Of a stretch of DNA of 64,000 bases, positions 1-64,000 are shown in pieces. The translations under genes and the position numbers were made by a program. Numbering within the stretch: the first letter of the stretch is position 1; each line of letters starts with the position of its first letter. The notes beneath the pieces were generated by a model. The model was not told the origin of the DNA and did no database searches. It saw nothing but the letters and a program-made list of their open reading frames with translations. Where the stretch lies: the NCBI GenBank assembly GCA_051294905.1, contig CM119371.1, positions 11,410,001 to 11,474,000 on the forward strand, written 5' to 3'. This DNA is from Botryllus schlosseri. Its lineage: Eukaryota.

Positions 1-115
1 CGAGGTGCTGTTAGGTTGCATGTCGCGCTAACTTTAAAGTAAATATTGGATTCAGTGTTCTCCGTTCATGGTCGTTGAAGATGAAATCTAAGTCAGGAGA
101 CAGTTCCGCCTATAT

Positions 116-1035
116 TAGGGTTGCCATACGTCTACGAATTTCCCGGGCATGTACGGAATTTCACTGTTAAAACTGCGCCCGGAGGAATTTTTAAAATATG
201 CCCAAATGTCCGGAATTCTGAAGGCTTGAAGTAAGCTCCTAATTTTTTCGTAAATCAGAACAAACAATATTATTTGGGGCAGATTTATGCTACATGAAAT
301 TTAATATCTTATCTATATTGGTTTTAATATGGGGACTATAACACCCTCGCAAAAACTGCGATCGAAGATAAATAAAAATAACATTCATTTACAAAAATAA
401 GTTCATCTTTATATTTCGAATTGCAATCTCCGTATTTATTGACTGCCGCTACAGACGAGTGTCAGTTGCAAAGCTTAGAGTGAATAAATTGCGAATATGA
501 TTGTGTTGTTCGTTGCAATATTCAAATTCTGTACCACAAGGAACCTACTTAGAAATAAGTCTAATTGTGATCGCAATTGCAAGATAACGGTAAATTCATA
601 GAGTCGGTAAAGGCCAGGGGCGGGCAATATATACTCATCTGATCATGTGGGCGGAAAGAGGATCAAAATTATATAGTATAGTATATAATATGGAAGAACC
701 AATAATATTGATAGAATTAATTCAAAAAGTTTAATGACCCGATGCATATAAAAATCAGATGCATATAGCAAACCCTACAAGATGCATCGATTACCCTATG
801 CTGGGCCCAAAATCAGTGTATATTTGGCCGGGAGGGGGCTGAAAAAATGTGGTTTCGGTCTTGATTACAACTTACAACACGCAGTCACACACTCCGGAAC
901 CGGATCGTGACGACCTCTGGTCGATAAGCAAATCTTTGCTGGTGTGACCGAAAATGTGTTCATACCTCATTTTGAAATCCGCTAGGGGCGCTAATGTGTA
1001 TCCGGAATTTGAGTCACGAAAATATGGTAACCCTA
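116..1035. mobile_element. Non-autonomous hAT-type element (family TAGGGTTGCC)
   Basis: TIR tagggttgccata/tatggtaacccta; perfect 8-bp TSD gcctatat; related copies at 36465-37587 and from 42668. Confidence 0.9.
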
Positions 1036-1155
1036 GCCTATATCATACCAGATATCATTGGTATCGTATCCTATATGCTAGGAGAATAAAGGTGAGCTAG
1101 AACAAATCAAAAGTAAATCAATAATTTCGGGAATTCAAAACGTAACTGTATTCAC

Positions 1156-2425
1156 CTTCTCGCGATATTTTATTGCATTCAGCCATCGGATATCTTCAAT
1201 GCTGAGGACAATCCTATCAACAGAAGACAACGTTACTTCTCCAATGACTCTCCCGTCAGCAATCTTCGCTGCTTCGATCCAATTTGCAACACCAATTATT
1301 CCGTGCTGAAAATGCCAAGCAGAATATCAAATACTGTCAATTTGGGAAATTTAATTTAGTGTAACCTTTTTTATTTTTGGCACAACAATGCAACGCGATA
1401 CGGTAAATGATACATCTTGAAACGTTCGTCGCCACAAATCGACGTCGAACGAATCGCAATCAACTTCGATCCATAGATTTAACACCTGGTAATGTAGAAC
1501 CAATCGGTCTTTCATATGTCGTGAACGCGGTGAATGTGTCAGTTGACATTGTACAGAGATCACATACGAAATCCGAATCACAAATCACTGGTTTGTTACA
1601 GCTCAAATATGAAAATAGATTCACCTTCTGGCGATATTTTATTGCATTCAGTAATTGGATATCTTCAATCTGCAGGACGATCGAATCGACCCAAGACAGA
1701 GTTACTTCCTCGATGGATCCTACTTTTGCGATGATTGATGCTTCGATCCATTTAGCTACGTTTATTCGTCCATGCTAATGTGCAATGTATACGATATAGT
1801 AACGTTACATTACAGGGAATTTAATTCAACATTACCTCTGGTATTACAGGCGAAACAATGCAGCGCGAAACGGAAAATGAAATATCTTGAAATGTTCGTC
1901 GCCACAAATCGACGTCGAACGAATCCAAATCAACTTCGATCCATAGATTTAACACCTTTTAATGTAGAACCAATCGGTCTTTCACATGTCGTAAACGCGG
2001 TGAATGTGTAAGATACCATTATACAGAGATGGAATACAAAATTGAAATCACAAATCACTGGTTTGTTACTGCTCAAATATGAAAATAGATTCACCTTCTC
2101 GCGATATTTTATTGTATTGAGTAATCGGATATCTTCAATCCGCAGGACGATCGATTCGACCCAAGAGAGAGTTACTTCCTCGACGGATCCTACTTCTGCG
2201 ATCTTTGCTGCTTCGATCCATTTAGTTACGTTTATTCGTCCATGCTAATGTGCAATGTATACGATATAGTAACGTTACATTACAGGGAATTTAAATCAAC
2301 ATTACCTCTGGTATTACCGGCGAAATAAAGCAGCGATTGACTTTGAATGTCAAGTTTCCAAATGTTTCTCGCCATGAATCTGCGTCGTACGAATCGAACG
2401 AAATCTTCATCCAAAGGTTTGATAT
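1156..2425 (-). CDS. Repeat modules 3-5: three A exons (120 nt) and three B exons (150 nt) in 470-bp tandem units
   Basis: A is e.g. VLNLWIEVDxDSFDVDLWRRTFQD..; B is HGRINVxKWIEAxxIAxVGSxEEVTLSWVxSIVLxIEDIxLLNxIKYRxK. All six exons are open, AG/GT-bounded and phase 0. Confidence 0.85.
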
Positions 2426-5400
2426 CTGAAAACCGTTGCATCATTCATCGTATAATTTGCCTTCCTTATACTCAGGGCAGAAGCAACATTTCGTCACCCC
2501 CTCCCATATTATAGCAATTATACGAAAAAGTTTTTTTTATGGACCATATAAAGTACCAGGTGGGCTCATTTCCGCTCGAGACGCCGTCGAGTACAGACGT
2601 CTTGTTTTGCTCCTACATTAAGTAATCTTAGTTGGCAAGTCAAATACTTATCTGCATATAAGACCAACATTTAATGGATAACGTAACAAATCCCAAGTTT
2701 CTGCGGTCAAGGATCCAAGAAACCAGGTTGCCAATATAAGGCAGGGGTTGCCAACTTTTTCGGCCAAAGGGTCACTCGCAATTGACGAGCCAATGCGCAA
2801 GCCACTAACCGGATCAAGCGCGGAAATTTTTCAAAGTTTAAGGGTCAATAACAATGTTCCTTCTAATTTTTCACGATTCTGCGCAAACACGTTAACTCAC
2901 TGCGCAGGCCCTTGGAAAATAGTGCGCAACCAGGTCCCCCCATAAGGTGATAAATCGAACGTCTGGGGGGCGAAGTCATTCCCAGAAAATAATGCGCTAT
3001 TGAAATGATATCAGTATCGCTCACGCCGACGAGACCATACTAAAAGAAAAGATTTTTCGTTAGGCGCACGTGGTTGCAAAGTCTCATTTCTTCACGGAGC
3101 GCAATATTTACCTTTGCGGGCCGCACTTGTACCTCAGTGTCAGACTTCAGTGATAACACTATATGCCCCTGGCAATGTTCCCTATAATTTTTCACGAGTT
3201 TGCGCGCCTGTGTGGTCCCTTGGACAACAGTGGGCAACGACTTTAAAAACATCACTTCGGATTTTTTGTGCGCAACTTATATTTTCTGTGCGCAGAGACC
3301 GCTTCAGCACTGCGCTTTTGCGTACGTGCGTAGCTTAGAGGGAACATTGGTCAATAATATTATAACTTGAGTATACTGCTTGTCTACTGTATATCGCTGG
3401 GCTAGCAGTTAGCAAGGACAGGAGTAGGCCTATTCGGCGCGTGGACATATCGATATCGAATAAAGCTTCTGCCATCACGCATCAATCATTTTGAGCCTAG
3501 GTTTCATCGTTGACGGTATTTCTGCGAGCGCAAATGCTAGGTTGCGTGTTGGATGACACTTTGTCTCGCAATTGCGAATATAGTTAGAGTCAGTCTGGTA
3601 CATTAGGCGTTCTTTCATATTCAGGAGCGGTAACAATAGAAAAAGCAAGAAATCGAGTGACAACATATTGCGCGAAGCGTGAAAAATTTATTACTTTAGA
3701 TAAGTCTACCGCAAATTATTCCACTTTATTGAAATGTACGAAGATCCACCGAAAATGTGACTGGCCCATGGATCTGCCAAAACATCGGAACTGATATTTT
3801 AGTCATCAACATCCCAAGATTGGTGTGGCCAGATAGCGCAGTGGTATAATTCGCGGCTGCGGTTCAAGTCCCGCCGAGTTCGACTTCAGAATTCCTATAC
3901 CTAAGTGTTGGAGGTTTATATAGGCTCCTCCTCGCCACCTTATCCGCGTAAGCGATGTCTTACAAAAAGTCTAGAAGTGGGCCGTGTTATAAGTCGGCAG
4001 TTACGGAATAAAAATTGAGAATATCAGCCTCGTGTGAATGACCAATTGACCATAGTAGTCGACAAACACCATGAATACCTCAAAAACAAAACAAACATCC
4101 AAGTGTTTCGGCCTTGCAAATTCACAATCTGGGTAATCCATTTTGATAATAGAAACTAATTTTGAAAATTACTCGGCAGGCCACTCAAAACCCACTCGCG
4201 GGCAACGGGTTGGCCTCTCCTGCAGTAGGGCATGCACTATATAACCATTTCCTTTGTGCTGACGTTTTGATGCTTCTTTGGGTGACATTGAGCAATTAAA
4301 TTGAATTCTGATAGGAACTTTCTCGCGTCACCTACTTATAAGACCAATGACCATCAGCCAGACTGATGACTCAATATTTCTGCACCCTGTATAAAGTGGT
4401 CACCCTACGATTTGAGGGGGGTTTCTGGGCGAGACGTCAAGGGGTCCCCTAGAAGTATGCAATCGTAGATTATGGAGCTCCGCTCCCAAACCTCCCTTTC
4501 GCATCTAGTATTACCAACATACGCACTTAATTCTAATCAGAGGTGGTCAAGGTATTCTAGAAAGCTACTCTAGTAGAAGTAGAAGTAGCGACGAAAAAAT
4601 CTACTCAAGTAAGAGTAGAAGTACTTATTCCAGAAGCGACCTAAAACTACTTGAAGTAAAAGTAGAATTGACTGACTTTAAATCTACTCAAGTAGGTAAG
4701 TAGTTTTGATACAGTCTCAATTCGTTGGCATGGACTGTCAAAAGCTGCAAATTGAGCTATGCGGAAGGTGCAGAGAGCTTGATTCGTATTGATGCATCAC
4801 AGAATGTATCAATTTGCGACAGAATAAGCATTCTTTCGTGTCATGGGATGAAAATTATAGTATTGATATGAAAATGCGATGCCAACCCTTTGTTTACTAG
4901 AAGAACCCGTTTTAGAGAATATCATGGCATGGCGCCTTACCCCATATTATAAGACCCAAAGCTTAGGCGAAGAGCAATACTGAGAAGTTGTATCGGATAC
5001 GGCTGCAACAGTTTGCGCGATTAGTAGGCCTATACGTTAATAACAAATATTGTGGATCGTGAAATTTATATTAAGTGTTGCTTTATTTTCGGAAAATAGA
5101 GGCATACTACACTTGCTTTTATGCTTCAACATGTATGTTCTGCAGACAAAAGAACTGAAAGTAATTAGAACTCAAAGTATGATACTCGGAATTTAAAGTG
5201 AAATACAAATACCACTTCTAAACGACGGAAAAATATTTCATATCTTTTGTCCATAAAGCTTCAAAGGTGATCTGCTAAAACAGGTGTAAAGTTTAAAAAA
5301 AGCCCGATTTTCCAGATTAGCAGGACACGACATGGGCTGCTAGATTACGATATGATAGGTAATTGCTAGATTGCGAAACGGTAGTTTCAAAGGTTATGGG

Positions 5401-8400
5401 GGCCAGATTTACTGTGATTGAATAATTGATATGGGCGACAATGCGGTGTGAGCGGAGCGAAGCAATCCGCTATCTAAATTATATTCAATGATAATTTTGT
5501 GAATTAACACATTTGTGACTCCATAACTAATTTGCGCGGACCGCAACAAAATTTTGGGACTTTATTTGACTTTTATTAATATTAAATGTTTGCACTCCGT
5601 AAAAACAGCCCCGAAATTCCGCAGGCTATCTTTCGTTTTGGGGGATTAAACTACTTCTACTTGACAAACTGAAAATAGCGAAAAGTAAGTAAGTAGATCA
5701 AAAAATATTACGAAGTAGAAGTAGTGAAAACCAGATATACTTGAGTAAGTACCAGAAGTAGAGGAAAACTACTTGAGAACTTCCAAAAAGTAGAAGTACT
5801 TCGTTACCGACCACCTCTGTATTTAGGGTTACCATATGTCCTCATTTAGGAGGATTTGTCCCACTCTTTCAAGAAATCGGATATGTCCTCCGATGACGCC
5901 TAAGTAATGAAATATTTGTAGTGTAGTTTAGCTGGTTGGGTCGAACAAATGAGAAACCATGCATCGAGATATTCTTGGGTACTTATATAATTACAATTTA
6001 CTATTTCGGTCGATTCAATGGGTGATCTAATCGAAGTCATAACAAGGTCTGAAAAAATTGATTTGGTCGCAGAGCTAATCAAATATACCGTCCCACAAAA
6101 ATTCAGTCCTATGATTCTTCGAATTCCTCTTATTTCATTGATTTGAAATGACACAGAATGGTCCGAATATATGGATAATTCTTCCACGTTGGCGATTTTA
6201 ACAGTGTCTGCTACGTCGGCCCATGATTCGAGATGAATTATCTTCGTCTGAATCAAAGAAGATTTAAAGTTTAGAATACCTTACTTCGAGTTCACAGCCA
6301 CAATACCTCTTCAACTTCGGGAAGTTTAACATAACAATGATCAACACCGATCGAAATCCGTTGGAATGTACTTTCCCAAAGTTCTTTGTCGAATGATACC
6401 TCGTCAGATCTTATCCATAGTTCTTCGATCTAACATAATTTGAAATCATTAGTTACCACATTGATTGCAAAAGATGTGGAAATCCAAAACGATAACGTTG
6501 CCGTTCTTCCAAATAATATTGTAACAAAGTGCCAGCCCATTGATATTACCTTGGGTGTGAATATTTAATACTGACTTGGGAATATTGCTAACTGTTTGGA
6601 TATCTGTAGAGTATGCATGAATATACTTTTCTTTAATTTTACAAGTAGTCAATACCAGAGTTGGATCAATTGTAATTTGTAATTGTAATTGAATGTAATT
6701 AATTACATTTTTCAATGTAATTGTAATGTAATTGTAATTGCAGCATTTTTATTTTGTGTAATTGTAATTGTAATTGTAATTTGACAAAAATTTTGCTCAA
6801 TTACAATTTAAATTACATTAAATTGCTATTGAGACCTGACAAGCACAGCATAAAATAATTGACTTATAATGCATTCTCTTTAAATGTCGACAAGGAATTT
6901 GGTGGATCCATTGGCGGAAGCCGTTGACTGCGCCCTTGCGGGCGAAGTTTTATTTTTATTTTTACCGCTATGCTGGCCTCGGCTGCCATTGTATACAATT
7001 TTTAGATTACTAACCAACGGATGGATTCGCAACACGTGACTCACGATTGAATACGCCGAGAAGCGAAGTGCTGAGCCGGCTAAAAGCAGGAGAATTGATA
7101 GTCCCATAGCTGGCGATCCAAGCGTCGAAATTTGATATGTATGGTCCTAATCGAAAGCTAGTGTCGCACTGATTCCGCAATAAAAGTATATTTCCAGGAA
7201 ATGGTACCATCCCAAAATAGTCGTGAAAGTCTGGGAATCGGCATTGTTCTGAACAATCGCTGGGCGTAATTGGTAATTGTTGTGGTCATGCTGCTGCAGC
7301 GCTCTCACTTTTCAGAACAGTCGGCCTTAAACGGCTATTTTGGAGCAGTTACATCGCCCTGACGAGATTTTATTTTGTATTTTCGGAATTAGTACATCAA
7401 TAGCTTACGATAAAGACCAAATGCATCAAATTTGGACGCTTGGATCGCCAGCTCTAGGACTACAAAGTTGGCTGCTTTTAGCCGGCTCTGCAGTACGTTT
7501 GTCGGTGCATTCATCCGTGACTCACATCTTGCGCATCTATCCGTGGATTGGCAATCTACAATACGATTTCAGATCACGATGCTGCATCGTTATTTCGTCT
7601 GGCTAGCTAACCAGACCACTGGATATTATATAACGTCTTATCTGACAAAGCACGGTTTTGTTTTTACTCCTCATCCTAATTCCTACGTCCCTCGATAAAA
7701 ATAATATTATTTCTTTAATTATATACTATATACGCAAATCCAACACATGAATATATTATAATACTTTTTCAACGACATACTGCACCCTATCCTTAATCCT
7801 GACCCATAGGAAATTAGGTAAATAACATTTTACATTTCCAATTACGTGAGCCATAATTACCGAGCATACAAAACACGCTTATATTACGTCACAATGTCAT
7901 CTTACATAGCATACTATGTACGCACATAAACGCATTTATTACTACACAATCTTGAATTGTTGTTAAATACGACGCTACGGTTGTCAAGGAGCACGGTTGA
8001 ATTTATAATTATTCAATTACATGTTCAACAGCAGCAATTGTAATTGTAATTGTAATGTAATTGAAGCATGCAAGGAGTAATTGTAATTTTAATTGTAATT
8101 TGATATTTTTAGCTTGGAGTAATTGTAATTGTAATGTAATTGAAACATTCATGAAAGTAATTGTAATTGTAATTGTAATTGAACTGAAATAATGTAATTG
8201 ATCCAACTCTGGTCAATACATACTCTTGTCAAACTCAAATCGAACTTGGCAAGTTCTTCAACTTCTTTAATGTCCAATCGAAGGCATTTCAAGTTACCAA
8301 TATCGATTTGAGAAACAGTCTCTTCCGTAGCTTTTAGTAGATCGAAAACAACATCTTCGAATTTCTAAACAATATATGGGTGTAGGTACAGAGATGGCAA

Positions 8401-11400
8401 ACTAATTGAGCATTCGAAATCAGAATATTGTTCTTTACCCGTTCGATGCGAGGTAAGTCCATGAGTAAAGTAGTAACTTCCATGTTTTTAAAAACTTCTT
8501 GCCAAGAATGCATGTTTGACCAGCTCGTATTCTTTCTCATATCAAATCTGTCGATCTTAGAAAGAAGACAACCTTCAACCTCCAAATTAGAAAAATGGTT
8601 GATAACCTACTTTGTGATAAAATCACTAGGCAGTTTTGCTTCATAACTGCTAAAAGTTGGGGACTCACATAAACGGAATAGACGTCTGAGATATAATATT
8701 CTAGTGTGTAAACTCCATTCAATTGCCAAATTGCCAATAGCCTACTGATAACAACATGTTGTCGTTTAGAGATGTTTTGTTGAGGTTTTGGAAAAAAGTT
8801 GTTTGCAAAAATTCATTTTCTCCAGTGATGTATAACCGTTATTACAGAATATCTTCAAGATGAGCTGCTAGATAGAAATGGCTAGGCTGGACGTTTTATG
8901 TTTATTTGAAATCTGTTTCCAAATATTGGTGCCATATATGTTGCGATCATACCCAATGATGAGTATTCTGATCGTCTGCAATATATGCAAGAAATACTTA
9001 GTAAAAGTAAAACGCGATTATATCTACTAGAAACACCATGTATAAATTGATACTATTGCTACGATTATTGATGGTCAAGTCAAAAGTTTACCTTGATATG
9101 CCGTCTTTTCGTCTCGGAGGCCAGAACGCCTAGCAAATAGTCGTCAATATTGCAATTGTTGAACGATAATGATTTCACTCTTCCGAGATTTCCAATCACC
9201 GAGCACAACGTATTCACCACTACTGGCGTCAGGGGGTAATTCGAGAAGTCAAGATCTTGTGCGCAACTTTCTAGTATTTCGAAGGCCGCTGCTTCTTTCA
9301 AAGATGTGAAAATATCCAATTTTTGTGCAGGAGTTATGTCTTGTTTTAGTTGAAACTTCAAATTTTCCATAAGATATTCCGCTTTTAGTGGTAAATCATC
9401 TGTTTTAATGTATATAAAATTATGATAATCGGCAGAACCGCTCCAATGGCGTGGTGATAGAGAAGGACTTTTGAAGACAAATGTTTGCCGTCACTAGAGA
9501 GCATTGTAAAACAGTTCTATGAATTTATGTGGACTTGTGGAGTGTATGTTTCCAACTTCCTAATAACTATTCCGAACGAAAAACAAATCTTATGCCCATT
9601 GTTTAGTGATAGGTCAGACAACCAAGATGGAACAATAATTGCACCGCTGGCCTTGATGACTGCCGAATCCGGGCCAGTGTGTGAGCGAGCGAAAATCATT
9701 GCCAACCAGTAGGGTGCCCAGTCAATACCGAGAAAAAACCCGTACCGAGAATGCCACTACCAAGAATGGAAATGACCGAGAACGGACACAACCGAGAACG
9801 GACACCACCGACAATGTACACCACCGAAAATGCACACTACCGAGAATGAACACCACCGAGAACGGTCATTACCGAGAATGAACACCACCAAGAATAGACA
9901 CAACCGAGAATGGACACCACCGAGAATAGACATTACCGAGAATGGACACCACCGATAACGGACATTACCGAAAATGCATACCACCGAGAATGGTCATTAC
10001 CGATAATGGACACAACTGAGAACGGACATTACCGAGAATGGCCAATGCCGAGAATCTAACTTACTGAGACGGACGTTGTCGAACAGTGTTGGGAAGACTC
10101 GAGTCAACCTTATCGAATGACTTGACTTGACTCGAGTGACTTTGCAAAAATGAGTTGACTTGACTTGACTCGGCTCTTAAGAAATGTGAATTAACTCGTG
10201 ACTCGGAGCAAAATTTACGAGTCAATTTCAAGTCATCAAGTAAACGGCGCCGATTAAATCTCTGCATCTTGTTTATGTTATTCGCGATGGCGCTATGCCG
10301 GTGTGACTTGTGAGAGAAATATCTTATTCACTGATTGTACCTTTCACTGATCCCCCTTGTTACATCACAAATGAATTGACCGAAAACGAAGTGATGACAT
10401 AGCTTTCAATACAACATCCATTGTAGCAGTATATTTATTAAACTCGAAGACTTTTCGGGTGCCTCTTTTCAAGAGTTATCGGCACACTAAAGGGATTTAA
10501 ACAGATTTAAAAGCAAAACCAAAAAGGCAAAGTATGACGGAACAATGAAAATCACAGACCATGAAATTCGCATTGTACCAATGGCAACAATAACAAACTA
10601 TGAAGTATACGGACATACGGTAAACGGTACTATAGTAGCAGCACAATTTGTAAATAAACAATTACACGCACGGAACAACACGCACTAATGAGAAATTTGT
10701 AGGTTAAAGAGGAAATCTTTTTGTCTGCATAAAATAGGTTTGCTCAACTGAATAATAGTAGACTCCAACACTTTTAAATGAAACACAGACCTACCACGCG
10801 AAATGACAGTGAACATATTGTCATCATAGTGCTGTGCACAGGCAAGGTTTTCACTCAGATGCTGACCAATAGACACTTACGTGACCTTTGACACGAACCA
10901 ATCAGGCTGCAGCGGGATGTAAACAAAGAACAAGCCCGGGCAAGCTTACTATGAGCTCTTATGGGAAAAGGTTGAAAAATGAAGGTTTTAAGCAAGATTA
11001 CGTTGCATTGGGGATGACTGGCTTTAATGAATAGTAATAGCGTAGAACTAGTATGTGGTTGCAGCTTTTAATCTAGGATGAACATGAATGGTGGCAAGTA
11101 CGCACCAGCGTGCTGTGTTCAAATGCACGGGTTTTTGACAACTTTTCTGATTAAGCGACGATTGTTGTATACTATACTATAGGATTGTGGCAATGCATAT
11201 TTTGACGATTTCATAGGCTCCAGGTCTCGAGCAAAATTTTCAAGCATATCTCATGTTCAGAAATATATATACTATAAAATATAGCTGCTGCCACACATCA
11301 CAATTTTTGTGTATTGAATATGAAACTTGAAAGCTATGGAGATTCTATCGAATTTATGGATTTGAGTGGAACAGCATCTTCTTCTAACACCGCGGAGAAA

Positions 11401-14400
11401 GCTACGAAGTATTTCATGGAGCGCTATGCACCAGTGTTGGGATGACTCGAGTCATGACTTGACTCGAGTCAGACTCGAGTCAACTTTTTCGTATGACTTG
11501 ACTTGACTCGAGTCACTTTGCAAAAATGACTTGACTTGACTTGACTCGGTCCTTCAAAAATGTGGATTGACTCGTGACTCGGAGCAAAATTTACGAGTCA
11601 ATTTCAAGTCATCATGCAAACGATGTCGACTAAATCAATTTATTTTGTGCATGTTCGGATTATTCACGATACGCCGTTGTCACTTGTGAGAGCAACCAGT
11701 CATTCACTGATTGTATGTTTCACTGATTCTACATTATTACATCACAAATACACTGACCACAAACGAAATGAGCACAGCTTGCGTTTTCGTAGTAGCAGAT
11801 CAATTTAATAGCAATGTATCGCTGTTTATTGGACGGCTTTTTCCTTACATTGCACAACTTTTCCAACCCTCTTGTATGATTTAAATCGAACAAATATAGT
11901 TTATGCGTTTATATTCTCACGGATGTGTATAGATGGCTAGTGTACTATCAATTTCCTTCAACTTCTCGAGGCTTCGTATTCGATACTCTATTTTGGCTGA
12001 TAATAAGGGAATGTAGCATGTAGCTCAGAGTTGTCATACTCAACTGACGTCGCGGGCCGGATTCAAATATTCAGATCACTATCGGGCCGCACCAGTCAAA
12101 TGATTCCAAAATATTACTAACTCTTAACTCAATATATGCACTTTTTCGCATTCTCTGAATTGGGTGTCACTGTCAGCGATTTTCTCCTGACGATGACTAG
12201 AAATCACAACTCCGCTGTCGGGTGGTTATAATGTGGCCTAAGAACAGACTAGAAATGTGCAATCTTGAAGGAATATTTATTAGTAGTATTTCATACCACA
12301 AATTCGAGAAATGTGTTGGATAAAATCAACCTATACTCAGAATTGCTTCGCGCGGGACCGAATGAAATTATTTGGCGGGTCGTATGTTTGACACCCCTGA
12401 TGTAGCTATATACAGTTACTGGCGTATTTTGTTAGCAGTTCTACGCGTGCGTGAGCGATACAACGCATTTTTGCATGTATATTTAACTTTATATTCGTTA
12501 TTTGATTCAAGATATGGACCAATTGATCTCTCTTTTACACAGCTAGTAAAATATAATGAATTTCAATGATCACTCATACTTCGAAAATCCAATTTGACTT
12601 GAATTGTGACTTGACTCGTGACTTGACTTGACTTGACTTGACTCGAGTCACCACCAAAAAACGAGTGACTTGACTTGACTCGAATCACCTTTGAAAATCG
12701 ATTGACTTGACTTGACTCGAGTCAAAATGTGCAATGACTCGAGATGACTCGTGACTCGAAGGTAGTGACTTGATCCCAACACTGCTATGCACACGATTTA
12801 GGGATAAAGATTGAGGAGACAATCCACTCTTTTTAGAAGCAATATTCTAGTGAACAGCCAATGTTATGGCAACTTGCGGAAAAGTGAGATAACACACTCA
12901 ATGGAAATACACGTTCTCGGAAAATCCATTATTGATTCGTCTTGCACTTGTAAGACAGGGTAAGTAAGGAAAAAGACATTTTTTCAGAGACTTCTTCAAT
13001 AGATATTTTAACCATGATTTATTTTCATATTAGGTTCTGATATATGCTCTCATGCATATGCATTGATTAAGACAATCCAGCACCTGAAGCTAAAAGGACT
13101 ACATTGTGATTTGCATCAGCATCAGTGAGCTCCATCGTGATTGACAAGCAATCTCTCCACTGTACTCGCAACCGATCAACTCCTGCCACAAGGTAGATTT
13201 TGGTGTATCTGGTGTTTTCAGTTTTATAACATTCCATCAAACACAAATGATCCTAGAACATTTTCATCTGGAGAATTGTTCATTCAACAAATTGGGCATC
13301 TGAATGAGCTTCAATAATGCACACCACTGGAATATCTAGACATGCACTGTTGGTACAGACTGACCATGGCACCGCGCAATTACGATCCGTAGCATGCTAT
13401 TAGGCATTACGATATTGACAATGGAACTGAATTTGCACAATTGCCGAATATGTTGCGTCATTCATTTTTAATTTTCAATGTTGAATTAGAGTATGCAATT
13501 AGTCCATATATATTTGGTTAGTTGTGATACACAATGCTGCATAGTATGACACCAGACAAAATTTTATACTCCTTGATTCTTCCGATCAGCTGTTCAATAT
13601 GAATACGTTCTCTCGCCATCTTTCTTGTTGTGGAACAGTCTGGCTCAGGCATTTGAAGGAGTGTAAATCACGTGCAGGAATATTTAAATCTAGATTCAAT
13701 TTCTTGATTTCAGACTCAATGGTGAATCCCTTTTCTGCCATGATAGCATTGCCTGGCTCACCATAGCTGAACTCCATCATTTTCTTACATTTCTTGTCGA
13801 ATCCACATATTTAACTAATATTTCGATCTTAAATGCTCCCTGTAAATAGTTCCTGCACAAAAGTAAGTGTACCACAATCCATCAATCCTTTCAAAGTTGT
13901 ATGTGATTTATTGACAGTCAATAATCATTGTAGATTTGAGAAATCATGAATGAATGCAAATGGTGCATTTTTAAGAACCACTTATCTACATGGCCAAAAC
14001 GCGATTTAATGAAGCAGTTACATATGGCTGACCCAATAGTTAAATACTATGCTTACAGCAATACTATAAATTTGACGTCAGTAGGATAAGTCGGGCAATT
14101 CAGAAAGAATTTAATGTAGTCTAGCATAACATTTCTGCTTCTCCGCATCTTTTGACATTATCATGCTCCTCTGAGAACTGAACTTCACTAGCAATAATTG
14201 TCCGCCAATTTGTAATTTTCCTGGACAAGTTTACTGTTTTGTGCTTCTATACTTCTTCCAGAAATTTGATTTTCTTGCGTTTTATCCATCGACTTCCTCT
14301 TTCTGCAGCTTCATAAAAGATATCCATCAAGCCTGCACAAAATATATAATATGTTTATTTTACAGAGCAATACTGCTGTGCAGGCACCTATCAAGGCGTA

Positions 14401-17400
14401 CTCGTCGACTCGTACAACGTATCACCGCTACCAATTTCAACTATTCGTCTCATTATTGAATATATTGTTTTCAACAATTTCAATACATTACACACCATCA
14501 AGCAACAAAACTGGAGTGGAATAAAATGAGACACACACCAAGTCGATTGTGGCATCAAGTGTGACTGCATTTCAGATTGGACTCATTTTGAAACACAGAA
14601 TTGTTTCATCTAGATCAGTGGTTCCCAACCTTTTTGACCTATCGCCCCCTTTTCAAGGTCAATACCAATCATCGCCCCCCAAATTTTGTGTACCGAAAAT
14701 TGGGCATACAAACCTGTAATCACCGGCGGGTTGACTAAAAAAAGGGTCAAATTTTCGGCTCGATGTCTAATTTGACACACTTTTGTAACTAAATTTCCGT
14801 GGGTTGACTAAAAAAAAATAAAAAAAATAAAATGTCAGCCGTTTTGACGCGTCATCGCCCCCCCGAATCGCCCCCTTCGCTATTTTCGCCCCCTTTGTCC
14901 ATTTTCGCCCCCTTCGTCATTTTCGCCCCCCTAGAACGCCAAATCGCCCATGTTGGGAACCACTGATCTAGATTCTAGATTATGTCACGATTCAATATTT
15001 TTGGTACAATAATAGATGTCATTTTCTTAATAAAATGAGAATTCAGATGACTACAAGGAAGTCCACATGCCTTTATCCAGATTTTACATTCTTCCATGCA
15101 TGTCATTGGCTCTGGGAAAGGTAAAAGCGCACACCAGGAACGGTCTGGGTAGCCATCTCCATGTTACGCAGGCTATTAGCACAGTATTTATCCTGATAGA
15201 TACAATACACGAGCTAGAACAAAAAATGACGATTTCAGCCGGGAACAGATCATGTTGCCTAACATATATCATATTAATATGATCATTGAATATGCAGACA
15301 AGTGTCCAGTGTAACAGTAATTTGCTAGATAATGATACAGACTGTAGACTACTATATACAAATGTCGATTCCATAAATAGAACGCATATAACGCCACATA
15401 ATGGATACCACACATATCCTGACTCAATATTCCTCTAATACATTCTATTCGCTACGACAATCCTATAGTATACGACTAAGGATAATACAGCAATAGTTGC
15501 TTCATCCGAAAAGTTGTCAGAAATTCATTCATTTGGACATACCATGCTGATGCGTGCTTGCCATCCTTCATGCTTATTGTAGGTTATAACACTGCATATA
15601 CATACTAGCTCTACGTTATTACCATTCACCAAAGCCAGCTATTCCCAATTCAATGTAATTTTGCTAAAAACCTATATTTTTCAACCCTTTTCCATAAGAG
15701 CTCATAGTAAGCTTGCCCGGGCTTGTTCTTTGTTTACATCCTACTGCAACCTGATTGGTTCGTGTCAAAGGTCACGTAAGTGTCTATTGACGAAGCATAT
15801 GCTTGGTAATCATCATAGCAGTCTGTTTTTTCAGCCAAGTTGCACTGACGTGCGAGCTCCGTGCGATTATTTGCGCATGTTTTGACCGAATCAATTTTGG
15901 GATATGCTGCTTAATACGCTCAAACAATCTTTGAGATGTACGTCCTACATACCTACTATCACAGTGGCACTTGTATTGGTAAACAACATTACTTGCATCA
16001 AAGGCAGGAAGTACATCTTTACGAGAGTTTGGTAACAAGGGTTTCGTCGTGTACACTACAAGCGTGTTAACGTATGTGTGTCCGTATACTTCATAGTTTG
16101 TTATTGTTGCCATTGGAACAATGCGAATTTCATGGTCTGTGATTTTGATTGTTGCGTCATACTTTGCCTTTTCGGTTTTGCTTTTAAATCTGTTTAAATC
16201 CCTTTAGTGTGCCGATAACTCTTGAAAAGAGTCACCCGAAAAGTCTTCGAGTTTAATAAATATACTGCTACAATGGATGTTGTATTGAGAGCTATATTCA
16301 AGTTCTGTACCACAAACCAGCTATTGAAGTGATGACAGCTCACGTTTATGTACTAGCAGTAGAATAATCTCATAGCAACGCATCTCTGTTTCTTAGACGG
16401 CTCAGTGCTTACATCGTGCAATGCTCATCTTAAACAACCCTCCTACATGATTTGAATCGAACAAATATAGTTTATGCTTTTATATTATCAATGATGTGTT
16501 GATGGGTAGTGTATTATACCATATCAATTTGTTTCAACTTTTCGACGCTTCGTATTCGATCCTGTATTTTAGCTCACGTATTTTATTAGCAGCCAGCTCT
16601 ACGTCTGCGTGAGCGATACAACGCCTTTTTTGACTTTCTACTCGTTTTCTTATTCAAGATATATGACCAATCAATCTGTCTTTATCTAGCAAAATGTAAT
16701 GGCTTTGAATCCTCACTCATACTTCATAAAATGTTCAATGACTCGAGATAACTCGTGACTCGAAGTTAGTGACTTGATCCCATCACTGTGTCGAAATATT
16801 AATGCCTGAGAATTGACACCGAAAGTGGCAAGGCCGAGGTGCACCTACACACGATCTGAACATAGGCATAACATGCCTTCGTTGCATAAATAGATACATG
16901 CATGTATAGCTGAATACATTGTTGATGTGTCGCTTTTTAAATACCAATTAACCTATTTTCACGCGATTCCTCGGGGTAAAATCCCATATGCGATTTGCCA
17001 TAGTAGAAGCCATTGTGCGATTCGGGATAGTAAAGGCCCGTATGCGATTTGCCATAGTAGAAAACCATCTACATTTCCCCCACAAGCAATAGGGTGGTTC
17101 TTCGTTAATAATTTCTCGACCACAAGCCCAATCGAGATGCTGTTGCAGGCCTGTGCAAAGTGCGGCCCGCGGAGCGATTCTATGCCGCCCATCAAAGGTT
17201 GCTTGAAATTTAAAATATAAAACCTACTTTTTAACGTTGCTGCGTGGACTAAAACCATAGGAAGTATAAACTGAACCGGAAATTCGTTTACTATTAAGCC
17301 TGTTCATTAACATACCGTGATTACGCAGCCTATACGTAGCTCACCTAATCCAGATTCAAAGTAAAGTCAATGTACCAAATTATACCATTAGAATTAAAGC

Positions 17401-20400
17401 CACAATAAGTCACCAAACCTTCTTTGTTGCCATTGTCACATTACGCATTACAAGTTCTGTGTTTCAAATTGTTACATGATGTGTTTCCAAATCCATAATT
17501 CGTAAAACAAGTGAATCAGTGCTCATCATTTCTATGAATATATCACCACCCACAAATGATGTCAAAAAAGAAAGTCGGAAGTTGAAATTAAAAGATGGTT
17601 AATAACTGCAACCTTGGCTAAACGACGAGGCTATTTCGGCAAGCTGAACAGTGCACACGTCTCGGAAACCAGCTACCAAGACAATAAGCTATATATTATC
17701 CTCAGGACCGTAACTCACGCACCCCAAACCCTCCAATTAGATGGCGAGCTCGACGGGCGCCAAAAATTATTTCATGAATGATCATAAATTATTGGATATT
17801 TTTTTTGAAAATTTATGCAACTTCATTCAATTTTTTCTGGCGCTAGGCGCGATTTAGAGGTAAATTGTTTTTAGAATTGGACATTTCGGCGTTAGAAGGC
17901 ACTGTAATTGCAACTGCTGATCAAATTAACTAAGTAAAGGGAAAAAACGCTCGACAGCGAGAAAACCTTGGCCGAAAAGGACTGCCCTTACGTTGACCGA
18001 AAACCACGAAGTCCAATTGTCCATAGGCAATATTTGCCGGTGAAGAAATACCAATCGGGAATCGGGTGCTTTTTTTAGATTGGTACTCTTTTGTGATTTC
18101 AATATCTTTTCTCGTAGCAGACGGGAGGTCACGAAATAACAACATGTAACAAAGTAATTATACCAACGGGACCTCGCGAATATTTCCAAGACAGTACCTC
18201 ACTCAGCTCCAGCGGTAAAACTAAGTAGGCCACTACGTGGGTTGAGAGAGGTTAAAAAATATTGCAATATATATGCAATGACCAATATTATTAATCAATT
18301 GAATCATGAAACATGATAAAAATTCTGCGCTTCTCGCGATTAGGGCATTACCCTTGCCAATTAGTGTACTGTATACAAGACATCACGTGCATCGTGCATC
18401 TTGATGGGGGCTGATCTTGGGGTGAAGCCCCCAGGAGCTTGGTTTAGAACTCTATGGAGGGGGCAAGACCAACGTTTGGGGGGATGACGACGGGTTGTTT
18501 CCGCCATTCCAAATACATTTTAATGTATTGATAGAAAAACGCGGATAGGGGTTTAAAGAGACTTTAAAATGTATCATGTTTAACATAGTTTCAAAATATT
18601 ACGGCAAACAAATATTTTTTTGGGTAATTAATAGGGCCATTTTTATATAACCTTAAAAAATCCATAATATGACTTTATTTTTCGGAAAATATGACTTTAT
18701 ATGACTTTATGTGAAAATCGTGTATTTTTACATGCGAACAACGTCACTCACGGAACTAAGGAGTAAAGCAATCGCAACATAACACATCCATTTTTATTTG
18801 CAGCCATTGTCGTAGTATAGTTTCATGTAATGCGGAATGTTAGAGTCTTTGAAGTTACGATTTGGACGTAAAATGACTTTAGTAAGGAAAATGAGCGCTC
18901 CACAGACGCTGATGTGGGTTGACACCTCTGTAGTTTTGCATAAAGCGATGGTGAAATGTTTCGTCTTTGTAGCTCCATAATTTTTTTCACATCGTTTTTG
19001 TCCATTTGCTTCTTATGTAATTTTTGAGCTCAAGCGGATCTTTTCCGAAATCAAGGGCATTTAGATCAGCATGGGCGTGTACGTAGAGTCGTAAGCTATA
19101 CCTTTCCATTACAACATCACATCAGGTTGACGGTGTACGAGAGAGAGAGAGAGAGATATGCACCATCGAGATGCTATGGCGACGGAGTTGCGATACGGCC
19201 CCATGAGGTCATCTAGTCTGCGCCCCCGTTTTTTTTTCTCCTCCATGCTATCCGTGATTGCTGAGCGCCTAGCAGGATAGCTGCGGATACCATTTTTCGA
19301 GTCTTTGGTATGACCCGACCGGGGATCGAACCCACGACCTACCGCTCGATAAGCCGGACACTATCTCGCTCGTAGGCTATAATTTTCCATTTTCAGTATT
19401 AAGTTTGAAATATTGTTATATTGGAGGCAAATTGACTGAATAGTCAACTTTGGATAGTTGACTGAATTTTTGATGCTCTTTACAATAACTTCACCTTCCT
19501 ACGTCTCGGCATAATATTGAGCAGCATTCGACCAGCTACCCCAACGAGTAACTGCCTTAGTTTCTTAGTGCTTGATTGCTTCACCCCTTAAATTGTTACT
19601 TTTTATTTAAACTATACTAAAAATATGACTTTATAACTTTTTATGACCTAACCAGCAAAATATGACTTTATATGACTTTATAACTTTCTTAATATACCCC
19701 ATAGGGATGCGGTTTTCGCGTTAAAATTGATTTCACGACTTACTGATGCATAGAAAAAAATATGACTTTATTGACTTTAAATGGCCCTAGTAATTAACCG
19801 TCACTTTGTCATTCCCCAATATCAACACATCCACTGAGCACAAATTCGTGTAAATCACTGCTCCCAATTGAGAAATAAAATCAATACGCTTGATATTCTA
19901 GAATTTCTGACTTGGCCCGCCAACATATTTCTGCTTCTCATTTGGCCGCGGAGAAAAATAATTGCTCACCCCTGTGCTATTGATACCGTCGCGCTCGTCT
20001 TAACGCGCCGCTTACGCCGATTTACGATACGACCCGATACGATTAGATGTGGTGTCGGTGTCGGCGTTCAAAAAAACGCGAAATTTCGACCTATTTTCAA
20101 TGGTTGCCAGACTCAGTGCACATTTCGAAAACGCTATTCTCAGAGTTCTGCAACGCTTCCTTACGGAGATATGAGTAACCGGGGTATAGAATCCGTTTCA
20201 CTGGTCCCTGTATCACCGTTCGGGTACCGTCATATGCGGCTTGAAGAGACGCGTCTGGTAAAATCGGATTTATCTGGATCCGGCAAGCGTATCGCAATAT
20301 CTCAACTGGAGCATGAGTGCGTGGGCATTGCATGGTTCTTATATCAAGAAGCGCATGGTGAACAATTGTGATGTAGACACCATTGCCAGAATGAAGCAAC

Positions 20401-22794
20401 ACTGTTTGTCACCAGCAGCGTGGGCCTACACACAACTTCAATGTTGTCAGCTAACAACTGCTACTACAGGCTACTTAGTAGGGACAGACACTTTCTACTA
20501 GAGAACGTAGGAAAGTATCTTTAGTTGTAGTGCAATTCTTTTTTATTTCACCCATAATGCGTAATGTAACTACTGGAATTCTTCATTGTGCCAGATTTCG
20601 GTAAAATGAAGTTTTTCCATGTAAAAATTTGTCAGTTTTTGAGGCAAAAAAGGTGTTTTTTTCAGGTTAAACTACTTTGTAAGGACAGACACTTTCAACT
20701 AGAAATCAAGATATGTAGTACGATTCTAACATTATGTGGGTAAACACCTAATTTGCATACGTTAGATCAAATTTGGACGAAACTAAGATTTTTAGGGTCA
20801 AACAATGTCAAGATTTTGATTTTTTAGGTCAAAATCTTTCGTTTTTTAGATAAGAAAAAACGCCGTAGTGATAGCTCTTCAGTTTTCATACATTCCAGCA
20901 CTTAATGTAGGCCCTACAAGTTTGAGGGGAATTATACGCTGAGTAGTATCAGTAATAGAATGTTGCAATTTTACACTTGACTATGAGCCGTCAGCACTTT
21001 ACTATCAGTGAAATCGTGTCGAAATTTACTCATCACAGAGACGATCTATAAAGGTCTATGACCAGCAGAAGGCAAGATATATCCTTGTCTCACAGGTATT
21101 CATCCATCTGTTGACTCTAGTCTGCAAGAATTCTCTTTCCCTGTTTTTAGAAGCGACCTTTGGCGGCTATTTTAGCATTCATATACAGAAATTGACTATA
21201 ACTATTCATGGAAACAAACAACAACTGTCTAATATATTTTTGTGCTATATTCGGAGGTCAATCAGAGCCGCTAAAAGTCTAGCTTGGAGCCACATGCGGC
21301 TCTGACAGCCGCGGTTGGGAATCACTGGTTTAGCTCATTCAGCCACATCAACATCTTTTAAGTCCAAAAAATTGTACTGACCTTTCTTGAGAATTTGAGC
21401 GATCATATTTGTTCTCACGCTCTCATTTTTCAGAATACCAGCCGTGAAATTGCGAACAACGGCCCAGTAGGGTTTGCAGAATTCACAATCCACAATTCGC
21501 TTGAAATCATCCAGTCTCATTTCCACCACGAAAAATGCCGCTAACACTTCTTGAAGAGTTTGATGACTGAAAAAATATCTATACATTCCAGCAAGTATTT
21601 TCTGGCCAAGAATCATCAGTCCCGGAATTTTGATGATAATATCACTGATATCGCTGTATTTAAGGCTATAGTTGGATAGATCTTCATTGGTGAATGTGAC
21701 CTTCTGGTTCATGGTACCGTTGAATGCCATTACCTTCAACTTGTTGATGACATCGAATACTTCAATGGCGTCGTTGAGGTTTCTTGTATTCTCACATTCC
21801 AATAAAATTTGTATTATGGCAACCATCACCCCGGAAGCGCAATTAGGGGGGCTCGATGAAGCCTGTTTTCTTGTTATCATGTAAAATACCAGAAACAATG
21901 GTGTCAGACACATGTAGTGCATAGCTGGGTTGGATAACTTCATTTCATGCCAATCCTCTTTTGAATGACGTCCCATCAATTCGCAATACATTTTCTCTGC
22001 TTCATCTTCACTGAATCCTACCAAGGCCGCTATAAACTTAGGTCGCATCTCTTTAGTCAGGCCGGCTACTGAATGTTCTCTAGATGATATGATGATAGGA
22101 ACGTTAGGTAGCAGATTCCCTGCCAGAATGTTACCAAATATCGTAGGCGTGTTTGAAACTTCCCATGGCTCAATTTTTCTGTCGCATATTGGATCCCATG
22201 TGGCTTGATCCAATCCATCGAAGAACATAATAATTTTGATTGCCCCGTCAATTATAGCCTTCAAACCATATGCTAGTTCATGTACTGACAACTTAGTTAC
22301 GATCGGACTGAATATAACATTAGCTAATGTAATACTCTCCTGGTTTGGAATATCTCTGATATTCATGTGCATTACGACATGATATTGTGTAAATGTAGTT
22401 TCATTTCGGAACACTTTAACAAATTTCTTCCATGTAGAACGTTTTTGACTTTGAAGGTTATTTGCAATGATCAACTCCTTTGCTAATCTTTTCATCATGA
22501 CGGTCTTGCCACTTCCCGGTTGTCCTATAATAGCGGACGGACCCGCGCGATTTTCTTGGATGCGCTGTAGACAAGCTTTGTAATCTATAAAACTTCCACT
22601 TTTCGGTTTGCAGTGAGCGCTGAATCCTTCTTGTGGCAAATATTCGCCTTTGTATAATTCGAATCCTGTTTTCAATTGGGGATAAAATTCCACGTCTGGT
22701 TCTGATAAAGCTTCATACGATTCCAAAACTTGACCCTGCACATTATTCCACGAGAGATGCTTGATTTTCTCCGTAAATGCAGCGAGATATTTGC
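1156..22794 (-). CDS. Spliced NLR-like (NACHT + LRR + tandem ~90-aa modules) gene, incomplete model: 22794-21382, 9399-9092, 8555-8439, 8364-8224, 6429-6307, 6247-6089, 2425-2306, 2244-2095, 1955-1836, 1774-1625, 1485-1366, 1305-1156
   Basis: All listed exons are open and bounded by AG/GT. Phases chain without conflict (1-1, 1-0, then all 0-0). Downstream exons fall into two alternating homologous classes. Confidence 0.8.
2852..3349. mobile_element. hAT-type MITE
   Basis: TIR caatgttccttctaa/ttagagggaacattg; TSD gtcaataa; a second left end lies internally at 3173. Confidence 0.85.
3820..4095 (+). mobile_element. tRNA-derived SINE
   Basis: A-box-like tagcgcagtgg, B-box ggttcaagtcc, (CAAA)-rich tail, flanking aacatcc(c)aag duplication. 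Confidence 0.65.
4538..5819. mobile_element. hAT-type non-autonomous element with AAGTAG subterminal repeats
   Basis: TIR cagaggtggtc/gaccacctctg; right-end copy at ~31020-31308. Confidence 0.8.
6089..6429 (-). CDS. Repeat module 2: exon A 6429-6307 (41 aa) + exon B 6247-6089 (53 aa)
   Basis: ttag|IEELWIRSDEVSFDKELWESTFQRI..EVEE|gtattg and ttcag|TKIIHLESWADVADTVKIANVEEL..CGT|gtatat; clearly homologous to modules 3-5. Confidence 0.8.
6656..8211. mobile_element. hAT-type non-autonomous element with (TAATTG)n subterminal arrays, inserted 12 nt into an NLR intron
   Basis: TIR cagagttggatcaatt; perfect TSD gtcaatac; internal inverted repeat ~7010-7210 / 7380-7560. Confidence 0.92.
8224..8555 (-). 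CDS. Repeat module 1: exon A 8555-8439 (39 aa) + exon B 8364-8224 (47 aa)
   Basis: IDRFDMRKNTSWSNMHSWQEVFKN..LPRIER|gtaaag and tttag|KFEDVVFDLLKATEE..LSLTR|gtatgt; both phase 0. Confidence 0.7.
8600..8975 (-). pseudogene. Decayed A/B module (pseudo-exons) within the NLR repeat array
   Basis: ttgcag| is followed by 41 codons resembling the A exons (TIRILIIGYDRNIYGTNIWKQ..), with TAG at codon 36 and AAG|atattc where gt is expected. A frameshifted B-like stretch follows (LAIWQLNGVYTLEYYISDV..). Confidence 0.45.
9092..9399 (-). CDS. HD2/first leucine-rich repeat exon of the NLR-like gene
   Basis: Acceptor aaacag|AT joins the NACHT donor in phase 1 (..KK-D-DLPLKAEYLMEN..). LRR-like LDFSNYPLT and LSFNNCNID motifs. 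Donor AAG|gtaaac. Confidence 0.85.
11432..12784. mobile_element. hAT-type MITE (GACTT/GACTC-repeat family)
   Basis: TIR cagtgttgggat; perfect TSD ctatgcac. Confidence 0.92.
12026..12399. mobile_element. hAT-type MITE nested in 11432-12784
   Basis: cagagttgtca / tgacacccctg ends; perfect TSD atgtagct. Confidence 0.85.
14616..14965. mobile_element. Charlie-like hAT MITE
   Basis: TIR cagtggttcccaac; TSD atctagat (NTCTAGAN type); TCGCCCCC subterminal repeats. Confidence 0.92.
17702..18190. repeat. Dispersed repeat family, also at ~27600-28170 (inverted) and ~46500-47060
   Basis: Shared blocks such as accccaaaccc, aaggactgcc and aagaaataccaat occur in three copies. Confidence 0.7.
18632..19789 (-). 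mobile_element. Internally deleted hAT transposon
   Basis: TIR tagggccattt; TSD gtaattaa; remnants VTRWGSWSNAAQYY and QPTSASVERSFSLLK; ATGACTTT subterminal repeats. Confidence 0.88.
19139..19370 (-). mobile_element. tRNA-derived SINE
   Basis: B-box gggttcgatccc followed by ggtcgggtcataccaaagac..aaaaatggta core; (CT)n tail. Confidence 0.7.
20300..20860 (+). mobile_element. Fragment of the hAT family at 55206-56067
   Basis: Inverted similarity to 55300-55790, including the DRHFL..ENVGK remnant. Confidence 0.7.
21382..22794 (-). CDS. NACHT NTPase exon (NBD-HD1-WHD) of NLR-like protein
   Basis: Walker A GQPGSGKT, Walker B IIMFFDGLD, sensor-1 IIISSR, LVGFS, CLTPLF and winged-helix FSHQTLQEVLAA motifs. 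Acceptor tttag|GC at 22794, donor AAAG|gtcagt at 21382. Length 1413 nt, symmetric phase 1. Confidence 0.93.
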
Positions 22795-22995
22795 CTAAAC
22801 ATTAACATATTTTTGCGAATCACACAGATCGAAATAAAGTTTTAAGCATTGAGCTTGCGGTCAGGTCTTAAGGTGGGATTAAAAAAGGTTAGCCTAATGG
22901 CGGCGGAGGGGCGGGGCTAAGACAAGTGAGTCACTTGCCTAAGTCAGTTTGTAAAGGACGATTTGATCCCGTTATAAAAGTTGATATATGTCGCC

Positions 22996-25027
22996 TAGGT
23001 TTGTCCAAAATTTGGAAAATCTCAAATAGTCTCCGTGATTGTGTCTCATTCTATAGATTATTGATAAAAAAAAAACAATTAGCCCGAAAGAAGCTTACAG
23101 GAAAGCCGTTAAGATTTCGGACAAAGCGTTTGAAAGTAGCTGCTCAAGAATGGGCGTGCCACCGACCATAGAACGGCGAGAAGACTAGTAATCAAATAAC
23201 CACGGCTCTTGATTGGCTAATCGGCTATGCTTCAATGATCACGGCTGCAGCAGCTTGCTGGTTAGGTTTTCAAGTAGTCTGCTACCTTCGGGGATTCTGA
23301 GTCCGCATTGTTAGTAGTTTGCAGAGATGAGCGGATTTGGAATTTCTATGTCCTAATCCAATCAAAATCCGAAACTTCAAATCCTAATACAAAACCTAAT
23401 CCAGAACTTTTGTATATTCAACTCCATGTCCAATCCTAATCCGATTCCAATTATTAATTCAGAAAAAATGCTAATTTATGCAAGGAAATTCTCTTTCAAA
23501 ACCAACAGTCCTCTTGATTTAAGATAGCTTGGCATAGGGCTGTACCTCACATGCTCAATTGCTCATCGACACCGAGTATACCATAGTGTAGTGTTCCATA
23601 AGTACATTATTAACTGATATGACTAAAGTTTGTCGCCATTCGCCACACGTCATATCAATCTCCTAGAAAATCGGTAAATCCATCCTAATCCGTTCAGAAA
23701 AAAATCTCTAATCCTAATCCAATCCAAATCCGACATTATTTAACACAAATCCTGTTTTTACAAATCCTAATCCTAATCCATGCTCATATGTCGTAGTTTG
23801 GCAGGGGATGATTTAAGTTTAATTCAGGACATGTTGAGTTACGAAATACATGATGAACAAACAACACCTGCTTCACAAAAGCTTTTACAGCATGACTGAT
23901 GTATTGTGAAGGAAACGGCTGAAGGCTACATGTCGTGTTTTCATCGAGAAAAAGCAAAGGCGCTTCTGCAAGTGTTGAGCGAATTCTCCGTTTCAGTACG
24001 GATCCACCATCAGTGAATACAAATATATAAAGCTTAACAATGACACTATACTTTGTGTTATCTTATTGGGCTGAAGCTGTAGTATATAGGTGACGTTTTG
24101 AATGCTCTGTGGATCGGCGGAATCAGCCGGTTATGCTTGGCACTTATCAGATGCTTACAGCAAATTGAATGCACTTGTTGCGTTGTTAAAGTCCTTAATG
24201 ACAGCGCAGAAAAGAGGTGTAAAGAAAAGCACAGACTATGCTGCATATAGTATCCAGCACAGTTTGGATATCATATCCAGCATAGCCTGTGCTTACCTTA
24301 CACCTCTTTTCTGCAGCATCATTAAGGACTTTGACAACTCTTATAAGTGAATTCAATTTGCTGTAAGTATAACTGCCCAGCATAACCGGCCGATTCAGTC
24401 GATCCCTAGAACCTTCAAAACTTCAACTATATACTACAACTTGGGTCCAATAAGATCACATATAGTATAGTGTTATAGTCAAGCTTTATATTTGTATTCA
24501 CTGATGATGGATCCTTCTTAAACGGGGAATTCGTTCACCACTTGCATAAGCGCCTTGGCTTTTCCGTGATGAAAACACGGCATGTAGGCTACAGCTGCTT
24601 ACTTCACAATAAAGCAGTCATGCTGTAAAAGGTTTTGTGAGACACTGCTGTTTGTTCATCGTGTATTTCATACCTCAACATGTTCTGAATTACTCTTAAA
24701 TCATCATCTGCGAACCTACCAACAATGAGCTTGTAGAACCCCGGCCGGTAGCAGAATGCTTGGACACTTAATCAGCAAGCTGTTGCAGCCGTGATCATTG
24801 AAGCATAGTCGATTAGCCAATCAAGAGCCGTGGTTATGTGATTACTAGTCTTCTAGCCGTTCTATGGTCGGTGGCACGCCCATTCTACTTTCAAACGCTT
24901 TGCCCGAAATCTTAACGGCTTTCCTGTGAGCTTCTTTCGGGCTAATTGTTGTTTTTTATCAATAATCTATAGAATGAGAAACAATCACAGGGACTTTTTA
25001 AGATTTTCCAAATTTTGGACAACCCTA
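22996..25027. mobile_element. Fold-back (palindromic) non-autonomous DNA element
   Basis: Arms ~22996-23320 + 23800-24240 are reverse-complementary to ~24280-25027; flanks tgtcgcc/tttcgcc. Confidence 0.85.
23322..23792. mobile_element. hAT-type MITE with CCTAAT/AATCC repeats, nested in the fold-back arm
   Basis: TSD gtagtttg; degenerate TIR cagagatgagc. Confidence 0.75.
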
Positions 25028-27392
25028 TTTCGCCAAGCTTGAGCAAGTAAGTCTGTGTCCGATTTATTTATTTATTTATAGTCATGCAAGTTTTCTCGGT
25101 TAGAAACATGAATGTGTGCGGCGAGTTCGAATCGCGGAAATAAATGAGGAATCGAAGTAGGGTTTTGGAAATTGATTACTAGTGGCGAGTTACTTAATCT
25201 AAAAGTACAGAGCGTGTTTGGAATTGCTTTTTTTAATGCAGTATTACGAGGTGTCGTGAAAATATTGAAATATGGCCCGTCCGCATGAGCTTTTCAAGAA
25301 CTAGAATGGATGAAAGCAGTTTCCAACAGTAACTATGTAAGAGCTACCTACAAGTGGTGCTGCGGAACGTGTAACTGAACGATTCATAGGTATGCCATCA
25401 CTGGAACTCGACACAGCGTGTGGTGATTCAGTTCCTTTTGACCACTAGTGGGTGTTTATACTGATCGCCTCTGATTACCTTCACGTCGGGACTATTCTGC
25501 GGTGTCGCTTCTGTTCGTTGTACATACGTTAACTCAGATACACAACCTTACTTTTATGTTATTAAAAGCCTAGGAGCCCATCGTATTGAGTTCTATCAAA
25601 GGGTACAACACAGCGTATATGATGCTGTCATGAAGATGAATCGATATGCAGACGTACGCATTGCACAACCACTCTAGCGAAGTTGTAATTGTTTGAGCCT
25701 TTCACCATTTCAAGTGAATAAAATGGTAACTTTACCGCTGATACGGCACTCCGAACTTTCTGCAGCTACCGACAAACCGTTACCATTCCATATTAGGCGC
25801 GATTCTAAGAAACATTTTTGCCGGTTCAGCCATTGGCTTGAAGGCAGAGAATACATTCACGTTACATTCCTTTTGAAACAGTGCAGCTTGATGTGTACTC
25901 CGGGTTGGCGATTCCTGGCAACTATTTATATAGTAGTTGATTCCCCTAAGACAGCGGTTCACAAACTGGGGGCGCGTCCCCCTTGGGGGCGTGAAAGCAT
26001 CTGAAGAGGGCGCGAAGCTGTGGTCAACTGAAAAAAAAACATTAGCCCTCTGCGCGATTTGCCTACAGTTCATAGTTATTGCTCAGCGTATAGTCCGAAT
26101 TCCATAGTAGAGAATTCTCTCATCATCAGTCATGATGAATTTCCATGTCATCAATCTATCCATCGGGATTGCCAGCATTCTGGTTGTATTTTGGGATATG
26201 ACGATAAGGAGACTACCGGACCACGGCCTAACGCAGAGATTCTGAACGGGGGCCCACGAATCATTTCAAGCGATCCGCGAAACCTCTAAATTTGCAACAT
26301 GACTGATAACAGTCTACTTTGGGATTTTGTCAGCTCTGAGGATTGATGATGTGAAGCAATCTCGCTTCATAACTGATAAAACTTTAGCAGAATGGCCGTT
26401 TTAGATAAGATATCTAGCCAACTCGTTTAACCGCCTGCTAGCAATTTAGTCATCGTCATCGGGTAATAATAAAGCAATAATTAATATTGCGTTTGTTGGG
26501 CTTTATCTATAAAAGTTGGTCGTCGGGAGATTCGTTATATTACATTTTGATTTTTATTCTCATTCGATAAAAGTCAATACATTGATTTGAGAATATAATA
26601 TTGTGACTTTTCAGTCGTTGCACAGCTGCGAAGGAACGCGAAATCCATACCTGTCATTTTCTCCATCAACTTAACTGTCCAGGGACTGTTCTTGGGACCG
26701 AGTACCGATGAATTAACGGCTCCAAGAGAGAGAGAGTCTTTATTTTCATCCAACCAAAATACATAACAAACGGCAGTGATGGTGGTACAGAAAATATGCA
26801 TGCACAGTATTCGGTATTAGATAGGAATGATCGATAAGACCGTGAAGGTCATCTAGTCTGATCACACCAGCATCAAACAGGTACACTTGACTTTGAACAG
26901 TCTGGCTGCAAAAAATGTTTAGTTAAAATAGGAAAATAGAATAAAAATTAAACGATGGTAGCAAATGATCAATGAAGCAATGTCTGGGCGAGGTAGGGCA
27001 ACAGGGAAAGTAGTTTCTTTTTATTGTGCATATCAACCTTAGAGGTATGATCAGTTTCTAGAGTTGCGTCTGAATAAATAGGCACGGCTTCACTGTTTAT
27101 GAGATACCAATGTGTTTTGTCGGAATAAATAACAATAAATCGTAAGCCAATACGTTAAAATCCGTCGTCGATGGATCATAAATGTAACGAAGTAGTTCCT
27201 AAGGACAGTATCATTCAGCGATGAAGAAATATGAAAGATAGTGCTATAGAAATGTATTTGAACAGATATCTCTGTTACGATTGTATAAACGCTACCAGCC
27301 ATCGGATTCAGATTATCAGTTCGTTCTATCACGAATGTCACGGTTTTCAGCCGGTTCTGTTGGAAAAAGTTGTTGATAAAGTAACCAGAAAT

Positions 27393-29074
27393 TAGGGATG
27401 GTGTGAACCCCTGAAAGTTTCGGGTTTGTCTGAACTGTATCCTTTTTGAAAGGTTCTGTGTGAACGCAAACGTGAACCTCATGACTTCACGGTAATTCCA
27501 ACCAGGACCGTAACAGCACTTCGTCGTTGAAATCACCGAAACGCACTTTGACTAAACTAATAACTAATAAAGTTATTATTCAGTCCCAAGTGGACGTTAA
27601 ATAGAGTGTAAAAGCTACCAAGGCCTTACGTTAAACAAAAAGAAGCACCCGATTTCAAATTGGTATTTCTTCACGGGCAACTAATTGTTCCCTGCGGGAT
27701 GGCATTTGTCTTGTGGGGTTCAGATTGCTTGGAATGGGAACATTCGGCGCCAGCCATTTAGCGCCTATATGGACAATTAAACATATATGTATTTATATCG
27801 AAGTTTTCAGTCAGCATAAGGGCAGTCCTTTTCGGCCAAGGTTTCTCGCTGCCGATCGTTCTGACCCACTTCTCGCATGTTACCGGGTCTAAAACTTCAT
27901 ATGTCTTGTTGCGTCGCGGCGCGATAATGGCCGACGCCGAAATGCCCATTTCTATAAATCATGCGTATTTTTTCTTGAGAAAGGGTACCCAACAATCAAC
28001 AAATCAGGAAGATTAAATCGCGCGCAATGCGAAAATTTTTTGAAAAAGTTGCATAAATTTAATAAAAAATACTCTATAATTCATGTTAATTCACGAAATA
28101 ATTTTGGGCCCCCTTCGAGCTTCCCCTCCCACTATTTGGGGGTTTGGGGTGCGGCAGTTACGGTCCTGATTCCAACCACACATTTCAATAATATTTTAAT
28201 TTAATATTAATGTACACGAGACCTCGCGACGGCTCAGACCGCATTATGCCACAATGCTGAAGTAGGCTACATGCTGAGATTTTAAACGTCACCAAATGTA
28301 TCAACTGAAGCAAAGGCTATAATAATCCCATAAAATCAAAATCTTTGGTCGCTTTGCCAACCATTTCGACCAGAACTTGCAAGGGAATATAAGCTTACGC
28401 ATGAACGGTCGAATCCAGACCGAACAATGTATTCGACGTCTGACTATTGCTACATCGATATTGAGCACAGCATAAGACGGGTTTCTATACTTGCTACCGG
28501 TGTTACCCCATAAACAAGTTATACAGTAGCCAACACCCCAATCGCACATATTTGGTCTTCATGGAACAATAAACATATTAAATCTAGTTGGATCCCGTAC
28601 GCCCACTGGATTCTTTTACCTTAGACATCGACGGACTCTTTATATTAATTTCAATGATCGGTTGAATAAGCATCATTCGCTGACTACCTAGTACCTACAT
28701 GTAGTGTATTTCGTTCGCGATGTTGTGTGATTGCGGGTGAAGCTCACAGCAGAGAGTCACTAAATATTCGCAATACGAAAGCTGAATATTTCGAGCAAAC
28801 CTTTGTAACAAAGCAATTAAACTTTTGACATTGGCAAGGTGAATGCTCTTTCATTCTTAATATTTTTATGCTGTCATCGCCTTGCATGCAGTGGTCCGAA
28901 GTTTAAAAGCAAAGAATTTAAGTCAATAATGATATAATGACGTGAAAAAATGTAATACATGAAAAAGGTTCACAGTGCAGAACCTACCAAGGTTCGTTTG
29001 TGAACGTGAACCTCTAACTTTCTAAGGTTCTCACCCAGAACGCGAACCTGAACCTCAAGTTCAAACCATCCCTA
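27393..29074. mobile_element. hAT-type element (GAACC repeats), nested in an older element 27296-29162
   Basis: TIR tagggatggt; TSD ccagaaat/ccagtaat; outer TIR atcggattcag. Confidence 0.75.
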
Positions 29075-29407
29075 CCAGTAATGCTATCCGGTTCGCAGGT
29101 CGCATAAAATTCAGTGAGACGGTTCTATAGATCCGGTATGAACCGGCTGAATCCGATCTCTGATCGTAACGTATCGACGAATCCCAACAATATCGTAAAT
29201 TCATATCACATACCTGGAGTCTGGTGAATAGTGTAATTAAACTGATTTCCAGCAACCACGTTAACGTTTGCGTTGACGAATTCCTGATTCACGTGGTGGC
29301 CTTGTGCCAACGCGCCTGTACCTTTCATGAAGTATATTATAATATTACAATTTACAATCACTCGTGTTTACATTGAAACTAGCGTGTTCTCAAGGTGGTG
29401 ATGACAC

Positions 29408-32012
29408 CAGTGTGGGGACGACTCGAGTCATGACTTTAATCGAATCAGATTCGAGTCCACTTTTTCAGATGACTTGACTCGAGTCAGTTTGAAAAAATGA
29501 CTTGACTTGTCTCGGCGTCTCAAAATTTTTCGAGTCATCCAGTAATCGGTGTCAACTAGTTCGCTCTACCTTACGTACATGTTTTCGACACCCTGATGTG
29601 ATGTGCGCGAGCAGCCAGCCATTCCACGATTGCACACTACACAGTGCACACTGCACAGCCTTGTTTCACTCAGCCTCTGTCGCTAAGCCGCAAATAAATT
29701 GACCGCAAAAGTATTGATTATAGCTTACGCCAGGGATTCTCAACCCGCGGCCCGCGGGCCGCATGCGCCCCGCAGACGTTTATTTTGCGGCCCGTGAGGT
29801 CTTTCATTATGAGCGCAATTATTACTGAGTGACACGGTATTTTTGCACATTAATTGAGCTGCTTAGATCTCATATCGCACCGTCTCTATTTCATTTGATT
29901 ACTCATTTTTGTTGTGTTCTGTTTTTTTGACATATGCTCGAGTTTAGATTGGTATGGACGGAAACAAGAACAAGGAAAGGGAAATTAAACGGCGAGAACT
30001 GAGTTTGTAACTCTGCGTGGAACAATTAATTTGCATTTTCAGATATAAATGGAAATCTGATGCGTCATACTTGACGAAAAACAGTTTTTCTAAGTCGTAA
30101 CGAAGCGTAGAAGCTTAAAACGATACCGCGACAGTTAAACAAATGTTAACTAGGTGTCAAGCAATCTATATTTCGAGGCATTGTAAAATTGCTGACGATG
30201 TTACATACACATCGTTCAAAATTGCAGGGTTAAACCCACAAAATCTGCTAGAGAAGGTGTGACTTCAATAAAACTCTGCGAGTATTTGCCGCAGCAACTT
30301 AGCAGCAATGACAACATTACCTGACATATGTCGAAGCTACAGTTGTTTGGTTCAACCTAGGCCAAAAAGAGTAACAGCAATGTCAGTCGATCATTTATAG
30401 AATGTTCTGAAACACGTTGTCTCGTAGACTACATTATCCTAGCATTGGAGGAATTCACCGACACAACAGACATTGCATAGCTATCTATCTGGGAGCCTTT
30501 TATCGGAGTGGACATATTTTCATAGAAAATACTGATTTGGCAAACGTGGGAAGGGGGACAGCGAAAAACATCAACTTGAAAAAGCTAACTTCTGTAACTG
30601 ATGGTGAAGGGCCTCCGCCATGGAATGAAAGTAGAAGGGTTGTTTGGTTTGCTCAGAAATGACCCCGAACGCTAAAGTTCTTCTGATATCACTGAGAGCT
30701 CAATGTGATAGTGGCCTTTGTCACGAAAAAGTTACCGTGATTTTATACATGCTCGCTCCAGCTCCCGCTTTGAAACAGAGAGTTCAGTTCTCTGTTGGAA
30801 CGGTTTAAAAGGTGCATACCGGCCCGAATACGACTGGTAAATAGGCTAGAGTAGCCTAATTTAATAGTAGCCCACAAATACATGGTAATAAATTTCTGCG
30901 GCCCGCAGCGTCATTTGCTGTTAAAATGCGGCCCGTTATACAGGGGAAGTTGAGAACCCCTGGCTTACGCTGTTGTAGACTAGTGGTATTTTATCTATGG
31001 GAGGGTCTAAGTATATCAACTGGCGCGAAGCGCAACGAAAATTCTGGGAATTACATGATTTTATGAAAATTAAATGTTGGTACCACGTGAAAACAGCCCC
31101 GAAATTCCTTAGGCTATCTTTCTTTTGAGGGGATTAAACTACTTCTACTTGACAAACTGAAAGTAGCGAAAAGTAAGTAAGTAGTTGACAAAATATTACA
31201 AAGTAGAAGTAGCGAAAAAAAAGGATCCACTTGAGTACGTAGCAGAAGTAGAGGAAAACTACTTGAGTACTTCGAAAAAGTAGAAGTACTTCGTTACTGA
31301 CCACCTCTTGAAATCAATAGGACGGTAATTTTTCCTTCAAGCTAGTGCTACATGTGTTAACAGTATTATACATACACACACGCTCGGCGTGACCGAATAA
31401 CTTGTAGATAATTATCTATATTTCACATGACGCAGAATTTCACTTCGAATGGATATAGATAGAAATCATTCTAAAAGACGTTGCTATATTCTTGATTGAA
31501 GTAGGTTGACGAGATCGTAAGTAGTTTAGGGCGAAGGGGCCGACTGTATTTTTTAGTAATCAGAACGCCAGATTGAGAGGTGGGGTCAGGCAACATATTA
31601 TTAAATCGAAGTTTGGAGTCGCGACCATAAAAAGGTTGGGACCCCTGGTATAGGTGGATAGTGTGTTGCATGATATCGATTTGTTCAAACTTTTTATTAT
31701 CTATTTGGCGGACAGTTACCAAGGTGGCCTAGTTATTCTACTTATATGTGAGCCATGAAACGTCCAATTGAAGATGTAATTAACTCAATTTCGTCAGGCA
31801 ATTCATAATTATGAGAAAATCAATCTGTAGGCTACTCCAATCATCTTGCGAAATGTAATGGCTCGAATCATGACTCGAACTTCTAAAATTCGACATGACT
31901 CTGGGACTTGACTCGAGCCACCTCCAAAAACCGAGTGACTTGACTCGAATCAAAATGGTCAATGACTCGAACAGACTTGAGACTCGAAGGTAGTGACTTG
32001 ATCCCTACTCTC
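29408..32012. mobile_element. Degenerate GACTT/GACTC-family hAT element with nested insertions
   Basis: Ends match 11432-12784. Confidence 0.7.
29731..30962 (+). mobile_element. Deleted Buster/GTF2IRD2-like hAT transposon
   Basis: TIR cagggattctcaac / gttgagaacccctg; TSD gcttacgc; decayed N-terminal coding remnant. Confidence 0.8.
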
Positions 32013-32249
32013 GTGAACACTAAGAGAAAACTACGCCACACTTCTATCATGGTGCCGACGTTGTGATTGCTGCTTCTTGCGCAGCTCTTTTGCTACATCT
32101 GCAGCCTAATAAATCGCTTATTGGTAGGATGACCACCATCCCGGTGATGGGAATTGATATTGAATAAACACAGAATTATAACATTACCGACTGTTGCGTC
32201 CCAGTAATCTTTAGGGCTCACGTCACCTAGGAAACTCTGGTGAACATAC

Positions 32250-32402
32250 CTCCCTCTCTATGCGATCTTCTCGCATTTTCATCTGCAGGTGTGCGCTCCA
32301 TCTCAGTAGCGGTTTCATAGATCTGATTTCCCCCTACAACATTGATGGTTGCGTTCGCAATGTTTTGTTGGACATAGTCGGCTTCGGCGAGGGCTGCGGA
32401 CC
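32250..32402 (-). CDS. Candidate N-terminal exon of the NLR gene (SAALAEADYVQQNIANATINVVGGNQIYE..REG)
   Basis: tttaaag| acceptor and GAG|gtatgt donor; 153 nt; only the phase-1 frame is open, which matches the phase-1 NACHT acceptor. Confidence 0.55.
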
Positions 32403-35314
32403 CTTTAAATAAGACAAAAATTCTGCTGAAATGATCTGCCCACAGATTAATATTTTAAATGACACACTTATGCCAAAATATATGGAGCTGCTGAAACCAA
32501 GTATCTCAGCTCCAAAAGTGATAATCCAATAGAAATTCGCCAATGATAAGTATCTTTGGCTCATTCAATTTCCATGTAGATACCTCCTGATATGCAGGAT
32601 TGCTGGAATTCCGAGGCACGTTATTTGAATACACTTGGTACACTAGTAAATGATGGGGCGCTTAAAAAGAAAGAACTAGCTGGTTCTTGGAGGTACAATG
32701 GTACATAACTTACACGCGGTCCGCGACAATATCTTGTACGGTCCGAGTCGGATTTTCGGATTTTCAGGATTCGACAATAGGCCTATTCAAGTGCCACGTA
32801 TATTTTTTCGATTTGAAAAGTAACAATTTACACAAATATTGCTCTTAAAACAGAAACTATACTCATTGAAATTTACTATCACATCCCATGTAGGAGGTTG
32901 CACGTCAAATGCCTGCTAGAGTGCTAGCTGCAAAATTACAACACTAAAGCTTTTATGACGACATCATGCATTTGTCCTCCGGATTGCTGTCTATATCTGA
33001 TGATTGTTTACTCTATACCAAGTAGAAATATAACAACAATTTTATTCAAATATTTATAAATGCGATTTTTTTTCGGGTCACGGGTGAATCGCTACAATAG
33101 TAAATCACAATTTTACGATGTGTGTAATAATCATCTGCATACACAGCTATTTGAAGCAACATATTTCTAGCGCCTCATCATGACCTTCCTTTTCTTTAGA
33201 CAGGCACTCTGTAGAATGTTTATTGTACATAGCCGCTGAATTCTGCCAAATTTGGCGGGAATGGAAATCGACAAATTCATATGTCTGTCAATGTCCTGAC
33301 AATATAATTTTGTTGCATATTGCTCAGGGGCGTACCTAGACGATAATAAATGTTGAGTGGGTGGGTCGATGGATGGATGAGTCTATATTACATCTATAGC
33401 CGGGAAATATTTCTTGAGCTCACAATTAAATGCTTCATTAAATAATATTCATTTCCGATGTCCTCACCATCGGGATCAAATCACGCTGTGCGTGTCCTGT
33501 GATTACCACAGATATACCACACGCTGCACCACCTGAACGAAGTCACAACCCATCACCATGAACGCTGTGATTCAACCTTGAACGACTAGATAATTATAAT
33601 TATCTAATTAAACTAATTATAGCGAAATGCCAGTAGTTTAAGTCTGATTTAATCTGTGAAATGTTTCTTTGCTCTAATTTTAATCCAAATATAAGTTCTG
33701 GTTTTCATGAAAATGCTCCAGGAGAACTGTATAGTGCAAAGTGCGGCAAACTTGCTGTACAGTGTACAAGTACATACATTTGCCGTTCTCATGCTTACGA
33801 GAATAAACTTTAATTAGATACCAACTGAACTTTAATCAATTCCATGTTTTTGCAACTTCAGTAATTCTAATTCTATTTTAATTTGGAAAATCCTGTGCAG
33901 CTATTAATAGAATTCTAGTCTAATATAAAAAACAGTGTAACCACAATTCCTATTCTAATCTAATTTCACAAAGGGAATCATATTCTAGATATCCAAATCT
34001 GCTGTCATATGCATCCGAAAACGCAAGGGTACGCACTTCTTCCTGCGTCATAAATGTGGTTATTTTGATGCCAGTTGATATCATTTTTAACCTTTGATGT
34101 TGGGATTTTGTATGCAGTACCTGATATATTGCCACAATCATCCATAATTTTATGAACAGGAAACTTTGACGGCGTGTTGGTCGTAGTGTAAATATATGTA
34201 TAAAAGAACAAACTGTATAAACGAAAAAGCATTGATTACACAGAAATGTGATTTATATGCAACAGTGTCAACTTATCAGACTATTTCCAGTAATTCTGTC
34301 AGCTACTGTTTTCAAGCCGGACGAACGTGAACCAGACGTCCTACCATTCTCAATTACGCGACACCTGTTTGTACGAAATATATCGCTGTATGGCTATGTC
34401 GCAGATGGCATAAATCGGACCCAGGACGAAAGATGAGCGCTGATATTGAATCTTGATTTGAGTCCAAAACTTGTATTCGATACGAGACATATACAAATGG
34501 TAGGGTCTCGCCTCTATCGATGGCATCATAAATTCAAACACAATGTCTCAGCGATAATAATCCGTCATCGTCAAAACATAAATAAACAATTGTATAATAT
34601 ACTTAATGTGGAAATAAACATGAATATTTTCAGTTGACTCTCGTCAGAAGTATTCGTTAGCAACTATATTAAACGATTGAAATGGACTTTGCATATCACA
34701 ACAATTGTATCAGCAAATATGAGATCATAGACTCGTAAAATTTGAATAATCGGGGCGAATAGATCGTGCAAGGTCCGGTCAATATACTATTTTTTTGATT
34801 GTACACAAAGTCCTTCTGTCGGCACAAAGTATAAAGGTTGGTGAGTATTGAGAAAAATCGACTACAAGGTACACAAATAAAATAATATACGGCCTCTCCC
34901 AACAACGCTAAATCTGTCGAGTCAATAAATTTTCGCACAAATTGAATTATCCATTTATTGCCCATGTGAAATTTGAAAAGGTAATTATTTTCCTAATTAC
35001 ATCCAGAATTTTATACTCGCTTTTACCGACTGTAATTGAATAAAACCTAAATGCAAAAACCTAACTTGCTTGCTATTCATATTGTACTGATGTTAATAAC
35101 TGGTTGACATTACTACTTTGGTACAATCGGATTTCTGTCTGGCATGAAATCGATTTACAATTTCCGCGTCTCTCTATACAGCCATCAATACTTGCGGACC
35201 TCGTAATAAATGGTTGCCAGAATTAGGAGTATCCGACACAATGAAAAACGATAGATCAGCATGTGACGCTTTAGCATGCGTCACTTTGGCATACGGTTTC
35301 ACAACGCCAAAACT

Positions 35315-35720
35315 TACCCTAACCCGCACCCTAACCCCGAAATCAACACTAATATATATCCTAACCCTAACCTAATCCTCACTCTAAACCGGGGGTCGGC
35401 AATCCCTAGCACGCGTGCCAATTGTGGCATGCGAGATGAATTCTTATGGCCCCCCAAATTATTATTATTATTATTATTATTCACATCAGTGGTGCTTATA
35501 GCCTGTTTAATGCTTTGTACACCATGGCATTACAAGTTATACAGTACCCTAACCCAATCCTCAGTCTAAACCGGGGGTCGGCAATCCCTTGCACGCGTGC
35601 CAATTGTGGCATGCGAGATGAATTCTTATGACCCGCCAAATTATTATTATTAATATTAACATCAGTGGCGCTTATAGCCTGTTTAGGGCTTTGTGCTCCA
35701 CGGCATTACAAGTTATACAG
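35315..35720. repeat. Two tandem ~200-bp units with CCCTAA-like and (TTA)n motifs
   Basis: Near-identical blocks at ~35360-35545 and 35547-35720. Confidence 0.8.
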
Positions 35721-36464
35721 TACAATGAATATGCATTTCTTCGTATCTTGAATGTTCGTTCTTGCACTCTCTCATGCACTCTTTTCGGGCAGTCTCTGTC
35801 ACGCGCACTTTATTATCGTCTCTTTTTGCTGCCGACTTACAACTCGGCACACTGTGACTGGGCTTTTCATGTCACTGCGACTGCAGTCAGAAATAGTTGT
35901 GGGAAAGCAGATGTTTGGATAACGGCAAGTTTTGAATAACACTTCCGGTCTTATCCATGTATATAGGCTATCCGAACGCCTTATCTCGTCAAAAGTATGG
36001 AATTTTCATCAACCAACGCGTGGTCAAGCCTGCATGGTTGACGATGTTGCAGCAGCGCATGCCGTCTGGGAACACCAAAGCCATACTTGTCATACTATAT
36101 GACTTGGCGTTTTATGACGTGCATTCGAGCTCATAGCAACGAATAGACCTGGTGGAAACGGGTTACTAATGTGTCCTTCCGTCATAACACGCACTCAGTA
36201 ATTTGAAACATAATGCGCGAACACGTATCAAGCGTGAAGCAGCGCGGAAGAGGCCTAGTTGCCCTACATAAAGAGTAAATTCTTGTGGATAAGCGGTACG
36301 TTACCACGGCATTGTGAGTCATGGCAATCTTAATCGCCTTGAGACAAGAAGATATTGTTCATTCTAAGTAGGCTACTATGCAAAGTACATTAATCACAAG
36401 AAAGCCTGTGGTAAACGATCGAGACAGCATCTTGTGGCGTGCGAAAATGGTGACGCTGCTATGA

Positions 36465-37587
36465 CAGTGTTGCCATATTTTTGTGAAGCAAATTCCGGAC
36501 ACTCTTTAGCGCCCACTAGCGGATTTTAAAATGAGTTGTAACATATCGACCGTCAATATGACGTCACACTAGCAAAGCATTGCCCATCGACTATATACAC
36601 TATACAGGAATGAAGTGGAACATAGGTCATGAATTGAGCCCTCTGTAATGTTAGCTCTGGTGATTGCTACTTGCTAGGGTTTGCAATAGATTCCTCCACG
36701 GGCCGGATGAAATCATCTGGCGGGTCGTGTCTGGCCTGTCAGGATTGTGTTTGACAGCCCTGCTATACAGTTAGGTCGGTGCGGCTATCTGCTCATGTGT
36801 TTTAATCAGGTCCGAAACAACATCCCCCCCCCTTCCGCCCAAAAAGCACTGATCTTGGGCCACCATAGGGTAGTCGAAGTAACTTGTTGGGCACGTACTA
36901 TATGCATTTGGCTGTTGAATTTTATGTATGAATTCTGTCAATAATATTGATTCTTCGATATATTAGGCTATATTATAAAATACACCAGCAGGTTGCACAT
37001 CCGGTGATTTCCAACCTTTTATGCTCGCGACCTCGTTTACCACTAGAAAATGTTCCGTGACAAAGCTCAAAACTTGTGAAGCTGATTACTAAAAAGATTC
37101 AGCTTGCACAAACTTACTTACGGCCTAGGAAGCTGATTACGTCCAACATCATCGCGATCTCCAGATAAAGGCGGTCGAGCCCTAGATTTGGAACCACTGT
37201 ATGTGATTGAAGCATCCAATCGGCTCTAACCAACTCTAGGAATATACCGTTAGCTTATAATTGCGATTACAATCAGACTTATTTCAGTAAATGATGGTTA
37301 TTTATATTTATTTTGATTGCATTTTTTGGCGAGGGTGGTGCCTGGAGCCCATATACTAATATCATTATACGTTGCATTATCTCGCGCGCGGCGCGAAGAA
37401 CAATTTTGAATAGCATAAATCTGCTTGAAAATAACATTGTTTATGTTGATTTACGGAGCCTTGGGAGCCTGCTTCAAGCCTCCGAAATTCCGGACATTTA
37501 GGCATAGTTTAGAAATTCCTCCCGGACGCAGATTTTTCGGTGAAATTCCGGATATGTCCGGGAAATTCCGGACGTATGGCAACCCTA
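36465..37587. mobile_element. Inverted copy of the 116-1035 hAT family with small nested MITEs
   Basis: Both ends match the reverse complement of 116-1035. Confidence 0.8.
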
Positions 37588-38679
37588 TGCTAGGCTGAAA
37601 TTCAAAAGTCCGTCCAATGGCGTACAATTCATGGATATCTAGATATAGCTGGTAAAAATTGTGCTTTGACAACAGAAGAGCCTTTTCGTGCGTTCGAAAG
37701 AACAATTGGTTTTGATTTCACTGGCATTGTTGTTTTACCACCGTAAAAATGATAGTGGAATGATTTATAATTCAGCTCGGGTACTTCGAGCAGTGTATAA
37801 ACGCGATAAATACCGCTCATATAAATCTCCTGATGCCATCACGAAGTAACTGCTTATGATAAATCCGTTTTTGTACTTTCATCAGATTTTGAAAGTTTCT
37901 TTAGAGTTACTTTTTCATTTATTTATTATTTTAGTTGACATCCAAATTACTCTATATCCAGACGCAAATTACAGGACAATGTACATGTTAGCCATTGATT
38001 ACCGGACCACGATCTGACAAATCGATCTCACCCTCAGTCACATGCTGCCTCATTTATCGCTTGTCCTTTTATGTTGTCTTATTATAGCTTTCATTCATTG
38101 TGCATGCCTACTCTTTACATTGCCTAGGCAAGGGGTGGGCAAACGTTTCAGCACACGGGTCGCATTCATCATCTGTATCCAGGGTTGTAATGACTCGAGT
38201 CAGACTCGAGTCACGATTTTTTTGTGACTCGACTTGACTCGAGTCATTTTCTTGAAATGAGAAAATGACTCGAATCGACTCGAGTCAATATTTGGATTGA
38301 CTCGACTTGTACTCGAGTCATTACGCATGACTCGACCCAAGTCATTGACTCGGCTTATTATATTGAAGATGAAGAAATTTGCAATTCGTAATGGCTAGAT
38401 CAATGCATCTGACGAATCCTGCCGCCATCGTTATTTGTCACCACTGCTTCCGATGCACTTGTCTGATATCAGATATGCCGTCGTAAAAACAACAGACAAT
38501 GATACATATTAGCAATGCATTGCACAAAATGATCCAGTAATGAAGGTGTAATAGATCCTCCGCAATCAAAGTACTCAAGACTTTTCAATTATACACGACT
38601 TTTCGATTATACAAGCAAACAATCGAAGCGAAGTTCAATTAGAGCCAATGCAATGACTCAGATTGTCAAGTGCTTGGAA

Positions 38680-41600
38680 TAGGGTTCCGGTAAATATCAA
38701 TTTGCCTCTGATTCGAAGCGATAAAATCAATCCATAATAAAAACCATGATTTTTTTTGCTTTTTATTACTATTTTTACTTAGAACAACTGAAACAACAAC
38801 AGAACAACTGAAACAACAACAACAATGAGTTTGAGACGATTGAAAATCATCTAAATGAAGGTGCTGCGGCAAATCTCATCAACTGAATAATTCGAGGCTC
38901 TGAATCTTCATCTGCGTACTGGAAAATATTCAACCCAGCAGAGAAATGTTGGTGGCTAGGATTGTCCGATATCTGTTCTAGTATCAATCCGACATGTTGC
39001 GTCAAATCAGCAGCATCCGTAACGGTTGCATCTTCAGTAGCATCTTCATTATGAGCATAGCTGTTGATGACTGGAGTGGTCTCTGCCAGCAAGGCGTTGA
39101 TTTTTCTCATCGCCTTTTCCACTTTGCCAGTTCCAGAGTCAGTATCCATGAAGTGATCTTTCACTCGAAGCATAACTTCAAGATTTGTTTGTGTTAGGCG
39201 ATTGCGACTCTTGGTTGCAGTTGCTGCCGCAGATGACCAAAGCCTCTCACAAGACGCAGCATGTGGAACGCACAAAAGAACAGTCCTGGCGAGTTTTGAA
39301 AGTTCCGGAGAAACAACAGCTAAATCCTTCCAGAATAATGCCGGCCGTGCCGTTAAAAAACGGTACCCAGATAGTGGATTCTGCATCAAAAACTCCTAAA
39401 AAAAATCAGGGTAATATCAGAAACGTGCAGTGATAGGTGTGCAGTGTGCACTGGTAGACTCACCTTCTTTACAATCATAGTCGAACCAGTGTTTGATGAG
39501 GTTAGAAGCAGATTCATCATTGAAGCTTGGTTCTATTTTTGAAAATATTTTTTTGGCCAGATCCCGAACAAGCCTTTTGCCAGTCATGTTCAAGCCACAG
39601 CCTCTAACTCGGGGATCTAGAACCCAGGCCACTAGATGATGGTCCTCGACATAGTTTTCTGTTCTTCGTTGCATCTTTGATAAAATCAGACTCTTCTCAT
39701 CAGCATCCAGAGCGGTAGTCTTTTTTATCTCAAGCTTGAGCCACATCCAGCCTGATAGGATTAGCCCAGCGGAAGTATTGTCCAATTCTGAGATGGCTGC
39801 AAAAATGCAAGATTTACGATTCAAACACATCACCTGTTAACTCTTAGTTAAATGTTGGGGAGTAAAAAGAACTACAATCCTTGTTGTTTCCATTAAGAAT
39901 CAAGATGTTCAAATTGATCATGTATTGTGGTGTAGCGGTAATATCAGTTTATCATCAAGGAATGCAAATTATTTACAATATAATTTGAATGAAGTAGCAT
40001 AGTTATGATTGCCAGTGTCGAACAGTCGTCTCGTTACTTTTTTGCTCAGAGTGTTGTTCAACTGCCTCAATATGAAGTTTTTCAGCAACTAACCAGTAAT
40101 GACATAATATGGCTTGAGTAGACCATAGATCGCTTTAGTATCTTCCCAAAATTTCTTATCATTGATGATTGTTCGGACAGTACATGCACTCGCTGTATTC
40201 AAGTGCAGTTTCGACGTTTCTTGAACAAACACAACCTTGAAAATAAGATGACTTCATGCAAATGTCACAGAAATCTATGAATTACTTACTTGAATTGCTG
40301 TTTCAACATTTATGACATGCTTCAATGTTTCAGAGAAGGAATACCATCTTGTCTCGCTAGGTAACCACATGGGGATCTTTTCCCGGCCCATATATCGAGA
40401 GATTGAGCTACGGAGAGCAACTGATCGTCGGATGAAAGATGCAACAGTGATCACCATTTCAACTATATTCCACACACGACTGATGCCCATCAGGTCTTTA
40501 ACGAGAAGATTCGACTAGTGAGCCAGACATGCACCTGTCAAGGTTATGCACGATTCAGAATTCTGAAAAACAAATCTCATGGTTAGACTAACTCCAAAAA
40601 CAATGATTACTATTAAAACCAAATGATACAGACATACCTGCACAAGCAATCGTCTCGCTTTCACATAAGCGCTGGCGCTATCAGACACAAAGTTGAGCAA
40701 TAGTTTTCCATTGGATTTCATTCCAAGCAGTTCTTTTGCTTTTTGAGTGACATCTTGCACAATGTCTTCACTTCGTTTGGTTGGATCAGAGGGTTCAACC
40801 GCTAACAGTTTCTTTGAACCCAACTCATTAACAATGATCCAACTTGAAAAGCTGCAAAATAGAATTTGAGCATGTTTTATATTACCTAGATGAGATTTGC
40901 TATCAGACAGGCATGCATATTATGCAACATACTTTTGACTGGAACTACTTGTCCATGTGTCACTAACAATCGTCAGAGTATGAGCATTATTGACAAATTG
41001 TTCATTTGCAGTGGATACTTTTGAGTTGAGACCACATAGTATGGAGCCGGATGCCTGTTCTACGCTCGGCAAATTAAAATCTGGTCGCAACGAATGACAA
41101 AATCGCCTGAAATGCTCGTTGTTTAGCTGATTCCAAGGTATATTTCCTGTGTAACATAAAACATGATGTGGGATATTATCACTAAAAAATGAATGTCCAA
41201 ATGCATGAATACCTGAGATAAATGACAGAACAAGCGACTCGTAACTGGAATATTCTTGGTTCTTCGTCAAGGGTCTAGTCACATAGTTGGTTATAGTCTT
41301 CTGTCCAGAAAAATCTTGCTGCAGCGCATTACTAGAGCCTGGGCCTTCATCAGATTCTTGGAACTCTGACCTCAACATCTGACGCGTCTTCTTGCAAGTC
41401 TAAAGATATATTCAACGTAAATCTGATACAATATTCCACACTTGATTTATTAGACTCCATGACTGAGAATGTTCAAGCCGTCAAGGGAGCGTGTACTTTC
41501 TTATACACAGCATGACCATGACAAACCACGGTTGCCGATATTAATATTGATTCATCACTACGGTATAGTGCGATCATTTATCACCCATACCCGTTGCACC

Positions 41601-42494
41601 GAAGACTACCAAACCTTACCCTAGGGCCTAGCCCCAAACCTATGCTATCTACAATACCCCAGCCATAATTGCATGATGATACGTAACATCATAACCCTAT
41701 AATTATTGACGCCATAAGCTGAGACATGTTCATGGGGAACACTAGCTATTGATAATCTTGTAGTTGTGGATAAGGAAGTAGGCTCAAAAGATGTTGTCTA
41801 GGACTATGTGCTAAGTATCTTTCGGTTGACGCGTTGCAGATCAGATATTACCACATCAAGCATAAGCAAGGGTTTTTAGATATGCAAAGAGAAGTCGGTA
41901 GCAGTGCTGTGCCCATACCCTGTCAACGTATCACCATGCACATACAGTATTCAAGCGATTACATGAATTGGATTCACTCATAATACAGTAACATGGTATC
42001 TTACCTGCGTAAGAGTTTTCATTCTGCTTACTTGACCCATCATATCAGCAACGCAATAAATGCAAACAGCTCTTTTGCATCGCTACGGCATTAGAGATGC
42101 GGGAATCTCCCGATATATACTCCAGATTGAGTTTCGTTTTCGCCCTCCCACCATCGCCTTGTAAACAGCAGCACCACGGACACACCGAATCCACAGCAAT
42201 GCTCAAGAACTGGCTGATCACCGTCACCGACTCACCGCCTATTGCGAGCACTGTGTTCCCGCCTTGCCCTCGATTCGCTAAACCGTGACGGTACCGGTGA
42301 CGAAAACGATGTCCGGGTTGTGTCAATATACAATGGTTGTCCAAAAAATATATTCACGCGTCTTTTTAAAAATAAAAAATAAAAACCGAAAAATCATTTA
42401 TATCAAAACGGTAAAATTAAAATCAAAAATCAAAGGAAAAATCATGATTTAAATCACACTGATTTAAATCAACCTGATATTTACCAGAACCCTA
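38680..42494 (-). mobile_element. Full-length hAT transposon
   Basis: TIR tagggttccggtaaatatca / tgatatttaccagaacccta; perfect TSD gcttggaa. Confidence 0.93.
38847..42154 (-). pseudogene. Spliced hAT transposase (BED finger, DDE, dimerisation domain), ~8 exons, inactivated
   Basis: MVGGRKRNSIW..CIYC; SDTWT; SDSAS; CLAH; ETRWYS; ASCERLWS; RNRL. Two premature TAG codons and one frameshift in a T-run near 39355. Confidence 0.88.
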
Positions 42495-45400
42495 GCTTGG
42501 AAGAGCTTGACTGATAAGCTCTTGTGTAAATTTTAAGGCGATGATTCGGCGACTAGAAAGAATGAGTATCCAATGCTCTTCAGTGTGGTTCAAAAATGCT
42601 TTTCCATTCCTGCATCTATACTGCACCAGTGGAACGTATATTCAGTAGAGAAGGGTTTATTCTAATGTAGGGTTGCCAGACGTCAGGAATTTCCCGGACA
42701 TGTCCGCAATTTCACTGTTAAAACTGCGTCCCAGAGGAATTTCGAAAATATGCCGGAATGTCTGGAATTTTGAAGTAATCTCATACGTTTTTCCTAAATC
42801 AACATAAACAATATGAAATTTGGGTAGATTTATGCTACGTGAAATTTTTGTTCGCGCTACTCGCGATTTAGTATGTCGGCATTAATATGGGGACTACCAC
42901 CCTTGCAAAAACTGCGATCAAACATGAATATAAATAACATTCATTTACAGAAATAAGTCTAATTGTAATCGCAATTACAATTACAAGATAACGGTATATT
43001 CGTAGAGTCGGTTTACGCCGTTTCGATGCGTTATTCAAAGATAGAGGTTCTAAACCTGGGGGTAGGTTGCCTTTATTTTGGGGTTCGCGAAGATGTTGAA
43101 TGCAATCAAATCAGTTTCCAAATATGCCGTAGATAAGTCTGGGCAAATGTGCCGACTTTTAATTAGTAATCTGCCAATCAAATTTTGAGCTGGGCCACGG
43201 AACATTTTCATATTGGAAATGGAGTCGCGACCATAAACGGTTGGAAACCAGCAGGTGTGCGGTGTTTATATAGCTCAGTGATGCATTGAGCACAGGCATT
43301 AGGCTGATAAATAATCCTATCGATGTGACATGAGCATGACTTTACTATGTACAATTACTATGTACAATTTGAAGAAGTATTCGGAAAATTTGAAAAAATG
43401 ATTTTGAGCAGCCCCGTTGTACAATTATTTCTCCAATGCTGTAAATGCGATGTAGTCTGTAATGCAATTGGGAAAACCTTTAGTAATATCAAAAGGTATC
43501 TATTTTTTGTTACTGCACATAGCTGCATGCACGGATTTACAGCATGCTGACCTGGTGAAAATACCTCTCCAGACATAAACATGCATTTGTTGATTCTCTA
43601 TTAGCTCTGACACGAATTCGTTGGTTCTTTATCAGATAGCACGTAGACGTGAATTCTTTGGTTCTCTATAAGCTATTTGTGAGCTGTCGTCGATGTGCTC
43701 GAAATAAAAACTGAATGCTTGTATTTGTGATGTCTGTCGGACTGACAAGACAGATATTCGATTTTAAGTTCTAAGATTAGTAGAGTTATCATATTGGCTA
43801 TTTGTCTATTTGTAGCATCGGAATTCGATATCACCCGAGCAGGATTGAAAACATGAGTTGAACATGACTTCAATACTGTGACTTGGACTCGGACTCGAGT
43901 CATAACACTATGACTCGGACTTGACCCTTTAAACGGTGACTTGGACTCGGACTCGACTCGGTGATGAGCTGAAAATGACTCGACTTGACTCGAGTCAAAA
44001 CCACAAAAGTAAGATTGACTCGTGACTCGGAACAATGTGACTTGGTTACAACCCTGTCTGTATCCCTTCGCGGGACGCATTATAGTATGATTGGAATTAT
44101 AAGCCACGACGCAAGCTGTTATTTGATTATATAGTAAGTAACCAGCATACAGTAACCGAAGACATGAGCACAATACACAAAAAATAAACATTGATTTACG
44201 AGCGCACAATGCGTCAGAAACATGAACAAGATTTTATAAGCTGGCGATCCTTAATAAATTCGTCTAAATTAGGGACGAAAGCAGGTTGTGATTTTTAAGA
44301 AAGGATGGAAATTTGAATATGGGATAAGCGATCAGCTCGCATTGATGTATGCTGTTTCTGCTATTGGTCAACTTCAGAACGCACAAGGTTGACACTGTCT
44401 TAACCAGCACATCACCTTTAAATACGTTTCAGTTAAAGGCTTACCGTGGTAAACTTCGCGTACTTTTGTAAGGACGACATATATATACGACATAATTTAC
44501 TGTTGCCTCAAACATTTGATTAATTCCGTTGATTCATTTTGCATCTTATAATTGGATAAAGTGTGACTGTAATTTGGATGGTCGGAATCAAATGGTGTTT
44601 CAAAATTACTGCAAAAAAATTTTCGCTTTTTGTATTGATTTGTACATCTCATTATGAATGAGTTGAGACCGAAGTGAATGATTTGCACCCAACTGCGCAT
44701 AAAGGACAAATCTACAACGCACTCATGAACCGTGTTTTCCAGCACTGAAACTATGAGTTCTGCACTAAAATCAAGATTGTGATCAGAAATAAGTCATTTC
44801 TGTTTTGACTTCCTTGGATGCTCAGAAACCGAAACGTTTCGAAATACTTTGGCCTCCAGGACGGGCTATTATGCCTACAATACAATATTTATCAATATTT
44901 TTATTACGTTACTCGATGCCTTACCAGACCGCATGAAATGTTGTCACGGACCGCATGCGGCATGGGGGCTGCAGTTTGTCTTTGATTTCAAAAACTACTC
45001 TAAGTCGTTTCCACGCCTTCCTATTCCTTCATAATATCGCAGTGTAATCATGTTTTTAAATGACAAAATTATTATTAAACTGATACTGATACTAAGTCAA
45101 CGAGTCCCGTACAGAATATTCTCCTTGAGAACCGACCCGGAGGTTTGGACGTCGGCTTGTGCAAAAGTGTAAGTCGAATCGGTCGCAGTTGCATTTGCAC
45201 TGTTAGCGTCGCATTCCGTTTCAGAACATGTCCCGTCGTTTTCGTTCAATCTTGTGACATCCGACGATCGCTTTCCTGATCCATCCATTTCGTATACTTC
45301 ATTTTCTTTCAATTGTGAGATAGCGTGCTGGTTTCTGTCTTTATTGCGTCCATTCCTTAGTGAAGAATGAAGTAGACATTTTCGAGATTTTTTCCTCTTG

Positions 45401-47585
45401 TACTGCTTATTCAACTGGTTATGTTTTATACTAGTTCCACTTCTATACTTGACAATTTTTAGGAACACCTTTTTACAATTTAAACAGTACAGCGGCGATT
45501 GAACGTGATTTTCGTTTGTCACACAGGTATCATGGTAGCAGAATATATTTTCGACAAGTCATTTATTAGTGTAGTCGTCATTTGGGTTTTTTTGCGGATA
45601 ATAAAGCCCGTTTATGACTCGCAACTGAATGTATGCGACACCTCGACCAAACTTACTTTTCAAAAGTACTCACTTGAGTTATATTCGGACCCTCAGTCCT
45701 CTACTTCTACTTAGTATATTTGGGAATGTATTGGAAATTGCTTCATCCATCCTTATTGAGTGGAATTTTACGTCAATGCTTATTCTCACACTTCTGCAAG
45801 AGTATGGACCACCTTTGCATCACTGGTGATATACTTCGTTGGTTTGTTTACTAGTCACTTATACGTCACAACGACAAACACTTTCAACGTTTTTAGTTTG
45901 ATCAACCGCATTTACTCACATTCGCTCCCCGACCGGGTCAGTCGAAATCCAATATGATCTTATTCTTTGTTTCATAATTCCGAATGATATGCATGAGTAA
46001 GTAATTTTCATAAATAATGAGCGTTCATTGATTTTGAAGATGACGTAGTTCACGTCGCAAGGGTTCGCAAAACCTTTTTGGCAGCTGCTGCCGACACTTA
46101 CCTAATACACATTATTATGGAGACTGCTACGAAAATGATCAGCAGCAGGCTTGTTGTAGATGCAATGATAATAATGATATTTCTGAGGTCTTGCGGTATC
46201 GCGTCTGCAATATATCAATACACATAGCATAGGTTCTAAATTTACAAGACGATCCCCCTTACAGGAAGCTGATTCACGGTGTGTACGATAGAGACATCAC
46301 AATAGACTCGATATCGCCAAATAATTATATATTCAAATGCGCAAAGATCCACGGAAAAAATTTATTCTCCGGTCAGATTGAATCCATTCAACCTAGATAT
46401 TTCGAACCTGAATCTTCGATCATTTCTTTAAGTTCGATCGCATTCCCTCAACTCGGTATTACAATTGACTTTCTGGGATTTCTAGACTACCGATCGGCGA
46501 CCGTCTGCGGGCTATGTGCTGGACCGCAACTGCCGTACCCCAAACCCTCAATTAGAGGGAGCCGAGCTATTTTTTTCGGAAATTAATGCAATTAAAGAAA
46601 AATCGATTCTTGGGTACCCTTCCCTCAACAGAAAATACACATGATTTATAGAAACGGGCACTTCGGCGCCGGCCATTGTCGCGCCATCACGCACCAAGAC
46701 AAATGAAATTATAGGCCAGTTAACATGCGACTCCGAGAATTGTGCGAGGACGATCAGCAGCGAGAAGACCTTAACCAAAAAGGACTGCCGTTGTGCTGAC
46801 CGAAAACTTCGATATACATGTGTTAAATTGCCCATAGTCGCCTAAATGTTTGGCGCCGAATGTTACTCTCCTGGTGATCTGAGCCCCACAAGACAAATGC
46901 CATCCCGCAGGGAACATTATTTACCAATAAAGAAATACCAATTTGAAATCGTGTACGTCCTTTAGTTTAGTACATTTGGGCGATTCCAAAATATTTTGAA
47001 ATAGCAGATAGGAGGTCAAGAAATAGCATCATGTAACGATGTTATATTACTAACGGGTACGCCCGAAGATGTTTAATTATTATTCAGGGCTTCTATACGT
47101 ACTTTTCCAACATATCTCACTCAGCTCTACCGGTAAATCTGATTACGTGAATAGAGGGTGGATAGAAATCGATAGCAATATATATCCAATCCTCGATCAT
47201 ATTGGCCGATTCAATCATGAATAATAGAAATGTTTCTGGCTTCGCGAGTTCATGCGTCACAAACTGACTCACTAAACGGAAACAAAATGATAAATGTAGC
47301 GGCAGAAACCGCATACCCTGAGGGGGAAAATCATGAGGGTAGGAGTACGAGTTGGATTTCGAGTCTTAACGATTGAAGTTTTGGGAGTCGGAGTAAAAGT
47401 TTAAGTAGGAATAATGATAATGTCTGGAGTCTGAGTTAAAGTTGTAGCAGATGGTTGAGCACGGGACTTTTCTTATTGTATTGGTATCTATCATTGAAAT
47501 ACGTCATAATAATACATTACATCAAGTACCTGCTTCCAAAAGTATGATAACTAATTCCTCAAAATAGCATCACTCCATTACCAAC

Positions 47586-47729
47586 CTGGTAACCGTGTCG
47601 TATCCAAGCCGTTTGTGGCATGATTTGCTGTGGTAACGCTTGTTCTTGTTGAGTCTACGTGCATGCTACTATTGTAATACACGGACGGAATTGATTTCTC
47701 TCCCACTGAAGTAGAAGACACTAAAATAT
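47586..47729 (-). CDS. Candidate S/T-rich exon (ILVSSTSVGEKS..TTRLP)
   Basis: tactag| ... CAG|gttggt; 144 nt; open in phase 1-1; gene assignment unknown. Confidence 0.35.
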
Positions 47730-48689
47730 CTAGTATAAGAACCAGGTATATCAGTTACGTCCATTCAGTTTTGATTTGTCATGAAATCTGTCGAAACTCG
47801 TCTTCTTGGGAGGGAAAGCATTCATGTTCGAATTTGAATGAACTTTCGCATGACTTCAATTTATGATCACATTCTGAGCCATTCTTTTAGCTAGTTTCGT
47901 TAAGCGTTTTCTAATAACCTTCTAATCAAATTCATATCCATATCCATATGTCATAGTTTGAAGAAATGGTTAGAACCTCATCACGAAGTCAGAAAGAAAC
48001 TATTCCAAAGCTATTGAGCTGTCGGACCGCTAAATGTTCAACAAGGATCCGCAACAATAACCTATAGATATATAATATCACTAATAGCGAAGGCTAACTG
48101 CGACAAATGACGGTTCTAACACACAATCCGTAACAGGAATAATATTGCAACTTCCAGAGATAATGACTTTGCGCTTGCAGACATTCCGTTGACATATCAA
48201 AATAATGATTTGCCGTACACTTATAAAGAAATTGATTTCTTGAAACGGTACGGTCTCATTTAGAAGGTATCGTGTTTTAAGATAAAATTGCTCGAAACGT
48301 GGTTTAAGTAATGCTTCATAAACAAAAGCCTTCAAAAATAACATTGAATGTTTTTTCATGCAAAACCTTGTGATTATGTCCTACTTATTTTCGAAAGACT
48401 TTTACCATGTTCGTGACGTCGACTTACACTAGAAACAGTGGCAGAATGTAACATGAAAGCCAAAAGTCGTCGGTATACCAGCGCTTCGGCCACGGGGGTT
48501 GAATTACTAAACGAAAAGTAATTGGGTCATCATTTTCGTCAGTGATGTGACGTCAGGGAATTATTTCGAACCTGTAGCTACATAATTACAGATGACCGAG
48601 CGCTGGTTACGTTTTTCCTTGTTGTTGGGACAAGAGGGAAATGTCGTTGATTTGATCACAGGGTCGCGTACTTATAGCGCGGTCAATAA

Positions 48690-49987
48690 CACTGGTCAAC
48701 AAAATGAAAAAAATCTAGCAGAACATCTGAGAGCCGTTTCTGGGGTTTTCGAGGTTGCTAATTACGAATTACTGTATTTACCCTTGAACATTTCACTTGG
48801 TATGAAGAAAATCATTGTTTTCTTTAATTTTATACTGTGCATATATCGATAATTGACTATGAAAACCCTCATGTCGTTCTCAGTTATTCTATCAATTTAA
48901 CATCACCTGATGCGAAGTATTTGTTTGTCAAAAAAGCAGTTTCTCAAGTCTAACAATTGTACTTTTGCACAACGGAAATACACATTATCCTGTATCAATT
49001 GGTCATCCTACATTGTTCTTGAAAAGCTTAACTAAAATACTCGAATGCATCGCATCACTTTTGACTTGTAAACGAATAATTTCCCGCTGAGTCAAAAAAG
49101 CCGATATAGTATCCCTATCAAACGAGAAGCTTAAATCTGGCATCTTTGATTGATTTCAGATTCGAATACATATTAGGAAGGAGTTCACTGCATGGAATTT
49201 ATCCGCAGATGTAGCAAATAAGACTTTTTCGATGATCACAATGCACCCAACTACAAACAGTTGGTCCGAAAATTCGTATCTGCATATGGAAAACTTGAAC
49301 AAACACGAGCGTAGAAGTTCACTTCCTGTCTAGTGATCTTAATATATTGCCTGAGCATCTTGTCGATTAGCAAGGGGTGAGGTTCCAACAAGACATCAAA
49401 ACAACAAAAGAAAGATATTAGGGCTGATGAGATGAACATATTATGGCAGACCATTGCTGGAACCTTTCGAGAAATTGCACTAAATTGCGTACAGGTGAAA
49501 ATCGTACAAAAAAACAATTGTGCTTCAAAATAAATTAATAATAATATATTCCAACTGATTATTTCACATTTACAATAGGTGGATGACGTAAAGCTGATTG
49601 AATTAATGCCACGTTATTTGAGTATAGGTAAATACTTATATACATGACTGCAGTTTATTTATGTACTTGATATCCGTGAAAGTCTATAACTATAATAAAT
49701 CTAATACCCCTAAATATAGTGCTGCTGCTGTACTTTTATTTAAAAGAGTCCTCCATGTGTAAAAATAAAAGGTAGATTGAATTTCCAAACTTTATAGTAC
49801 GTCTGTTCCAATTTTCTGTCTAGCCATTACAGCGGAAATAGGAGATTTTGGTCAAAATGGCCCAATTCGTTATCTCCAGATAAAGAACCAATTGGAAAAA
49901 AACTAAGGTCATATTCGGAATCGGTGCTCTTCCGAACCCCAAAAACCACTCTTACTCTGTTTGCCTAAAAATATGTGTTGACCAGTG
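48690..49987 (+). mobile_element. Decayed Tc1/mariner-like DNA transposon
   Basis: TIR cactggtcaaca with TA flanks; degenerate (G)xRFQQDIKT..RYxG..MADHCW remnant at ~49360-49470. Confidence 0.65.
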
Positions 49988-51420
49988 TAATCGATGGCGA
50001 CTTTCTAAATTGCAAGATGCATCTTTGCAACTAACGCATAGCGGGCGATAACACTAGAAATAGATGTAATTCTCGAAACTATAGTTTCGGTTAACGTGAT
50101 ATACGGCTTGTATCGCCCAGTTGCTATAGCCATGACACTCATGTATGTGATGCAAAGCTATCATAAAATGACTTTCTAGTCTACAAAATAACAAATGGAA
50201 ATGGAAGTATGTGCCTAGAAAAGAAGTCTGAAAATATAGCAAAAACAACCAGTAAAATACCGGTGATAGTGCACGCAATGGCTCCCAATTACTGATTCGC
50301 GAAGCTATTTCAGGTGGTTTTCGAAAAATTTATAAATGTTGCAGCTTTCTATTCAATTTGTCAAAGACATAATCCTCTAAATTAAATTTTTATTGCTCCC
50401 GTATGCTCCCAAAGCCGCGTTACCGTGTTCACAATAATTTATGAGCCCGCTTTTCGTGACAGTGACGTTGATTAGAGCACGAAGTTGGAAAGTGTGTTGT
50501 TGTGTATGCCTGATAATTTGAATTCATCCTTTCCTCCAGAAGGATTTTCGAATATAAGTGCAGCAATCCAGCCCGGTTTATAGATATAATCAGTTAACTA
50601 ATGACGCGAAGTTAATGAAAACCATTTGTGTACCACGCAAAAGACGAATTAGTTATTAAATACGGACTTTCTCGTTATAATCTGTTACGTGTTAATTCTT
50701 CTCTGCTCGTATTCCCGAATCTTCGCACAATTTCACTTGTCTGCGTCTAGTTTCACTTGTTAATAACAGGATGCATCATAGTGTCCTGTATGGTGTAGAC
50801 ACAAGCAAATTCACGGCTCTGTGAAATTGGTCTACGTCACACTTTCCATTTGAGCAAAGGCAATTTGACGGTAAATTTTGACCGGCTTTCTGAGCATTAA
50901 ATTTAATAAAACTGGTATTGGTCGAAAGCTAACGCGGTACTGATTGCGAATATATAAATTTTATTCTGCGCGTGGTCCTGGAGCCTCCCAAAATCTCCCT
51001 CGAATAATGCATTGAAACGCAGTTTGGAATTGTGACGCTACCATTCCCTCTGGGAGCAGGTGAAGAACAGCGCAAACCGCAAGCGCATTGGCCCTTGTTG
51101 CGCAACCGATGGAGCATTCACACTCTGACTATCGTGAGCACTTGCTCTTGAGCTGCTTAGGCGGCCTTAGTTTACATCACAATACCAAATTATGTTATAA
51201 TGCAACATTTGAGGCTGATTTTGGGGGGTTCAAGAACCACGAGCAGCATAAAATTTATATATTCACAATCAGTACCGCGTTAGCTTCCGATTGATAACAG
51301 TTTTGTCAAATTTAATGGTCGGCAAGCAGGTCAAAATTGACCGTCAAATTGCCTTTGACTAAATTGAAAGTGTGACTTAGACCAATTTCACTGCTCTGTG
51401 AGATTTGCTTGTGTCCACAC

Positions 51421-53780
51421 CAGACATGGGGTATTCGCGATTACTAATCGTAATCGATTACGACGATTACAGCATTTTCAAGTAATCGTAATCGCAATCG
51501 ATTACATTCGAAAAAATTCCGAAGTAATCGTAATCGTAATCGACTACTTCCCATATCTAATCGATTTCTTTGTGAAAGAACGATTACTTTTTATTTGTAC
51601 AACGACTATGACATAAACTGAGCATTCGTGAACAATGAAGATATAATATACCAGGCTCGTGATATCACAAACGTCTGATTTTCAAATGCCATTGCTCATT
51701 ATTACGTCAGAAGTAGCCTATTAGCTTTGCTAGTCATTGCGTAAGAAGTATCCACAGCAAATAGATATATTCGATGTACGTACATTAGTCTGATTGTAAG
51801 AACACCCGCCGTGCTATATATCAGATTATCAAAACGTTCCACACGCCAGTACCTCTCAGCAGTTAATTAATCACCACTCTGCCTAGTTTAAAATAGTAAC
51901 TTGTGTATTGATGCTTGGTTATGCTTATAGTTAAACGCAGTTTGACCGATGCTGCTTGGCGAGCAGTAGGCCTATGTAGTACGTACGTACACCGGACAAA
52001 GATTTGAAATTTTGTACTCGTCAAATAAAACATTACGGTTTCCACAACGAAGCATTGAAAATCAACAGCTGCATCATAACCGAGCCGTTTTCGCCGTTTC
52101 TCGTAACGGCAGCTTGCAGTACATTATCTGTATTAAGTTGAAGGCAAAATTTCGTGTTCTCTGCATCTTATTCTCATATGACTCTACTTGAAACGGGCGC
52201 CAATCCTCATTTCACAATTCTTTACTCAACATTGGGACCTGCCGTCACAGCCATGGGCTTATATATCATGTTAGCGTGAGTTGTAGCTAGAATCAGGACC
52301 AAAACAGCAACTCGTTCCCCAGTCCAAACGTTAGTCTTTGGCCCTCATAGGGTGATATTTTCAAGTAGAAGACTGAATTTCTTCAATAATATTGGTAATC
52401 GCATTTTATTATTTTTAATTTTTAATCCTTTCTCTGCTCCAAAATTCAGATTTACCTGTAGAGCTGGGGGCACGTAATTCACAATTATAACGTCTGGTAT
52501 CCTGTTTTACTTTAGTGTATGTTGTTAATTCGTGACCTCCGGTCTGTTATAAAATCAAAAGATATTGTTGTATCCCAAACGTAGCAGACTGAAAGAAAAA
52601 CTTTCGTGAGACGCAGACACAAATTGTCACGTCTTTAATGCTCTGTGGGTGCCCGGGTGGCATTTTCATTGTGGGCTCAGATTGGAAGAACTGTGGACTA
52701 TTAGTCACACCCACCCATAGCGGCTATTGGCAATGGACACATACCCTAAGTTTCGGTCAAGGTCTTTCTTTAGTAGCACACTTCGTGAAGTCGCGTGTTG
52801 GTCGAAACTGCATTTTGGCGTGTCGTGGCACGGTATTGACTGGAACCTAAATTCCTATTACTATAAACTAGGGTTGCATTTAAAACAAAAATCAATTTAA
52901 AGCAAACATGTTTGAATCATGTTTTTTTTAAGCCATGACGTCACGAATGTGTATTGACATTGACAATAAAAAATATAGGGTAAATATAGCTCCTTTGACG
53001 AAATATCTGTCGTATAACTGTTGAACCGACTATTTTGAGGGTTCCAACCATCCCATATCGATGTACGTCGGCTAAATCGGATGGTTACTGTCCGTATAGG
53101 CTCATTCAACATGTTTCTCGAAAAGTATTTACAGAAATATGGCATAATTTTACAACCTAAAAAAACACATTTAAGTCTTTGTTCGAAACATATTTTAAAG
53201 AAAGTGTTTTAAACAACCATTTTTAAAAAATGCAGCCCTACTATAAATAATGTAGGCTATGTTTTTTTGTTGAGGGGAAGACGTATGCATTTCCAAATCA
53301 AGCTTATCTAGAGAGAATTTTCAAGTCAATTTATTCTCTCGAAAATACTCAATAATTTATGTTGTTCTACAAAATACTTTGAGTCATCTTCAATCTCGCT
53401 CCTCACCCTATTAGGAAATTTGGGGAGCGGCAGTCATGGACCTGGCAAGAATGCAAATCGGTGGGTGCGATAAATCGTCCTCTATAAAAATGGGCAATAG
53501 GCAGGCTCCATTATGACGCAACGAGCAAATGACGCATCTTTTTTAAAGGAAGTTTGTAATCTCATTAGGCCTTTTCAGCGCAATCCATATATTGTCTTCC
53601 AATATAACTTCTAAGATGCAAAATAATGTAATCGTGAGTAATCGTGATTACTTTTCCAATGTAATCGTAATCGTAATCGGCTACTTCCTGATTTTGCTGT
53701 AATCGTAATCGTAATCGCGTCATTCGGAAGTAATCGTAATCGCAATCGATTACATTCATGAAGTAACCACCCCATGTCTG
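51421..53780. mobile_element. hAT-type non-autonomous element with (GTAATC)n subterminal arrays
   Basis: TIR cagacatgggg; perfect TSD gtccacac. Confidence 0.9.
52869..53240. mobile_element. hAT-type MITE
   Basis: TIR tagggttgcattt / aaatgcagcccta; TSD ctataaac/ctataaat. Confidence 0.85.
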
Positions 53781-54028
53781 GTCCACACCAAATAGGCCAC
53801 TATGGACGCATTGTACGTTGAATTAAGTTCTCTTTCGTTAGGTCATATTTCATTGTGGGTCGCACAATGAAATTTTACATGAATAGTGGATTGTCAAAAA
53901 CTACATGAATACTTGAATCGAAATAGGTGCACTTTAATACTGGCCATTTCTTTCAATAACAGTGCTATTATATTCTAGCCTATTTATGTTGATTCCAGTG
54001 AAATCTGATCGGCCTAGTTTGGTTATAC

Positions 54029-54118
54029 CGGGTATTTCCTTTATCGTCGTCGTTGTTGTTATTGTCGTCGTTGGCGCAGTAGTGGTTGTGGTGGTAGTTG
54101 TAGTAGTTTTCCTTCGAC
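54029..54118 (-). CDS. Candidate mucin-like Thr-rich exon (RRKTTTTTTTTTTAPTTTITTTTTIKEIP)
   Basis: Thr run uses mixed codons (ACT/ACA/ACC/ACG) rather than a pure microsatellite; aaaag| ... CCCG|gtataa; 90 nt; phase 1-1. Confidence 0.45.
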
Positions 54119-55205
54119 CTTTTGAATAATTGATGCATGAAGTGACCATTGATAATAATAATCTAACCGACGCAGTCTTGTCAGTTTGCTAACTATACCT
54201 CAATCCTTGTATTAAGTTCAAATTCTTAAGCGGCATTGGTTTAACATTGCGGGCGTCGATATGATGATGGTTGACAGGGCCGAACACAATTTTCTATGAC
54301 AGTGTTTCCCACACTCTTTTTAGCTGGCACCTCTCTGAACAACGAACTAAGGATCAGAGGTACCCTACCCGCTGTGGATCGATCACTTCGCAGAAATGTC
54401 AACTCTGCAAACATGAGTAGCTTTGTACCATGTTTTGATGGCTGCAATGCTGGCTTACTGACAAAAAGTACCGAAACTTGTATTTTCGTTGTTATTAAAA
54501 CTTTTATTGGCAAAGGACGTATATTTATAGGTCACAACGACTTTTCGACTCTGATAAATATAAATATTACTCGAATCGGAATATACTACTCAAATAGTTG
54601 TGCACACGAGCATACCCTACCCTACAGCAGTGGTTTTCAACCGTCGATTTGTGTCAAGTTTTCAGCTAGTCCGACAAATAGATTTCAATGTAATTCTCAT
54701 ATGCAAAATGCAAGAGGTTGAAGGTTTTTCAATTAATTAGATAGCTAAAACAACTAATTTGGGACAGCGTTAGAAATTTAGAACATCATTTAGAACGCTT
54801 TCTGACGTACATGGTTCACCAAGTTTTTATTTCCGCAAGTTGTAGGCCTATACGGCTTAAAGGTAGCCTGCAATTCATTAAAAACCAGTGTTATATGAAA
54901 GACGAGAAGATTTTTTAAAAAAGTTTCGAAAATTCGGCGGTACGATTTAGCATCGTTTGACAGTGTAGTAGCATCAAGCAAACAGTCGAAAAGTGAAAAT
55001 AGAGTTGATGGTTTTGACAGGTCTTGGCCTTGCAAAAGCTACTACAGAACCGCACGTACACTGTAAATTCACAGCGTTGAATGAGACACAACATTGCGCA
55101 TAGGTATATACAATATTTGGCTGACACATATTATCGGCTGAGATCTGACATCGAGAATCCGCCATGTTGTGTGCACGTCCACACATCATCAGGGAATGTC
55201 ATAAG

Positions 55206-56067
55206 TAGGGCAATTTTTTTTTTGACCTAAAAAACGGAAGATTTTGACCTAAAAAATCTAAATTTTGACTTTTTTTGACCTAAAAAAACTGAAATTTGAC
55301 CAAATTTTGACCTCACGTATGCAAATTAGGTGTTTTCGCATATAATGTTAAAATTGTACTACTTATCGTCATTTCTGGTTGGAACTGTCTGTCCTTACAA
55401 AGTAGATTGGCCTGAAAAAACGTTTTTGGCTCAAAAACTGACTGATTTTTACATGAAAAACTAGTATTTTAACGAAATCTGGCCCTATGAAGAATTCCAC
55501 TAGTTACATTACGTATTCTGGTGGAAATAATTAAAATTTGTTGTAGTACAACAAAAGATCCTTTCCTACATTCTCGGGTAGAAAGTGTCTGTCCTTACTA
55601 CGTATCTTGCCAAGAACGGAGAAAGAACGTTCAACAGCAGCAGTTGTTGGCTGCCAACACTCAACTTGTGGGCACACTGCTGGTGACAAACCGTGTTGCT
55701 TCATGAAGCAATTTTTCAGCTTGTGCTTCTTGATATAAGAACCCTGCAATGGCCAAGCAGTCTTGTTTCAGCTAGGATATTGCGGTACGTTGACCATAAA
55801 ACCATGTCACTATTTGTTTCATTTGACCATTTATGATTCACAATGAGCAGACAATGGTCCGTTTACAACGGTAGGCCTATAAAGTAGGCTACAAGCTGTA
55901 AAATATCAAATGATAAGTTCACCGACAGCGCAAAATCTACGATACAAACGAAATGCAGAGGTCAAAAAATGTTTGAATTTGTAAACAATTTTGACAAATT
56001 TTGACCTAACGCTACAATTTTGACCTAATTTTGACTTTTTTTGACATGTCAAAAAAAAATTGCCCTA
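55206..56067 (-). mobile_element. Internally deleted hAT transposon
   Basis: TIR tagggcaatttttttt; TSD gtcataag; remnant QPTTAAVERSFSVLG..DRHFLPEN; TTTGAC repeats. Confidence 0.92.
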
Positions 56068-56761
56068 GTCATAAGATATGGGTTAATGCTCATATGATGT
56101 GTCTATGAGCTCACATGCATATCAGTATAGTCATTCCGGACGAATTTCCTGCGGTGTCAAACATTCATACCGGATATCAATTGAGAGGGAGTTTGAGAGG
56201 ACGCTGGCCAATCTTCACTCTGAAACTTCACGAAGTTACTATTGAGGTGATATATCATCCCAGGCAGCCTAAAGCGCGGCCTCGCCAAATGTGATTTGAT
56301 CGGTAAGTCCTAAGCTATAGATTTTTCTTCAGGCTGCAGTGTTTAATTAACAATATCATTACAGTTATAAATAACCAAGGTTGTAACCGACGGCGGTACC
56401 GGGCTTTAAGCAAATAGGTTGGTGATCAGATATTATGGTCGTGCTGTACCAATACCTGACTGACGACTAGCTGTCTTGAGGTTTGCTCTGATCTGACTTT
56501 ACATACCTGCGATAGTCACGTTAATCCTTATAGTTAATCGCTTGTTTCTCATTTCAGTTTATTATAAACAAATTATCAGATCAACATACCAAGAGATTGC
56601 GATAAAATAAAAAGGTGATCATATTATTTCCCTACCGAACATGCTGAAGAAATTTATAATACAAATATGTATGAAACACCCCGACGTTGAACATTTTACT
56701 TGTATCCGGTACCGCTGTCATTGCCATCGAACAACAGTGTAGCAATCATTCAGCTATTAGT

Positions 56762-57219
56762 TAGGCTTACCATATTTTGAAAATGTAAAAAGAGGACACT
56801 TTTTCAGAAATTTGCAAGATGCAAAAGCGGAGTAGAATTCTCAAAAACCGGTGAATTTTTCCCATTTTGTGATCGGTTGACTAAAAAAAAATAAAAAAAA
56901 AAGGTCATCACTTCCGCTCAGAGCTCAAAGTACCGTTTTTTTCTCCACATTACCAGGTGGATGACTAAAAAAAAAGGTCTTAACTAAAAAAAAAAGGTCA
57001 TCTGAAATCACCGTTTTTACACTCCGAAATACCCGCCGGAGCTTCACTTCTGTGCTAATATGCGGCATATCATTCGCAATTTGCTCTAAATCTGCCTAAA
57101 TTTTCAAAAAAGAGGACAAAATCTCAAAAAAGAGGACAAAAGGGCGTCCTCCGTGGACACTTTCAAAAAAGTCAAAAAAGAAGACAAATCCTCTTAAAAG
57201 AGGACGTATGGTAAGCCTA
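56762..57219. mobile_element. hAT-type MITE (AGAGGAC repeats) at the copia LTR boundary
   Basis: TIR taggcttaccata; flanks tattagt/tatttgt; relatives at ~5824-5890 and ~63135-63237. Confidence 0.85.
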
Positions 57220-57225
57220 TATTTG

Positions 57226-59805
57226 TGTTGAATTCTAACAGCAGACACGCCATAACTACCAAGTGTGAGCTGGTTTATTGTCAAGGCAGGAACGCGAGTT
57301 CCTCACACAGCAGCAGAATAATCATCAATCATTCACATTACAACACTCCCACTTGATTGATATTTCAATGCTAAAGCATTTCGAGAGCCATTATCCCTTT
57401 CTAGTTCCAGAAAGTGTCACAGATAGTGGAAACACATTTTGGTATCAGACTAACCATATCTATCAATCAAATTGCAAATGTATCGTTTTTGATGCAAATA
57501 GATACACTTCTCAGTGTGCTCTTGCTTAATGCAAACATCAAGGCAGTAATGCGATTCACCGATACCCGCCATGCAAAATTCAGGGCCGAAGTTATACTTC
57601 ACTTCAGTTAGTCGATCATAAGACGGCGAAGCCAAAATGACATCATCAACAATGAACAGATTCTTATCAGTGCATGTAACGCATGAGTCAGAATAACAGT
57701 GTTTGAACCCGATCGACTCAAAGTACTGATTAAGCACAATGTTCCAACAGCTTTGCGGCTGTTTCAATACATACAAAGCCTGATAACACACCAAATGTTC
57801 AGAACCAAATGCAATATAACCAGGTGTTCGATTAATATAGATGTCTTCTTCAAGCAGACAATTCATGAATGCAGTATCAACATCCATCTGATGTAACATA
57901 TCGTTTTCAGGTGCTACAGATAGCACAGCTCGATTCGAGACAAATCTGACAACTGGTGAATATGTCTCATTATCATTTATGCCGCATTTTATTTCGAATA
58001 CCGAGGGGCATTCAGCTGGTGCAGTTTCTTGTGGTTGCTCCACAACACTCCAGGTTTCATTCTTCAACAGAGAAGCGTATTCCCTGTCAGCAGCATTTTT
58101 GCGCTCACTTGAATGTGGTGATTTCATAGCCTCATCAAAGATTATAGGTTCACATATTCCAGCAGCTGCAAATGCAGTGTGTTCAGTACCAGTCCTCCCA
58201 TCAGTTGATTCATCAGGCACATCATCATACTGGTTATATCCATTTCTAGTAAGGTGGTTTTCAGATATCATTTCTCCCACTGGTTCAACATGTCCATTGG
58301 CAATATTTATTGTGTCAGATGTAACATGACGGCAACACAGTCTGTACAGTCTTCCTGCCACTGAGCCAGTTCCACAAAGCCTTCCATGCTTATTGTAGAT
58401 TCTGCATTCATATCCAATAAATGCAACTTTGCCACCAAATTTACTTGCTGCTCGCACAGAAAAAAGGTTGCTTGCCAGCTTCGGAACGTATAAAACCTTT
58501 TTGAGTGTCACAGTTACATTTTCTTTATTTTCAAGAAACATTTCAAGGTTTACTTTTCCAATTCCAAAGGCTGAAACGGTGCTACCATCGGCTAAGTGAA
58601 TGGGTCGAGGAACCTCAAATTCTTTGTAGTCCGAGATTGATTCTTTCACTTTCGACATGTGCTTTGATGCACCACTGTCTACATTCCAGCTTGGATCAGG
58701 ATCAGCATCATCACAAACTTCTTGACCACCAACAGAAAATGTGTATTCTTCATCACTGTCATCAGACTCTTGACATTCGTGATACAGGTGACCAAATTTG
58801 TCGTAGTTATAGCATCGTAATTTCTTTATCGACACCATTGCTGATTCTTCCAGTTCATAGCGATTTTGTTTACTCCTTTTTTGCTTGCCATACAGCTTAT
58901 CTTCTTCATTCAAAATTGCTCTTTGAACAAATTTCAACTTGAGACCTGGTTCGCTATGAGTTTCCAGGGCAGTGACCAAGGTTGCGGAAGGCTTAGGTAA
59001 ACTTCCCAGCAACGCTACAACTTGCAGTGTTTCTTCTACTGGCGAGCCAAGAGCAGCTATTTGATCAGTCAATTTCTTCATATATTTCAAATGACTCTTG
59101 ACTGAGTCATACTGATTCATTTCACATCGAAAATACGACTTCATAAGCAAAAGTCTATTACCGGCGGAGTCACCTTCAAAGTGTTCCTTCAAGGCATTCC
59201 AAGCATCCGCAGGCGTATTGCAGGATGTTATTAAATACAGTTGCGACGTAGAGACAGCCAAAGTAATGATGGCTAACGCCTTATCTAACTTCTTCTGATG
59301 TTCCCTTGTCTGCTGTTGATTTGCGCCTCCTGGCAACACTTCCGGTCCATCAACATATTGGAATAATTCCTTCGCCTTCAGCAAACAAGTTATCTGGTAT
59401 TTCCACGTCAGCCAGTTATCACTATGCAGTTTGTCCGCCGTGAATTTCTGTACTTCACCGGACGCCATAGTAGTCATTATGCTCCAACGCAAATTGTAGA
59501 AACTGTAAGCTCTCCGTACGATCCAATATTCTCAATATCTCTTCTTCGGATCCCCAAACTCGTTACTTGCCGCAGCGGGAGCGTGCTGGTCCCATAACCT
59601 GTTGCATTCTAACAGCAGACACGCCACAACTACCAAGTGTGAGCTGGTTTATTGTCAAGGCAGGAACGCGAGTTCCTCACACAGCAGCAGAATACAAGGA
59701 ATAATCCAGATTACATAGTAGCACGTGCACAGTAACGAAAAGGGGCAACACTAAAGGTTGCTGTCTAGCACAATCAATTAATCATCAATCATTCACATTA
59801 CAACA
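57226..59805 (-). mobile_element. Ty1/copia LTR retrotransposon, internal-deletion derivative
   Basis: TG..CA LTRs at 59600-59805 and 57226-57345; PBS ggttatgggaccag; PPT agtgggag; 5-bp TSD attag. Confidence 0.95.
57450..59477 (-). CDS. Copia gag-protease fused to a truncated RT (integrase and RNase H absent)
   Basis: NWLTWK gag N-terminus, degenerate knuckle CYNYDKFGHLYHEC, protease VDSGAS, RT motifs ETYSPV, QMDVDTAFMN and IVDD; a single open frame. Confidence 0.9.
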   Translation of the reverse strand: MTTMASGEVQKFTADKLHSDNWLTWKYQITCLLKAKELFQYVDGPEVLPGGANQQQTREHQKKLDKALAIITLAVSTSQLYLITSCNTPADAWNALKEHFEGDSAGNRLLLMKSYFRCEMNQYDSVKSHLKYMKKLTDQIAALGSPVEETLQVVALLGSLPKPSATLVTALETHSEPGLKLKFVQRAILNEEDKLYGKQKRSKQNRYELEESAMVSIKKLRCYNYDKFGHLYHECQESDDSDEEYTFSVGGQEVCDDADPDPSWNVDSGASKHMSKVKESISDYKEFEVPRPIHLADGSTVSAFGIGKVNLEMFLENKENVTVTLKKVLYVPKLASNLFSVRAASKFGGKVAFIGYECRIYNKHGRLCGTGSVAGRLYRLCCRHVTSDTINIANGHVEPVGEMISENHLTRNGYNQYDDVPDESTDGRTGTEHTAFAAAGICEPIIFDEAMKSPHSSERKNAADREYASLLKNETWSVVEQPQETAPAECPSVFEIKCGINDNETYSPVVRFVSNRAVLSVAPENDMLHQMDVDTAFMNCLLEEDIYINRTPGYIAFGSEHLVCYQALYVLKQPQSCWNIVLNQYFESIGFKHCYSDSCVTCTDKNLFIVDDVILASPSYDRLTEVKYNFGPEFCMAGIGESHYCLDVCIKQEHTEKCIYLHQKRYICNLIDRYG

Positions 59806-62602
59806 ATTAGTAGTCCCCTTTGTATTTTATCATTGATCTTTACGCATGACTTACTGAGTCACGTGATTGTATGACGCAATCCTGAGACAATCGATCGTTA
59901 CCACGCACTCATGCAGGACCAGAGCGAGTGAGATATACCGTGAATCTGTGGGTCTTTGTTACGTGAATCTAAATAGCATATAGCGAGGAAATGGAGATGT
60001 TTTTAGTTCAAAACGGAATTGAGTGGGAGCACATTGATTTACTGCAAGGTAATTCGTTTATGTAAATTTTCAACATCATCTGTAAATAATGTTATGTTCA
60101 TGTTATCGAGTTTCACATACAGCACCAGCGCCCAGCGGTATGAGTAGATTTAGATTACCTATTTTCGATCTAGCAGCTTGATGCGCCAAAAGAGCAGACC
60201 ATGAAAATGGGAGCTAGTGCTGTTTAATAATTTCATCTGAAGATATCATAATAGACCTAGTGATGAAACCTCATTTGCAGATGAAGTTATGTACATCTTT
60301 CTTTGCACTTGGTGTGTTTCAATTACTTGATATGGTTTGGTAGAATGTCTAATGGAAAGTGTTATTTGTGCCCTTTTATCGCAACTATCGATTTGCTGTC
60401 TACACATTTATTGTCACAGACAACATCCTAATGTTATCATGTCATGCAGGATCTGTGGCATAGTGTATTCAAATATGAAGATCTCTGTAGCCATTGTAAA
60501 AGGAGACACAAAAATATGAAGACTGCCCGAATCCTCTCCGAATTCAATATATTTTGTATTAAAGTGCATTCATGATCAAATGCTTTTCAGTATTACTTCT
60601 CGAAAAAGCTGTCGCAAAAGTTGAGGAATCTCAGACAAAAGACGAAGGCATCTGGTACGTGTTCATGAAGAGCGCATGCTTTGTGTCCAGGCTCACCAGG
60701 TGATTGGGATGATTGTTATTCTTTTTTTTATCATTTATAAGTTTCATATTGTTCAAAAGGTCACCCTAATATAACGATTGAAGATGCCAGGGTGCAGTTG
60801 GAAACAGAGTTCAATAGACCTGGCGCCAATTGGCTGAGTGTCATCACTCTCATGAAGTACACTCATCACGACAGACGTAATCAGTTGGAGGTGCTAGAAT
60901 TTGGTGGCGTTGCTGAAATTTTGAAGAGCTTTCCAATGCTGCAAGATATTAGACTGGAGAGTTCTTTCATTCCTTACAGATGACTTCAATTTGCAGTCAT
61001 AACTTCGAAAATCAGTAAAATGAAATTGTTTGTGTGCCTCGGCAAATTAAGCAATTATATTGCCTATGTATCTTCCTATTGTATTAATATACACTGTTTT
61101 CCTATTACACAACATGTGTACACTGTACCAGCCTTGTACAACTAGTAGATTTTCAGCTCTTCCAAATCGAATTAGATTAGAATTAAAGCGCAGTTTTTTC
61201 CAAATTAGATTACAATTAGAATTACTCAATTTGCAAAAACTTGAAAATAGACAGAAATTATGAATGACAAGGGAATCCAGCCAAATTCAAGCTTAGTTCA
61301 TAGGAACGAGCATGAGATTGGTTAGCGTCTGTGCACCATAGCTGAAAAGTATGACGTGATGCTGCACGAGACGGATATTTTTGTTAGCTTACTACCAAAT
61401 ACCATAATCAATTGGACATTTTCAGAAGAATTATGAATATGATCAGAATTGAAAGAATATGGAAACATTCAACTAATTGGGTTATAATTAAATTAATGAG
61501 ATTTCGTGATACCATATGCTGAAAATAATTCAATTATTGTGATGATTAAATAAAGAAAATCTAATTATGTTCGTATCAAGATAAGTTAGTGAATAACTAT
61601 GTATTTTAAAATAAATAATATGGATGAATTTACTTACTCTAACTAACCTGTTTAAGTGATGTGCATATTCATGACTAACAGCTCTGAGTAGCGCGTTGTT
61701 ATTCCCAATAGATCAGACATGAGTTTCAACTGCTTGTTGATAGAAGAAATGCATGAGAAGTACATGGAAATGCTTCTCACTCTTGATAAAGTTTTTGGAG
61801 AGCAGACTGATCGAGAGGTTTGTATTATGTTTGATAATTAACAGTGCTACAGTCATAGGCGCCGACTTATATTTTTGCATTGGGTGGCGGCAGGCGCGTA
61901 GTCAGGGGGTGTCGAAATCCCTCTTTTTGAAACGCAAAACAACGATCTTTTGAAATGACCATTCTGACTCTAATATTCAGTTGCAATTCAACAAGTCGTA
62001 TTATCGGTGTTACGCGGGGCCGCGACCAATTAGCAATATTCGTCTGTGCACGCATATCGCACAAGGCACAATGCTACGCGACGCGATTTCCCGCTGAAAT
62101 ATTTTGAACGCGGCTTGCGGCCCTCATCGATGCAAATAATGCACTTTAATTTGTAGAAGGTCAGAAGGTGTATTTGTTCGTCAAATCGCGATAGGAGATG
62201 GTGTTTGTCAGAGCGCGCGCTGAAATCTACGTTTCTAACGATGAGGTCGAATTTGTACATCTAATTAGGAAATCAGCATAGAATGTTGTCGTTCAAACTA
62301 ATCGAATAAATTAAGAATTTGCGCCATCGCGAATCTCCCGTTGCATCAATTTTCGACAACGTAATTCGACCCCGTGTACTGCAGAATGCGCAGTACTAAT
62401 AACAAATCAAACACTGACAAGTGACACCTAGGGAATACAAGTCTATAAAGCAGACAAGAATTAGTAGCCTTCAGATGATAGCAAACTAGATAGCGCGCAT
62501 CTAATCAGTAATTCCACAACTTGCGTACAGCGCTAATGCCCAAACTTGCCTTTATCTGAAATGGAATGTGATGGCTGGAATGGACACTTTTGAATTGCAG
62601 GA

Positions 62603-62780
62603 ATGCTTCTCGCCTGTCTATTATGGTTCTTGTTAGTCCTTCACCTGTCTATTATGAATGCAATTATTCGCAGGGAAATGAAGACGATGAAATTCATATC
62701 CTGCTCGAACTGCAGAAGACTCTCGAATAGACAAGAAAATAAAGTCGAACCATGGTTTGAGTGCGATATGTCTTTGTCAG
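62603..62780 (+). CDS. Candidate first coding exon of a secreted or membrane protein
   Basis: ttgcag|GA ATG, hydrophobic signal-like MLLACLLWFLLVLHLSIMNA, strong donor CAG|gtaaga. Confidence 0.35.
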
Positions 62781-63589
62781 GTAAGATTTGCTACCAGTCT
62801 AGTATGGATCTGCTTCAGTTTAGATATAAATAGAAGTTCTATCAAATAGAATCTTTATATATGATTGAAATTCTTTAGCCGTCCCAAAACGAAGGTATAT
62901 TATGCTATGCTAAACACTGCGCTCGACGTAATGGAGCTGCAAAATTTTGTATTAGGACCAACTGACGTGGCTGCGCGTCATCGATTCTTAACTCGTTGCG
63001 AAAATATGCGATGGTTAAGTTAACGCACTAGAAACGCGGAAGCTCGAGCGTTATGGGTCTTATGCAAAATTCATTCAAGTTATGTTTATCATATTTTAGA
63101 ATCAGGAAAGGAGGATTTTCACACTAACAGTATTGGAGTTGCCAAAAAGGAAGACATTTGGGCGTCCTAGGACGACAATTTCAAAAACTTGAAAAAGGAG
63201 GACAACTCCTCCTAAAGGATGTCGTATGTTAACCCTAATTTAATTGCAGCACCATTACGGTGACTTTCTGAAGACAATGTCTACGGCAAATTTTTTTCGA
63301 CCTGCGATTTGATTTGAGACCACCACATTTTTATAGCGCAGTGCCCCTCTAAGATTAAGCAGCTAACAAATTATGATCGAACGAGGTCCGAGGTTCATTG
63401 GTATCCCTTAAGATTCTGATGCTGTAGAGAAATTTATGCATCTGAACACAATTGGTGCATCAATTAATGCTTCAATTTATAATCGAATACTATAACAACT
63501 TATAATCAATTTGCCCTTTGGAGCTAAGCTTGTTAACGGTGCACTGCACTCTAAAAACTATGTGGTCTCAAATTCAAGGGCGAAACGAG

Positions 63590-64000
63590 AAAATTTTTCA
63601 GGCCGCAGCCATTTTCTTCAAAACGCCACCGTAATGGAGCTGCAATTTATTAAATTTTCCACAGGGGAATCATACTCTAGCAGTCGCGCAAAAATCGAAC
63701 TTTATATATTTGTCAGCTGATGCTATGAAGGAAATATTTCGTACACGCCCTATGTCCCAAAAAATAGAATACACTAGGCCCGATTTTGACATAAATCTCC
63801 TGACTGAACATCTTCCGTTGAACGCGGTATCCAAACCACCTTTGAGTGTACGACATATTTCCTTCATAATAACATCGGCTGACAACGATATAAAGTTCGA
63901 TTTCTGCGTGACTGCTGGAGCATGATTCCGATGTGGAAAATTCAATAAATTGCAGCTTCTTTACGGTGGCGTTCTGAAGAAAATGGCTGCGGCCTGAAAA
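63590..64000. repeat. Fold-back element running off the window end
   Basis: 63595-63740 is reverse-complementary to 63855-64000; shorter related pieces near 62920 and 63255. Confidence 0.75.

Follow-up and report, generated by a model that had tools for sequence, protein, structure and literature searches.

Gene layout and reading frame

The window, the whole 64,000-nt stretch of DNA that was analysed, carries on its minus strand a gene consisting of a NACHT exon (22794-21382), a second exon (9399-9092) and five pairs of short exons, termed A and B, between 8555 and 1156. This NACHT gene with modular A/B exons had been proposed in a sequence-only reading and is confirmed here, with exact agreement in exon sizes and in the ends at 1156, 9092 and 22794. 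Its features are the following.

21382..22794, minus strand: NACHT exon of 1413 nt, starting and ending in phase 1 (basis: open frame, Pfam NACHT and splice sites)
9400..21381, minus strand: intron 1, 11,982 nt, with repeat-like filling (basis: paralogue exon maps)
9092..9399, minus strand: exon 2, acceptor aaaacag/AT in phase 1, donor AAG/gtaaac in phase 0
8439..8555, minus strand: A0, 39 aa, divergent A exon
8224..8364, minus strand: B0, 47 aa, divergent exon in B position, AG/GT, phase 0
6307..6429, minus strand: A1, 41 aa
6089..6247, minus strand: B1, 53 aa; A1-B1 intron of 59 nt
2306..2425, minus strand: A2, 40 aa
2095..2244, minus strand: B2, 50 aa
1836..1955, minus strand: A3, 40 aa
1625..1774, minus strand: B3, 50 aa
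1366..1485, minus strand: A4, 40 aa
1135..1305, minus strand: B4, 50 aa to 1156; TGA at 1137-1135 if read on for six codons
1384..2335, minus strand: tandem duplication, period 470 nt, 2.0 copies, 91% matches

All 12 exons are open and have intact splice sites, and a model spliced from the NACHT frame through to B4, built with the longer A0 variant starting at 8606, runs through 1043 codons with zero stops. Each of the ten A/B exons is preceded by AG and followed by GT in phase 0, the A exons measuring 39 to 41 aa (117-123 nt) and the B exons 47 to 53 aa (141-159 nt). The claim that every junction is phase 0 holds for these ten exons but not for the NACHT exon (phases 1-1) or exon 2 (1-0), the donor of the former and the acceptor of the latter agreeing in phase 1.

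The NACHT exon lies within an open frame of 488 aa (21335..22801) matching Pfam NACHT (PF05729, E 9.3e-14; 52 bits, cut-off 26.7), and is bounded by an acceptor gtttag/GC at 22794 and a donor AAAG/gtcagt at 21382. A Walker A motif, GQPGSGKT, and FFDGLDQ can be read in this frame, which has the NTPase with Walker A and Walker B characteristic of the NLR/STAND family; for a winged helix after the NTPase, NOD2_WH reached 20.9 bits, under its cut-off of 23.1. Among public proteins, the NACHT exon was matched best by uncharacterised Styela clava NACHT-LRR proteins (identity 28-33% across 93-99% of the query, E as low as 3.2e-82), among them those labelled here P0010 to P0012 (LOC120338386), P0001 and P0002 (LOC120326636) and P0007 (LOC144429750). 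The whole P0010 model matches NLRP9, NLRP14, NOD2, NLRP3 and NLRC4 (E 3.5e-17 to 1e-11). The Pfam match and these nearest relatives bear out the assignment to an NLR-type gene, and membership of this family suggests an immune role.

Because no start codon precedes the P-loop in the NACHT exon, at least one upstream coding exon must exist. Neither such an exon nor a start codon was found within 7 kb of the NACHT exon, and upstream blocks conserved with a paralogue carry stops in all frames. Looking for an N-terminal effector domain (CARD, PYD, Death or BIR), we found no Pfam match at E 0.01 on any of 27 upstream minus-strand open-frame pieces (23784-33382), and the S. clava N-termini found no match in the window; the gene model lacks its 5' exon. 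According to a review, the N-terminal domain is missing from ascidian NLRC (PMC11508797).

Exon 2 aligns with the S. clava proteins just past their NACHT module (P0010 residues 609-708, E 8.7e-8) and with the end of the HD2 region, for which NLRC4_HD2 reaches 33.6 bits in P0001 against a cut-off of 33.1. In the AlphaFold model of P0010 the matching stretch forms three helices followed by strand-helix-strand-helix, and by homology to this model exon 2 reads as encoding the last part of the helical domain and two initial LRR turns. Pfam LRR models gave no match on exon 2 at E 1.

Across 2433 open-frame pieces covering both strands of the whole window, the A and B profiles matched five and four places, respectively, and the sole other match had an E value of 0.82; since A0, four further A exons and four B exons had served for training, some of this agreement is built in. 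The same applies to the score of A0 itself (E 1.6e-12 with A0 in the training set), which a small A profile missed, and B0 was not recognised by the B profile. A0 and B0 form a first pair that has diverged and is placed by its position, its size and its conservation in paralogues, B0 being 89% identical in the closest one. In all four close loci examined, the A0 acceptor is an AG with a pyrimidine tract right before ATC GAY, and in one paralogue a stop lies eight codons upstream; an alternative upstream acceptor at 8606 is unlikely. At the other end, B4 either reads through six codons to the TGA at 1137-1135, and is then the probable last coding exon, or uses the GT at 1155 as splice donor and joins a sixth pair beyond the window. 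In the closest paralogue, the last B, its homologue, lacks a GT donor and ends at a stop two codons on.

Paralogues, copy number and coding constraint

The gene belongs to a small lineage-specific NACHT subfamily of an ascidian-like genome, made up of this gene and 11 paralogues whose NACHT exons are 52 to 87% identical, the 87% identical one being free of in-frame stops. The genome contains at least 88 NACHT exons, indicating a large NLR repertoire in this animal. The order NACHT, exon 2, A0, B0, A/B was kept in all seven loci examined, with 1.0 to 2.7 kb between the NACHT exon and exon 2 in six of them versus 11,982 nt in the window gene. In-frame AG and GT stood at the expected ends of 64 of the 65 profile matches in these loci, and A and B were paired and alternating in 30/30 cassettes, each stop-free when joined. 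A search of the 495-Mb genome with the A/B exons, as the sequence-only reading had advised, returned 22 B-like and 37 A-like matches, all of them downstream of subfamily NACHT exons and none elsewhere. That the A/B modules belong to the same gene as the NACHT exon is thus upheld by the recurrence of their order.

The number of pairs differs among the loci, with five in the window gene plus one outside, 10, 5 and 6 at others, and about three in each of three loci on another contig. The sixth pair of the window gene lies 7.4 kb beyond the window edge (C1:11403762-11403433), inside a second copy of the gene's 3' end (87% identity across 527 nt). The extra terminal cassettes stem from the recent 470-bp tandem duplication inside the gene, whose period corresponds to A, a 61-nt intron, B and a 139-nt intron, and whose identity is mosaic: 60/61 for the A-B introns, 137/150 for B2/B3, 122/139 for the B-A introns and just 82/120 for A2/A3. 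In the closest paralogue, in turn, five cassettes that are missing from the window gene lie between the exons corresponding to B1 and A2. The differing counts and the duplication agree with the proposal of an array diversified by copy number. Since A and B always occur together and alternate, and since the middle turn of the repeat is apparently split between them, the repeat stays intact when the pair, and not a single exon, is the unit gained or lost.

The gene is under coding constraint. Compared with the closest paralogue, dN/dS was 0.22 for the NACHT exon, 0.12 for exon 2 and 0.24 for B0, at a dS of 0.19 to 0.28 for the NACHT exon and exon 2, while the other cassette exons gave 0.36 to 0.78, and cassette values of up to 0.77-0.80 were reached in some comparisons. 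The gene is presumably expressed; four bulk RNA runs showed zero depth on its exons, and no predicted junction was among the read joints listed for them. Reads placed in intron 1 were partial matches, 0.90 to 0.99 of which continue unlike the stretch, and their joints did not fit the exons of the gene.

The cassette and its interpretation

By sequence, the A/B unit falls outside the canonical LRR classes, as had been suggested: Pfam LRR models matched 0/28 A exons and 0/24 B exons even at E 10, and the unit matched no Pfam family. Searches of solved chains with both profiles yielded no LRR chain (the best hits, at E 1.3 and 0.52, were unrelated proteins), and among 1,835,955,588 proteins the B profile found nothing real except three short exon-like fragments. 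Protein-atlas neighbours were weak and of several kinds (for B, FapA at 0.89; for A, FNIP and LRR at 0.75-0.77; the tool's line is 0.9). The ribonuclease-inhibitor-like LRR class consists of alternating 28/29-residue repeats with the pattern LxxLxLxx(N/C)xL and is recognised by LRR_6. We rejected it for the cassette, which has about 90 residues in three unequal turns and zero LRR_6 matches, and whose profile-profile score of 13.2 against 79 S. clava LRR-pair units was reached by 3/60 column shuffles. Profile comparison with the P0001 repeats gave nothing, and self-comparison of the cassette profile revealed no significant internal repeat (P 0.43).

Other features resemble LRRs. Conserved hydrophobic positions of the cassette alternate with the most variable ones, and LxxLxLxx(N/D) and xxCxV motifs occur at LRR-like spacing. 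AlphaFold, given A3 with 28 aligned A exons, predicted a strand (3-8), a helix (15-22) and a strand (31-36) at a mean pLDDT of 78. A profile of 30 cassettes scored 15.1 bits on two 58-residue units of P0010, compared with at best 7.3 in 20 shuffles and 6.6 for the reversed control, and these units fold as strand-helix-strand-helix within a regular LRR arm (pLDDT 62-95). From indirect evidence, namely the motif pattern, the beta-alpha-beta model of exon A and the weak S. clava profile link, we read the cassette as three irregular LRR-like turns.

Taken together, these data probably reflect a lineage-specific NLR subfamily with an array of two-exon LRR-like cassettes that changes in whole cassettes. 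The protein would comprise, in order, a NACHT ATPase, winged-helix and helical domains, two ordinary LRR turns and the array of about 90-residue cassettes, each encoded by one A and one B exon, all in phase 0. The three putative turns, of roughly 24, 36 and 30 residues, would be turn a, IxxLWIxx(D/N)xxSFDxxxWxxxF; turn b, FxVxxCxV ... W..AA..A, divided by the A/B intron; and turn c, VxEVxLxS....LxIxDIxxLN. The array would extend the LRR solenoid begun in exon 2, and it expands and contracts one or more entire cassettes at a time, through tandem duplication, unequal crossing-over and deletion. If solved NLRs are a guide, this arm would keep the NACHT module inactive and bind the trigger. The sequence-only interpretation as a whole is partly supported. 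A bolder version, which we regard as speculative, is that the cassette is an undescribed repeat class, either a remodelled three-turn LRR supermotif or a new solenoid, which arose in one ascidian lineage and provides a dozen NLR genes with their variable arm for recognition, its number and sequence differing between paralogues, and perhaps individuals, by unequal crossing-over; if so, an invertebrate chordate would have here a compact diversity system encoded in its germline.

The cassette might instead be a new repeat fold unrelated to LRRs that replaces the LRR arm in this subfamily, much as WD40, TPR or ankyrin repeats replace LRRs in other NLR-like proteins. This is in keeping with the failure of every sequence method to recognise an LRR in it, the three short fragments returned by the B profile and the atlas neighbours all below 0.9, but we consider it unlikely given that the array adjoins the two ordinary LRR turns of exon 2, that its motifs have LRR-like spacing, that strand-helix-strand is predicted for exon A, and that the B half resembles a proven LRR-like S. 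clava unit above shuffle controls. The view that the A/B exons form a separate gene downstream of a NACHT-only gene, to which the 12-kb gap and the lack of a linking transcript in the RNA runs would lend themselves, is close to refuted: the order is the same in 7/7 loci, six of them with short spacing, the phases agree across the junction, the homologous S. clava proteins are contiguous there, and A/B-like exons occur nowhere else in the genome.

The LRR-like array being the preferred reading for the family, this copy could still be silent or decaying, its exons open through recent duplication and yielding no protein, which is compatible with that reading. The swollen intron 1, the missing 5' coding exon, the partial duplication of the 3' end 7 kb away and the highest cassette dN/dS values point this way; we nevertheless find it rather doubtful, as open frames and intact splice sites are found in all 12 exons and the low dN/dS of the NACHT exon and exon 2 at the measured dS leaves little room for long neutral decay. 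It is also improbable that alternative splicing generates from one gene many isoforms with different cassette sets. Phase-0 junctions would allow any pair to be skipped in frame, and modularity of LRR-arm exons is described as a precondition for LRR-exon skipping in human NLRP3 (PMC6642158), but the joints listed in the four RNA runs include no predicted junction, and leaving out a lone A or B would sever the middle turn in a cassette whose halves are invariably paired.

Comparison with known receptor systems

Tunicates are the closest invertebrate relatives of vertebrates, and their NLR repertoires are poorly described. A full-text search, with most subscription papers outside its scope, found no literature describing a cassette of this kind or an expanded NLR set in styelid-like ascidians. 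The locus illustrates cleanly how a repeat arm evolves in whole two-exon units, with exon frame, unit boundary and tandem duplication all open to direct reading in the DNA. Since the cassette is invisible to Pfam, domain-based surveys would score such genes as 'NACHT only' and underestimate the true number of receptor-type NLRs.

With the Styela clava proteins the gene apparently shares the order NACHT, winged helix, HD2 and repeats, and the B half of the cassette is similar to the 58-residue units of P0010. However, the S. clava repeats are regular LRR pairs of 55 to 58 residues recognised by Pfam LRR_6 or LRR_1, and these proteins have no A/B cassette detectable by the B profile in a library containing them. 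P0001 additionally shows a Death-domain match, a weak one at 22.5 bits (cut-off 22.6); no exon of that kind was found here.

Like vertebrate NLRP and NLRC genes, the window gene encodes a NACHT protein whose repeat arm is built from a series of short frame-preserving exons. Hoss et al. (2019, PMC6642158) attribute to the NLRP/NLRC LRR arms a 'strict exonic modularity' that is a prerequisite for alternative splicing, and describe every LRR exon of NLRP3 as exactly 171 bp, encoding two LRRs of 28 + 29 residues with the border inside a beta strand. Unlike in NLRP3, the unit of about 90 residues found here is encoded by two unequal exons, of 117-123 and 141-159 nt, in strict alternation; the A exon is predicted to begin at a strand, and the A/B intron to fall in the loop of the middle turn. 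With these lengths in place of a uniform 171 bp, the exons were not classed as NLRP-type modular LRR exons. Repeat exons that are shuffled and alternatively spliced into a varied repertoire are also described for the ROCO candidate immune receptors of brown algae, but there the NTPase family is ROC-COR and the kingdom a different one (PMC11378527). Our verdict is that the gene is a real lineage-specific variant of the known modular-exon NLR theme.

Exon chain of the NACHT gene

The exon chain and its splice sites were read directly from the DNA of the assembly (495 Mb, 219 contigs), in which the window spans C1:11410001-11474000, and every exon of the chain lies on the minus strand. A 488-amino-acid open frame (21335..22801) matched the Pfam NACHT model with an E value of 9.3e-14 and 52 bits (cut-off, 26.7), in agreement with the NLR-type call of the sequence-only reading, and contains the motifs GQPGSGKT and FFDGLDQ; NOD2_WH scored weakly on the same frame, with 20.9 bits, under its cut-off of 23.1. 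That reading had also proposed at least five pairs of A and B exons behind the NACHT exon and one further exon. Five pairs were confirmed in the window, and the coordinates proposed (1156, 9092, and 22794), as well as the exon sizes, proved exact.

Exons of the gene (window coordinates, strand, description)
22794..21382, minus: NACHT exon, 1413 nt; acceptor gtttag/GC, donor AAAG/gtcagt; phase 1 at both ends
9399..9092, minus: exon 2, 308 nt; phase 1 in, phase 0 out
8555..8439, minus: A0, 39 aa, phase 0
8364..8224, minus: B0, 47 aa, phase 0
6429..6307, minus: A1, 41 aa, phase 0
6247..6089, minus: B1, 53 aa, phase 0
2425..2306, minus: A2, 40 aa, phase 0
2244..2095, minus: B2, 50 aa, phase 0
1955..1836, minus: A3, 40 aa, phase 0
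1774..1625, minus: B3, 50 aa, phase 0
1485..1366, minus: A4, 40 aa, phase 0
1305..1156, minus: B4, 50 aa, phase 0

Each of the ten A/B exons is bounded by AG and GT in phase 0, so that the claim that every junction is in phase 0 holds for the A/B exons but not for the NACHT exon (1-1) and exon 2 (1-0). The introns measure 59 to 74 nt from A to B and, within the tandem part, 139 nt from B to A. Joining the exons from the NACHT frame through B4 gave 1043 codons without a stop; this spliced model was built with a longer A0 (56 aa, 8606..8439), since discarded on comparison with paralogues. Six codons and then a TGA directly follow B4, and in the closest paralogue (C1:11.59 Mb) the homologous last B exon lacks a GT donor and runs into a stop after two codons, indicating that B4 is probably the last coding exon. 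A sixth A/B pair lies beyond the window (C1:11403762-11403433), within an 87%-identical duplicate of the 3' end of the gene, and is probably optional or a relic.

On the 5' side of the NACHT exon, neither a further coding exon nor a start codon was found. Two paralogue-conserved blocks (25026-25273 and 25608-25957) contained stops in all frames, none of 27 upstream open-frame pieces matched Pfam, and window positions 1-30000 held no Rfam family or tRNA.

Unity of the NACHT and A/B exons

No RNA data set was listed as containing the NACHT exon. Four bulk runs with the same species label (X3, X5, X6, and X7; 6 to 13% of each) were placed on window positions 1450-21449. In every run, the bins spanning 1450-2783 (A2 to B3 included) had zero depth, and depth did not exceed 0.19 over 8787-9453 (exon 2) or 0.1 over 20793-21449 (the NACHT end). 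The reads placed were mostly partial repeat matches, and none of the predicted junctions was among the 15 joints listed, of 27 in all. These depths have no bearing on expression elsewhere, either way.

The introns contain several repeats. Intron 1 carries two opposite-orientation copies of one repeat family (10100-11100 and 15500-16800), with similar open-frame pieces at 10491-10688 (plus) and 15784-16203 (minus) and at 10855-11067 (minus) and 15583-15885 (plus); Pfam gave no match for the pieces 10491-10688 and 15784-16203. In run X7, 29 reads join 10868 to 15786, presumably derived from copies of the repeat elsewhere in the genome. The highest RNA depth of the region (about 54 to 56 per strand class, run X5) fell on 18792-19458, where the loose ends of reads stopping at 19229 and 19359 are poly-T or adapter-like and where one translated frame reads GFDPRSGH, which we take to resemble a tRNA-derived repeat; ARAGORN and Rfam reported nothing there. 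Just upstream of exon 2, intron 1 holds a 16/32-nt tandem repeat, ACCGAGAATGGACACC (9743-10055; 9.8 to 18.7 copies), and the introns on either side of the first cassettes contain AATTGT-type microsatellites (6668-6781 and 8036-8181), each with about 20 copies. Run X3 shows a skip of 57 nt (7952-8010) accompanied by 14 replaced letters, suggesting reads from a variant copy.

Since the RNA was uninformative, the unity of the gene was judged from other loci of the same genome. At least 88 relatives of the NACHT exon are present there (88 of 200 candidates scored), 11 of which are 52 to 87% identical to it, the others being at most 45% identical. Exon maps were drawn for seven loci, namely, this gene with the left flank of the window and six paralogous loci; C1:12.47 Mb, C1:13.57 Mb, C12:2.91 Mb, C12:23.21 Mb, and C9:2.2 Mb lie outside these maps or are partly covered. 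Three tandem genes of the subfamily, spaced by about 36 kb, occupy C12:3107960-3190000; their NACHT exons are 53 to 54% identical to that of this gene and their exon maps are nearly identical to each other, and the trio is a recent local triplication.

The A/B exons could in principle form a gene of their own, apart from the NACHT gene, from which they are separated here, together with exon 2, by an intron of 11,982 nt. In the six paralogues, however, the corresponding intron is only 1.0 to 2.7 kb long, and the order NACHT, exon 2, A0, B0, and alternating A and B was kept in 7/7 loci, as expected from the earlier placement of the A/B modules in the NACHT gene. Genome-wide searches with single A and single B exons gave 37 and 22 matches, respectively, every one of them downstream of a NACHT exon of the close subfamily, and in Styela clava proteins the stretch homologous to exon 2 immediately follows the NACHT module, both of which also speak against a separate gene. 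Across the seven loci, 64 of 65 profile hits had in-frame AG/GT at the expected ends, the exception being a partial B fragment, and all 30 joined cassettes were free of stops. Compared to the closest paralogue, dN/dS was 0.22 for the NACHT exon, 0.12 for exon 2, and 0.24 for B0, and ranged from 0.36 to 0.78 for the other cassette exons. Taken together, order, splice sites, open cassettes, dN/dS, and the S. clava proteins nearly exclude a separate A/B gene and argue for a single NACHT gene that includes the cassettes.

Relatives and predicted fold of the cassette

At an E value of 10, Pfam LRR models matched none of 28 A exons and none of 24 B exons, which bears out the earlier failure to assign the unit to a canonical LRR class. 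No chain among the sequences of solved structures matched A or B, a word-based search of the 24 B exons against longer proteins gave none at E 10, the protein atlas neighbors of the A/B exons all fell under the tool's own reliability line, and searches of full-text articles, mostly outside the subscription literature, brought up no description of the cassette. An exhaustive search of 1,835,955,588 proteins with a profile of the 24 B exons gave six hits, three of them unrelated repetitive proteins and three B-like fragments of 52 to 88 aa, from assembled contigs and reading through into an intron. Two of these fragments, P0019 and P0020, are 70% and 50% identical, respectively, to the nearest exon of this genome and thus stem from a different organism or from a divergent haplotype, so that exons related to the cassette are also present in at least one other organism sampled, or in such a haplotype.

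Alignment of the cassettes revealed three motifs with LRR-like spacing, IxxLWIxx(D/N)xxSFDxxxWxxxF, FxVxxCxV, and VxEVxLxS....LxIxDIxxLN. Along the cassette alignment, the most variable columns are interspersed in alternation with conserved hydrophobic ones. An AlphaFold model of exon A3 (28 aligned A exons; mean pLDDT 78) had a strand at 3-8, a helix at 15-22, and a strand at 31-36. A 30-cassette profile scored 15.1 bits on P0010, an uncharacterized S. clava NACHT-LRR protein, compared to at best 7.3 bits in 20 shuffles of the target set and 6.6 on reversed sequences. Cassette positions 34-91 (the end of A and the whole of B) align to two 58-residue units of P0010, modeled as strand-helix-strand-helix. 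AlphaFold, given 15 sequences, placed residues 650-1155 of P0010 in a regular array of strands and helices (pLDDT 62 to 95), and the resulting model matched NLRP9, NLRP14, NLRP2, NOD2, NLRP3, and NLRC4 with E values of 3.5e-17 to 1e-11. Evidence against an LRR relationship came from hhalign, in which the cassette gave no result against the repeats of a second such S. clava protein (P0001) and did not score above column shuffles against 79 S. clava LRR-pair units (3 of 60 shuffles reached the score), and from comparison of the profile with itself, which showed no significant internal repeat. The likeliest reading of these alignments and models, which we hold with fair confidence, is that the cassette would form three irregular LRR-like turns, with the A/B intron dividing the middle one. 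Skipping one A or B exon alone would then cut through the middle turn, consistent with the strict A/B pairing. If solved NLRs are a guide, the repeat arm may fold back onto the NACHT module and provide the ligand surface.

Cassette copy number and comparison with known NLRs

The number of cassettes varies within the subfamily. Behind A0/B0, the paralogue at 11.59 Mb has nine pairs, that at 12.33 Mb four, and that at 17.13 Mb five; three contig-12 genes have two clear pairs each plus additional A-type exons, and the 12.47-Mb locus has five pairs in a 16-kb sample. The alignment to the 11.59-Mb paralogue is collinear; five cassettes that this gene lacks lie there between the equivalents of B1 and A2. 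This gene, for its part, has additional cassettes at its end: at 1384-2335, Tandem Repeats Finder detected a 470-nt period (2.0 copies, 91% matches). The identity of the two copies is mosaic (60/61 for the A-B introns, 137/150 for B2/B3, and 82/120 for A2/A3), the pattern expected from unequal crossing-over or gene conversion. The segmental duplicate of the 3' end, L009 (C1:11403217-11407087), has a single A/B pair joined to the intron sequence upstream of A2 and looks like a recombinant one-cassette form of the three-cassette tandem block. The differing pair numbers and the 470-nt tandem duplication thus substantiate the exon copy-number change proposed in the sequence-only reading, and the evolutionary mechanism visible in the DNA is in-frame gain and loss of whole cassettes.

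In NLRP3, each LRR exon is 171 bp in length and codes for two LRRs, with the exon border within a beta strand, and this modularity is a precondition for exon skipping (PMC6642158). Ascidian NLRC is stated in a review to be without an N-terminal domain (PMC11508797). Modular LRR exons are an established design among NLRs, which this gene shares in its exon-modular repeat arm, whereas its repeat unit differs from NLRP3-type LRR exons and is so far unclassifiable. The modular-exon design principle is known in NLRs, and what is new is the repeat unit.
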